Shown here: positions 1 through 64,000 of the stretch, one piece after another | Layout of the letters: every line of letters begins with the position of its first letter | How positions within the stretch are numbered: position 1 is the stretch's first letter | Assembly: GCA_965644265.1 (NCBI GenBank) | Contig: OZ286465.1 | Span: 89,652,001 to 89,716,000 of the forward strand | Direction: 5' to 3' | DNA length: 64,000 nt | DNA from: Glycera tridactyla | Taxonomy: Eukaryota | Made by a program: the position numbers and the translations under genes | Notes under the pieces: generated by a model | What the model saw: the letters and a program-made list of their open reading frames with translations, nothing else | What the model was told of the DNA's origin: nothing | Databases searched by the model: none

Positions 1-329
1 GAGCTCATGCAGACCACCTTCTGGTGTAGAAATATGCTCATGGCACACAGGCTACTCGTTCTCACACCTCATACATGGTCACCCATCCCATGACTGGCAG
101 CGATAGCAGCCTCTCCACACTTTGGATCAAGTGTGAATATGATACCACCACAGAGGAGAGGTACACTATCAACAACAATGCATAGTAGGTCGTTTTACCT
201 CAGATACAAAGAGTCATCATCACATAAGAAGCATTCAGAGCTGAGTACCCGGTAGTTTTCCATGAATCCTGACATGAACAGCATCGATGAATCCTGGATG
301 AATCGATTGAGAAGACTATTCTCAGAAAT

Positions 330-760
330 TCCAAGAGGTATGCCTGTTTGGAACCTTCAAGTGCATTCCATGATGCTAGGGTGATCCTCGCATTATTGTG
401 AATATGATCAAATATTTGCCTAAAAGGAAGGACAATACCTGGTGAACGTTCTTTCTCGAGCTACTGTGGCATTGTATCATTCACCCAGTTGAAGGCGTGT
501 CTGAAGGGACAGTTACCTCCACTTGACAACGTATCTGGTTCCCGATCATCGAGTTATCTGGATTTGTAAGCTCTCAAATATCTAGAAGACATGAGATGGT
601 TCATGCTGTCCGACATAAAACAATGAATTACTCGCATGATGAGTTTACTGTAGCATATCGTATGATTGGATTGGCAGTGAGCCACGAAAAGAACGAACTG
701 TGGACCGGAAGCCTTGTCAAGCATGTTTGGAGCCCAGCAAAGCCTCCAAATTGCAAGGGT
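330..760 (+). pseudogene. Decayed Ty3/Gypsy pol fragment (RNase H C-terminus region)
   Basis: Frame-broken translation around 400-460 gives IKYLPKRKDN / LVNVLSRA, resembling the IxYxPGKxNxxADALSR motif that ends Gypsy RNase H. Multiple stops. Confidence 0.35.
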
Positions 761-789
761 CTGTTATGGAACGCCATTGGGGACTTTAT

Positions 790-2480
790 TGACCATTTAG
801 GGTTCTCCCTAATTCGATTTATGGAGAACCATATTTATTTAGGGAGATCCATAAATCATTTAGGGTGTTCAATAAATGAATTAGGGTAAACCCTAAATAA
901 TTATGGAGATCACTAAATCGATTTAGGGTTCTCCATAAATCATTTATGGAGATCCCTAATTCGAAGATATAGGGAGAACCATAAATCATTTATGGTTTTT
1001 CCTGAATGAAATATGGTCTTCAATAATTCGAATTAGGGAGAACCCTAAATCGATTAAGGGATCTCCCTAGATCAATTTACGGAGTTCCCTGAATCAGGCC
1101 TGCCCATAGTGCTGCGATCTTACTTCAAATAAAGACATTTAGGGAGATCCTTAATTCAATTTAGTGATCTCCATGAATCGATTTATGGTATTCCTTAATC
1201 CATGCCAGTCTATGGTGCTGCCATCTTACTTCAAATGTAGGCATTTAGGGAGATCCCTAATTCGATTTAGTGATCTCCATAAATCGATTTATGGTTTCCC
1301 ATAATTTGATTTAGGGATCACCCTAGAAGGATTTAGGGATCTCCCTAAATCTTCCCTGAATCTGGCCAGCCCATGGTTCTGCCATCTTACTTCAAATGAG
1401 GGCATTTAGGGAGATCCCTAATTCGATTTAGTGATCTCCATAAATCGATTCATGGTATTCCATGATTCGATTTAGGGATCACCCTAAATTGATTCAGGGA
1501 TCTCCCTCAATCAATTTATGGAGTTCCCTGATTCGATTTAGTGATCTCCATAAATGGATTTATGGTTTTCCCTAATTTGAATTAGTGATCACCCTGAATC
1601 GATTTAGGGATCTCCCTAAATTAATTTATGGAGTTCCCTAAATCAGGCCAGCACATGGTGCTGCCATCTTACTTCAAATGAAGGCATTTAGGGAGATCCC
1701 TAATTTGATTTAGTGATCTCCATAAATCGATTTATGGTATTCCCTAATTCGATTTAGGGATCACCCTAAATCGATTTAGGGATCTCCCTAAATCGATTCA
1801 TGGAGTTCCCTAATTCGATTTAGTGATCTCCATGAATGGATTCATGGTTTTCCCTATTTCGAATCAGGGATCACCCTAACTCGATTTAGGGATCTCTCTG
1901 AATCAATTTATGGAGTTCCCTAAATTAGGCCAGCCCATGGTGCTGCCATCTTACTTCAAATGAAGGCATTTAGGGAGATCCCTAATTCGATTTAGTGATC
2001 TCCATGAATGGATTCATGGTTTTCCCTATTTCGAATCAGGGATCACCCTAAATCGATTTAGGGATCTCCCTGAATCAATTTATGGAGTTCCCTAAATCAG
2101 GCCAGCCCATGGTGCTGCCATCTTACTTCAAATGAAGGCATTTAGGGAGATCCCTAATTCGATTTAGTGATCTCCATAAATGGATTTATGGTTTTCCATA
2201 ATTTGAATTAATGATCACCCTAAATCGATTTAGGGATCTCCCTAAATCAATTTATGGAGTTCCCTAAATCAGGCCAGCCCCTGGTGCTGCCATCTTTCTT
2301 CACATGAAGGCATTAAGGGAGATCCCTAATTCGATTTAGTGATCTCCATAAATCGATTTATGGTATTCCATAATTCGATTTAGGGATCACCCTAAATCGA
2401 TTTAGGGATCTCCCTAAATCGATTCGTGGAGTTCCCTTATTCGATTTAGTGATCTCCATAAATCGTTTTATGGTTTTCCC
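790..2480. repeat. Subterminal satellite of ~19-20 bp palindromic units (e.g. CCCTAAATCGATTTAGGG) with a recurring GGCCAGCCCATGGTGCTGCCATCTTACTTCAAATG module
   Basis: The module recurs near 1097, 1203, 1364, 1646, 1928, 2100 and 2272. The same units occur inverted at 4134-4880. Confidence 0.9.
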
Positions 2481-2942
2481 AGGAGACAGGGAGGGAGAGA
2501 GAGAGATTCCAGAGATTGCTGTTATGACGTCATAATGAAGGAAGCTCTGTCTCGTCACAATCAGTGGGTGATACCAAGGGTACAACCAATTGTGACGTCA
2601 TGAAGCGGGAGCGGGAGACGGAGACGGAGAGGGAGACGAGGAGGGAGAGAGAGTGAGAGAGGGGGAAGGAAGAGAGGGGAGGGGAGGGAGAGAGAGAGCA
2701 TGAGTGGGAGCAAGAGCGGGAGACGGAGACGGANNNNNNNNNNNNNNNNNNNNNNNNNNNNNNNNNNNNNNNNNNNNNNNNNNNNNNNNNNNNNNNNNNN
2801 NNNNNNNNNNNNNNNNNNNNNNNNNNNNNNNNNNNNNNNNNNNNNNNNNNNNNNNNNNNNNNNNNNNNNNNNNNNNNNNNNNNNNNNNNNNNNNNNNNNN
2901 NNNNNNNNNNNNNNNNNNNTAGGTGCCATTATTTCGACGCCA

Positions 2943-2989
<47 letters not shown>

Positions 2990-3778
2990 GTAGTGTTCAT
3001 GGTGGTGATGGTGGCAGTGACGGCTGTGGTGACATTGACAATGGTGGTGGTGGTGGTGGTGGTGGTGATGCTGGTGCTGGTGATGGTGTCGGTGCCGGTG
3101 GTGCTGGTGCTGGTGCTGGTGCTGGTGGAGATGGTGGTGGTGGTGCTGGTGATCCTGGTGATGGTGCTGATGGTGATGGTGCTGATGGTGATGGTGCTGG
3201 TGGTGGTGATGGTGGTGATTGTGCCGGTGGTGTTGCTGATGCTTGTGGTGGTGCTGCTAGTGCTGGTGATTGTGNNNNNNNNNNNNNNNNNNNNNNNNNN
3301 NNNNNNNNNNNNNNNNNNNNNNNNNNNNNNNNNNNNNNNNNNNNNNNNNNNNNNNNNNNNNNNNNNNNNNNNNNNNNNNNNNNNNNNNNNNNNNNNNNNN
3401 NNNNNNNNNNTGCTGCCGGTGATGGTGCAGGTTGTGCTGCTGGTAATGCTGGTGCTGGTGGTGGTGGTGGTGGTGGTGGTGCTGCAGGTGTATGTGTCAG
3501 GTGTGAGTGTGTCAAGTGTGTGTCAGGTGTGTGTGTGTGTGTGTGTGTGTGTCAAGTGTGTGTGTGTGTGTCAGGTGTGTTTGTCAGGTATGTGTGTGTT
3601 GGGTGTGTGTCAGGTGTGTGTGTTAGGTGTGTCACACTTGGTGGTGTGACACACACACAAACCTGACACACACACACACCTGATATACACACCTGAAACA
3701 CACACCGAACACACATACCTGACACACACATTCACCTGATATACACACCTGAAACACACACCCAACACACACATGCCT

Positions 3779-3817
<39 letters not shown>

Positions 3818-4133
3818 GATATACATACCTGAAACACACACCTAACACACACCTGACACACACACCTTAACACACACAACTGACACACACACCTGACACA
3901 CGTAAACCTGACACACGTAAACCTGACACACGCATACCTAACACACACACACCTGACACACACACACACCTGCAGCACCAGCACCAGTAGCACCACCAGC
4001 AGCACCACCACCACCATCACCACCACCACCATCACCAGCAGCACCACCATCACCAGCAGCACAACCAGCACCATCATCACCACCACCACCGCCACCACCA
4101 TCACCAGCAGCACCACCAACATCATCACCAGCA
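2990..4133. repeat. Long palindrome built from (GGT)n/(GT)n and (AC)n/(ACC)n microsatellite arms
   Basis: GGT-rich then GT-rich left arm, centre GTGTGTCACAC-ttggtg-GTGTGACACAC (loop 3638-3643), then AC-rich and ACC-rich right arm. Confidence 0.8.
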
Positions 4134-4880
4134 GGAGATCCCTAATTCGAATTATCGAGATCCATGAATCGATTTATGGAGATCCCTAATTCAAATTATG
4201 GAGATCCCTAAATCGATTTAGGGTGATCCCTAATTCGAATTATGGAAAACCATAAATCGATTTATGGAGATCACTAAATCAAATTAGGGATCTCCCTAAA
4301 TGCCCTCATTTGAAGTAAGATGGCAGCACCATGGGCTGGCCTGATTTAGGGAACTCCATAAATCGATTTAGGGAGATCCCTAATTCGTTTTAGGGTGTTC
4401 GAATCATGGAAAAACATAAATCAATTCATGGAGATCACTAAATTTGGTGGACTTGCAACATGACTGAATTATGGAGTTCCATAATTCATTCATGGAACTC
4501 CCTAAATGATATATGGATATTGGCATATAGTCGTGATTTAGGGTATACCATAATTGATTTACGGTTCTCACTAAATGTCGTGGCAATCCTTGCAGTTTGA
4601 TACCGAAATCCATTATTCAATATGGGATCACCATAATTCAAGGGGGGAAATCACTAATTCGACCAGCTCATTTCTCATATCATGGTTTTCTCTAAATCGA
4701 TTTATGGTTCTCCATAATTCTGATTTAGTGAAAAACCATAATTCGAATTAGGGAGATCACTAAATACTCGAATAATTAGGGTTCTCCATAATTCGATTCA
4801 GGGAATACCCTAAATGATTCAGGGATCTCCCTCAATAAATAAGGTTCTCCATAAATCGAATTAGGGAGATCCCTAAATGG
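4134..4880. repeat. Inverted copy of the subterminal satellite (right arm)
   Basis: CATTTGAAGTAAGATGGCAGCACCATGGGCTGGCC at about 4307-4341 is the reverse complement of the left-arm module. Confidence 0.9.
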
Positions 4881-5529
4881 TGAATAAAGTCCCCAATGGC
4901 GTTCCATAGTCTGTGGTGTTTCAATGCGTGTCATCGGCGCTCCCCTCTGACTTCACACACGATTGTACGTATATGTGTTCCTTTGTGATTGAAACTCGTC
5001 CACTTTTTCAAAGGACGAACTGGCAGGTAATTCTTGTCTTGTCTTGAGTTGTACGGTAATCGGTGAAGGTAATAATAAAATCCAATTCCATTCGAAATGT
5101 ATCATGAGTATGGGAGTATACAACAGCTACATCACACTCGGTGTTCGCGCATGTATGTGTCTCACACGACCGCAATTCCAACGCACCAAATCTGAATCAA
5201 TCCGCCATCAATCTTATCGGCGGCGGCTTCTCTCATCCCAGACAATACATGCGAAGAGTAACTCGAGCATGAACTTTTGTCGACAACCTAGAACCGTGAG
5301 ACTATATGCAATCATTGAGCCAGTATCCATGGCGGGAATAATTTGATCTTCGCGTGCGTGGTGGTGTCGATATGGTGTGGGTTTTTATTACATAGAAATG
5401 AATACAATACAATATTCATCTATTTTATATTGCCATCGGAGTTTGTATGAGCAAAGCTAGAATGAATTAGTCCCGTTCCATCATCCGTATTTTGTCTCAA
5501 AGCTAGTCAAGTTTGGTTCAGTACCAAGT

Positions 5530-6350
5530 GTAGGTGTAGTGGTGGTGGTGATAGTGGTGGTGGTGGTGATGATGAGAATGGTGGTGATGACGGCGGCGAT
5601 GTCGGATGTTGCTGTGATGATGTCAGTGGTGTAAGCCGAAGGAACGTATTTCTAGGGATCAGCAGGGGTTCGTCAGAATCATATTTTCTGTCAACGTGGG
5701 CGGTTTGTTCCGGCTTGATATTGTCGGTTGGGATGGTGCAAGTCATAGTATTGTTGGTGTTTGTAGTGATGGTTGCAGCGGCAGCGGTGTTGGTGGTTGT
5801 GTTTGTGGTGGTGGTGGTGGTGGTGGTGGTGGTGGTGGTGGTGGTGATGGTGATGGTATTTAGGAGCGAGAATGATACTAGCTACTGATGTGACAGATAT
5901 TTTTCTTGTTTTATAATGTAACAATGTATGTAAGAATATGTGTGTATCTTGTTATTTGTCATGAAGATATGTTTTTCAGTGTCTGATATGGAATGGAGAT
6001 GAGCTGTCACAGCTCATATCCACTTGAAAAAATTGTGAAACCTCATGAAGCTCCTATGAAGTCTTATGAGGCTGATGCTGATGCTGATGTTGGTGCTGGT
6101 GGAGATGCTATTGGTGGTGGGGATACTGGCGCTGGTGGTGTTGATGCTGACGGTGCTGTTAGTGATACTGGTGCTGGTGGTCTCGATGCCGCTATCGATA
6201 CTAGTACTAGTAGTGTTGATGTAGGTGGTGCTGGTGGTGATGTCGGTGTTGGTGCTGCTGTGGTGATATAGGTGCTGGTGGTAACAGTGGGGCTGGTGGC
6301 GTTGATCATGGGAGGTGTCGGTGGTACTGATGCTAATGATGATACCGGTA
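5530..6350. repeat. (GGT)n / GAT / GCT low-complexity tracts
   Basis: Direct reading. The ORFs listed here are compositional artefacts. Confidence 0.8.
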
Positions 6351-8026
6351 CCCTCCATCATTGTGCATCAAACTTGTGAGTGGTGATCATGGCAACAACA
6401 TTGATTGCATGACTCCTCACTGTAGTGGAACTGAGTGTAGTTTCACTCCATGAATTGCACCAGCCTACTACTTCTCACAATACATTAATGAAGTGTGCTA
6501 ATCATCAATTCACCAAAATGTAGGTTAATAAGGCTGGGTGATACATAGCAGGTATCACCCAACTAATCTCCATGAGATATGCCACTCATTAGCCACCTTC
6601 GGGAGTCGCTAGTGAGCAGCTATGATGCACGGAAGACACAGCACGAGACATCACCCATTGTACTCTTTCAAAAGACTAATTGTCTGGCGAATAGACGAAT
6701 CCGTGCTTTGTTATGGTACTAACGAAGGAAGCATTAGATATGTGAATGGAGCAGTTTCAGTAGAACTCTTTCCGATCAGGCATAGAAAATATCTCCGAAG
6801 CTTATGCGGATTGAGTGAAAGGCCCTTTTGTTGATTTATGACACGTAGACCCTGTCTTGATCATGATGGCAGGGCTTGTACCTATCTTTCCACCTCTGTC
6901 ACCCTTTCTCTCTTTCAACCCCCTTCTCTCTATCCACCCATTTCTCCCTTTCACTTCATTCCACAATGAATTGTTGTCACCTTTACCAAGATTTATTTGC
7001 ATACAGATGATTTGATGCCAGGCCTCAGATATAGGATTCGTATATGTTACGTATATGCTCGCATGGTCAGTTACCTGAGTGATATGCTAGTGACGTCGGC
7101 TGACAAGAATCAACGTTCGATAAACGCCCTGTGGACATTCAGAAATCGATGGTTGGACCATTGCAATCAGCACGACGTCCATTGAACATCCGTTGGACGC
7201 TAACAAATAAACAGAGTTTACCAACGGTCAATTGACGTCCACTGGATGTCCAAATTCGGACCTCTCACGAATTTGACGTCCGTGGACGTATCAGGAAATA
7301 TGTGAAGTCTGTCAAGTTAGACCGTGCCGGGAACGTTTTTCGCCCAAGCATCGCGAATTTGCAAATGACACTCAGGGACATGGTTCGGCTGACTGGAAAT
7401 GTAATCGCGACGAGGTTCCCTTGTATATTCCACCCATTAACGCCAAATATTTCGATTTCACACAGGATTTCACGGCGAGTGCGGTGGCGATATCTCCATT
7501 GTTTCACGAACAAACATCCGCCGATAATGCTGGTAAATTCGCCAAATAAATGCAATAAAATGAGCACAAAGGCTGACCGAAACCGAGTCCGATGATAGCC
7601 GTGATGCCTATACAATGCATCAATGCCATTAAAACTTGAACCAGATAACAAATGGTGAATTCACATTTGGATTTGACAGAGTATAATTCCAGTCATGGTC
7701 CAGGTTGGTCCAGGTTGGCGTGGCAGTGAATCGCCGGTCTACTTTACAAACTGAAATGTCTAGAGATCTTCTGTCTGTAGAAAACTTTTCTCAGGAGGAG
7801 GGTGAGCATCTAATTATGTGTTATTATGAACATATGAAACTTCAGCAAATACTTATAATGCCGAAACATGTCGCAATGTAAGTAAAATGGTCTCAAGCAT
7901 CATTTGTTCTGCACGTCCATTATCATCACAACAAAATATCAGGTATCTGTCAATTGAGAATACATGCGCGTTATTTAGATCCGTTAATCAAAGTATGATG
8001 GAATATATCATATTGCAGAAGGCATA

Positions 8027-8544
8027 TATTTCATATATTCATTTCTCAATATGACTGAAAATTGTATTAAGTCGAAATAATATTCAGATTCGAGACGAGA
8101 ATCGAGTATAACCGAGAATAAGATATTTCAGGATTAATCATATTGGGGTGACAAGTACCACCCAACCCATTAGCCAATAAGCACAATAAGGGGAGGGATT
8201 AGTCCGGATATATAAGAGCGTGCAAGGCGGCGGCACAGCGAGGTTGCATCGGTGTGCCCCAGTCTTACCACACAAAAGGAGTGGGCTCAAAAGAGTCCTT
8301 CTCTGGCTTCCTCCATCATGCGAAGGGTGTTGCATGTGTTTCGATATAGACTTTCGTTGAACTCGTGATTTTGATAATTTCGTCATTTCATCGTGGGTCA
8401 GTTGCCATAGTCCGGAAGATTCCTACCTCTCACAATCCCCGTGGTCACAGGATATTCCGTTGAAGGTTATTACAGTGTGAGTTGTTTGTTTGAATGGATG
8501 ATGGTAGAAATTCAGTGGTCCGCTGAGGGCCACGATACCAAATA
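8027..8544 (+). repeat. 5' LTR
   Basis: Identical to 20497-21014 except at 8329, 8330, 8363 and 8491. Ends TATTT...AAATA. Confidence 0.95.
8174..8215 (+). promoter_or_regulatory. LTR U3 promoter: CCAAT (8174-8178) and TATATAA (8209-8215)
   Basis: Canonical motifs at a typical spacing, present in both LTRs. Confidence 0.65.
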
Positions 8545-8545
8545 T

Positions 8546-8563
8546 TGGTGGAGAAGCGTCGGG
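8546..8563 (+). promoter_or_regulatory. Primer-binding site, probably tRNA-Ala
   Basis: TGGTGGAGAAGCG lies 1 nt after the LTR. TGGTGGAGAA is complementary to the ...UUCUCCACCA 3' end of metazoan tRNA-Ala(AGC) as recalled from vertebrate sequence; the host tRNA was not checked. Confidence 0.7.
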
Positions 8564-8650
8564 TAAATTTCTACCTTGGACACATATATATATATATATA
8601 TAACAATAACAGTTTCATTTGTTGAGTGGAATACCTTGTTGGAAACCACG

Positions 8651-9577
8651 ATGAGTGACAGTGAGCACAGTGCGCGGGACGTGGTTTACGAAAACCCGGA
8701 ATATATGAGTCATGGTGCTTTGAGTGTGACAGACAACGTAGAATCACACGAAGACACTCTTCATGAGGCGGAGAGTGACAATTCGAACAGCGCGATGTCG
8801 GAGGCTGTTAGTTCGAACAGATGTGGAACTAATGATTGGTATACTGAAGACTCATATGATGAGATATTACTTCGTACAGAAAAGGTGTTAGCAGATTCGG
8901 CTGCAAAACCGGATACAGTACCAACGGCACGTGTGGACAGACTGAGAACATTGGATGGAGTGAATCGCGAGACCGCAAATTCGGAGAGAATAAGTACGCC
9001 GCTATCTCGTGGTCGGCATGACATCAGACCGATGACTTTGGATGATAAATTCTTGCCGCGAGTGGGCTTTCCTGGAAGAAAACATGAACTCGATGGTGAA
9101 TGTCATGAATATAGTGGCAGACATCATGGAGATCCATTTACGGATAATGAATTGCGCCCACCACGCTTGGATAGGGACTCATCATATTGCTTTGGAGATC
9201 CATTTCCAATTGTGACTTTGGACAATATACCGGAACATCCACATCCGGTACCTATACGGGATAGAGTTTACTCCCCACCACACAGGCACAGTGAGATGGA
9301 GGAAACAACGCCATCGTATTCGGAAGACGAGTTGGCAGCTTATTCATCGCTAGAATTGTCTACACCATCTACACCGGAAACCCCACCGCCACCATATGCA
9401 GAAACGGAACAGACACCGGAAACATCGTCAACAGAGTCTGAAGAAGGAACAGGTAACCAATCATTGTTTGAAACAGACTGGTCAAAATTTCTTATGAACG
9501 ATTGCCGACTCAGAAAGACTCTCGAAAACCGTTTGATAAAGTTGTCGGCTCTCACAGAAATCCAACCAGAACATTAA
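8651..9577 (+). CDS. ORF0 / Gag N-terminal part: acidic, disordered, with PPPPY motif
   Basis: ATG at 8651 in good context (ACCACGATGA), open to TAA at 9575-9577. Rich in D/E/S/T/P. PPPPY at 9383-9397. Overlaps the gag frame (-1) over 9472-9577. Confidence 0.7.
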   Translation: MSDSEHSARDVVYENPEYMSHGALSVTDNVESHEDTLHEAESDNSNSAMSEAVSSNRCGTNDWYTEDSYDEILLRTEKVLADSAAKPDTVPTARVDRLRTLDGVNRETANSERISTPLSRGRHDIRPMTLDDKFLPRVGFPGRKHELDGECHEYSGRHHGDPFTDNELRPPRLDRDSSYCFGDPFPIVTLDNIPEHPHPVPIRDRVYSPPHRHSEMEETTPSYSEDELAAYSSLELSTPSTPETPPPPYAETEQTPETSSTESEEGTGNQSLFETDWSKFLMNDCRLRKTLENRLIKLSALTEIQPEH

Positions 9578-11193
9578 AACCTCAGAAGCATGAAGTTTTC
9601 AGACCACTGCATGGTACAGGTGCAAAAGGAGTGAGTCAGAATTTGTATGAATGGATGAAACCGGAACATGAGTGGGATGATAGTGAGACTGGTTCATCAG
9701 ATATGTCAGATGAGGTGGATACTTCAGTTGTGATAGAGAAATGTGGAAGTATCTGGGATATGACATGCTGGAATATGAGAAAAATGAGTGAAGATATAAC
9801 TGAGGGAGTGCATATGATCCATGTGACAGGGGAGCCTACAATACCAATTCCAAATTTTATGCCTGACGATGCGGGGGCGGCTGCGAAGCATAGGGTAAAT
9901 GTTAAACTCCCAAAATTTAAACGGACGATGAACCCTACAGAGTGGATGACATTATATGAGCGATATGCTCAATTGTATGGGTTGTCAGATCGGGAGAAAC
10001 TAGATAATTTTGTATTTCACCTTTCTCCAGAGTTGTGGGGATGGTATTCAGGGGAAACAATCACTCAGGCGACTCGCTGGACCGATTTTCAGACAGCTTT
10101 CCTTGAAGAGTTTTGTGTGCCGAATTGTAACGAGTACTCATATTTGGCCAACTTGTATAATTTGAAGCAGGGAAGTCGGTCTTGTAAAGTATGGGGAGAC
10201 CAAGTCATAGCAGCGGTGCGATTATTACATCGCATGCGACAGGGAGATGATGTCGATGACACGGTGTTTCGGGAGATGAAATCGATTATTTTGGCCGGAG
10301 CAAATCCAACAACCAGACAGCAATTGCTTGTAAATGATCCGAAAACCTATACTGATTCAAAGAAAGCACTGATTTTGGTTTCGGGTTTGGAGAGCGGAGC
10401 CGAACAGAGCAACTCTCTCAGCATGGAGACCTTGAAACAGGAGATGCAAAAACTACTTCCTGACATTCTTACTCCAATAGTAAGACAATGTGGTCCTTCC
10501 GGGGGAATTAGTGAATCTATTTCTGGAATTCAGGGACAGGGAGGTAAACCCAAAACAAAGAAATCCACCAAGGTAAATGCAATACAACCTGAATCCACAG
10601 GGGGTCAATTTCAAGGTCAGTTACATGGGCAGGACGTTTCAGAAAATGATAGAGGGGTCCAGTGTTATGCATGTCATGGCTACGGCCACTATAGATCTGA
10701 ATGCCCTAACACAGTTGGTCAGGGAAACCGTCAGGGTAGACGAGGAAGTCGGGCAAATTCAGGTCGGGGTCGTGGAAATTTTAGAGGCAGATCGCGAAAC
10801 AATCAGCGGGATTTGCCTGTATGCCAAGTGTGTAACAGAATGGGACACACAGCGGGAACATGTTTTGTAGTAGCACAGACATATCTAAGAAGGCAGGGGC
10901 CTACAGGGGGAAGCCAATATCATGCGGCTATAGCAGAGGCTATGCAAAATTCAATGGATGAAAATTCGGGATTTTCCAGGGGAGCTCACCGAGGCGCACG
11001 AGGCAGGGGAGCAGAGGGTAGATCCTGGGTCGCGAACCCGGTTTTGTGGGTAACGATTCAATTTACAGACCCCAACCTAACTATGAGGAACATTACGAAG
11101 ACAACTGACTCCATTCCCAGGGGTTTCGGAATCGAGGGGCTGAAAAGGGCTGTGAGTTACAGAAACAGGGGTTCTCCCATGATGAATTTGTGA
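9502..11193 (+). CDS. gag: Gag (capsid plus nucleocapsid with two CCHC zinc knuckles)
   Basis: Capsid-like LPKFKRTMNPTEWMTLYE...ELWGWY. CYACHGYGHYRSEC (10663-10704) and CQVCNRMGHTAGTC (10822-10863) flank an RG-rich linker. Confidence 0.92.
   Translation: MPTQKDSRKPFDKVVGSHRNPTRTLKPQKHEVFRPLHGTGAKGVSQNLYEWMKPEHEWDDSETGSSDMSDEVDTSVVIEKCGSIWDMTCWNMRKMSEDITEGVHMIHVTGEPTIPIPNFMPDDAGAAAKHRVNVKLPKFKRTMNPTEWMTLYERYAQLYGLSDREKLDNFVFHLSPELWGWYSGETITQATRWTDFQTAFLEEFCVPNCNEYSYLANLYNLKQGSRSCKVWGDQVIAAVRLLHRMRQGDDVDDTVFREMKSIILAGANPTTRQQLLVNDPKTYTDSKKALILVSGLESGAEQSNSLSMETLKQEMQKLLPDILTPIVRQCGPSGGISESISGIQGQGGKPKTKKSTKVNAIQPESTGGQFQGQLHGQDVSENDRGVQCYACHGYGHYRSECPNTVGQGNRQGRRGSRANSGRGRGNFRGRSRNNQRDLPVCQVCNRMGHTAGTCFVVAQTYLRRQGPTGGSQYHAAIAEAMQNSMDENSGFSRGAHRGARGRGAEGRSWVANPVLWVTIQFTDPNLTMRNITKTTDSIPRGFGIEGLKRAVSYRNRGSPMMNL
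11121..11127 (+). promoter_or_regulatory. Candidate -1 gag-pol frameshift heptamer G GGT TTC
   Basis: X XXY YYZ pattern in the gag frame. The pol frame is open from 11109, and -1 slippage enters it. Confidence 0.6.
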
Positions 11194-13589
11194 AAGGTGA
11201 AAGTGGAAAGGTTAGAATGGAAGACGATATGTTTGTGTATGGAGTAAATGCCATGATATCGGTTGAGTCAGCTGACGGAGAAGTGACCGAAAATCTGGGT
11301 CAACTAAACACGATTCCTGTATATATATATGATGTTTTTCACCACGCCATGATTGATACGGGTGCTGGGGCAAATTGTCTCCGGAAAACTGTTTATGATT
11401 CTATTGATATGAAATGTGTTATGAATAAGAAGGATGTAAAAATTTTGAAGGATGCTCAAGGAAATGTCATTAAGGTGTTTGGATCGGTTAAAATTCCAGT
11501 GAAAATTGGGGGAATTGACCTTGAAATTCTTTTCTTTGTAGTGGAAACTATCCCATTTCCGGTCATACTGGGACTTCCTTTCTTGATAGAACAGGGGGCA
11601 GTTATTGACTATAAAGACAATCAGTTAAATTTGCCTACATCCTCAATCTCAGTAATTTTGGAACCCGTCGGAAATTTGCCTGTGACGTTGGAAGCAGCGG
11701 GTGATTGTGTGTTAAAACCGCATGCTATAGAACGAGTGAAGTGTGTGATTGCTGATTCGGGCGGGTTAAAACAGGAACTCAGCCCAGATCAAGTTTTGGA
11801 TGTGTCACAATTTTCAATTATGGGGAACCACGAAGATTTGATTTCATTGCCCGTTTTGTCAATACAACAACCAGATGGCACTTTCGAACTCATGGTGGCA
11901 AACACAGCTAATCATGAGGTTTCTCTTTCTGCACGAGAAATGACAGCCAAATGTAGAAAGAAGACAGTTCAGGTTGGGTTATGCCCTTTAAAACAGCCAG
12001 AATCCTTATGGATTGGACCCGAAGCACCCCGGGGAATTCAAGCAACAACTGAACAGGCAGACGTGAATTCTATCCAGGTCTTATGGCCTAAAATTCCGTT
12101 TGCTAATCCATTTGCAATAGCCGAGGAGAATGCCCATAGTAGGACTTTAGCTACTCAATCTGAAGTAGACATAAGAAATCAAACTCGTCAAGAGGTTTTT
12201 AAACCAATCAATTGGCATGATCTTGTTAAACTGGAACCCGAGGCTGAAATGTTCCGCACGAGACTGATTGAGATTGTAGAAGAACAGAGACCCGCATTTG
12301 CAATGGACCTTTCGGAATTGGCCGTTATTCATGACGTTGTACATCGCATTGAGTTAAAAGCAGACGCTACAGTAGTGAATCAAAGGGCTTATAAAATGCC
12401 ACCCGAACATGAAATGGAGCTAGAGAAACAAATAGGGAAACTAGTCGACGCTGGAATCCTAGTTCCCTCGCAATCTATGTGGGGCGTTCCTGCTTTTATA
12501 GTGTATCGGTACGATTCGCAGGGTAAACCCTTCCGTCCCAGATTGGTCGTGGATCTAAAACGATTAAATTCTATGATAGTTCCAGTGAATGCACCTATCC
12601 CTACCATAAATGATATAATCGACACGATCGCCGCGGGTAAGAATCGTGTGTTTTCCGTGGTTGATTTAGCATCGGCGTTTTATGCAGTACAGTTGTCTGA
12701 AGATAGTCAGGACATATGTTCCATTAACACCCGAAATGCTACATATACTTTCACAAAACTGGTGATGGGTTTGAATAATTCTCCCATTATATTTAATTAT
12801 TTAGTACAAAGATGCCTTTCTACACTAGATCCGAGGTATGTAGTCAGCTATATTGATGATATTCTCATCATGACTCCCACATATGAACAACACTTGGAAA
12901 TATTGCGGCAGGTGCTTTGGCGACTTCGTCAGGTAGGCCTCAGAATATCTCCATCCAAAGCAGAATTTTTAAAATCGTCTGTTAAATTCCTAGGCTATAC
13001 TTTCAATCGGCAGGGAGTACAGACAGACATGACTAAAATAGAAGCACTTGTTAAGATTCCCGCACCGCAAAATGTGAAGGAAGTGAGACAATTGATGGGG
13101 AGTTTTGGCTACTTCCGGCGATTTGTGAAAGACTTTGCCAAACTAGCTGCGCCGATTAACGAACTTTTGAAGAAAGACGAACCATTTGTTTGGACCGAGA
13201 AACGTCAACAAGCGTTGGATGATATTCGAAGGGGATTGCTCAAAAACGCCATTCTTTATTCCCCAGATCCGAACAAGCCATTTTATATTCACGTAGATGC
13301 AAGTGAACGCGCGATCGGCGCCGTGGTATCGCAGAAGGACATAAATGAGGTGACCAGACCTTGCGCTTTTATATCAAAGACACTGAATACCGCACAACAA
13401 AAGTATCATTCAAATGAAAAGGAAGTGTTAGCCTTAGTTGAAACATTAAAAAGCAGTGAAAATTACATAGGACCACAAACCCTAATCGAAGTTCAATCTG
13501 ATAATTTAACCACAGTGTATTTAGATAGTTTGACTGCTCGAACAGGGCGATTATATAGATACAAATGTATCTTAACCGATTTAATCTAA
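11190..13589 (+). CDS. pol: Pol part 1: aspartic protease, dUTPase-like spacer, reverse transcriptase, RNase H
   Basis: MIDTGAGAN (DTG 11355-11363), RLVVDLKRLN, VVDLASAF, MGLNNSP, YIDD (12849-12860), KFLGY, HVDASERAIGAV, EKEVLAL, SDN. Confidence 0.96.
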   Translation: MKGESGKVRMEDDMFVYGVNAMISVESADGEVTENLGQLNTIPVYIYDVFHHAMIDTGAGANCLRKTVYDSIDMKCVMNKKDVKILKDAQGNVIKVFGSVKIPVKIGGIDLEILFFVVETIPFPVILGLPFLIEQGAVIDYKDNQLNLPTSSISVILEPVGNLPVTLEAAGDCVLKPHAIERVKCVIADSGGLKQELSPDQVLDVSQFSIMGNHEDLISLPVLSIQQPDGTFELMVANTANHEVSLSAREMTAKCRKKTVQVGLCPLKQPESLWIGPEAPRGIQATTEQADVNSIQVLWPKIPFANPFAIAEENAHSRTLATQSEVDIRNQTRQEVFKPINWHDLVKLEPEAEMFRTRLIEIVEEQRPAFAMDLSELAVIHDVVHRIELKADATVVNQRAYKMPPEHEMELEKQIGKLVDAGILVPSQSMWGVPAFIVYRYDSQGKPFRPRLVVDLKRLNSMIVPVNAPIPTINDIIDTIAAGKNRVFSVVDLASAFYAVQLSEDSQDICSINTRNATYTFTKLVMGLNNSPIIFNYLVQRCLSTLDPRYVVSYIDDILIMTPTYEQHLEILRQVLWRLRQVGLRISPSKAEFLKSSVKFLGYTFNRQGVQTDMTKIEALVKIPAPQNVKEVRQLMGSFGYFRRFVKDFAKLAAPINELLKKDEPFVWTEKRQQALDDIRRGLLKNAILYSPDPNKPFYIHVDASERAIGAVVSQKDINEVTRPCAFISKTLNTAQQKYHSNEKEVLALVETLKSSENYIGPQTLIEVQSDNLTTVYLDSLTARTGRLYRYKCILTDLI

Positions 13590-15451
13590 AGTTGGCACAT
13601 AAACCAGGACGATTAAATCGAGTGGCAGATATGTTGTCGCGACTGTCTTATGATGGACAGCCAGAAACGTCCGAAGACGAAGAGCCCGATACATACGCAT
13701 TGATTAATGCGCCTGAATGGTTGAACGACAAATGTTCGACATCAGATTTCGATACGGTCGATGACTTAGCGCCGATTATTGAGTCAGATGACGAAAGTGA
13801 AGTTGAATCCCGCGAGAGACAATTTGATATGTTTGATGTATTTGAATCGCACGGAACCGACTGTGATAAACCACCTAGAAAAGACCCTGATTTGTCTCTT
13901 GAAAGCGATGAGGAAAACGTGGATTTAGAAGTAGGTAAAGAGCTTACAACAGAGCATGATCGGTTGGGATTTCTAACTCAAGATTCACAAAAGGTTTTGG
14001 ACACCTTAGACGAGTTGTTGGGTTTTGAAGATAGTTTTGACACTGAGCAACTCGGTGATATAAATGAACAAGAGTGTATCGATATTGCTCAAGAATTACT
14101 AAGAAACGCTCGTTTACTTGCTGCTGAACAGTCGGCAGATGCGGATTTTGGAGATATATATCAGTATAAGAAACATCGCGTTTTACCGGAAGCGGATACA
14201 TCGAGCCGTAGAGTATTGGCGGAAGAAGACAAGTTTTATTTGAATGAACTAGGCGTTCTTTATCGTAAATTTCACCCGCAACCAGGCGAGCGGTGTTATC
14301 ATCAGTTGATATTACCGATACGGCATCGAGCTCGAGTTACTCGATTGTTTCATCACGGATTACATGGTTCTCATAGAGGCTTTCATTCACTACTGTTTAT
14401 AGTGAGACAACGCTTCTTTTGGCGTAATATGTATGACGAGCTATTGCAGTATGTACTATTGTGTGAACAATGTTCAGCGGCAAAGCGAGACTATTCTCAT
14501 ATCAAGACGCCGCTACATATTCGACCTCCAGCTCGAATATTTGAAGTCCTGCATTTGGATGTGCTAAAAGTAGCTCCCACACCGTCAGGAGATCTCAAAT
14601 TGTTAGTAATTATAGATCGTTTCTCTAAGCATTTTGAGCTAGTTTGTGTTAAAAATGAGAAAGCCGACACCTTAGCATCAGCACTATTGAAAACCTGGAT
14701 CTATCGATTTGGTCCACCACGATTAATTGTGCTAGATAATGCGGCAGCTCATAGATCAGAGTTATTTCAGGCTATGGTGAGGCAGTTTGGAATTACACTT
14801 CGATTTATCACCAGCTGGCATCCGGCATCAAATGCGCAGGTTGAACGAGTACATTCGACAATCTTAACGGCCTTGCGAGCCTTAATGCTCGAATTTCCAA
14901 ACAGAACCTGGACTTCTTTTCTGGATCATATTAGATGGACTTGTGATATAACAACACACACTCATGGCTTCACTCCTTATGAGCTAATGTACGGTCTTGA
15001 GCCATATTTGACAGGGGATTTGAGTCATGAACCTCCTCTTATGCAAGATTTACCAGTACAACAGGCCTTAGGATATGTATGGCCAGATTTAATGGCCATG
15101 AGACAAGCCGCCGCAAGGAAAATGAGACTTGAGTCGGGGTATATGAAAGCCAGATATGATCAAAAACATAATGCTCGCTATAAAGGATATCAAGTTGGGG
15201 ATCGGGTATGGTTAAAGAAAATTAACCCAGACATACCGAATACTTATAAAATTGCTCCCAAATATATGGGACCATTCACTATTGTGGCTTCATCTCGACC
15301 GGGCTTTCATCAATTAAGACTTCTCAATCATACATTGAACAAATGTTTTCACGAAGAACGTTTGAAGCCCTATGTGCCTAAGTGCCAGGAGCAAATGCAA
15401 CATAGCGAATTTCGGAGGTCTCCGAAATTCCTGGCACTAATCAAAATGTAG
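13565..15451 (+). CDS. pol: Pol part 2: RNase H C-terminus, acidic spacer, integrase
   Basis: HKPGRLNRVADMLSRL; HHCC (HHGLHGSHRG...CEQC); D,D,E core (LHLDV, VLDNAAAH, NAQVERVH); GPY/F region (YQVGDRV...PKYMGPF). Joins part 1 if one base is restored at 13563-13565. Confidence 0.95.
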   Translation: MYLNRFNLKLAHKPGRLNRVADMLSRLSYDGQPETSEDEEPDTYALINAPEWLNDKCSTSDFDTVDDLAPIIESDDESEVESRERQFDMFDVFESHGTDCDKPPRKDPDLSLESDEENVDLEVGKELTTEHDRLGFLTQDSQKVLDTLDELLGFEDSFDTEQLGDINEQECIDIAQELLRNARLLAAEQSADADFGDIYQYKKHRVLPEADTSSRRVLAEEDKFYLNELGVLYRKFHPQPGERCYHQLILPIRHRARVTRLFHHGLHGSHRGFHSLLFIVRQRFFWRNMYDELLQYVLLCEQCSAAKRDYSHIKTPLHIRPPARIFEVLHLDVLKVAPTPSGDLKLLVIIDRFSKHFELVCVKNEKADTLASALLKTWIYRFGPPRLIVLDNAAAHRSELFQAMVRQFGITLRFITSWHPASNAQVERVHSTILTALRALMLEFPNRTWTSFLDHIRWTCDITTHTHGFTPYELMYGLEPYLTGDLSHEPPLMQDLPVQQALGYVWPDLMAMRQAAARKMRLESGYMKARYDQKHNARYKGYQVGDRVWLKKINPDIPNTYKIAPKYMGPFTIVASSRPGFHQLRLLNHTLNKCFHEERLKPYVPKCQEQMQHSEFRRSPKFLALIKM

Positions 15452-15453
15452 AT

Positions 15454-15996
15454 TTGACTGACACATTACGGGACACAGTAGAAAATAGAAATGTTTCAAT
15501 ACCGCCAAATGCTGGACTAAGGCAGGTTGGACAACGGCATGTTCCTTTATCGCCAGAAAGGGAAACTAATGTGAGGCCGGCGTTACGCCTTCGCGCCTTA
15601 CAAAAACAATCAGAATCAGATAGGTTGACCCAAAAGGATGATTTCGACAGAGATGGCACCCGTCCAAAACAGTCCTTCTCGGGTGGTACTAATAATAATA
15701 ATAATAATACTAACAAGAAACAACCAATTAGAATCCAAACTACATTTCCTCAAGCTAAGGAAATTACAATGAAACCTCCACGAATTGACACGATCAAGCA
15801 TGAGTTTCAGGAGTTGATTAAGATTTCTGCAAAACGTGTTGATTCCAACGGCTGTTATTTCTTATGTCATTGGAAGGGAAGAAAGCCCATCTGGATCAAA
15901 AAGGGAGAGATACCTTTAGATATATTAAAAGCCTTTGAAAGCGATGTGAGGGACAGACGTGTCACTCGCAGGGTTTTCTATTCGCCTGATAGTTGA
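15454..15996 (+). CDS. Integrase C-terminal extension ending in a chromodomain-like fold
   Basis: Frame open from 15406. ELIKISAKRVDSNGCYFLCHWKGRKPIWIKKGEIPLDILKAF (about 15811-15936) follows the chromo pattern xxI...R....yLvkWkG...tW....l...l..f. Confidence 0.65.
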   Translation: MTDTLRDTVENRNVSIPPNAGLRQVGQRHVPLSPERETNVRPALRLRALQKQSESDRLTQKDDFDRDGTRPKQSFSGGTNNNNNNTNKKQPIRIQTTFPQAKEITMKPPRIDTIKHEFQELIKISAKRVDSNGCYFLCHWKGRKPIWIKKGEIPLDILKAFESDVRDRRVTRRVFYSPDS

Positions 15997-16230
15997 ATGT
16001 GAGTGTGAATGACTCAATTCTGACGGGGAATAAGGTGTCTTAGAAAATAGTATATTCAGCCAGGTATTGAAGAAAGTGTCGCATGGTAACCGAAATATTG
16101 TCTGAAATGTTAAGAGTTAGGGCCCAACTCGAGGCATTTAAGGTACCTTGCTAGATGACTGCGGATGAGGATCCTCAGCTGGGGACAACTTGTTACAGTT
16201 GCCAGTAGTTTTAATTTTTGTATGTTGCAG

Positions 16231-18791
16231 TCAGGGTGACATCGAGAGTAACCCGACCTGGTATACGTGGAGGGACCACGTGGGTGTTTATTTGTACACT
16301 GCTCGTAACCTGCTTGATGGCAGAAGCGGTGATGGCCAGAGACGAGCTGAATTTAGATGGGATACCAGTAAATGTAGACCCAATCGAGAGATTGAATTTC
16401 AGGGCACTCTTCTTGCCATTGACGGGTGATTTCACACCAGCGACAGCCAATTACAAATTGCTGTTATTGTTGCCAGTGCCAAAATTTGACAAAGTTCAGG
16501 TGAAAATGTCAGATACGTTGATCAGATCCGAAAATAAATCACGTGGTTTTGTATGTGCAGGATTGCTCAATTTGGACCGGGGCACCCCTAGAGACGTGGA
16601 ATTGGGGGAGATATCCTGTAACTCTCTGATGTTAAGTTTGAGACAGATTCAGATGACCCAAGGAAATGTCACATCAGATCTTCTATCCGAAATGAATAAA
16701 CAGCTGCATCTGTTGAAAGGCAGCATTCCTGGTTTTGACTACAAAACACGCAAAGCACGTGAAACCTCTTCTTCTCAAGTACCTGATTGTGATCGTCGGG
16801 AAACGTTGGTTGATCGGTTGACTTGTTGGCATGGAGTCCTGTCGGCTGGCAATCTCGAGAACTTCCAATCTCGAAGCAAAAGACAAGTTCCGGAAAAAGA
16901 TAACACTTTGAATTTACAGTCTTGGCTGGACAAGATTCTTAGGGTGTCGAAACAAGCTAAAAGAGTGGAAAATTTGATAACGTATTCAAAATTACATCAA
17001 CTTATGGTGACCAGTCCCACCAGAAGAAAAAGAGCACTTTTCGGCTTTGTAGGCAAGATTTCAAGAGCATTATTTGGGACTGCAACCTCTGATGACATTC
17101 GGGAGTTAAAGCTAGCTATACATGATTTGAATTTTGGCTCTATGTCCACAGCAGCTCATTTGAAAGCTTTTCAACGATCGACCATAGCATTCTCGAAGGC
17201 CACTAATGATCAATTGCAACAGATACAACACACCATGCATGATATACAGAATACATTTGACCATTTGATTCAATATAACATGATGGAGATCTCGAAGGCA
17301 ATGTACGCCAACGTAGCTCTTTTGTCTATGATGATACAGGACATACAATTGGTAGGTCGAGAAATGGCCTCTTTTATGGATGGTTTGCGCGCATTGTTGA
17401 AGGGGGAGTTGTCACCTACCTTGATTGATGAGTATACATTGTATGATGCCTTGTCTGACCTTGCTGATGTGGTTGCACGAAATCATTCAACCTTTAGATT
17501 GGTTGAAACGGACCCTGTATATTATTATAAACGTGCTCGTGTCAAGTATGAGTGGATAAACGACACATTGGTGATATATTTGAATGTACCGTTGACGTCA
17601 ACTGTTACGCGTTTCAGACTGTATAAGATGACAACTTTCAGAGTGCCAGTGGCACAAAATGAATCCATTACTACTCGTCCAATTGTGGAACGAACTATAT
17701 TTGGTTTGTCACATGATCATACACGATTCCTTGAGATGTTGGAGTCTGACTTTGTGTCTTGTACACAGACACCTACAGTTCGATGTCAGCAGGCCATGGT
17801 AATACATGATGCATACCATCCAACATGTGCGATGAGTTTATTTTCAGGCGACAGGGGTGATATAGATAAATATTGCACATTTCGTCTGGAAATGGCGGTA
17901 CCATATTTGAACATTCAAACCTCGTCCCCAGGACGTTTAATAGTCTCCAATGCACAGTCGATCTCGGTCACATGCCCGGGGCGTTCTCCTGTGGTCAGGC
18001 AGGGTTGCATGTTTTGTGTAATTAATCAGCCCTGCAATTGCCAAGTTACTGGGTTAGATGAAGATTCAAGAACAGTAACAGTAACACCAATTTTAAAGGG
18101 TTGTATTTTGGATTCATGGAAATACGAAATGCAGTATCCTGTCAATATTCCTGTATTGTCCAGACTTCTGAATCCTGATCAGTTTGAAAAACTGGCTGTC
18201 AATAGATATGTCTCTAATTGGCAGAAAGTTCCGCAAGTATCGTTCAATATTGAACCTCTATCTCAGCAGCTCAGTTTGAGTGAAAGAGTTGACTTCGGAA
18301 TGGACCTAGATAGAGCAATCAAGCAGATGCAGGAAGATGAACGTTTGACGGTCATTCCACCTAGAGTGAAATTTCAAAATTCTCATTCATGGGTGATTCG
18401 TTTGTGTATCGGGATAACGGTTGTTGTTCTCGTAGTTGTTGTGGTTTTAGGAGTTATTTTGGCGATCTGGTGTAAGAAGACTAACTTTCGTCTGCTGCGC
18501 AAAATTTGTGATTGCAGACGTATTTTCAGTAAAAGAACAACAGCCACCGCACAAACAACGGCAGGAATCGAATTGTTGAATCTGGCAACCACCGCAATGG
18601 AAGAAATGCGGCCTGTCCGAAAGAGACCGAGTTCACCTATATTGGGCACACATTCTGATAATTATGAACCGATAATAACTACTGAACCTGTGAGCGTGTC
18701 AAGCAGATCTGTATTGCCACCTCCTACACCAAAGCCTAGTATCCGAACCAATCCAAAGGTAATGCGTATTGGTCAGGATAAACCTTCCTAA
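16231..18791 (+). CDS. env: Env, class I F-type fusion glycoprotein (main exon)
   Basis: Signal-peptide hydrophobic core WVFICTLLVTCL; furin site RRKR followed by fusion peptide ALFGFVGKISRALFGTATSDD; heptad repeats; Cys-rich region; N-glycosylation sequons NVT, NHS, NDT, NES; TM at about 18390-18473; ~105 aa tail. Confidence 0.92.
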
Positions 18792-20485
18792 GAAGGCTAC
18801 ATTATGTTCATGATATTACATTGACGTGCTCCAACCTTGTCCCACCTAGATACCTTTTCCGCTGTTTTGTATGCCACCCTTATGTTTTGGGACTAGCGAT
18901 AACGCAAAGTGGTCCTTACGAAGGGACGATTTAGCAATACAATGGCGATGTAACGGTTTATTTATTTTTCGTTTTCATAGTGGTTCTCCGCTGCTGGAGA
19001 TCGATTCTTGCAATTAGCGACCACAAACTTTACGCCTGCAAGAGTCGACTCTGATGGCCAGAAAATCAAATAGAGGGACTTGTGGAAGGTACGTTGACGC
19101 GTTGCAAGAGTCAGGTGTGGTAGACCTGACTGCCACACATGAATCAGGCAGCTCTTGCCAATCTTCCATATTGATCCCGCCCAGTTGTTTAGGTTGGGGA
19201 AGTATATTATTAAAGGTTTTGGACGCACGTAAACTGGATTGCTAATACATTTGTCAACTTTTTATGTTTTGTATATATATATTTAGTCGTTGTGTTTCGT
19301 GTTGTGCTGCATTATTCTGAGTGTCGGGCATGACGCGGAAGGTGAGAAGGAGTGAGGGCATTTTATTTGTTAAAATGTCATGGAATGTGAACTGAAAGTA
19401 TGGTGTGAGAGGAAACTTGTCCCTTTCGTGTCCTGTCTGTGCTCTCGAATATCTTATAACGCAGAAAAGGGAAAACATTGTTGGTTTAATTTGTTTCTTG
19501 GGTTTCTTCATTTATGGACACGACATTTTCGTGTGCGTAATAAGCAGCACATGTCATCACCACCGATAAATATGTCTTCGCGTGACCGCGCCTATGTAAT
19601 TGTTTAACCGATATGTAGTTGACATTGACAACATGTCTGTAAACCTAGACGTATCAACACCTTTTTCTAAGGCTACATGGCGCCAAACTCCTTGATTGAT
19701 GACATGGAAATGTTATTTCATGTCGCACAATGTTATCGGGAGGAAATCATGAGACATTCTTGGTCGAACACCATGTCATGATAGGGGGATTTTGGTGATA
19801 ATTGTAAAAATTCTTTGTTTTCTCTTGAAAGTTCATATTACGGGTAGTTTATTTGATTCGTATTGGGTTGTATAATCACTTGTGTTATTCAAAGTGGTTA
19901 AGCATTACGTAGCTAATCATGTGCAGCATGCCTTAGAACGATGAGGGGTGATGGACAAGATGACTGGACAAGTCCATCGTTCCTATATGGCGATAAGCAT
20001 TGTTTGGTTCATACTGAACTTTTCGGAATAAGAACGTATAAAGAAGTTCTTGCATATGTGCTATGATGCGTTGCTTGCTTGCTGGTATTGATCCTTCAAT
20101 GGAATACTGACTAATCATTTTTATGTCTTGCTTTTCAGACAGTTTGTAATAATAAAATTGCGGAAATCGTTCCTGTTGACCGTACCCTCCCTTCTCCTGT
20201 GATTCCGACTCTGTTTGATGCCGCTCCGTCCAGGTTGGCCCAAGGGTGGTCCAATCGGGAATGTGGGGGAGACATGGAGTGGAGCCGGATCACGAGCCGG
20301 ATCAGTAGACTGTCGGTACTGTGGGGCAGCACATGATGAAATACACCAAAAAAAAAAAAAAAAAAAAAAAAAATTTTTTTCATACATTTTATTTTATTTT
20401 ATTTAGTATTACTATTTTTAATTTTATTGTATCTTAATTGAAAAATCAAAATGCATTGATTGTTTTTGGAGGACCAAAAAATCTC

Positions 20486-20496
20486 GGGAAGGGGCG
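20486..20496 (+). promoter_or_regulatory. Polypurine tract
   Basis: GGGAAGGGGCG immediately before the 3' LTR. Confidence 0.8.
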
Positions 20497-21014
20497 TATT
20501 TCATATATTCATTTCTCAATATGACTGAAAATTGTATTAAGTCGAAATAATATTCAGATTCGAGACGAGAATCGAGTATAACCGAGAATAAGATATTTCA
20601 GGATTAATCATATTGGGGTGACAAGTACCACCCAACCCATTAGCCAATAAGCACAATAAGGGGAGGGATTAGTCCGGATATATAAGAGCGTGCAAGGCGG
20701 CGGCACAGCGAGGTTGCATCGGTGTGCCCCAGTCTTACCACACAAAAGGAGTGGGCTCAAAAGAGTCCTTCTCTGGCTTCCTCCATCATGCGAAGGGTAC
20801 TGCATGTGTTTCGATATAGACTTTCGTTGAACACGTGATTTTGATAATTTCGTCATTTCATCGTGGGTCAGTTGCCATAGTCCGGAAGATTCCTACCTCT
20901 CACAATCCCCGTGGTCACAGGATATTCCGTTGAAGGTTATTACAGTGTGAGTTGTTTGTTCGAATGGATGATGGTAGAAATTCAGTGGTCCGCTGAGGGC
21001 CACGATACCAAATA
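20497..21014 (+). repeat. 3' LTR
   Basis: 514 of 518 positions identical to the 5' LTR by manual comparison. Confidence 0.95.
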
Positions 21015-21254
21015 TAGTGATGCAGAATATCATAGGCTCATTATGGAAATGTGTACCGCTGGGAATTCTCCTCACTGAATTTATTCTGTCATTCATCTTC
21101 ATTCTTTACCAGGACTGAGTTTTCTGCGAAAACAGACTAGAGAGGCACTCGGCATTTTTGTTTGCGTTCATTCTTATCTTGAAGGTCGCTGCTGTCGCAG
21201 CCGCCTCGGCAGCTGTGTACATTCCGTGTGAATATAGTGTATGTTCCCTTCCAG

Positions 21255-21310
21255 TTGATGTCTTGAAGCATATAGGCAGGCTAACTGTGCCGGCCGGTCA
21301 ATGCTTACAG
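21255..21310 (+). CDS. Possible short host exon (DVLKHIGRLTVPAGQCLQ)
   Basis: Acceptor TGTTCCCTTCCAG and donor CAG|GTATGG with an open frame. No partner exon identified. Confidence 0.25.
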
Positions 21311-24300
21311 GTATGGATAATACTCATCACGCCTGATGGATTTCTACCTGTGTCTCACCCATCTCATCTTCTCATTTCACTCAGCAAGCCTTCTATCAGA
21401 CGGCTCCTCCGCACCGATTAGTGTCCGCTGAAATGAGCAGGCTCTAGGGATGCAGCGAGGTGTCAGGATTCCTTGGGTGTGTGATGTGATGACGCGAAGG
21501 ATCGCATGTTGATGCTTGACTGGAGTCGGACAACGTTAGCTGGCTACAGATTATGGATATATTCACAGCAACTAATCATGGTGAGTTACAATTAAGTCAA
21601 ATTATCGCAGGAATTTACAGTAGATTTGCTGTCCGGGATGATTCTGATGATTATGAAGATATTGATGGTGATGGTTATTGTTATCTTTTGAATCATCAAT
21701 ATTATTANNNNNNNNNNNNNNNNNNNNNNNNNNNNNNNNNNNNNNNNNNNNNNNNNNNNNNNNNNNNNNNNNNNNNNNNNNNNNNNNNNNNNNNNNNNNN
21801 NNNNNNNNNNNNNNNNNNNNNNNNNNNNNNNNNNNNNNNNNNNNNNNNNNNNNNNNNNNNNNNNNNNNNNNNNNNNNNNNNNNNNNNNNNNNNNNNNNNN
21901 NNNNNNNNNNNNNNNNNNNNNNNNNNNNNNNNNNNNNNNNNNNNNNNNNNNNNNNNNNNNNNNNNNNNNNNNNNNNNNNNNNNNNNNNNNNNNNNNNNNN
22001 NNNNATTATCACCTCCGTCATTTTCCATCAACACCACAAACACCACCGACATCAAATGATCAAGCTTATGCCGGTGCTCTTCCTGGACCCATTGTGTGCC
22101 CAAAAGTTGGATTAAATTTTTGACATCAAGCCATGCAACCTTCGACATCATCCGGTGGTGAACTCTAGCTCCCTTACCTCTGGTTATGCAACACGAGGAT
22201 GAGGTATCAAAGGAGCCTGTCGAACATCTATCACGCCTCAGAAGAGGATGTATTGCAGTTACATCGATGCCAGTTATACTGACTATGCACGGCTTGGCTG
22301 CGGAGTACCTTTTTGTAATTAGAATGAGAACGGATCGGTGTTCAGGGAAATCATCATCCGAGCAAGAATCCAGGCATGTTTCCTATTGTTCCAAAAGCTT
22401 TTGTGTAAACATTGTTGCGGTTAAATCGTCCACTCGACCTCATTGAAGGATGGTGGTAAGAGAAAGGGGGGGGGGAGAAAGGCATAGATAAAAACGAAAA
22501 AGAACGAAATGAGGATAGAAGGATATGATGAATAGGAGATTAGAATCAAACAAGGTGAAAGAAAGGTGAAAGAAAGGAAGGACATAAGGATGGAAGAAAA
22601 ATAGAGAAAGGTACGTAGGCTGAAAGAGAGAAAGAACATGACGAGAAAGAAATGAATGAGAAAGGAGTGACAGGAGGGAATGTATGAAGAATTGGATAGA
22701 TGCATGGAAGAAAGAGTGTGAAAGAGTGTATATGTAGGACATGTCATCGAGTTTGTGGAATGGACCTACTCAGCCGGGAATATAATGAGAGATAGCACTC
22801 TTCTCTGTATGCCATGCCAAAACATCATATTATGAAAGTGGTCGGACATCTGCGGGTGTAATTGACAGATCCATCTTGTCAATATTGATCGATATCATAG
22901 CATTCACCTGATATGAACCTGGATAACCTGCAGGATGAAATGAGCCAAGCCGGAATGCTGCACCTGTCAGGGATGAGCCGTTCAGCTGGATAAAATATAC
23001 ATTCTTTCATTGCGCACTCAATATCTGATAAAGCGAGCTGCGCACTGTATTCAGACAAATTCTACAAACACATGTTTAAATTTAGCGCATAGAATCCAAC
23101 TTGACTCAACTCAACTCAACGCAACAAAGGTCATCTAAAAAAATGGATCATCTTATCAAGATCAGGAGTCTATGTGGAGAAAGTGGAGAAATTGTCAGGT
23201 GCATCAGGACATACATGCGTGCTTTCCTAAGATAGGCCTGTGGTAAGGTGAGGTAAGTAAAATCTCCATCACGCAGAAGACAATTGTTCTATTCAGGTCA
23301 TATTACATGCTAATGCATATAGAGAATCAAAATAAAAGCAGTTGTTCAAACGAATTGAATAAAACAAATCAATTGAATTAGTTGTAAACATGCAATAATT
23401 TGGTTAGCATTTGGTTACATACTGATACTGATACACAATCAGATGTGCTATATTGACAGGGTTCAGGTCGATGTGGCTACTTATGCCATATATGGAAAGA
23501 GTGAAGATGGCAAAGTAAGTCCGGAGAGGCTGATATATAATCAGGCGAAGCAATACCAGTGCATATGTGTTCATACATCAGACAGACACGGTAGTGTGGA
23601 CATACATGAGAGCATACTTACATGTATGGTTATGTCACAGAGACCGTACGTCTCCTGCATGACGACATGCATAAAATACAATGAATATATGCATGATTAT
23701 ACTAACTTCATTTCTATCGTTCCAGGCACCAACCATGTTTTCATTATCAGTGATTGATGATATGATCGATGACCTCAGTAGATTCAGCAGATATAATAAA
23801 AATACAGCCAAAGAAACGAAGAATAAGAACATTATTAACGTATGATGATTGCAGAACAGTCAGTAATAAGAGTCGGCATCTGATACATCCATCAGAGATG
23901 TGTCTGCTAATGAGCACGGAGGAGTCGGCATTATTACCTGGAATTCGTCATGTTTTGGTGCAATATACATCTCAACAAGGGTTTGGGGCACTTTCATCAT
24001 CGGAGGTGATGGATATTCGGTGACGATATGAATAATATGCCAGAAGCTGCGATGAATCAGCGTGGTGTGCTCTAGATCCCAGATATCTGCCTTCCTTGTA
24101 AACTGATATGGCTGCTTGGACAAAGTGGCATTGACTCAAAGGGAGAAAATATGTTTTTTCAACCTCCCCCGAGAGTGTAAATAAAGTTTCAAATCACGTC
24201 TATACGCTAATAGATCGATGCTTGCATTGGAACATACATTATTCTGTCTGCCGTCAGATAGATGGACAGATTGATAGATGGATTAGTGGATAGGTGGGTG

Positions 24301-24928
24301 GATGGGTGGGTGGGTGGATGGATGGGGGATGGATGGATGGTTGGATGCGATAAGTAGAAATAATCTCTTCTGACATTATTATGATGATTTTACGGCATAT
24401 TACATGATGTGGGAACGATATTACTCTTTTTCACTTATCCATGCATGAGCTACATTCGAATTTGGTCACTCGGAACATCCATTGAAATGACAGCGCAATG
24501 AAAACTAAACTGCAGTCCCAAATGAGAGTGGTAAGGAGAAGGATGCTCGCAAGGCAGACATCCTTAAAAAAGACAGAAGTGAAGGTGCTCAATCTTACCA
24601 AGTACTATGTATTCGGAGGCGATGACATTGATGGAGTAACGGAATCGTCTAGTGCTCACAAAACCGGTAGAAGCCAGACAATAAACAAAGTTTATCATCT
24701 TCCAACCGTGTTAAACTTTTCACAGTGTGACTCAAAAAGCTCAAACATAGAGATAATTCATTGACATCCAGAGGCCAAAATGCCAGTGATTATTTCACAG
24801 ACGAAACCCCTGGACAACCAAAAACGAAGGAATGGTGATAAGATACAGTATTGATTAGTCTTGTATTGTTATTATTGATATCATCATTGTTATCATTATT
24901 ATTATTATTATTATTATCATTATAACTA

Positions 24929-25099
24929 GAAACCCAAGTGTCAAGGCATTTTAAACTGCCAGAACACAGTCACAATGACTTAAAAGTACAGGTAGTCATG
25001 AAGGGATCAAGACATGTCAATATAAGAGCGAGACAAGAAGAAGCCATTATTCGATTGTTTGCGACGCGATACCCAAGTGGCATGAACATTATGACATGA
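24929..25099 (+). pseudogene. C-terminal fragment of a PLE GIY-YIG endonuclease
   Basis: ETQVSRHFKLPEHSHNDLKVQVVMKGSRHVNIRARQEEAIIRLFATRYPSGMNIMT* matches the PLE pattern VxxHF...H...D.....R...E...I..L.T..P.GxN. Confidence 0.85.
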
Positions 25100-25237
25100 C
25101 AATCAGAAGGCGAACCAACTGTGACGTCATAATAGGGCTACCTAACAACGCGTCCTAGTAACAATCATAACGCGTACATTTCAAAGGGAACGCCGCCATC
25201 AAAAAGGGAACACGACCTTTACCTAAACAGCGCTGAA

Positions 25238-26960
25238 ATGGGCCGCAAAAGTGAGAAAAGGGACCGCCGTCCCAAAAAATCAGCAGTATTCATAGACAGC
25301 TCGGACGAAGAGAGGGTCAATGAAGATTTGAAGAATTTATCATCAGAGAAACAGGTAACTAAAACAAATAACTAGAATAAACCAACATCAGATCAAAGAC
25401 GAGCGACACCGCCACGACCACCAGCCATGCCTAGTCAGGACCCACAGTTCATACACACACAACCCACATACCACCAAAATACATACACACAACAACACTA
25501 TTGATCAGACCGCTATCACCAACCGACACCTGATCCCACCACCTAAAAAACACATCCAACACCAACATGCAAGCAGAAGAAACCACTTTACAAGCATAAT
25601 TCCACTACACCCACCACATACGATGGACCACCAGCCAGACTTACATACACCAACATTTGCAAACAAATCCTGTACGACCAAGTACTACACCTGTATACCT
25701 ATCCCTCACCTCTTCTAATTCCAGGAGAGATCCATCCGAGTAGACACCCCCTTCGAACAAAGAGATGTACTCAAACGTAAATACGTACCATCACGGGAGA
25801 CTCAAAAGAAGCAACGTATCCGTAGTACCACCTCCAGCAGCTCCAGTTCGAGCAGTTCCGTATCCAGCTCAAGCAGTAGCAGTAGTTGCAACACAAGCTC
25901 GAGCAGTGACTCCGAAAATGAAGAAACTAAGAGAGCCACGAAACCCAAAGCCCAAAGAAAGACGAGGAGAGTACCATCACCCACTCGTCACGATTTGGCG
26001 AAAAAACGCGACGCCACACCGGCAGAAACCACGTCACGGTTAGATCACGAACTAGAGAAACCACCAAATAAACTACAGATGGCGACACTCAACCAAAACT
26101 GAACCACCGGATTCAAGAAACCAAATACAATCAAAAAACGCAGAGACTTTAAATGTACAGTGTGCAATCACACTTTTGCCAGCCTCCAGAACCTGGTTAG
26201 ACACAGGTCAGCAAACCACCCCCATGCATTAACGGACGGGCACCAGTGTCAAATATGCAGCCGCCTTTTCACTACTAGAACTGCCTTAAATGATCATATC
26301 AAATCACGGCACCCCTGGGTAAATGAATCAGACCCGAATTGGGCAGACCATATTGCTACATACAACCCCCGACGACACGCAGACACCCCACAGAACAAAA
26401 GATGTGCGGAGGTAACACCCACAACCCCCAACGAACCCACTAGAAAGATCCACAAACCCACATCGACCAATGACTTCGATTTCACCCCAAAGAAGTTGCT
26501 AAACCCAAAGAAGGGAGCTTTCCCAACACCAGAGGTGAAAACAAGCAACGATTCGACCTACCCAGTCAATTTGATCCCCATCACTAACAACGAACCACAG
26601 AAGGACCCTAGACTTAGCGTGATGAAATTAGTAAGCGATCACAGTCTCAGTATTAATCTACTGACCAAGAGCATTAACACCCTACTGACTAGCGTAAGAT
26701 CCATTGAATACAGATTGAATACCTTATGCCAGGACAGAGCCCCTGTCGACATCAGTACTCAGACCCAGACTCAGCAGACATTTGACTCAGATACACAGAC
26801 AAAGCCAGAAACCCAGATCCAGCACCCAGACGATTTAACAAACTCTCTTTGCGAACAAGCGTCGAAAATTAGCCTGGAACAGCCACAAGTCCCCACAGAT
26901 CTCTCTATAGAAATGAAACGAATTCATATCAATGAGGACGATTGCGAAAGTCGCTTATAG
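25238..26960 (+). pseudogene. Two-exon gene (25238-25354, 25725-26960) for a ~450 aa basic/Ser-rich protein with two C2H2 zinc fingers and a coiled coil; one in-frame TGA at 26100
   Basis: ATG, 39 codons, CAG|GTAACT donor. TTCTAATTCCAG acceptor, phase 0 to 0, frame open apart from 26100-26102. Fingers FKCTVCNHTFASLQNLVRHRSANH and HQCQICSRLFTTRTALNDHIKSRH. AATAAA at 27599. Confidence 0.75.
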
Positions 26961-27826
26961 AACAACAGGCCACCAGTGGCCAATGATATGTTCCGTTCTT
27001 ATCCAAGAAATCGCCATGAAATCCATTTGAATCACTGACCCATTTATAGAATGTATTTATGAATATTTCCAATTGTAGAATCACTTTAACACTTGAATCA
27101 CCAGCCGAAATAGATACACAACATTCTCTCTCTAATGTATTTTCCATGTGTATTGATGTTAAAAATATGGAGGTAACGACAGACAGCATACATACCATAC
27201 GAAGGAGAAGGTCGAAGATGACACGCCAGTGACGAAAACAGGCAACTCATACATACCACCGCGACAGAACTCCAACATACCCGATGTTCATCTTGAAGAT
27301 AAAGAAGATTGAAGACCAGAGAACCTCGTTGGTTATTATTATTGAAAATGAACATTGACATTCTGATATGCACCAATCACGGGTGAATCAATGAACAACG
27401 ACCAACACACACACACTCACACACACATGACTATAACAAAGAAAATACACCCACACAGCCACCACCAACACAAACAGCCCAAAATCAAACACAACAGAGC
27501 ACTCACACAAGATGCTGACGCTTTGAACATGATCTCGAATTGCTCTCATAATATCTTTCTTGAAGTAGATCTATGAAAAAACAACCCCAATTCCCCCCAA
27601 TAAAGACACAGAGCAGAACGCCCCCCCTCCCACACACTTCCGTCTTTTTATCACATTAAAGGGAAATATATAGCTCGAAACACCGAGTGTATAATATTAA
27701 CCATCGCTATGAATCAAAAATCATACCCATATCCTCCACAGCGAATTATGAAATTAACAAAGCAACCAAGAAAGATGTTATGAACAATCAATGATCCCCA
27801 CGATCAGGGCGCCACAATGATCCATT

Positions 27827-27911
27827 GTGACGCAACAATCGTGAAGATCCGCCGGTAGATGGCGCACATGTACACTGTTGCTAGGAATGCCTAACAACAA
27901 GAGAGTATAAG
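27827..27911 (+). promoter_or_regulatory. Candidate PLE promoter (TGACG, X-box-like GTTGCTAGG...CCTAACAAC, TATAAG at 27906)
   Basis: Motifs read directly, about 70 nt upstream of the ribozyme. Confidence 0.45.
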
Positions 27912-27979
27912 AGGCAGACAGAGGGATGCTTGCATCACTCTGCCTGTCACGGTTAAGGGAAAAGGATCTCTCCTACCAT

Positions 27980-28021
27980 CCACCTGACGAAGGCCAGCCT
28001 AGAGGCCGAAAACGTTTGTGG
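27980..28021 (+). ncRNA. Minimal type I hammerhead ribozyme
   Basis: Stem I CCAC/GTGG, core CTGACGA (27984-27990), stem II GGCC...GGCC, GAAA (28008-28011), palindromic stem III AACGTT, NUH triplet UUU with predicted cleavage after 28017. Confidence 0.85.
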
Positions 28022-29559
28022 GAAAAAGGAAAGCAGTATCCATCTAACACCCGAAACCACAGGCAGAATTTATTTGACATACACTGACTGATTACTTGTA
28101 CTACTTAATAAACTGACAAAAAGCGAAAGGCTGCGTTTGGTTGTGGTGGTTCCACTTCACTGTTAATATTATCATTATTATTATCATTATTGTTATAGTG
28201 TAAGGAAGGAAAGTCAAAATGTATTCGTCAGCTCCGAAAAATAGTATTGTTGCTCACTGGTACATGTTCAGGTCGTAAATATCCCCAGACCGGTAGGGGA
28301 TACTGTATATGGTTCTCAGGGATCTATGTCTACCCCCCCCCCCCCCCCCCGGGACCAAGGATCAAAATATACCGCAGTATAAAAACAGATCATATGTGAG
28401 AGTTGTGGTCACATAACACATTCAAAAAGAAATTTCTAGCAGGAACATCATGTAATATGGGTTAATAGATGCATGAGTGAACAACCTCTAGAGAGACCAG
28501 CTCAGATCAGGATCCGAAGTAACAGTGGTTATGTTATCTACAGGTGACGCTTGAAAGCATTCCTGGGCACTTATCAAATATCAGTGATTCATTATCATTA
28601 TTATTATCATGATCATCATCATCATCCTCATTAGTGAGGCACCTATGAATATTCTATCGATAATGGTGCCATATAAATCCCTGTAATTATTATGATCATT
28701 CTCAGCAATCACGCAACCCAGCAGCACAGCCATCACACACAGTTGTGCTCTGTCCTCTGCATGTATCACTCACATAGATCCTGAACAAAAGATGATAGTG
28801 ATCAGAAAGCTTACCAAATGGAAGTAGCTGACAGTATATTTCCTGTGAAAGACATAAAGTTTGCTACGGGTGTAATATCTCACTGGCTCGAATCCTATCA
28901 CATTCAACATTTGCTGCTTTACATCTGCCTCGACAGCAGAGAGAAACCCATGGGTCGACAAAAGGCTTCAGGCTGAGCTTATTCCAGATTGGCCTCAGAC
29001 AGGCTATATTCAGAATTGAGCTAATAATACAGCTAATAATAGCAAGCCCACATCCTGCAACACGCGACTTGTGCTCAACTTTAGTATCAGGCTTTGTATT
29101 CTCTGTGTATGTCTTCCTGCTAAATGAAGAACAATGCACTATCCGTCTGTAAAACTTGTCATCGATGTCTCTCTGAGTTGCTGAGTCCACGCGCATGCAA
29201 ACTTAAGCACCGACCATTGGTAGATCGATTTCAATCTATCCTGGAAATATTAGAAAACGCAGATTCTGTGTGATTGATATTGACTAAGGCTCTGTGGTGA
29301 CAAGCTAACCGAAGATTTCAATTAACGAATATGAGATGGTTTACCGTTGTCCCATCAATTACTACATCACGAGATCTGATCCTCCATCTTCTGGCTTCAC
29401 ACAAGTTAGGAGCACGGTGCCAGATCGGTAGCTACCATGTGGACTGCGCACAGCAAGCTTCTTCCAAGTGATTGTAAATTGTCAGCGATGATCAAGTCTG
29501 CGATGTTATCGCAATGATAGCTGCTATGGCTGCTATTGGCTGTGCTGTTGCTGCTGGTG

Positions 29560-29830
29560 ATGTTGCTGCTGCTGCAGATGATGATGATGATGATGATGAT
29601 GAGGAGGAGGAGGATGAGGACGAGAAGGATGACGAGGAGGAGGAGGGAGACAAGGGATAGGAGATTCATCAATGGGGTCACATCAAGACGCCCATGCAAT
29701 TTGTATGGATGGGATCAACATGAATTGACATCATACGATGGTCACAGACAATGATGTCACTTCTGCTGATGATTATGATGACGGTGGTGGTAGTGGTGGT
29801 GGCGGAGAGGGTGGGAATGGATTATTATGG
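29560..29830. repeat. GAT/GAG/GGT microsatellite tracts
   Basis: Direct reading. Confidence 0.8.
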
Positions 29831-32800
29831 TGGTGCTGTTGCTGGTAGTGGCGGCGCTCGTAGTGAAGGTGGTGATGCTGGCATAGAATGGCAGCAAAAC
29901 GAGCCGATCATTCAAATATGTGAATATAGCATCTATGAAACGACAGGAATGGGAAAGTAAGGTGGTGCGTAGGTCAGGGATCGTCGGAACCATGCCCACT
30001 GGCAGTGGACATATCGAATCGATAGTAATGTAATTACAAGAAGAATCGAATTCAAATTTGCTGGCGGGCTTGAGTGTCAATAGAAAAGCTTGCTTTGGGT
30101 CATCCTTTGAATGACCCATGGATGGCAAACGTTGACTCATTTATAGATGCCGTATTAAAAGCAATAACAACTCTTTATAGTGGAGATTTCCGAGTTCAAT
30201 ACATGTTCGTGGTAGATTTCATTGATAAGGATTCGAGATCACAAGGACAGATGATATTCCCTCGATTTGAAATAAATTCTCGTAGTTGGGATCCAGCAAG
30301 TGGGCACGTTTCTGACGACCCGATTGGTTATTCAATTCGCGGATCGTTTGGTTGATTGGTCGGTTGAAGTTCAATGGATTATGAGTGCAGTGTGCCCCAG
30401 ATCTACGCAGGCATCATTGAGGCCCTTGCCACAAGATGATGGGGGCCAGACAGGTTGTCGATTGTCAGCCACTTACTGCTGGGACTAGAGTTATGTGAAG
30501 GCATTGTATGCATTGAACATACAACCAGATAAAATTGAGTTCCTGTAATCAATAATATAGTCCATGATCTTCGAATCGACTGATGAATGCGTTGCTTCCA
30601 GCCAGGGTAAAATCCCCATCACATACTGGAGAGCAGCCACCAGCCGGAGCCATATGTCATTTGGTGGCCTTCAGTTCGTGATATTCCTCCCCTAAAACAG
30701 TGAGGTGATCACATATGTGCTACATGCATTTCTTCATGTTACATCGGAGAATATCGAAAGCTTTGCATGCTGAAAGATTATAGAAATAGGATATAAATGA
30801 CATGGTTCTTAGATGCAGAATGAAAATTCTATCTTTGCTTTCGAAACAAAGCAGCATGAGTGTGTATACCATCTGGCAAAAATGAGGTAACATCAGCGTT
30901 GCGACTACTCAACAACGATTGCCATCTAACGTGGTCTCTCGATTGATGCTTTACATGAATATAACAAGTAGTTCTCACTAATATTTGAAATTATTTGATG
31001 GTTGACAGGGCATGGCTTGCTCCTTGTCTTCAATTAAACGAGGTTGGCTCTTAAACAGTGGACCTAAACATCATACAGATCTCTAGGATCTGCAATTCTT
31101 ACAGGGGACACGTTTGTGTGGAGGTGCCCGGGTGAATTCACTCCACAATCTTGCTCCACCAATGAGTCCGAGTTTAGGTTGAACACTTCCAAAAGGGTCA
31201 CAGATATCATGGATATGCCTGGACATAAATCTACTGTCGAGACGGATCTTATTGTCATGGAAATGACAGATTGGGACCCATTCACATACACCGGGATACA
31301 AAAATAGAGTTGAGTATGATATAAATGTCGATCTTTGAACCTTTCAATCCGAGACCTTGATTGGTAGAGCGTGCCGTGGTGCCGGCTAAATTGAGACATA
31401 CTGATGGTTATTTCCGAGATACATATTAAGGGCGAAGTTTTTATCCATCAAAATGGCGAATTCATGGATGGTATCCCAAAACCATGTTAGATGCCGATCT
31501 GCAGAGATAAAAATTAACCAACCTCTTCTGTAGACGATAATGTATCGTATAATAAGGCTCGACATTCGGAACGATCAAAAAATGGTCACCGTATTCGGAA
31601 AATATCTGATCAGATAGAAGAAAACAGTGGCATGTACACTTGATGCGCTCCGAACTGCATAGATACAGCTAGCGTTCATCGGCTGTTTCTTATCGTGCGA
31701 ATATTGTAAAACTCGTAATTGGAAATCCATCTTATTCTCTTCACCATGTCCTCCTCATGTCCTCTCTTATTTCCTCTCTTATTTTTCAATTAGAAGGACG
31801 TCTCTTCAACATTCGCTAAGACTGACTCGTTGGAGGAGGAGGCCCGTCATAGTGTGCTATTTTGTGGTTTGTCGATTGTTTGTTTTACTATCCGCAAGCA
31901 CTATCTGAGCTACATACAGACACCCATGCAATGGTCATGGATGGCCTCTGTTCAAGACTTCATGTGGGAAGATGAAAAGTCATACAAGTCACAGACACTC
32001 GAGTTAATTGTAGGACACTCATGATAGTCATAAGCAAAGGCAACTCCTTGGGCATATAGTCGCCTCAGAAGACACTGCACAGCCTTGGTTCATACGCTCT
32101 GCATGAATGACAATGGTGTAGCTATATAGTATCTGCGATCGTCATAGTATCAGCGAAATCTCGTGATCTATCTCCAGTGCTGCATACGTCGGGTCGCGGT
32201 CGTATTTACTCTTTCATCATGCAGTTTTTATGTGAATTTTTGTGCAACCATCAAATGGATTCGGGCGACCTGACTTGCCCCATGAAATATGATAGCGACC
32301 GCTACCTGGGCTAGTGTACACGTCCTATTCCTGAATTCTTTATATGAGCCAGATAATCAGAATAGACGTCAATCATAATAAGGAAGAGAATTTCAATTAT
32401 GTAATAGAGTATCAACAATAGGAAGAAGCAGGCAATAATGATATGTAGCGGAACTAGGCCTGGCGTGCTATGCGTGGTACGGTATAATGAATGTGGCATC
32501 TATATTACATGCGCTCTCTCCTGGGCTGTGCTTATGCCTTCATGGACGGCGGCCATTCGTCAGCACGCGGCATGTCACCAAGTGTAGTCAATCTGAATTA
32601 AGGGCGGCAGGAATCGTGACGTGTCTGGATGAAGATTTAGACGTATGTATGTGATTGCTGGGATCAGAGGAACCAAGCTATTACCACGCTGTATCCGATT
32701 GGCAGAATGACGCTCCGGGCTTGATGGTCCCTTTCCTAACATTGAATTGTCACCACATGAAGAGAACTATCACAGTTCACGGATACGGGAATTATGCACG

Positions 32801-33223
32801 CAGGTGAGTGAATGTACTTCGCGTATCAGTATCCAGTAACTAAGTGTGAGAGGAATTGTTCTCTGCATGTTCTCAATGAACAGCGCATTATATTGTACAA
32901 CTAAGATGTCCATTGTCGCGAGACATGGTATATGTCAGTTTTGTTTGTTTTTCTCTCATGCTGACCCACAACTTCGATCGCGAGTTTTATTCGCAGTCGT
33001 ATATACATTCACCTGGTATTCATGGTTATATCCTGGCATCATTATACTCTGGCAGAAAATGTGTCATACGAAATCCATATTTCCGTGGTAACTCCTTCAG
33101 AGATACAATGCTGCAGACTATCTTGTGTGCAATCTTGAAGGGGGGAGAGAAAGAGAGAGAGGGGGGAGGGACGGAGGGACGGAGAGGGAGAGATGGGCAG
33201 ACGGGGGAATCGACGAAATAACG

Positions 33224-33496
33224 TACCAGTCTATAAAGACAACCTTCGGTCGCATCAAGAAGTGGCCTTCGTACGCAAGTGGTCTTGTAGAGAGGTCATT
33301 TACTTTTTGTTTGTTCGACTATTTTGACTGATCTTAGTCCAGTACCACTGTCAGAGACTGAAAATATACGTTATTTCGTCAACCCACCCTTCTGCCCATC
33401 TCTCTGTTGAAAATACTATCATGGTTGCAGCTCAGAGTGGCCTTTATAGGCAGGTGGCCTTTATAGAAAGGTGTTACCTCGAGCAGGTCTTACTGT
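33224..33496. mobile_element. Rearranged Tc1/mariner-type MITE (same family as 49336 and 55301)
   Basis: Shares CTATAAAGAC...TTCGGTCGCATCAA...GTGGCC...AGAGAGGTCATTTACT with 55301-55477. Left TIR missing; carries an insert. Confidence 0.65.
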
Positions 33497-33589
33497 GCTT
33501 CACTACAGACAGACATATATAGACATCAAGTATCTGAGTGAGTTACTGAGTAGGTCAATGAGTCAGTGAATGGTCGAGGGATTGAGTAA

Positions 33590-33737
33590 TTGAGTGAGTG
33601 AGTGAGTGCGTGAGTGAGCGAGTGAGCGAGTGAGCGAGCGAGTGAGTGAGTGAGTGAGTGAGTGAGTCAGTCAGTCAGTCAGTCTGTCTGTCAGTCAGTC
33701 AGTTAGTCAGTCAGGCGATCAGTCAAGTCAGTCAGTT
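33590..33737. repeat. (TGAG)n/(TCAG)n microsatellite, continuing after 38948
   Basis: Direct reading. Confidence 0.85.
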
Positions 33738-34599
33738 TAGTCCAGGCAATCAAGCTGATTTTTGGGTCAAATATGGAACAAATTGCAATTTTTTTCACTG
33801 TAACGCATTGAGTCCTTAGAACAATATACTAAAAGTCCCAAGAAATCCAAGCACAGGAAATAGAACTAATTTGCATAAATCATGCAAATATATGCAAAAA
33901 ATACTGACTATCCTAGAAATACTCATTTTCACACTAAATATGCAAAGAATGCTTCAATCTTCACATATAATACACTAAAATGTTCAGAATAGTGTATACT
34001 ACATCAATTACGCAGAATTATTGGTAAACATATGGAGGAAAATGGGTATTTGGTCTCCAATATGCCATCTTTTCTTGAAAATTTCTTGTTGAAGCCTATT
34101 TATTGATGGATAATCAGCCTACAGTCATGGAATTAGAGGGAAATTCAATGGAACCCAATGCAGGGACTCTAATATACCCATTGATACCTAAACTGGTATA
34201 GACCAACCACATAGCTCATGACTGGCTTCCAAATGACGAGTTATTTCAAGTTTTCCACCCCTATTGCTCAAATGCTTGTCAACCTATCCATCTGATCTTA
34301 CTTCTTTCCTTTCCCCACACACACACAAACACATACATATTCATTGATAAACAGATATATTCATGGACATGGCAAGAATCACAGTGGATGGAATGATGCG
34401 AATACTGCATAGGCGAATATTCAACAGAAGTCTCCAATGATATTTGCATCATCTGAACCCTTGTATTGATAGCCATGCAAGCAATAAATTGCAAAGTGAA
34501 CCTCATGTCATTTCAAGAAATGGGTGACCATACTTTGCAGTAATTTGCAGTATCTGATCTTACAGAGTGTGCAAACTCTTCATACGTCCATTTCAGATG

Positions 34600-35130
34600 A
34601 TGTTCACTTCACCAGAAAGCAATCCAGATGTGTGCAAGAAGTTTGATCAGGGTTATCATGTAGTCAGATGCCAAGTATTCATGTGGTCTTGCCAGATTGA
34701 AGGGCAAGATAGAGGCATGATGGTTGATATGTGTTCTTCACATGCCTGCTTGTGCTGCTATTAATCAAGCAATGAATAATCTGCGGAATTTCATATCAAA
34801 CCAGTGACCACCACATGGACATGTGTAGGGCCAAACTGAATAGGGATGTCAGACACCCTCGAGATTATTGACCATCCCTCAGACAACAATATTAACAGTG
34901 ATAAGCCTGTGCTATCTAACATTGCTGATAGAATGGCAGCCCTTGAACGAGTAAGTGTCAACTGATCTACAGAGATTTGGCAAGATGTTTTGGCGACCAT
35001 TGTCCCAAAGTGTCTGGATGAATTCACGATTAGGAATGATAAACAAATGGTCACATTGGCTTTCACATCAATGCTAAAGATTGAAGGGAATCCATCGAAG
35101 TTGATGCACCACAATGCCATCACACATCCT
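34600..35130 (+). pseudogene. Decayed Academ-type transposase fragment
   Basis: Broken frames give KFDQGYHVVR, RGM, CAAINQAM, TSDHHMDMCRAKLNRD, DTLEII, LSNIA and KQMVTL...LKIEG, colinear with motifs recalled from Academ-like transposases. Confidence 0.55.
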
Positions 35131-35736
35131 GAAAACCCTAGTTGCAGCCCTAGTAACGCAGAACTGGTGTACCTGGTACCTGCCTTTTGCATAGTGACAA
35201 ATCTGCTACAGGCAAACTGTCAGCTACCTACACCTGAGACCATTTCACTGGATAGATAAGAAAGGTTGGTTGGTAGGTTGGTTGGTTGGGGTTTAACATC
35301 ACGTCAGCACCATCTGGGCTATATTGTGAAGGCCATGCAATGGGCATGGGTGGGATCTTCCAAGACTCCTTCTTCTGGGTCCCCAATGAAAGGTCAAATG
35401 ATATGAAATTCACAGACACTCAAGGTGCCATTTCAAAATGAGATAAGAAAGAGCTTAGAGGGATAAAAAATAGTTGAAGAAGAAGAAACCATGGCGAGAG
35501 AGTAATTTGGTAGAAAATGCCTAAAGACAGATGTCAAAAAAATCTTAAGGTATGTATTCATTCAACCCTCCACACCAAAAGCTATTGAGAAAAAGAGAAG
35601 GGGTGATGCCTCATCTAGGCCACATCATCCCTGATGGCAACACTTCAAAGAAATTGACCCCCGCCCATTGGTGGCTGCCATCGATAAAGACCCTGGACTC
35701 CCACCTTACCCAAGAACAGTGAGAAGATAGCATGTA

Positions 35737-35914
35737 CAGTGAAACCTGTCTTGGCATACCCCTCTTTTGGGAGAACACCCCCTAATGAGAGACCACTCTT
35801 TATTGGCTCTTCTCTATTTGACATAGTCAAATATACGGCCAATGACAGACCACCTCTTTTGAGAGACCACTTTTCATTGGCATTAGGAGCGGTCTCCTAA
35901 GATAGGTTTTATTG
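35737..35914. mobile_element. Tc1/mariner-type MITE nested in the Academ element
   Basis: TA-CAGTGAAACCT...AGGTTTTATTG-TA with internal GAGACCAC repeats. Confidence 0.7.
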
Positions 35915-38900
35915 TATATGATTCACTGACATAGCACAATTCAAGAGATTGAATCTTTTCATGTGATCTACTAGAAGTGATACTGCCACAGATGGATACA
36001 TGGCAGAAAAACACACTTTGATGAAAAGGATAGCAATGATGTATGATTACAAAACTGTTCTTGATGAGGCACATCCAGCTGGTCAAGATCATCAGAAATA
36101 TCTGGCAATTGCAAACAGCTCATTCTATGATGCACATCATACCAAAACAGATAACATCCAATAGCTTTGATCCCGCAGAAGGTTCAGATTTCTGCATGGC
36201 CTAATACTCATCCCATTGACACATTTTAATATCTCCACTTCACACCTGTCTTTATTGGAACATGTTGTTTTGTCGGTAATTACCAGGGATGCATAGCGGA
36301 CAAGAAGAGCCTCATCTAACCTTACTGATATACATATTTGTGTGTCGGCCCCCCCCCCCTTGCCAATAATAAGTTTGGCGGTGCAGACGTTTGGGAGAAA
36401 TACACCAGATACCTCAGCGCAGCTTCCTATCTCTGTAATTCCAGTTTCCTATACAGAAAGTCATTCAGAATACTGACTTACTTATGTAAGTTAGTTAGCC
36501 AAGGACCGCCATGTCCCCTGTGACTTGCTAATTCCTACCCACCAAATAATATGTTCACACAAATATAGGTGTGAGGATAGGTCATTTGTGGTCAACATCC
36601 TCGCAAACATTAGTCAAGTGACTAGCCAAAGACAGCCTCACTGAGGCAAGGTGACGACTGGATGGATCAGCTTTCTCTCCCTCTGAGGTATCGTCGCCAA
36701 TGTTCGGGATTTGACCAGAGTGAGCAAGGCATCTTTCAGTACATGCCATCAGCTTTCAGGACTCTGTGTGTTTTTGTTATGGCTGTCATAAACATGTGAT
36801 TTTTTAAATTCATTTTTCTGACGTTGTTCTCTTTTTTTATGGCCCCCATGCATATATAGACCCTGTCGAGTCTCCGCCAACTATTGATATCAAGTCGGCA
36901 GTGTTGATATATACTCCACCCCTTATAGGCATCCTTCACAACCAATGTCACATGCTCAATGCCCTCTCCAGAGGTACAATCAAACATATTTAAAGGGCCA
37001 AAGTTGAAACAGATTATCATCCAGATTGTTAATCATTCGAAAAACCGGGCCCAGGTGACATCAAGCATCCCGTCTTACTTTTTTCTCACGATCGAATATT
37101 TACTTTAAAAAAGTGGACTAAACACAGGAGTCACCAAAACGCAGGCCTAAAAAGGGGACATATTGATCAGTTCATGAACACTGAAAAGTGTCAAAGTTCA
37201 AGATTCACCAGATTGCGGAACCTATCGTACCTGCTATATGTATTCCTGTAGTGGTCGCTTAACCAGGGCAAACTGTTTTCATCAACAACTCGTTGTACTA
37301 CCTATCTATCTATCTATCCATCCATCCATCCATTCATCCATCCATCTATCTATCTATCGATGTCCCTGTCATATGTAGTAGTGTGGAATCTTTGATTGTG
37401 CAATCACAGGTTTGGCCATCAAATGTGAAAATGGAATCGTCACATTTATTCCCTATATAGACAAGTAGAATCTACCATCGAATGTTGAGCCTGGTAACCA
37501 ACAAATTCAATAAGAATGGACACCTCCATTGATGATAAAAAGTATATCAAGAGTAGAATTTGGTGGCATCATCATTCAGAATATCAGCTGGATACCTGCT
37601 TGAGATATCACTGAATGTAGAGCTGCTTAAAACACAGTTTCACTTTCATTTCACAGATATTTCAACAACCACTGGTGATACGGCCATGATCGACTAAGTT
37701 GGATACGTTACCCATCACTAGGAAATCTCTCTTGAATATTAGAATATACCTACTTTCAATGTATCAGGTTGCTATACATCCAGCTGTCATTTAGACATCC
37801 TAGTGTGATGATGGACACCGCACAAAACAGTATGGCATCCAGTGGGGCATTCTTCAAATCCCTTAGTCAATAGAATGAGAAACAACACCGGCTATTCTGT
37901 GTGGCATTAAAGTTGGTATTCAATCACTAGACAGCCAATCCCTGCTGAATCAATGAGTGGGGTAATTAGTGGAGATCATTTGTTGATCATCTTCTTCCTT
38001 GAAGTTAGTGAGGGTATTAGCCAGTGGCCATCACAGCATGGTTGAGGTAAACTCACCTGCTGACTTATAGCTTGCTGATAACCTACAATGCTCGATAACA
38101 TCAGAACCAGTATGAAGGATGATTTATTCATTGGCATCAATCATCTCTAGAATATGGTTGTGTCCTATACTGAAATCCATTTCTTCATCTTTGAAGATAA
38201 TGATGAATTGCAGCATTCCAGAAATTTTTGTCTTCAATTGAAGTTCTGATTATGAAATTCCTTAAAAGACAGCTGGCAATAATCATTTTGATACAAAATA
38301 TAAGTGGAAATAATTTCCTTGAAAAATCAGTTTGAGATATCCAGGAAAGCTTACAAGTTAACAGTGTGGAATCATTTAAGGACATGCTGAAACAACCAGT
38401 CCAGGCTATTTGTCTCATCTCTAGAAATTGCAGTCTATGCTATTCTTCTAGCTCCGGAAAAAATTGGACTGGTTGATTTTGGCTGGCTGAATAACATTCA
38501 ACCTACTTTCATTGCATCAAGCATGCCGAATGTAGAAAGTGATCTTTATATACTGTATATGTATTACTAGTCGGGTCAGTGCAACCTTGGCAAACTGCAA
38601 AATCATTGACAAAATGGATAAAAAATATCAAAATATTACTGATTTTTCAAAGTGCAACGATTTTTTTGATCTCCAATCGAATTCTGATGATTTTAATCTG
38701 ATGCCCCAAGCTTGAAATAGCCATCGTGGAATTTTGAATCATGCTAATCAGTCATACAGTTGCCGAGATATACTAAAATAGAGCTATTGGCGGTCATTTT
38801 GGATTTATGCAAATGAGGCCTATTTCCCGTGCTTGGAATTCTTGGGACTTTCAGTATGCTGTTTTGTAGATCTTGAAGAAATGCATTGTCGTGAAAAAAT

Positions 38901-39744
38901 TCTATTGTAATTTATTCCATGTGAAACCGTAGATTGCCTGGACTAGTTGGTCAGACATTCAGTCAGTCANNNNNNNNNNNNNNNNNNNNNNNNNNNNNNN
39001 NNNNNNNNNNNNNNNNNNNNNNNNNNNNNNNNNNNNNNNNNNNNNNNNNNNNNNNNNNNNNNNNNNNNNNNNNNNNNNNNNNNNNNNNNNNNNNNNNNNN
39101 NNNNNNNNNNNNNNNNNNNNNNNNACTGAGTGTGTGAGTAACTAGGTGGGTGGGTGAATGAGCTGGTATGAACTAGTGTGTAAATGAGTGAGTGGCTAAT
39201 ACACTCACCAACTCACCGATTGACCAAATCAACGTACGACAGAACAAACGATTGACCAATTAGCTGTGAATGACTGGTAGGATGAGCAAGGAAAGGGTTG
39301 GACGACCGACTGGCCAGCTAGCTAGAGAGACAGGGGTCTCACCCACAATCTACATGACGCATTGCCAGGAGCCAAATGAGACAGACACGTAGAGAGACGC
39401 TCCATATTAGTGATGCATACCATTATTCCTTGGTGCAGGGATTGTTGATTGTAGCCTGCAGTATAACTGGTCGTAGGATGCTGCTTCTGTAACAAAAACT
39501 TCTTTCGCGACAACATCAGGTCGTACTCTCTACACACGGATAGCATGCTATCAAAATGTTTGACCATCTTCGCGCTCTAGCTGTTAATGCTAGTCAGAAG
39601 TAGACAGCCTTATATCCCAACAATAAGAATCTAATTTGAGATTGTAGTTTCTCCTGAACATTGAATGGAATAATCACTGATACATTCATATGGTCAAGTG
39701 GTGCAGCTTCATTTTGCAAGATTTTATATTTTGTTTACTTCATT

Positions 39745-40145
39745 CATGGTTGCCATGGCAACAATGGAAACAGCAGATTTGTACCTGAAATGATACATTT
39801 GTCTATGGCGCCAGCTATTCATTCTATATGAATTCAAATTTTTTGCCCAGAGAAATTTAGTGACCTAGTCTGAGTAATACAACATGAGGGGGATTTGCGT
39901 ATCACACATAGTGTTATGGAATTTTGGGCAAATTTGGGATAATTTCAACATTTCAGGTTGAATATCTCCCACAGGAGAGCACAAATCAAAATCCCCCAGA
40001 TACAGGCGTAGAGAGTCGATGTATGTCTAGTTTGATTATTGCAAATAATTGACCTAATATCTATAGTTAGATGGCGCCATAGTCAAATGTCAAATTCTGG
40101 TTTAAAAATCCTTGTTTCCATGGTCACCATGGCAACCAGGGTCAT
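39745..40145. repeat. Imperfect inverted repeat (~75-bp arms), probable MITE remnant
   Basis: TGGTTGCCATGGCAACAATGGAAACA...CATTTGTCTATGGCGCCA is mirrored by TGGCGCCATAGTCAAATG...TGTTTCCATGGTCACCATGGCAACCA. Confidence 0.6.
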
Positions 40146-42262
40146 GGTAACCATGGCATTTTGATATCTCTCGAAAGTCAAACATCCAACGCGTCAAGCT
40201 ATCACAATCATCATTTGGTACTACAAGCAGAAATTTGGTGAGATCTAATATCAGACTAGCAAGTTCATGCAACTATTGAGTTCTCTCCAAACTGCATTAA
40301 CTGCTTGAGGAGTGTCAGAGGATAATCTTGTGGTAATGACGACTAAGATGAATATTCATTTATTCCCCTCTGAATTTTAATCGTATTGTGATTGTGATGT
40401 ACATATCCTCACGAGTTTGTATTCGTTGTTCTTCAACAATTTGCATGAATGTGTATAATTGATTGATTGATTGATTGATTGATCGATATTTCTCTATTTG
40501 ATTTTGTCATATCACAATTACCACAAACAACCTCGTGGCATCTTCAGGTAGACAAACATTCATAAACATTCTATTGAGTGTCATGGGTCATAATCTTTAT
40601 CCAATACACATACATTAGTATGGAAATTGTGACTATTCCAACCATTGTTGTACCTCATTTGAGACAGTTGTGCGCTATCCATAGAACATGTTGTGTAAAA
40701 CAAGTGACACTCCATTATCGCTACATGCACACATATTTAGATATTCATTGCGATACCTACTTCTGTCAGAGACACGTACCACACCCATGGACTAGTGACG
40801 TCACATTCTCTGTCATCCGCCATTCTCACTCTAGAGAATCCCGGGCAATCGGTATGATCAATTATGTCTTTCGCCATCGTACATTGCATATCATGTAGAC
40901 AAGCGTCCGGCCTCTGCACCTGTGTGGCGGTGAATAAAGATATGTTTATTTTCATACCCGCATACTGCGGCGACGATGCGCAGACGTGACATAACAGCCG
41001 ACGTCATCGTGACGTCATAGGAGAGAACAATTGGATGTTCATATATGGAGAGCATACACTTTATACTGAGATTTGATTGGCTGATCCATTCCACTGAGTT
41101 TCCTGCGTCTCACTCCAAGGATATTCTCATGGGACCCATTAATTGTAATGGATCTCACCTATCCACAGTTCCACATTCCTATGACTCGTCAGATACTGGT
41201 GGTGCTGAGAGTTTTATTGGGAGTTGGGTTTGATCCCAAAATGTCACTTATGGTGGCAAATTACCTTTTTATCCATTGTCCTTTTTGGTGCATAATGTAT
41301 GCTCCTAGTATGCCGGCTGGCACAGGGGTGTATCTCTGACTGATGTTTCCATACTTGAGTGTAAATGGGCAAATATTATCTCTCATAAATATCAAGAATT
41401 ATGTGGATATAGAAATTAATTGAATAAAAGTCGTCCATTCAATCTTCAATTCATCCATCCATCCATCCATCCAGTCAGTCAGCCATTCATGCATTCGTTC
41501 TTCCATTCATCCATTCGGCCATTCAACCAGTCACTCATATATCCATCCATTTGTCCGTATTCTCATGATATAGTTGATGGAGGCATGGTGCTATAAGGCT
41601 CCATAAGGCTTCGGAAATTTTATTGTCTGATGAGATGTACCAACCAGCACATATCTCAGTATAACATATGGTGATAAGAACACTGACAGCTGTAGTGGGG
41701 ATTTTCTCAGCAGTGCAAGCAATGAAGACAACGCCGGCATGGGAAATGATGTCGCAAATGAGTCAATTTAGGAAAGACGATTGATGGTGAATAACTCAGA
41801 AAACTAGGTCTCTGGGCGGGCCGCAAATGACTTTGAAGCTCAAATGATATAGACATTGGTTGCTTGATTGCTTTTCGTATCCACGGCTTCGCACCCCTTC
41901 ACATTCTGTTGAGGAGTAAGCGAAAGACAGCTGGTGGACATGTCGGGATACAAACGTGCAACCATGCAACCTCAACCAACATAGTTGGCTACCCCCGCCC
42001 CTCCACAAAAATGGACTGCGCTAATTACAAACATCACAACTTCTGTAGTTGTATAATGAGACAATCTTGACACTATTAGTGCCCACATATCGCAGCGATG
42101 GGAGGCAAACCTGTTATTTCCACATTAGGTGAAGGCTGTGATATAGATTTGAGTCAGTTATTGACATGATTTTTCTGGTATATTCCACACAAACATTTCT
42201 TTAAAGATGTAGTTAACTGTATAACGAGCAGATCACCACTCTTCTAAGGTAGGTGGCTGCTT

Positions 42263-43196
42263 CATAGATGTACTGTCTCGAGCATGGCAAGCTCCTCTTC
42301 TCATAGATGTACTGTCTCAAGCATGGCAAGCTCCTCTTCTCATAGATGTACTGTCTCAAGCATGGCAAGCTCCTCTACCCATAGATGTACTGTCTCAAGC
42401 ATGGCAAGCTCCTCTTCTCATAGATGTACTGTCTCAAGCATGGCAAGCTCCTCTTCTCATAGATGTACTGTCTCAAGCATGGCAAGCTCCTCTTCTCATA
42501 GATGTACTGTCTCAAGCATGGCAAGCTCCTCTTCTCATAGATGTACTGTCTCAAGCATGGCAAGCTCCTCTTCTCATAGATGTACTGTCTCAAGGATGGC
42601 AAGCTCCTCTTCTCATAGATGTACTGTCTCAAGCATGGCAAGCTCCTCTTCTCATAGATATACTGTCTCAAGCATGGCAAGCTCCTCTTCTCATAGATGT
42701 ACTGTCTCAAGCATGGCAAGCTCCTCTTCTCATAGATGTACTGTCTCAAGCATGGCAAGCTCCTCTTCTCATAGATGTACTGTCTCAAGCATGGCAAGCT
42801 CCTCTTCTCATAGATGTACTGTCTCAAGCATGGCAAGCTCCTCTTCTCATAGATGTACTGTCTCAAGCATGGCAAGCTCCTCTTCTCATAGATGTACTGT
42901 CTCAAGGATGGCAAGCTCCTCTTCTCATAGATGTACTGTCTCAAGCATGGCAAGCTCCTCTTCTCATAGATGTACTGTCTCAAGCATGGCAAGCTTCTCT
43001 TCTCATAGATGTACTGTCTCAAGCATGGCAAGCTCCTCTTCTCATAGATGTACTGTCTCAAGCATGGCAAGCTCCTCTTCTCATATATGTACTGTCTCAA
43101 GCATGGCAAGCTCCTCTTATCATAGATGTACTGTCTCAAGCATGGCAAGCTCCTCTTCTCATAGATGTACTGTCACAAGCATGGCAAGCTCCTCTC
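42263..43196. repeat. 39-bp minisatellite, ~24 copies
   Basis: Unit CATAGATGTACTGTCTCAAGCATGGCAAGCTCCTCTTCT, nearly homogeneous. Confidence 0.97.
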
Positions 43197-45369
43197 CTCT
43201 GGTTGGTCGTTTTATGTCCCGGAGGCTCCCTCTGGGCTATAATGAGATAATGTTTCTCGAAAGTGACTGCAAACACATTGTGATATGATCTATGGTGCAT
43301 TTCTGAGATAAGGCATGTGGGGACCCCAACACACAGAAAATATACCTACAAACAGAGAAGCATACATGCATACGCACACAGACTCACATACAGACGGACA
43401 GACAGGCAAACAGATAGACAGACAGAGGATGATTACAATCATTCTTCTGACATATAGCTCATCACGAATGGATGCTTTTGGAGTTCTTCCTTTTCTGTGT
43501 AAATTCACACAGCGCATAACCAACACACATTTTTTAGATGGTGTATGCAGTCAAACCTGCTCATGAACTAATGATATAAACTATGGATGGAACATTGAAC
43601 GTGGCTCGGTGGTAAAGGATGGCTATAAGGGGTGGAGTACATATCGACACTGCCGACTCGAAATTAGATAATAATGGAGACTTGACAGTGTCTGTATATG
43701 CACGGAGGCCATTTAAAAGAGTGTCTGAAGAGGCCATCTGTCTACAAAGACCACATTCGAATGTAAACAAGAGTGGTCTCTTTGGACAGGTGACACTGTA
43801 CATAACAATATACTCCTGCACTGATCAGTGGGATTAATTGCATTCAATTCTTGTGACGAGATTGTCATTCATTCATCACCACGTTACTTCAACAGTCCTC
43901 TTGTGTGTTCAGCTGATGACCAGTTCACTGCTAGCGAACACATAACTGCATCCAGCAGGCTTCACAGTGAACCTGATACAAGCGCAGCATACACCATCAA
44001 CACTATCACCTGTCACAAATCAGAGAGTTCTGATCCACATATGATATGCACCGAGGTGGTCCTTAACATGACATCCAGAGGGTCATCCCAGACCGTACAA
44101 CCTCCGAATGTGGCAGTCACCTTGGAAACCATGGATGCTACCCTTGTTGCTAGTGCCTATCAATGGAGAGCAGAGAAGAACTGGAGTTCATGCACTCAGC
44201 AATCACCATATGACATCTTAATTAATTGTCGGATTTCGAGCCTTGTGCACAGGTAAATTCCACAAGCATACTACGCCCATGTGAAAGTCGTGGGCGAGAT
44301 CATTCAAGACTACTACTCCGGAATACCCAACCGAATATAGCAATTCATAAAAATCATCCAAGTTCACCTGAAGTAGCTTTATTTACGAAAAGGATATATG
44401 CTATCTCGTCGAGTCAAAATTGCCAGGAACCTGATAATAGGTATGTTGGTAGAGAAAACTATTCAGCCTGTGCTGGTGATGTTGGTGATAGTGAGGGAAT
44501 GGTATCGATCATGGTAGTCATGGTTGAGTTGTTGAGAGGTGTGGTGGTAGGAGTGCCGTATGGTTGATGTGACATGGATGGGGATCGAACTTTCTATCCG
44601 CACTACCAGTTGAGAGAGAATTGTGAAGAAGATGTCTATGCATTAGCTGACACAACTTCTACAAAAATCTGCAGATAGAACATGTACATTCACTTGGCAT
44701 TGTGAGTATTAGCAGCTGCACGTCCATCCCAATTTCAGTCAATTTCAGCAATCCCAAAAAGGGTTGGCCATGTATCCATATTCAATTGAACGTGGGCAAA
44801 TTTATACCAAGACAGATGTTCTCACTAGTCCAGTGTAATGATAAAGTGTTCAGAAACAATGAAACACTCTCACACCCACACGCATGCACACACAAACGAA
44901 CAAACGGATACGAATCCACATGCACTCACACTCATACACCCATCCCTGTGAGAGAGACTGGTCTCCCATCTTCAGTGATGAGGCTGATCATGACTATCAT
45001 GGGTCCATTGTATAAGACCAAAATGGGTACTTGCTTTTTAATTGAAATCTGCCCCTACATTTCTCTTTGTTTACACTACCGTTATGACCTTCTATGACCC
45101 TCGGATGATGGCATTAGGGTGGAGTCAATGCTATCGATGCAAGTTCATTATGATGGTTTGTGTGATCTAACGAATCAAATTGTTCGAATCACAATTGTAG
45201 GCAATTGGGTTCTGATCAGGTTAGGTCGGTTTCGGAAGCCCGCTGTCATCGTTAACGTTTCTTGTTCTGTTTCATGCTCTCGCCTCATCTGAAGTACTGG
45301 GGTTTGAAAGTGAACACCCAGCGTTCGGATTGATTCACTAATCAGCAGCAACAAAATCCCGGACGCTCT

Positions 45370-45584
45370 GTGATAATGATAATAATACAAATGATTGTAA
45401 TGATGATAATGATTATTATAATAATAACGATGATCCTGATAATGATAGTAATAATTATAATGATGATAATAATTATGATAATGATGATGATAATAATAAT
45501 GGTAATGATGATAAAATGATAATAATAATGTTGATAATAATTAGAATAATGATAATGATAATAATAATAATGATAATAATAACA

Positions 45585-45619
<35 letters not shown>

Positions 45620-45620
45620 A
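45370..45620. repeat. (ATA)/(ATG) microsatellite
   Basis: Direct reading. Confidence 0.85.
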
Positions 45621-46002
45621 TCTATCCAGCACTCATGACAGAGAAGATATTAATGCTGTCAGAATACTGAAGTTTCCTTAAGTTATTTCAATTGAATATC
45701 TGAATAGTTGAGAACTCGGATATGACATAGATATTTCAAGCGTTTTACACTGGTTGAGTTCAATGGGTAGTGCACTTTGTGCAGCAGCAATATTAGATGG
45801 ATTGTTCTCTCATGATTCCGAAAATGAAAAAAAAACACAGTCAGAACGGCATGAGCATCTCTATCAACCTATTGCTAAAAGAAACGGGCTCAGAATCTGG
45901 AATGGATTTTCAGTTTTCGTTGAAATTTCGCAATTCTGTCCGATTCTAGAACGAACCAGACTGATACACGTATATAGCATTTCTCTTTTGTGCTGTTTTC
46001 AG

Positions 46003-46156
46003 TGACACCAGCCTGGGCCACTTTGCTACTCGGGCTATTCACTCTGGTTCTCTTCTTACTGATGCTGTTCTCCTGGGTACTCTTCTTTACTGATCATAGC
46101 AAGTGTTGTGGACAGCGAATGTGCCGGCAAGTCTGCAAAAGATGCTGCAATCAGAG
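46003..46156 (+). CDS. Host exon: transmembrane helix plus Cys-rich juxtamembrane segment
   Basis: Acceptor TTTTGTGCTGTTTTCAG, donor AG|GTGAGA. Encodes TPAWATLLLGLFTLVLFLLMLFSWVLFFTDHSKCCGQRMCRQVCKRCCNQ. Ends in phase 2. Confidence 0.65.
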
Positions 46157-47275
46157 GTGAGAAGCAAGCAATATGATAGTCTTTGTCGTAGAAGCACTGA
46201 CATTGTCAGTATGATGTGTGTGATATCGTCATCAGATTCTCTTCGTCATTATGGTCGTATTAGATAGATAGATATTTCTTTAATTCAGTTCGTCTATAAA
46301 ATGAATACAATTGCCCTCGAGCGGCTTCTGTCATGAGTGTTTCTCGTGAGATTACGTGACCAATGTCCTTGTTGGATTCTCTTGATTTCATCCAAATAGG
46401 TGTACCTACATATTAAACTTCATCGATCGTACTATTAAAAGGTACCTCGTTCATACTGCAGTTGGAATGCTGAGAGGTAGAAACCATTGAGGGCAGCTCA
46501 ACTGAAATTCAATCCCTACAAGCGGGGTTAGGCCCAATGAATCGAGGGGTATTCATTACTATCGCTATCATATCTTTGATGGGTTTCCATTAGATCTGCC
46601 ATCATGTTCGCCATTGATCGTGTTGCCAGGCATCCCTCTGATTCATTCAGAGGCTCCAATTTCAAGCATTTACACGAGACTGTTTACTCTTTACCGGATG
46701 TCGTATCAAAAGAACAAATGATATTACATGAGTCAATACATATTGATATACCCTTCAACCTTGTTTCTTTGATACAATAATCTTAGATATTATTGCATCA
46801 ATGCAGAAAGGATGTTTCAAGAATATATGATGATAAGAAAATAGAGAACGCCTTGACATTAAATTCCCCGAATTTGTATGCTGCATAAATGGCGTATGAT
46901 GAGCCATTGGTAGTGTGAGTATATTTGGGGAAGATTGGTTGATTCATGTTTAACGGCATATATCAACCCAGTGGATTATGTATACTGTATGTTTCTGGNN
47001 NNNNNNNNNNNNNNNNNNNNNNNNNNNNNNNNNNNNNNNNNNNNNNNNNNNNNNNNNNNNNNNNNNNNNNNNNNNNNNNNNNNNNNNNNNNNNNNNNNNN
47101 NNNNNNNNNNNNNNNNNNNNNNNNNNNNNNNNNNNNTCTCGCCACTAAATCATCGTGACGTCCACAGCGGACAGATTAGGAATTCAATATGATTCTTGCT
47201 GGAGATCCAACCCTTCACGCACAGTGAATTTTCCCCACGTCCATACTGATCGTCTTATATGTATTCTGATTACAG

Positions 47276-47477
47276 GGAGGATGGAGAAGGAATTGTGATG
47301 GCTATCGAAGAAGAGGATACCTCGTTTCCAGGTGGAGATGCGCCGTTATTTCATCCCCAACATATCGAATATCACTCCACACAGCATCATGTTACTTATG
47401 CACATGCATCAGACGAGAGCGAGCACTCAGACGTTACATGCACCGATACCATAGACAGCTTCTCACAACAAACCTGA
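47276..47477 (+). CDS. Host terminal exon: acidic cytoplasmic tail
   Basis: Acceptor TATTCTGATTACAG in phase 2, matching the 46156 donor. Gives R-EDGEGIVMAIEEEDTSF...SQQT*. Confidence 0.6.
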
Positions 47478-49335
47478 CAACCTGAGACATACATGTTTCA
47501 CGTATCAACATATACAAATGCTGGTTGGGCCCCTTCCAGCCCACAGATCTATGAGCTTGTTACCATGGATAAGGATTTGTGCGATTCATACATATATTGC
47601 CACTGAAGATCACTCGAAAATCGAAACAACTTTCACTTTACCCGAAGTAAGATTACTTTCAGAAATAGTTTGAGGAGCCGAGAATGATCAAACAAACACA
47701 TGAGACTTTCGGGAGTAGAACGATCTCGCAATATTTCAATGAAACACCGTGTACATCTCTCGCTACTGCAAACTTCTGGTCTTGTTCATACTGAAGTAGG
47801 GGAAACTGAACAGTCGATGTAAGAGTGTTTTGCCACAGTTTTAGTCTTGATTGATCGCGGTTGGAAGGAATGGAAATAGATTCCGATCCCCGGAATGAAA
47901 ACAGCCTTTTTCCGATTCTGGGGGCCACCTATGTAGGTTAGTGTCCATGTGGTATGCACGTGAGAAATCCACCATGTAATTCCACAAGTGAACTATCATG
48001 GCAACACATCTTCCTTCAGTCGATAGTATTTATCTCCCAGTACAATACGGTACACCATAGTATATATTTTTCTACAGTCCGAATATCGCTTTGATAATAC
48101 ATTTTAAAAATGGCTTATACTAATAGTCTCGTTAATAATTTAGATGGGATTGAAGAGACACTGAACATTATCAAACAATCAACTCAATGGTGTGTGGAAT
48201 GATCGTCCCCAACCCCCAAATACAGGATGTGGGCGTGGGGTGTGCCAAGGTGCGTTCTGTCTTTCCCCGTGCTAGCAATACATGCACGAGTGTGGGCGAG
48301 TGAATGGGAGCAAGTGTACGTTTCTGTGTTGTGCATATGATATATATTGTGAGCCATGATTGATATGAGACAGATTGTTAGTAATTGTATTTTGATGACG
48401 ACTACATCGGTATCCAATGTTTAATTTGTACTGTGCCAAGGAAAGGGAGTAGTAGCGGAATGGTGTCAGTACCAAGTCACATGTTACAAGGCCTCTGAAA
48501 AAGAATGTACCAAGTATCAATGGGCATGCACCAATCATATCATCAATCAGAAGGGACCGAGATAGGGCATGAAAATGGCAGATTCCGACGATGGATACAT
48601 GTAATATGGATATAACGACAGAGAATGAGCAGAAGAAGGGACGAACGGGCCTTTAATCTTTCACGTGCTTGGATAAGCATACTCGCCGCCAAAAGACATG
48701 GTTCAAGTGGAAAGGAAAACTATACATATATGTGTGGTCATGAGATATAGTAAATATTTGATTGTGGAGTAGAGTTTTCTCCATAAAAGTGGGGCGACCT
48801 CTGCCTGTGACCAATTCAGCTGGCTTAGTTTCAAAATATATTATATCAAACACACAGGAATGAGGTCACACTCGAATTCAATACCATTCCATAGATTTCA
48901 TAGAATTTACCTTAGGATTTCAGGATACCTTAGGATATATTAGGATACCTTAGGATGATTCTGGAAGCGGGCACACAGCCTCAGGTTCCAGATCGTTCGT
49001 TGTTCTCTGTGATCTTGGTGTAGTTCGAGGCTACTACTTAACTTTGAGAGAGAGCGCTGCCTTCTTCCCGGTCATGCTTCATTAGGTGGTTTCTCCAGTG
49101 TATGTCCAGTCTGTTTTTGAAGGTGTTGAGATTCTCCTAGAGGATAATCGATTCTGGAAGGTTGTTTCATGTAGATATTGTTCTCTGACAGAAGCTGTGG
49201 AGTCGTAGATTGCTCTTACAGTGTTGCTTGGATAGTATTTGGTTGTGGCCTCGGATGGAGTGGATGGTGGAAAGTTTGAGGATATCTTGATTGTTGTGGT
49301 CATAGATATTCATACACTTGAAAACCTCGATAATA

Positions 49336-49512
49336 CAGTCGAACCTCCTCTAAAAACCACCTCTCTATAAAGACCACCGCCTAAAAAGGCCACCCTGTGC
49401 TGCGACCTTGGTAGTATTTTCAACAGTAAATGACCTCTCTATAAAGATCACCTCCCTCTAAAGACCACTTTTTGATGCGACTGAAGGCGGTCTTTGTAGA
49501 AAGGTTAGACTG
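49336..49512. mobile_element. Tc1/mariner-type MITE
   Basis: TA-CAGTCGAACCT...AGGTTAGACTG-TA with internal AAAGACCAC repeats. Confidence 0.85.
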
Positions 49513-49869
49513 TATCGCCCCTGGTATAGGGTTGGGATGTTAACATCTTAAGGCGCTCACTATATGTCGAGTTTTTGAGTCCTGGGACGAGTCTTGACGC
49601 CCTTCTCTGAACGTTTGCATAGCGTTCCATACTGCTCTGCTCGGACATAGCACGCCCAACAACTGAATCTCCTGAATGATCTCGTAAACGTCTTCATTCA
49701 CATATAAGGTAAATCACTTCATCATATTATCATCCCATTATGCCCATCCAAAAGCACGAGAGGCAATTTACTCGCATAAAAGCTTGAGCTGCATCACTCA
49801 TATCGGTTGAAATGAATCCTAGTGCCGTTGCATATCATATGATGACGTTAACTCGCCCATTTTCAAGCG

Positions 49870-50075
49870 TCGTCATCATCATTATGATGATGATGATCAT
49901 CATCATTATCCATGTCGTCGTCGTCGTCGTCGTCATCGTCGTTGTCGTCTTCATCGTCATCTCTGTCGTCGTTGTCGTCGTCATTATCATCAATACTACC
50001 ACCAACAACAACAATAATTGCAACAAGAGCAACACACCAAGAGCAGGAGCAGCAGCAACAGCAGCAGCAGCAGCA
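49870..50075. repeat. CAT/CGT/CAG microsatellite tracts
   Basis: Direct reading. Confidence 0.8.
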
Positions 50076-51758
50076 GAAGCCTAATGATAATGGCGTCCTC
50101 GAGAACATTTTCATCTATTTCCATTCGATGAAAATATTGCACATCTCGTTGGCGGATTAAAAAGCAATTGAGTTGGTGGGCTACTGAAATGGAATGTGAG
50201 CTAGACATGGAGATATCAGACATCACGAAGACTAGAACTCAACACGGAAAAACAAATGGTATCATATGTTATCAGCCCAGCGGATATCATTGGTCAGAGG
50301 ATCTCTTTGATACAAGAGTGTCACATTCGGAGCGTCAGACGTGGGCAATGATGTTGGAAAGGAACCGTGATGATATCGTAGGATGGTCAATATTTGTTCT
50401 CAAGAATACGATTACAAGACAGTGGGCTTGAGAATAAGTACAGGTGTACAGACCACATCGGTGTATGACACGGAGCAGTATTCTTTCAACATATATATAT
50501 TAACTTATCGATGAGTGCACGTGATGTACATTTGCAATTGATGTCGTCTCCCAATTCGATATGCTTATGCAAACATGTGACTAGTCACAAAAAGATATTC
50601 GTGGGTATGATATTAATGTATGGTATAATGGATCCGTGATTGGATAAAGATGTATCTCCCTCAAATATATAGTTATCCACCTTGGCATCCCGATACTATC
50701 GCGATGGGGGATTCGTATACCATGGTAGCATATGTGATCGATTCATTAGGCCATCGCGGCTGGATTCCAGTCAAGAGTCATTGAGGATCACTGTTAATGG
50801 CTATAAGGTGGATGGTTTGAATCCAATCAAAGAATTGGCATATTCGGGATTTGATGCCGCTCTGGTGTATTTGTTGCCCGATCAGTGCAATAAGTTGGTG
50901 GATTGGATGTTTGGTGGATGAGTGGATGAGTGATAGATCGTTCACAATGAAGCTGTTTGACCGCTCAATTCTCATATTGTCTGAATAATCAATTTCTGTA
51001 TATTCAGGACGCTTGTCCGAATAAAATATCGTCATGGTCATTGTCTTTGAAATTATAGCTTGGGACGCTGGTAGGCACAAGTATATGTGTACCTGCAAAC
51101 GTTGGCAATGATACACTCATCTCAGCTCATTAAAATGACCAATATGAGTTAGAGAAACTAGAAATTATCATCAAAGAGTGGTTCCATCTCCCAGATATAG
51201 GTTGTTCATGTAATACTCATGGTTGATGACTGGTCGAAGAATGCCAGGTGTTCTTGTAATATGTCCTCTCGTTGTGAACAACCCTATAGAGGATGAATCC
51301 TGCATTGGTAGAGTCTAACGGTGGTAGTGGCTATTTGAGACGTATGAACACTGACCCGATAGTTAAATAAACTCGGAGAGAGCTCGAAGACGCAAATTGG
51401 AGGCAATCACATGGACGGCGGCTTGATAATCTGGTAGAAGAGTAATGCCATGTGGACCCCACCGAAGATGGGACTATTAAGCACACGGCCAACTGACACC
51501 TATCGTCCCAGATGCATAATTATATACCAACTATTCATATACACCTCACCGGCAATGACACATACTCAGTGAGAACGGTTTTTCCAATCAGTCAAAGTAG
51601 GCACGAAACTGCCACTGATACATCTGCGTCATGGAAGCAAGAATGGATGGACGCTGTTGGAATGGACCAATCGATCACCTTGGCATCTTGGTTGAATTTT
51701 TCAAATAAGAAGGAAAGGTGCACGCAAGCGCATATCGGGGTATCTGCATAATTGGCTA

Positions 51759-52387
51759 TCTCGAACACCTGTATTTCCACACATGAAACTATATAATGGC
51801 CATGATGGAGCTGCCCACCTCTCAAACACCTGCATTCCACACATGAAAGTATATGATGGTCATGATGGAGCTGCTCACCTCTCAAACACCTGCATTTCCG
51901 CACATGAAAGTATATGATGGTCATGATGGAGCTGCCCACCTCTCAAACACCTGCATTTCCACACATGAATGTATACAATGGCCATGATGGAGCTGCCCAC
52001 CTCTCAAACACCTGCATTTCCACACATGAAAGTATATGATGGTCATGATGGAGCTGCCCACCTCTCAAACACCTGCATTTCCACACATGAAAGTATATAA
52101 TGGTCATGATGGAGCTGCCCACCTCTCAAACACCTGCATTTCCACACATGAAAGTATATAATGGTCATGATGGAGCTGCCCACCTCTCAAACACCTGCAT
52201 TTCCACACATGAAAGTGTATAATGGTCATGATGGAGCTGCCCACCTCTCAAACACCTGCACTTCCACACATGAAAGTATATAATGGTCATGATGGAGCTG
52301 CCCACCTCACAAACTTCTGCATTTCGACATATGAAAGTATATAATGGTCATGATGGAGCTGCCCACCTCTCAAACACCTGCATTTCT
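51759..52387. repeat. 61-bp minisatellite, ~10 copies
   Basis: Unit CTCTCAAACACCTGCATTTCCACACATGAAAGTATATAATGGTCATGATGGAGCTGCCCAC. Confidence 0.95.
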
Positions 52388-54108
52388 ATACTAGCATTAG
52401 GATAACTCCACCTCCAGCTTACCTGGGCGTGGGGCATAACAACAGTAGTTTTTGTATCCATACACTGACTGAGAGCTCTGTTCCAAATCAGTCAGTATTT
52501 CAACGCCCCATTTATCAATAGCAAAACAGCTGAAATGCATGGAGATTTTTTAGAATGGGTCAAATGCCACTTGGGGATCCCACCGTGTGATCTTACAAAG
52601 CCCTAATTGTGCAAATATGAGGGGGACTATCCTACATGAGCATTGACACTATTTGATGAAGCTGTGATGTTTGTTGATCAGACCCAAAAACGCGACTATC
52701 ATTACAGATACCACAAAGACCATTCTCAATCGATATTGATGACAGATGATAGTGAAGATAATAAAAACAGACAAACAAAGATGCCTTAGATGATGCGTCC
52801 GGTCGAAAGAAAAACCAGACATGAACCAAGTGTACAATTTGAGAAACAAAGGCCATACTAGAACAATTGGAAATTCCAGAAGCGGTCTTTCCAGGGGTCG
52901 CCATGAGGTCGGCCATGAATCTCAATCGGCAAAAATGCCACACTCCACCTACACGGAAAGAGAGGCCATCTTTAGTCATCAGAATCACCTGCTATTCATC
53001 TAACAATGGAGCAGGTGAGTTTCTGCCGTGTGTAGGAGGGCCTATCTAGTAGATGTCAGAGGAATGAGGGATTCAGCGATTATCTGAGTGGCTCATTTCC
53101 GTTTCTATGACAGCCGTTAGAGTAACAGGATGTGACACCGCCATTATTTGATCTAACCATACATAATGACCCTCATTAGCTGGTCTGTTTTGATGTCTTT
53201 CCTGACACCATAATAGCAACACAAACATCAGATATACCTTTTTCCTGCCATGACATTGTTCAAAAATATCTTGATTCGAATGTCAATATTCTATTCTATC
53301 GAATGAGTGTATGTGATCCTGCTTTCGAGCACGGGGGGTTGCGAAAATTGAGGGAGCGACAGTTACGATATTGACATAAGATTTTCCGACGATATCTCGA
53401 TTTGCATGGTTATTATAATGTTGAGGTGCCAACAAATAAGAGTATGCGATCTTGCTGATATAACATAGGTAGAAGGCATCTTGATTTGAATGGACATATT
53501 ATTGGTTAGGTTTCATTGGACGAAAGTCATGTTTGTTTATTTGAATCTAACGTCCTTGGATCCGACGTTCTCATGTCATATCAGACTAAGAAAACTGAAA
53601 AGCTGAAGAAAGGAGGTCCAACTGAGAGGGGAGATCCCCTCATCTTTTTTTTTAATCTTGAATCTGGAATCATCTTTGTTTATCTGAGTCTAACGTCCTA
53701 GGATTCGACGGATGCCCTCGGATACTTCAGTCAACATGCACTGGTTAGGCATCCATATGATTGATATTTGTCAAAATACGATTGAGTGTATGTAATACTG
53801 TTGATATAACATGGCTCGAAGATATCCCGATTTGAGTGATCATGTCATGGGTGTGGTGTCATCGAATGAAAGTATCGTATCCTTCTGAAATAGCACGGCT
53901 GGAAAATGTTATCTCTGAGGTGTCATCAATTATGACAATGTGATACTGCTGCTATATCATAGCTAGGAGACATCTCTATTTGAATGATCATATTTCTGGT
54001 TGTGTGATATAGAAAAGAATCATATGATCCTGCAGACATAAAATGATCAGAAAATATCTCGATATATCTATCTGGTCAAATCATTGGTTAGGTTTCATCG
54101 AAGAATAG

Positions 54109-55283
54109 TATCCTGCTGTGATTCGATCGGCCATGTTATTGCTTGGCTGGCATTGGGTCAGAGTATGTGATCCTGCTGTGATTCGATCGGCCATGTTATT
54201 GCTTGGCTGGCATTGGGTCAGAGTATGTGATCCTGCTGTGATTCGATCGGCCATGTTATTGATTGGCTGGCATTGGGTCAGAGTATGTGATCCTGCTGTG
54301 ATTCGATCGGCCATGTTATTACTTGGCTGGCATTGGGTCAGAGTATGCGATCCTGCTGTGATTCGATCGGCCATGTTAGTACTTGGCTGGCATTGGATGA
54401 GAGTATGTGATCCTGCTGTGATTCGATCGGTCTTGTCCGTACTTGGCTGGCATTGGATGAGAGTATGTGATCCTGCTGTGATTCGATCGGCCATGTTATT
54501 GCTTGGCTGGCATTGGATCAGAGTTTGTGATCCTGCTGTGATTCGATCGGTCTTGTTCGTACTTGGCTGGCATTGGATGAGAGTATGTGATCCTGCTGTG
54601 ATTCGATCGGCCATGTTATTACTTGGTTGGCATTGAATAAGATTATGTGATCCTGCTGTGATTCGATCGGCCATGTTATTACTTGGCTGGCATTGGATCA
54701 GAGTATGTGATCCTGCTGTGATTCGATCGGCCATGTTATTGCTTGGCTGGCATTGGATCAGAGTTTGTGATCCTGCTGTGATTCGATCGGTCTTGTTCGT
54801 ACTTGGCTGGCATTGGATGAGAGTATGTGACCCTGCTGTGATTCGATCGGCCATGTTATTGCTTGGCTGGCATTGAATGAAAGCATGTGATCCTGCTGTG
54901 ATTCGATCGGCCATGTTATTACTTGTCTGGCATTGGATAAGAGTATGTGATCCTGCTGTGATTCGATCGGCCATGTTATTGCTTGGCTGGCATTGAATGA
55001 GAGGATGTGATCCTGCTGTGATTCAATCGGCCATGTTATTGCTTGGCTGGCATTGGGTCAGAGTATGTGATCCTGCTGTGATACGATCGGACATGTTATT
55101 GCTTGGCTGGCATTGGGTCAGAGTATGTGATCCTGCTGTGATTCGATCGGCCATGTTATTACTTGGCTGGCATTGAATGAGAGGATGTGATCCTGCTGTG
55201 ATTCGATCGGCCATGTTATTGCTTGGCTGGCATTGAATCAGAGTATGTGATCCTGCTGTGATTCGATCAGCCATGTTATTACT
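54109..55283. repeat. 60-bp minisatellite, ~19-20 copies
   Basis: Unit GATCCTGCTGTGATTCGATCGGCCATGTTATTGCTTGGCTGGCATTGGGTCAGAGTATGT. Confidence 0.97.
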
Positions 55284-55300
55284 TGTATCGAATGAGAGTA

Positions 55301-55477
55301 CAGTCGAACCTCTCTATAAAGACCGCCTTCGGTCGCATCAACAAGTGGCCTTTTTGGGAGGTGGTCTTTATAGAGAGGTCATTTACTGTTGAGAATACAA
55401 CCTCAGTCCCAGCTCAGGGTGGTCTTTATAGGGAGGTTGTCTTCATAGAGAGGTGGTCTTTGGAAGAGGTTCGACTG
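55301..55477. mobile_element. Tc1/mariner-type MITE (inverted relative to 49336-49512)
   Basis: TA-CAGTCGAACCT...AGGTTCGACTG-TA, perfect 11-bp TIR. Confidence 0.88.
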
Positions 55478-56401
55478 TATGTCATCCTGCCGATACAACA
55501 AGGTTGAATTATATCTAAATTAAATTATATCTCAGTTGAATTATATCTCAATTTAATATAGAAATTATATATCTGTCCCAATTTCCCTCTCCATCCCACT
55601 CTCTCTGGTACAATGGCAGAGAAGGGGTATACTTCACTGTGGGCATTATCAAATATTCGTAATATAAACTAAGCTAATCAGGAAATATGGCCAGCGGCTG
55701 TACAAGTTTAATGAGGTAGACTCGTGCCCGAATAGCTCCCCTTCTCTTTATGTCTCTCTTTGCGCGGTTAATGCCACCATTCACATCATGTTTTCACGAC
55801 ATCTTCCAAAGCAATGACAATACCAGCGACAACAGCAGAGGAACAAATGAATCCCATTGACATCAACGTCATGAATTAGCCAGTGTAATGACGTCACGAT
55901 GATTTAAAAATGCATGCCCAAGTTGTGTATATATCAAGATCGGGCAGTTAAGTTAAGTATATTCATAGACAAACAAGAAATCTTTCTTCAGAATGCTTCC
56001 GAGCACAGCAATGTTGATAGTGATTACAATTGAAACGAATCGCCATCACTTGAATGTAGGGGTGAATGTGGTGGTATATAGACTGGTACTTGGATTGTTT
56101 TCCGTTCCATGATCACCAACTGAGCAATATTGTAAAACCTCCCTCTGGGTCCCCAACAGAAGGTGGAAATTTGTCAAAATCACAGACACTCAAGTTGTCA
56201 TTTCTGGTATCAGGAATTTTGACGACAGAGTAAGTAACCCAGTGAACATATCGGAATGATTCACATGAAATCCATAATTCAGATATGTTTGGCGACTATG
56301 GTCACCAGGTCCTCAACGTGAAGTTGACATTCATGGAATTCATAGAGGCCCATGTGTCGTTCTGACTGTATAGAGGCTGGTATCCTTTACGAGATAACCT
56401 A

Positions 56402-58647
56402 ATTGCTTCATAGTGAGATCCTCTGGTAGATCCTTTAATCTAGATACCCCAGATTGCTTCATAGTGAGATCCTCTGGTAGATCCTTCAATCTAGATACCG
56501 GAGATTGCTTCATAGTGAGATCCTCTGGTAGATCCTTCAATCTAGATACCGGAGATTGCTTCATTGTGAGATCCTCTGGTAGATCCTTCAATCTAGATAC
56601 CGGACATTGCTTCATGGTGAGATCCTCTGGTAGATCCTTTGATCTAGATACCGGACATTGCTTCATGGTGAGATCCTCTGGTAGATCCTTCAATCTAGAT
56701 ACCGGACATTGCTTCATGGTGAGATCTTCTGGTAGATCCTTCAATCTAGATACCGGACATTGCTTCATGGTGAGATCTTCTGGTAGATCCTTCAATCTAG
56801 ATACCGGACATTGCTTCATAGTGAGATCCTCTGGTGGATCCTACAATCTAGATACTGGACATTGCTTCGGAGTGAGATCCTCTGGTAGATCCTTCAATCT
56901 AGATACTGGAGATTGCTTCATAGTGAGATCCTCTGGTAGATCCTTCAATCTAGATACCGGAGATTGCTTCGAAGTGAGATCCTCTGGTAGATCCTTCAAT
57001 CTAGATACCAGAGATTGCTTCATAGTGAGATCCTCTGGTAGATCCTTCAATCTAGATACCAGACATTGCTTCATGGTGAGATCCTCTGGTAGATCCTTCA
57101 ATCTAGATACCGGAGATTGATTCATAGTGAGATCCTCTGGTAGATCCTTCAATCTAGATACCGGAGATTGCTTCATGGTGAGATCCTCTGGTAGATCCTT
57201 CAATCTAGATACCGGAGATTGCTTCATGGTGAGATCCTCTGGTAGATCCTTCAATCTAGATACCGGACATTGCTTCATGGTGAGATCCTCTGGTAGATCC
57301 TTCAATCTAGATACCGGACATTGCTTCATGGTGAGATCCTCTGGTAGATCCTTCAATCCAGATACCGGACATTGCTGCATGGTGAGATCCTCTGGTAGAT
57401 CCTTCAATCCAGATACCGGAGATTGCTTTATGGTGAGGTCCTCTGGTAGATCCTTCAATCTAGATACCGGAGATTGCTTCAAAGTGAGATCCTCTGGTAG
57501 ATCCTTCAATCTAGATACCGGACATTGCTTCATAGTGAGATCCTCTGGTAGATCCTTCAATCTAGATACCGGACATTGCTTCATGGTGAGATCCTCTGGT
57601 AGATCCTTCAATCTAGATACCGGACATTGCTTCATGGTGAGATCCTCTGGTAGATCCTTCAATCCAGATACCGGACATTGCTGCATGGTGAGATCCTCTG
57701 GTAGATCCTTCAATCCAGATACCGGAGATTGCTTTATGGTGAGGTCCTCTGGTAGATCCTTCAATCTAGATACCGGAGATTGCTTCAAAGTGAGATCCTC
57801 TGGTAGATCCTTCAATCTAGATACCGGACATTGCTTCATAGTGAGATCCTCTGGTAGATCCTTCAATCTAGATACCGGAGATTGCTTCATAGTGAGATCT
57901 TCTGGTAGATCCTTCAATCTAGATACCGGACATTGCTTCATGGTGAGATCCTCTGGTAGATCCTTCAATCTAGATACCGGACATTGCTTCATGGTGAGAT
58001 CCTCTGGTAGATCCTTCAATCTAGATACCGGAGATTGCTTCATAGTGAAATCCTCTGGTAGATCCTTCAATCTAGATACCGGAGATTGCTTCGAAGTGAG
58101 ATCCTCTGGTAGATCCTTCAATCTAGATACCGGAGATTGCTTCATAGTGAGGTCCTCTGGTAGATCCTTCAATCTAGATACCGGACATTGCTTCATGGTG
58201 AGATCCTCTGGTAGATCCTTCAATCTAGATACCGGACATTGCTTCATGGTGAGATCTTCTGGTAGATCCTTCAATCTAGATACCGGAGGTTGCTTCATGG
58301 TGAGATCCTCTGGTAGATCCTTCAATCTAGATACCGGACATTGCTTCATGGTGAGATCCTCTGGAAGATCCTTCAATCCAGATACCCTACATTGCTTCAT
58401 GGTGAGATCCTCTGGTAGATCCTTCAATCCAGATACCGGAGATTGCTTCATGGTGAGGTCCTCTGGTAGATCCTTCAATCTAGATACCGGAGATTGCTTC
58501 GAAGTGAGATCCTCTGGTAGATCCTTCAATCTAGATACCGGACATTGCTTCATAGTGAAATCCTCTGGTAGATCCTTCAATCTAGATACCGGAGATTGCT
58601 TCATAGTGAAATCCTCTGGTAGATCCTTCAATCTAGATACCGGAGAT
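56402..58647. repeat. 51-bp minisatellite, ~44 copies
   Basis: Unit GAGATCCTCTGGTAGATCCTTCAATCTAGATACCGGACATTGCTTCATGGT. Confidence 0.97.
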
Positions 58648-60014
58648 GTTTTTGCCGAATATACAGGAGAAACTACATGGGCTTACCCTCACTACAGTCA
58701 TTTACTCAGCCTAGAATACAGATCAAACTACGTGGACTGCCTATAGACAATCACACCTAGGTGGAGTGAAGTTGTGATGTACTGCAGTTTATCCAGCCAC
58801 CAAAACGGCTAACCTATCTATATTCGTACATCTGATCTCCGATTCAACGAATGAATGAGAATGGATTTCAGAGCCTTGGAATAGTAGACATATGTTGGGC
58901 TTCTGCGTGTATTCTGATAGAAAGGGACAGGACAGCACTTAACTAAGTTAACCCCCTCAGCCGAGTGCATTAGTCCGATAAAAGTCCAGCTTGATCTAAT
59001 AATGTCCATTGCCCGCCGGATACTCCACCAGACCATTTAATTGGCTCTTTGACACCCAGAAGAATGAAAGTTTGGCCTGCTAATATGATGATTGCCGAAC
59101 AAGTGTTAGTACTCTGTCCATCTGCTCCTCTTTACTATCCATTCACAAGTGGGTATAGCATCGATGTGTCATTTAGCCCTTCTAGCCATTCTTCAACTTT
59201 AATTCCAAACACACGATATCTCTTTTCCAATGTTCTTGTTGCTATGTGAATCATTTTCTCTCATCGACAAACCTAATGGAGACGGATCAAAAAGAAAATG
59301 GAGTGTTTCTTTTATTTCACTAAATGAGCCATGCAATTGAAGATTGAAACAAAAATTTTGGCTGCAGAAATTATTATCAAATTTTCATCAGGTGTACTGA
59401 TAATACTGTCAAAATAAACGCATCAACGCATCATTACATTGCCTCCAGCAACAAGAAATATGTCAACAAGACAGAGGTCCAGATTGCCCGAGTTTATTCT
59501 CTGTTGGTGAAACCACAGTAATCCAGAATACTGGGGAATGTGAATCCCATCCGCGAAGAAATATTTCTCGATGAAAATTAGTGTAAAGACAGGTATGAGT
59601 AAATCAGCATAGATGGAACTTCTGGATAATGAATAGTGGTATTATTGAGAACAATAAAGCAGAAAAACTGAAACAGAAGTAACCACTTCCTACATCGAAA
59701 ATTCTTTCATTCACACTGGGATTGCTCGTTTAGAGCGATTGTCTATTATTGTTTGTACTGGATGAATTAAAAAATCAGTATCATATGCAGACAAAAAGTA
59801 GCCAATTGTTTCGAGGGGAGTCTATTATTCTATGACCTTGTGGAGAGAGTGCGGTTGAATACAGAGAGAGCGACACTTCAGTTTCGGCAGCACCATGTGC
59901 TGGTATTGATCATGTATTTTCTCTTTAGGATCAGCCTCCATACATCTGAGTATCCAGATGGAATTAAGAGTTGAAAATGGACATTGCCTTGGATCTGTAA
60001 TCACAGCAAGATTG

Positions 60015-61501
60015 ATTCCAATACCTGTCACATCTAATAACACGACGTAATCCCCATATCTTACTAATAGTGACATTGGCACGAGTGCTATATCGTGACG
60101 TGATCGACTGCCCAGAGACTAGAGACGACCAAGATCCACGTGGGACATCCACACACTGTCTCACAGATAGCCTGGATGGCTGCTGCCATTTTTCTGATAA
60201 TTGGCCAAAGTCACTCAAATTTGCTGAAAATTGCTTTCTCGGGTTGTGAGGGTTTTTACATAGCTGTTGTACTGTTGAAAACTATCACTGATCATATAGC
60301 CGTTTCATTCATCACCCCCCCCCATGTGTCCTTCTTCATAGCAAGCCTCCCTGTCATTCTCTATGTGTTTCTGTACCTAATTGCGTGACAATTGCACGTA
60401 GAAGTGATTCCTGAATTCCAATACCTGTCACATCTGATAACACGACGTAATCCCCATATCTTACTAATAGTGACATTGGCACGAGTGCTATATCGAGACG
60501 TGGCTGCCCAGAGACTAGAGACGACCAAGATCCACGTGGGACATCCACACACTGTCTCACAGATAGCCTGGATGGCTGCTGCCATTTTTCTGATAATTGG
60601 CCAAAGTCACTCAAATTTGCAGAAATTGCTTTCTCGGGTTGTGAGGGTTTTACATAGCTGGTGTACTGTTGAAAACATGGAGAAGTATGCAAGATTACCG
60701 ACCAACACCCAAGAGAATGCATATCATATGCAGCCAGTGTGTGCGGGCGTGCGGGCGCGTGTGTGTGCGTGTGTGTGTGTGTGTGTGTGTTTATGATTTG
60801 ATCCTTGCCAGGGTACCCGGTCAAGCAAATAAGTGATATGTTTCTCTTTTCTCTCGCCCGGAATATCTTCAGGAAGCGGCAAGCGTGGATCAGACTTGGT
60901 TCCCTATTGACGCTCACATATAGACACCTTCCATTAGCTCCAAATTAGGCACTCGTGGGTAATGTTGTACTCGGCATAATGACATCAAGCTCCTAATGTA
61001 CCCATCATCTGATGTGCGTGCGCATCCACATTGTCAGATTGCCTATCTCGCTCAGGCTCCAACGGCATTTCACACAAGTTAAGTGACGCCCCCACACCGC
61101 AGCATTTCGAAGCAGGATCACGATTCTTGGTCTCTCATCGAATATGATTGTCCCAGGTTATCAGAAAGTTAATTCTATGTTGTTCTATACAGAGAGCACA
61201 ACTGCAGTGAAACACGTTTGAGCGGCTTCCGTGTGCATTTGTAGTATACCATTATACAGTGGTAGTTCTTAGCAGGATCGTCCAAATTTATGTTGGATTT
61301 GGAATTCCTTCGCACGCGAGATGAATCTGGCTACTCGGGAATGGACTCCCAGATGAACTCATCTATCACTGATCATATAGCCGTTTTATTCATCACCCCC
61401 CCCCCCCCCATGTGTCCTCCTTCATAGCAAGCCTCCCTGTCATTCTCTATGTGTTTCTGTACCTAATTGCGCGACAATTGCACGTAGAAGTGATTGCTGA
61501 A
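60015..61501. repeat. Local duplication A-B-A' ... B' (A 60015-60282, B 60283-60414, A' 60415-60676, B' 61364-61501)
   Basis: ATTCCAATACCTGTCACATCT...TTGAAAAC occurs twice, and TATCACTGATCATATAGCCG...GTAGAAGTGATT occurs twice. Confidence 0.9.
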
Positions 61502-64000
61502 TGTTCGACAGAAGTTATCGTCCCGAGGATGCCATTGTCTTCGTCGGCGACAGCTTCACGTATTCTGCCGCTTTCGTCGTTGTCTTCGTCCTGGAGAAGT
61601 CAGATAGATGTTATCATGGCGGTTTTTTGGCTGCATATCGTTGTTTGGCAGCGGTGAGCGGTGCTGCTGATCAGATGGGTGAGCAAAATGCTACCTACCT
61701 GACATGAACCATTGCACAGATATATTATTCCTCTCTGTGAATCACTACTGGATGAGTGTGCCTTTCTTACAGCACCTCATCATATGACCCTCGGCTGTCT
61801 CTAGGTTCTCGAAGGATAAAACATTCATATTCGTAGTCTTATCTCTGGCAGATGCAATTGGCACAGGGTTGAAAGTGCCAGAATGTGATCACTTCCTTCT
61901 TCAGAACAACTGTTGACAAAGTATATTTCACATTTCCTCGACATCATTACATGGCAATGCGTTGCGGGCACACGTCCTACAAGCGGCACTCGGTCTTCAT
62001 GGGTTACCGTCGTGAGCAATCGTAGAAATAATTAGGTGCCGACGTTCTTGATTGGTGTAGGAGAAGGCGTGGGCAAGCCACACAAGTGTGGCACCTGCCA
62101 AGTGTTCTTACAGAGTGTGACATCTGGCCGCTGCTACAACATTCTCCATCCTCTTGACCCCGTTCGGTGCTTCGCTCAGACGAAAAAGGCCTCGTAGAAC
62201 ACGCTGGTAAGTTGCTAGAGTATTGTGCGTATCTTACGTTTTATTCTGTAATACTCGTTGCGTGGACGTTTGACCATTCATGTGGTTTGACAGACTCAAT
62301 CCGAGATGCATAATACATCGGAATGAGGGAATGGGATGAGATGAGCGAGAGTGTGAGAGTGAGAGTGAGAGAGAGAGGGGGGGAGACAGGGAAAGAGAGA
62401 AAGAAAGAGATAGGGAGAGGCACACAGAGACAGAGAGACACAGAGAGACACAGAGAGTGAAAGAGAGGGTGGGGAGCTCGGGGTGGATAAGAGAGAATGA
62501 GAATGAGAATGAAAAGAGAGAGGGGTGAGAGGAAGGGGATATGCTAAGAGGAGATATTGAAGTATGTGTGATTGTGCAAGTGTGTGCAATTTGATTTTGA
62601 AATTTTGTTCACATAAAGCATTGGGAAATATAGAGTAATCTTACATGCTTGAGTGGACATGTAAGGAGAAAACACAAAAACATGACTGAACCCATACAGA
62701 GAACTGAACATAGGCAGGTCCTCACAACGACTTATACGGGCAATAAGATCAATTACAGATCGAAGCAAGACAAACAGGACGAGATGGATAGAACAAAAGA
62801 GAGAATAACCGATGGTAGCAGAAAGATAGAGAGGGTGGAATGTTACGATGTCAAATACCCGCTTGTCGGTCATCTCGTTTTGAAGGAATCAGGTTCAACC
62901 ATTGGTGTGAATATATTACTGACACGGAAGAAACTGATGAAGAGGTGGATTAATTCCTGGAAGATTTGGAGTTATTCAATTGCTATGATGCTGAGTAAAT
63001 GACATTTCAGGAGCAACCTGTTAACGACGGTCACGGTCAGCGATTCTACCATTCGATGTCAACAGTGTTCAAGGGGAATATATCANNNNNNNNNNNNNNN
63101 NNNNNNNNNNNNNNNNNNNNNNNNNNNNNNNNNNNNNNNNNNNNNNNNNNNNNNNNNNNNNNNNNNNNNNNNNNNNNNNNNNNNNNNNNNNNNNNNNNNN
63201 NNNNNNNNNNNNNNNNNNNNNNNNNNNNNNNNNNNNNNNNNNNNNNNNNNNGAACCGAGACAATTTATTCATGGAGACCTTCATGCTTCACACACTACCT
63301 CCATGCCTGTGAGCGTTGCACTGTAGAGGTCATGTATGTGTGTGGCATCCTATAGAAGGGAAAACATACATGTAGGTCTTGTTTGGGATCATCTTCAGGG
63401 CCGAATGAGACATTGGAGAAACAGGAGAATAGCCAATGAGATGGGGGTATTTGTGAAAATACCCTGCATGATATGCCATCTCCGACCAATTCACTGGCAC
63501 GGCTATTCGGATTACTCCACCTCCACTTTTAGTGGGTCAAGCCAGTTTATCATCGGTGGTACAATGGTCCCCACATACTTGCATGATTGAGGCCTTGTGA
63601 GATCACATAGAAAGATCACCAGATGTAATATAGTAACACGACATTGGTGTGTGAGATCCGCGTTATTCAAGCGGGAATAACAAGCGGATCTCACACACCA
63701 ATGCCGTCTTACTTTTCTCACATGACTATTTCTGATGTATTTCGTTGTTTTTGGGCCGAAATGACAGCGAGAAACAAACCTTGTTTACATCCGGGGTCTT
63801 TTGACGAAGATGCCTTCTCGGATCTGTTTCAATGCGAATCATGTCATAAATTCACTTGTTAGCAATAAATAATACTTTTATCAAGGAAACCGGCACGTTG
63901 AGATCATTTAGGAGAAATAGCAAGCGTCTAATCTATGCAGTAACGATAAACCAAATCATCAGCTTGAATTGCACAGTAATCTGTTTTTCGAATACCACGT

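What the first reader, a model, noticed from the sequence alone, without database searches (positions are those of the whole stretch)
8027..21014. Young enveloped Ty3/Gypsy element combining retrovirus-like budding/entry signals with a chromodomain-like integrase tail
Seen: LTRs 99.2% identical, a PPPY motif upstream of capsid, an F-type env with signal peptide, fusion peptide and TM, and a chromo-like ORF after integrase. Known: env-bearing errantiviruses and chromodomain-bearing chromoviruses are classically separate Gypsy groups. Inference: a possibly still infectious invertebrate endogenous retrovirus lineage carrying both modules.
Basis: partly seen in the sequence, partly recalled or inferred. 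Interest (0 to 1): 0.85.

Follow-up and report, generated by a model that had tools for sequence, protein, structure and literature searches.

The report
Env-bearing Ty3/gypsy element with chromodomain
This is a recently inserted 13-kb retrovirus-like element of an unidentified animal genome that has an envelope gene and a chromodomain-like tail after its integrase; this combination has already been described in invertebrates, and this copy has interrupted reading frames.

Summary
Window 8027-21014 (+) is a full-length LTR retroelement:
- Two 518-bp LTRs differ at 4 positions (99.2% identical).
- The gag gene has a PPPPY motif ahead of a capsid-like part with two CCHC knuckles.
- The pol gene runs PR-RT-RNase H-IN and matches yeast Ty3 best.
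- The env gene is F-type, with a signal-like segment, an RRKR site, a fusion peptide and a membrane anchor.
- After integrase lies a module whose predicted fold matches chromo and chromoshadow domains.

- The env-plus-chromodomain combination is not new. Chary & Hayashi (PMC13524379; preprint 2023) describe env-carrying Ty3/gypsy elements across metazoans, including a clade in Cnidaria, Mollusca and Annelida that carries chromodomains.
- This copy is not intact as assembled. gag has one frameshift and pol has two, one of them ahead of the chromo-like module. env is open but has no ATG before its signal segment, so it probably needs a spliced mRNA.

The chromo-like module has no detectable sequence relatives. 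I could not determine the host, the copy number or the clade.

Verdict: a new member of a known kind, of modest interest.

The parts
8027..8544 (+). 5' LTR (518 bp). It has a CCAAT box at 8174 and a TATA box at 8209, a 5-bp terminal inverted repeat, and no canonical TG..CA ends.
8546..8563 (+). Primer-binding-site-like stretch starting with TGG, 1-2 nt after the LTR. The tRNA was not identified.
   Evidence: no tRNA gene in the window
8651..11193 (+). gag, given as one part because one frameshift interrupts it in this copy. It has a disordered acidic/Ser/Pro-rich N-terminal part with PPPPY (9383-9397), an all-helical capsid-like part, and two CCHC knuckles (10663-10704, 10822-10863).
11121..11127 (+). 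X_XXY_YYZ-type heptamer in the gag frame, 64 nt before the gag stop, with the pol frame open across it. It is a candidate programmed -1 gag-pol frameshift site.
   Evidence: the downstream fold is no better than shuffles
11121..15996 (+). pol, given as one part because two frameshifts interrupt it in this copy. Domains: PR 11313-11609 (DTG), RT 12531-13004 (YIDD), RNase H 13191-13577 (DAS), an acidic linker, IN zinc finger 14315-14488, IN core 14540-14824, IN SH3/GPY-F module 15197-15376 (GPF at 15269), a basic low-complexity linker, and the chromo-like module.
15784..15951 (+). Chromo-like module: helix, three strands, then a C-terminal helix.
16209..16230 (+). Pyrimidine-rich tract ending in CAG, just upstream of the env signal segment. 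It is a candidate splice acceptor for a subgenomic env mRNA.
   Evidence: the first in-frame ATG lies inside the signal segment
16218..18791 (+). env, an F-type class I fusion glycoprotein with an open frame of 857 codons and no interruption. Signal-like segment 16272-16340, RRKR 17022-17033, fusion peptide 17034-17090, Baculo_F match 16929-18479, membrane anchor 18399-18473, cytoplasmic tail of about 100 aa.
18792..20485 (+). 1.7-kb non-coding 3' region with an A26 run at 20348-20373 and an AT-rich end. Its origin is unexplained.
20486..20496 (+). Polypurine tract directly upstream of the 3' LTR.
20497..21014 (+). 3' LTR.

Best explanation
This is a full-length, recently integrated LTR retroelement of the Ty3/gypsy (Metaviridae) type, with the order gag-pol-env plus a chromodomain-like tail after integrase. 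It is a non-insect 'ancient errantivirus' of the kind described by Chary & Hayashi. Shown here: the LTR pair, PBS and PPT; the PR-RT-RNase H-IN order with catalytic motifs present; an F-type env with its cleavage site, fusion peptide and anchor; and the chromo fold. Inferred mechanism: transcription starts from the U3 CCAAT/TATA promoter. Gag carries a PPxY-type late-domain motif that could recruit NEDD4-family ligases and ESCRT for budding. Pol is made by a -1 ribosomal frameshift at the heptamer. Env is translated from a spliced subgenomic RNA, cleaved by a furin-like protease at RRKR, and acts as a class I fusogen. The chromo-like tail tethers integrase to chromatin and so biases target choice. 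The copy in this window is defective as assembled: one frameshift in gag, two in pol, none in env.
For: LTRs 99.23% identical. Pfam: RVT_1 2.5e-29, RT_RNaseH_2 5.3e-28, rve 1e-11, Integrase_H2C2 3.7e-10, Baculo_F 1.9e-13. The best solved-structure matches for both RT and IN are yeast Ty3 (4ol8 1.6e-49; 7q5b 7.8e-49 and 7.2e-25). Chromo fold. The env cleavage site and fusion peptide are conserved in a relative that is 21% identical overall. The published precedent has the same architecture, including a furin site and fusion peptide in F-type env and chromodomains at the C-terminus of pol (PMC13524379). Six open stretches follow each other with overlaps, each -1 relative to the last.
Against: I could make no RT/IN phylogeny, so placement in the published chromodomain-bearing clade, or in any clade, is untested. 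The chromo-like module has no sequence relatives, fails Pfam thresholds, and is not in the integrase frame. The capsid assignment is weak: Retrotrans_gag E 0.13, and the AF2 model has pLDDT 39. No clear target-site duplication exists unless the LTR ends are moved inward by 2-4 nt. No downstream RNA structure supports the frameshift site. The host is unknown and no other copies were available.
Confidence: 0.8

Rival explanations
1. The frame interruptions are assembly or sequencing errors, and the genomic copy is in fact intact, or belongs to a family with intact, recently active copies.
For: All interruptions are -1 shifts with overlapping open stretches and no internal stops. The catalytic motifs are all present. 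The LTRs are 99.2% identical. env is fully open. The published survey finds multi-copy intact elements in most phyla.
Against: Only one of the five junctions lies near a homopolymer of 5 or more, so the typical long-read error signature is mostly absent. With 0.8% LTR divergence, a few real indels in 12 kb are expected.
Confidence: 0.25
2. The chromo-like stretch is a separate small accessory ORF or a chance open frame. It is not a C-terminal extension of integrase and not a functional chromodomain.
For: It lies in a different frame from integrase. No homologue was found among 5.8 billion clusters of similar length or among 1.84 billion representatives. Pfam Chromo (PF00385) does not match; only Chromo_PTM does, below its cut-off.
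Against: A single-sequence AF2 model reaches pLDDT about 90 for a three-strand-plus-helix fold, which is unusual for random sequence. The Foldseek matches are almost all chromo or chromoshadow domains. The position after the GPY/F module is where chromoviral chromodomains sit. The open stretches of integrase and this ORF overlap by 46 nt, as expected for one gene with a 1-nt shift.
Confidence: 0.12
3. The element is a recent chimera: a chromovirus-like gag-pol that picked up env and the long 3' region from another element, rather than a member of an old env-bearing lineage.
For: The element is unusually long at 13 kb. It has a 1.7-kb non-coding tail with an internal A26 run. The integrase has a GPY/F module, unlike Drosophila errantiviruses. 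The published work itself infers several origins and occasional env exchange.
Against: No target-site duplication flanks the A-run. The published trees show env mostly co-diverging with pol. There is no composition break at the pol-env border.
Confidence: 0.15

Closest known systems
Chromodomain-carrying 'ancient errantiviruses' of Cnidaria, Mollusca and Annelida (Chary & Hayashi, eLife 2026, PMC13524379; bioRxiv 2023)
   Same: The gag-pol-env order, an F-type env with a furin site and hydrophobic fusion peptide, a chromodomain C-terminal to integrase, and young copies flanked by LTRs.
   Different: Clade membership and host phylum are untested. Here the chromo-like module is out of frame with integrase and has no detectable sequence relatives. 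This copy does not meet their 'intact' criterion.
Drosophila errantiviruses (gypsy, ZAM, Idefix; genus Errantivirus)
   Same: A Ty3/gypsy pol plus a baculovirus-F-like env. A possible palindromic A/T target (TATA) like that of the gypsy subgroup (PMC5408687). LTR ends that are not TG..CA.
   Different: Drosophila errantivirus integrases lack the GPY/F motif (PMC5408687), whereas this one has GPF plus an SH3_Tf2-1 match and a chromo-like tail. No second RNase H-like domain is detectable between RNase H and IN, only an acidic linker. The element is about 13 kb rather than about 7.5 kb (the latter figure is from my own knowledge).
Chromoviruses (the chromodomain-bearing Ty3/gypsy branch, e.g. Maggy, Sushi and plant CRM/Reina/Galadriel, named in PMC13524379)
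   Same: A GPY/F module followed by a chromo-fold domain at the integrase C-terminus. The best solved-structure relative is Ty3.
   Different: This element carries an env gene. Its chromo-like module does not match Pfam Chromo and lies about 130 residues downstream of the GPY/F module in another frame.
Baculovirus F and paramyxovirus/pneumovirus F class I fusion proteins
   Same: A Pfam Baculo_F match over most of the profile, and a polybasic cleavage site directly followed by a hydrophobic fusion peptide, with a C-terminal anchor.
   Different: There is no match to any solved F structure by sequence. The gene is encoded by a retroelement, not by a DNA or RNA virus.
PPxY late domains of retroviral Gag (known from alpha-, beta-, gamma- and deltaretroviruses; from my own knowledge)
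   Same: A PPPPY motif in a disordered Gag segment upstream of capsid.
   Different: The evidence is at motif level only. I found no literature on late domains in errantivirus Gag in the searched library.

Membership tests
Ty3/gypsy (Metaviridae) LTR retroelements | Domain order PR-RT-RNase H-IN between two LTRs, with a PBS and a PPT | tested here: met
   Pfam domain order; LTRs, PBS and PPT
Ty3/gypsy (Metaviridae) LTR retroelements | RT and IN closer to Ty3/gypsy than to other reverse-transcribing groups | tested here: inconclusive
   The best PDB hits are Ty3 for both RT and IN, but gammaretroviral and caulimoviral RTs score only a little lower. No tree was made.
Env-carrying 'ancient errantiviruses' with chromodomain (PMC13524379) | gag-pol-env with an F-type or gB-type env that has a signal peptide, ectodomain and membrane anchor | tested here: met
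Env-carrying 'ancient errantiviruses' with chromodomain (PMC13524379) | Chromodomain at the C-terminus of pol | tested here: inconclusive
   The fold and position are met. However, the module is in another frame than IN in this copy, and no sequence-level chromodomain match passes threshold.
Env-carrying 'ancient errantiviruses' with chromodomain (PMC13524379) | Placement in that clade in the RT/connection and IN trees; host in Cnidaria, Mollusca or Annelida | not testable with these tools
   The supplementary sequences are not held. The host was not identified.
Env-carrying 'ancient errantiviruses' with chromodomain (PMC13524379) | Bridge region with RNase H plus a 'mini' domain rather than a duplicated 'pseudo' RNase H | tested here: inconclusive
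   Pfam finds no second RNase H-like domain in the 250 residues before the IN zinc finger. Residues 31-180 of that stretch are 32% Asp+Glu. No structure model of the bridge was made.
Insect errantiviruses (genus Errantivirus sensu stricto) | Integrase without a GPY/F motif (PMC5408687) | tested here: not met
   GPF at 15269, within an SH3_Tf2-1 match of E 1.1e-5 that is below the gathering score
Insect errantiviruses (genus Errantivirus sensu stricto) | PBS for tRNA-Ser, tRNA-Lys or tRNA-Leu | not tested
Chromoviruses | Chromodomain recognisable by sequence (Pfam Chromo) fused in frame to IN after the GPY/F module | tested here: not met
   There is no PF00385 match even at E<=10, and the frame differs from IN. 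The fold is nevertheless chromo-like.
Chromoviruses | No env gene (classical description) | tested here: not met
   An F-type env is present
Troyka LTR retrotransposons (PMC12440569) | CG..CG termini and 3-bp target-site duplications | tested here: not met
   The LTR ends are A/T-rich, with a TATTT..AAATA inverted repeat

The most novel reading that the evidence does not exclude
The chromo-like module is a lineage-specific chromodomain with no sequence relatives, acquired independently of classical chromoviruses. It is expressed from its own -1 frame downstream of integrase, either as a separate accessory protein or through a second programmed frameshift. Together with a PPxY late-domain motif and an F-type fusogen, it would mark a still-circulating env-bearing lineage with an expression strategy not yet described for Metaviridae.
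Probability: 0.1. Interest if true: 0.55.

Novelty: new member of a known kind. Interest (0 to 1): 0.3.

Why it matters
It adds one more divergent example to the recently recognised, metazoan-wide group of envelope-carrying Ty3/gypsy elements, some of which carry chromodomains. Its env is 21% identical and its integrase stretch 37% identical to the nearest database proteins. Two details are worth recording. One is the PPPPY motif in Gag, for which I found no literature in errantiviruses. The other is the near-identical cleavage-site and fusion-peptide block shared with a very distant env. Neither changes the current picture, and the copy seen here is interrupted in gag and pol.

Tried and rejected
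- Sequence relatives of the chromo-like ORF: none among proteins of similar length and none among 1.84 billion representatives.
- Exact look-ups of the env, integrase-frame and gag N-terminal products, to find the source genome or other copies: nothing on record.
- Cluster look-up of the nearest hits: no names or accessions.
- Capsid structure model: pLDDT 38.7, too poor to search with, so the third fold search was not used.
- RNA fold downstream of the gag-pol heptamer: no better than shuffles, z = +1.1.
- tRNA and Rfam scans of the window: empty, so the primer tRNA is not identified.
- Other copies, solo LTRs or protein-level fragments of the element in the rest of the window: none.
- Nested retroposed insertion ending in the A26 run: no flanking duplication found.
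- Host genes: only a C2H2 zinc-finger open frame and low-complexity hits, with no taxon signal.
- Troyka superfamily: rejected on the LTR termini.
- Target-site duplication: none with the maximal LTR bounds. TATA or ATATA is possible if the LTR ends are moved in by 2-4 nt, so this stays ambiguous.
Full report
**1. Observation**

A direct repeat pair bounds the region. An alignment of the two ends shows identity from 8027 to 8544/8545 on the left and from 20497 to 21014/21015 on the right. Taken as 518 bp, the two LTRs differ at 4 positions, which is 99.23% identity; two of the four differences are adjacent. The LTR has a CCAAT box at 8174 and a TATA box at 8209. It does not have the usual TG..CA ends; instead it has a 5-bp terminal inverted repeat.

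Directly after the 5' LTR lies an 18-nt stretch starting with TGG (8546-8563), in the position of a tRNA primer-binding site. Directly before the 3' LTR lies a purine run (20486-20496), in the position of the polypurine tract.

With the maximal LTR bounds there is no target-site duplication. If the ends are set 2-4 nt inward, a TATA or ATATA duplication appears on both sides. That would resemble the palindromic TATA target reported for the Drosophila gypsy subgroup (PMC5408687). It cannot be told apart from the LTR ends in this A/T-rich context.

**2. Coding content**

Six long open stretches follow each other on the + strand, each shifted by -1 relative to the one before. The first five overlap their successors by 31-106 nt.

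- **gag, N-terminal part.** From the ATG at 8651 this part is acidic, Ser/Pro-rich and without family matches. It holds PPPPY at 9383-9397. In shuffles of this segment PPPY arises in 0.65% of trials and PPxY in 7%.
- **gag, second part.** This part has a weak Retrotrans_gag match (E 0.13), is predicted all-helical in a low-confidence model (pLDDT 38.7), and ends with two CCHC knuckles. The capsid assignment therefore rests on position and on the knuckles.
- **pol.** Pfam finds an aspartyl protease, RVT_1 (2.5e-29), RT_RNaseH_2 (5.3e-28), Integrase_H2C2 (3.7e-10), rve (1e-11) and, below threshold, the Tf2-type SH3 domain. The DTG, YIDD, DAS, HHCC and GPF motifs can be read directly. Among solved structures the best matches for both the RT-RNase H and the integrase parts are yeast Ty3.
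- **Bridge between RNase H and integrase.** About 250 residues separate RNase H from the integrase zinc finger. Residues 31-180 of this stretch are 32% Asp+Glu, and there is no second RNase H-like match.

**3. The chromo-like module**

The stretch after integrase translates to 180 residues. The first 110 or so are basic and low in complexity. The last 60 or so (15784-15951) fold, in a single-sequence AlphaFold2 model, into a helix, three strands and a C-terminal helix at pLDDT about 90.

Foldseek against the PDB returns almost only chromo and chromoshadow domains among the top 50: cpSRP43, CBX2/6/7/8, HP1, CDY/CDYL, Rhino and SUV39H1. Probabilities are 0.97-1.0, the TM-score normalised to the target is 0.6-0.67, and rmsd is about 2 A over about 50 residues. 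E-values are modest (0.016 and above), as expected for so short a domain.

In the viral library the matches with high probability and low rmsd are a mavirus rve-family integrase and a 'Chromo domain-containing protein' of an algal virus.

At sequence level the support is below threshold: Chromo_PTM at E 0.005-0.02, cpSRP43 chromodomains at E 0.13, and no Pfam Chromo match. No homologue was found in two very large protein searches.

**4. env**

The open frame of 857 codons matches Baculo_F (E 1.9e-13, profile positions 102-587 of 609). Its features are:

- a hydrophobic signal-like segment at aa 19-41;
- RRKR at aa 269-272, directly followed by a hydrophobic Gly/Phe-rich peptide;
- five N-glycosylation sequons and a Cys-rich C-terminal ectodomain;
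- a strong membrane anchor at about aa 728-752;
- a tail of about 100 residues.

The only database relative is 21% identical overall. It nevertheless shares an almost identical block of about 25 residues covering the cleavage site and fusion peptide, as well as several cysteines. This is good evidence of constraint on a fusogen.

The frame has no ATG upstream of the signal segment; the first ATG lies inside it. A pyrimidine tract ending in CAG sits at 16209-16230. I therefore infer that env is translated from a spliced subgenomic RNA whose first exon supplies the start codon, as is known for Drosophila gypsy (from my own knowledge). No tool predicted this intron. The joined model was therefore not built or searched, and the env exon was searched by reference on its own.

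**5. State of this copy**

One of the four frame changes between gag and the end of pol is the gag-pol boundary. There, a heptamer of the X_XXY_YYZ type lies in the gag frame at 11121-11127, with the pol frame open across it. This fits a programmed -1 frameshift, although the downstream RNA folds no better than shuffles.

The other three frame changes have no such explanation, and I count them as interruptions:

| Gene | Frameshifts | Note |
|---|---|---|
| gag | 1 | |
| pol | 2 | one lies ahead of the chromo-like module |
| env | 0 | |

There are no premature stops other than those that follow from the shifts. Insertions and deletions could not be assessed because no other copy was available. 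Only one of the five junctions lies near a homopolymer run, so a systematic long-read error is not the obvious cause, but it cannot be excluded without reads. As assembled, this copy cannot make a continuous Gag or Gag-Pol.

**6. Surroundings and copies**

The rest of the window holds no other copy, solo LTR or protein-level fragment of the element. Exact look-ups of three of its products found nothing. The nearest integrase-frame hit is 37% identical and unnamed. The host could not be identified. The flanks are rich in minisatellites, and the window has six masked N runs, none inside the element.

The 1.7-kb non-coding tail between env and the 3' LTR contains an A26 run (20348-20373) without flanking duplications. 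It is unexplained.

**7. Comparison with what is known**

Chary & Hayashi (eLife 2026, PMC13524379; preprint 2023) searched invertebrate genomes for intact gag-pol-env Ty3/gypsy elements. Their findings relevant here are:

- Such elements occur in most metazoan phyla, with F-type or gB-type env.
- The F-type env proteins have a conserved furin site and a hydrophobic fusion peptide.
- Non-insect 'ancient errantiviruses' differ from insect ones in the RNase H bridge region.
[quoted passage not shown] C-terminal to Integrase', with further scattered chromodomain carriers.

The present element agrees with that description in order, env type, env landmarks, and the position and fold of the chromodomain.

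It differs from Drosophila errantiviruses in having a GPY/F module (PMC5408687 states that errantivirus integrases lack it). It differs from classical chromoviruses in having env.

Whether it sits in the published clade could not be tested.

**8. Verdict**

The element is a young, divergent, interrupted copy of a known kind: an env-bearing Ty3/gypsy element with a chromodomain-like integrase tail. I score interest at 0.3.

**9. Slips and omissions to declare**

- My first notebook entry lists the mechanical ORF bounds from the ORF listing, which bracket the frame changes. While reasoning, I also considered where one pol frame change falls relative to a domain. I stopped doing this and give only counts here.
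- While reasoning, I read a few codons across the hypothetical env splice to check phase. No joined sequence was written, saved or searched.

Noticed in passing
window 56402-58644: A 51-bp minisatellite of about 44 copies, 95% matching. It creates long spurious open frames on both strands that give meaningless Pfam hits.
   Followed up: partly
window 42262-43199; 51759-52386; 54110-55285: Three more minisatellites: 39 bp x 24, 61 bp x 10 and 60 bp x 20, at 92-97% matching. The window is unusually rich in tandem arrays of 40-60-bp units.
   Followed up: no
window 794-2470 and 4134-4400: Arrays built from a 22-bp palindromic unit, organised in higher-order repeats of 172 and 282 bp, with an inverted copy at 4134-4400. 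Between them lie TGG-rich and CA-rich microsatellites and two masked N runs. This may be the ends of a large inverted-repeat element.
   Followed up: no
window 25359-26957 (+): An A-rich region (AT skew up to +0.3) has one reading frame open over about 1.6 kb except for two in-frame stops. It has C2H2 zinc fingers at the 3' end (zf-C2H2_6, E 2.5e-10) and an SR-25-like low-complexity stretch. It could be a pseudogene or a large exon of a host zinc-finger gene.
   Followed up: partly
window 20348-20373: An A26 run followed by a T/A-rich stretch lies inside the element's 3' non-coding region, 124 nt before the 3' LTR. No flanking duplication was found and its origin is unexplained.
   Followed up: partly
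window 8584-8602: An (AT)n microsatellite lies in the leader between the primer-binding site and the gag start.
   Followed up: no
window 2734-2919, 3275-3410, 21708-22004, 38970-39124, 46999-47136, 63086-63251: Six N runs totalling 1078 bases, all outside the element. They were left as they are.
   Followed up: no
window 17022-17090 versus protein P0012: The env cleavage-site and fusion-peptide block is nearly identical to that of an unnamed metagenome protein that is 21% identical overall. This is an island of extreme conservation in F-type env.
   Followed up: partly

Follow-up and report, generated by a model that had tools for sequence, protein, structure and literature searches.

The retrotransposon in this 64,000-nucleotide stretch of Glycera tridactyla DNA (the window) raises two questions: whether the acidic open reading frame ahead of its gag encodes a protein of its own or the detached front of Gag, and what the PPPPY motif within that frame would do. 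The frame (8651-9577, here 'ORF0') starts with ATG, has a high content of D, E, S and P (8.4, 11.4, 11.0 and 8.8%, respectively) and has no Pfam match. The sequence-only reading that drew attention to it gave its length as 309 residues; the frame itself stands, with its 309 codons comprising 308 residues and a stop. Its account of the motif context, TPETPPPPYAE with PPPPY at 9383-9397, agrees with the sequence.

An env-carrying Ty3/gypsy element and its damaged copy

ORF0 lies within an LTR-flanked Ty3/gypsy element of ~13 kb, with genes in the order gag-pol-env and an F-type env, for which the following features were identified:

8027..8544, + strand: 5' LTR, 518 nt, ends TATTT...AAATA, compared with the 3' LTR
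8546..8554, + strand: tRNA-Ala-like primer-binding site, TGGTGGAGA, from the sequence
8651..9490 (end approximate), + strand: N-terminal acidic part of Gag, predicted disordered (pLDDT), the genuinely coding portion of ORF0; reading on into the capsid frame in sister copies, dN/dS ~0.3
8855..8902, + strand: conserved predicted helix, residues 69-84 (AlphaFold2)
9152..9196, + strand: motif RPPxxDxDSPxxFG, common to family B; 9/15 identical, E 0.012, flanks unalignable
9383..9397, + strand: PPPPY (PPxY), residues 245-249, candidate WW-domain ligand or late domain, from sequence and conservation
9480..9500, + strand: private frame break, a single-base loss, not in 29/29 sister loci
9500..9577, + strand: off-frame tail of ORF0, the gag frame being the selected one (pN/pS)
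9895..10404 (limits approximate), + strand: capsid domain, Arc/Ty3 type, a folded helical region (Foldseek)
10660..10863, + strand: nucleocapsid with two CCHC zinc knuckles (domain search)
11015..11035, + strand: second private frame break; 25/27 covering sisters share the other state and two have a larger deletion
11106..11108, + strand: TGA ending gag in sisters, with pol next in the same frame, a readthrough candidate (sister comparison)
11109..15996, + strand: pol, with protease, RT, RNase H, integrase, SH3-like and chromodomain-like end (Pfam); broken near 13565 and 15375
16215..18791, + strand: F-type env, open in the window copy, 858 codons, Baculo_F E 2e-13
20480..21014, + strand: polypurine tract and 3' LTR (LTR 20497-21014), from LTR comparison

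The LTRs, tRNA primer-binding site and gene order are those of an env-carrying Ty3/gypsy element, an 'errantivirus' as PMC13524379 uses the term operationally. Because such elements with an F-type env occur widely among animals (Chary and Hayashi, PMC13524379, in the text available), the element type is already known. The two LTRs (8027-8544 and 20497-21014) differ at 4 of 518 nt. Their termini, at 8027 and 21014, read TATTT...AAATA, not TG...CA, and the TA-rich LTR flanks of the window copy show no clear duplication of a target site.

Besides the family of the window copy (A), a capsid search identified family B, which accounts for 122 of the 150 matches listed (72-73% identity), and a search with an outside homologue identified families C, D and E. 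The near-identical family B capsid matches, at least 122 across many large contigs, point to a very recent burst. The first eight nucleotides of the primer-binding site are identical in families B-E, and the site agrees with Ala-type tRNA ends in supplement 1 of PMC13524379, where, in the part available, 25 of 1,512 elements are typed Ala, 23 of them with an F-type env.

Pfam matches to pol follow the order protease-RT-RNase H-integrase, with a Ty3/gypsy-type RT that scored 170 bits against the Ty3-G Gag-Pol chain in the PDB, versus 147-153 for p80/Gag-Pol retroviral chains; in the Atlas, an RT homologue gave only generic RT clusters. Pfam gave one RT_RNaseH match and no second RNase H. The chromodomain-like end of pol (15800-15996, Pfam E 0.025) is visibly similar in family B and in six outside pols, and was not seen in family C. 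In the RT tree, the families (A-E, with E contributing no pol) form a single clade (support 98/91), with control gypsy loci in another; named retroviral rows were not among the sequences, and three control loci with short matches (L096, L099 and L102) were left out. This clade and the six closest outside pols share a long, fully supported stem.

Env comprises an N-terminal hydrophobic stretch, a furin site followed by a fusion-peptide-like stretch, and a C-terminal transmembrane segment, the furin site and transmembrane segment being present in families A-D. Baculo_F scored above cut-off in families A, C and D, and the family B env is 39% identical to that of A. Neither env nor a long pol frame was found in the two family E copies examined, and a word-based protein search with env returned no relatives at E 1e-10.

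Four frame breaks are private to the window copy, near 9490, 11020, 13565 and 15375. Assembly error fits some of these: the three single-base losses each fall at a run of three, and short gag frames also occur in 29 of the 122 near-identical family B matches listed, the other 93 having a gag frame of at least 800 codons. Real mutational decay also fits, given the 8-nt extra near 15375, the 7 private substitutions across 2,388 gag columns, and the LTR mismatches. If expressed at all, the window copy is predicted to yield only a truncated Gag fragment without capsid. Elsewhere in the window, we also identified a tandem array at 56300-58700, in which a 51-nt unit is repeated more than 40 times and both strands have long open frames, and nested inverted repeats at 765-4908 (130-270 nt, 72-91% complementarity, repetitive core) that are perhaps a foldback element.

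The upstream frame as the front of Gag

ORF0 overlaps the next frame (9472-11193, -1 frame) by 106 nt, and the absence of an in-phase slippery heptamer, noted earlier from the sequence, holds: the overlap contains a single XXXYYYZ word, whose first letter (9485) opens an ORF0 codon, so that it is out of slippery phase. A DNA search of the genome (2.04 Gb) returned 47 matches at 30 loci, the window counted among them, and in all 29 sister loci the frame continues unbroken through the site near 9490. Similarly, a contig from public run X1 covering 8618-9602 has no frame break there, with 21 other letters differing. Downstream of the break, pN/pS for the final 25 ORF0 codons is 2.05 in their own frame versus 0.12 in the gag frame (12 copies pooled). 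Gag also occupies a single frame in families B-E, and in 6/6 of the closest outside homologues a long N-terminal arm is in frame with the capsid. ORF0 is therefore the N-terminal third of Gag, cut off by a break private to the window copy, as the sequence-only reading had suggested in proposing a 1-bp deletion. Its estimate of an ~847-residue Gag was too long, because the private break near 11020 lengthens the gag frame of the window copy; the natural sister Gag has 819 residues.

The predicted purifying selection was also found, with dN/dS across 8651-9481 of 0.22-0.42 against 29 copies (L007 onward); values against the five closest copies (0.14-1.0) come from sequences too similar to inform, and capsid dN/dS is ~0.1 or lower. 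The alternative offered at the outset, a separate accessory protein, or one joined to gag by programmed -1 frameshifting, accounts for the closed, overlapping frame of the window copy, but its probability is negligible: the 0/29 sisters with such an arrangement and the tail unselected in its own frame rule it out, and the missing in-phase slippery site and the three further private breaks also count against it. ORF0 as a separate gene is an artefact, produced by damage to or mis-assembly of a single copy, and is of little importance.

The intact Gag comprises ~800-975 residues: a long acidic disordered arm (380-540 residues), a capsid and two zinc knuckles. In an AlphaFold2 model of a sister Gag, based on an alignment only 12 rows deep, pLDDT is below 50 nearly throughout residues 1-412, with one helix at 69-84. 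Amino-acid identity varies along the arm, from 44 to 91% in blocks of 15 codons, with peaks at the helix, at 9191-9235 and in the stretch from 9326 up to and including the PPxY; among distant copies it reaches 90% at 8831-8875. Two islands, 8855-8902 (the helix) and 9152-9235 (RPPxxDxDSPxxFG), equal the PPxY zone in conservation and are candidates for the missing membrane or partner contact.

For the capsid model, the best Foldseek rows were dArc1, dArc2, Arc and PNMA2 (E 0.002-0.04, none below 0.001), and the Pfam Retrotrans_gag domain scored above cut-off in families D and E. A word-based protein search with the whole Gag gave no matches. Neither Gly2 nor a folded matrix domain was found in any of families A-E, and a basic N-terminus is present in families C-E, not in A or B. 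In place of the N-terminal, usually myristoylated matrix typical of Retroviridae, the arm is predicted to be disordered, and the earlier placement of PPxY 'between matrix and capsid' holds only for the capsid side, no matrix domain having been found.

At the gag-pol junction, 30 of the 31 copies that cover the site have TGA (11106-11108), in each case with C as the next base. Families B, C and D also have an in-frame TGA followed by pol, and TGA is present in family E. No stop codon occurs in the 36 codons separating the TGA from the first Met of pol, and pN is below pS there in 11/11 copies tested. From this sequence pattern, UGA readthrough is the likely mode of pol expression. RNA structure downstream of the UGA did not exceed that of shuffles at six junctions and three lengths (z -1.6 to +1.6). 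Splicing around the UGA is a minor alternative: in family A, a branch-point-like word, a short run of pyrimidines and CAG lie immediately past the stop, but the pyrimidine run is absent in families B-E. The apparent -1 overlap of gag and pol in the window copy (GGGTTTC at 11121) was rejected as an artefact of the second private break.

Readthrough between gag and pol is known in gamma- and epsilonretroviruses (PMC13517186, available text). It is not new to Ty3/gypsy either, since the fission-yeast elements Tj1, Tcry1 and Tosmo1-3 likewise have an in-frame TGA, with C as the next base, separating gag from pol; unlike the present elements, these are described with Gag, PR, RT and IN, the accessible text mentioning neither env nor a late domain (10.1101/2022.12.06.519325). 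Just before the UGA, the Gag C-terminus reads NPYYQ in family C and DNPFLQ in families D and E. EH domains take NPF as a ligand motif, and this terminus is a possible second link to the endocytic machinery.

Recurrence of PPxY in the Gag arm

Of the 34 other family A copies, 30 have a strict PPxY, the exceptions being two LPPY, one RPPY and one 6-nt deletion. Against the most distant copies, dN/dS in the surrounding zone (9341-9481) is 0.10-0.25, versus 0.27-0.37 upstream. Families A and B are 53% identical over capsid-nucleocapsid and have only two short motifs in common upstream, one of them TPPPPY. PPxY was also found in every Gag frame listed for families C, D and E, with two in tandem in D and E. 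In all five families it lies 134-189 residues upstream of the capsid, within a part of Gag predicted to be exposed and disordered. The conservation anticipated for the motif thus extends to 5/5 related families whose N-termini no longer align. Among six close outside homologues from a search of 1.84 billion proteins, two have PPxY in the arm; the other four do not, and one of these has a C-terminal PSAP.

A single PPxY in the region of the window ORF is within chance, arising in 8% of residue shuffles (1-18% per arm). It is the recurrence of the motif across families that is beyond chance. PPxY occurs in 7 of 11 lineages, versus 0.86 expected from residue shuffles (P 2e-6) and 1.65 from 3-residue block shuffles (P 2e-4), values that overstate independence since the lineages are related, A-E being one RT clade. 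A stricter count of families A, C and the six outside proteins gives 4/8 (P 0.002-0.009), and the outside proteins alone 2/6 (P 0.06-0.10). Among 40,000 three-residue patterns PPxY ranks first; it sits among S/T-P sites, and STP is found in 8 of 11 arms.

The control set consisted of 20 other gypsy loci from this genome (L084-L103) with no match to the F-type env. PPxY occurs upstream of the zinc knuckle in none of them and at the C-terminus in one (1.9 expected anywhere); two of the 20 first frames are broken, some loci are near-copies, and several of the Gags have 700-870 residues. Because families A-E form one RT clade and the controls another, the association of motif with env amounts to a single phylogenetic contrast. 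Past pol, these 20 loci have an extra ORF of ~240-590 codons, or in some cases two, with no F-type env match and a transmembrane-strength segment in only one locus.

Taken together, these results establish that PPxY is conserved in the Gag arms of one F-env Ty3/gypsy clade. Motifs of other types have been considered in related Gags, with YPxL discussed for yeast Ty3. For gypsy Gag, a YxxL-type motif has been proposed (PMC3383448, available sections). PPxY in a Ty3/gypsy Gag was not found in the literature searched, where most subscription papers fell outside coverage, and the accessible main text of PMC13524379 mentions neither PPxY, late domain, ESCRT, readthrough nor matrix.

The 'ancient errantiviruses' of that study, as far as its available text describes them, resemble the present elements in their LTR-gag-pol-env organization, Ty3/gypsy pol, F-type env, many recent copies, tRNA-Ala-type primer-binding site and chromodomain-like pol end. 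The Drosophila errantiviruses gypsy, ZAM and Idefix likewise have an F-type env and a Gag that is not myristoylated, but the 380-540-residue disordered arm, the PPxY, and gag and pol in one frame set the present elements apart, as do their two CCHC knuckles, errantiviral nucleocapsid having no CCHC (PMC3383448, available sections).

A putative late domain and competing readings

Given that PPxY is kept in five related families, sequence comparison suggests that these elements likely borrow host budding machinery. We favour, at a probability of about 0.55, the reading that PPxY is a ligand for NEDD4-family WW domains that brings ESCRT for scission into an Env-bearing membrane. Ribosomes would occasionally pass the UGA to produce Gag-Pol, and PPxY would bind the WW domains of a NEDD4-family ubiquitin ligase. 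Ubiquitylation would in turn recruit ESCRT, particles would bud at the plasma membrane or into multivesicular bodies, and the budded particles would take up Env and enter other cells. That the motif binds WW domains at all, the first alternative below included, appears probable.

In favour of a late domain, PPxY is present where F-type env is present (families A-D) and absent before the capsid in 20/20 loci without it. Against it, the link between motif and env rests on one clade, the family E copies analysed yielded no env, and four of six outside homologues have no PPxY in the arm. A late domain would also need a membrane anchor; Gly2 and a folded matrix are absent in all families, and a basic N-terminus in A and B. 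In MLV and RSV, the PPxY late domain is located upstream of the capsid. The PPxY-NEDD4-ESCRT logic is described for both (PMC519032, available text), and MLV further resembles the present elements in having gag and pol in frame across one stop (PMC519032 and PMC13517186, available text). Unlike MLV, the element has neither matrix domain nor Gly2, uses UGA rather than UAG with no stable RNA structure found downstream, matches Ty3 best in its RT, and has an F-type env and a capsid whose model is nearer Arc/PNMA2 than retroviral CA. An endosomal route, as suggested for ZAM (PMC3383448, available sections), would by analogy fit as well as budding at the plasma membrane.

Alternatively, PPxY might be a true WW ligand whose role lies in turnover of Gag, in endosomal sorting or with a different WW partner, and not in scission. 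This is a credible though rather unlikely reading, consistent with the missing matrix and myristoylation signal, and with conservation that indicates selection but not the pathway. Phospho-primed PY motifs are found in cellular NEDD4L substrates, e.g. in the Smad2/3 linker, and the S/T-P surroundings of PPxY, with STP in most arms, are of this kind. However, such a ligand would not account for PPxY tracking F-type env, nor for a position before the capsid that matches the late domains of MLV and RSV.

Finally, PPxY might be a by-product of proline-rich disorder, inherited once by one clade and binding no WW domain. The per-arm chance frequencies, the single clade formed by A-E, and the four outside homologues that manage without the motif are compatible with this, but we regard it as improbable: PPxY persists where its flanks no longer align, is doubled in families D and E, outranks all other short patterns, and lies in a zone of lower dN/dS than the sequence upstream.

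More tentatively, and at somewhat less than even odds, a deep-branching invertebrate Ty3/gypsy clade may have independently reached a design like that of gammaretroviruses, combining PPxY, readthrough and a class I fusogen with an acidic arm replacing matrix. That the motif has outlasted the alignability of ~400 surrounding residues points to a specific class of host partner. If the late-domain reading is true, retrotransposon capsids would bud via NEDD4/ESCRT with no need of a matrix domain, and infectious, envelope-carrying retrotransposons could be surveyed with late domains as markers.
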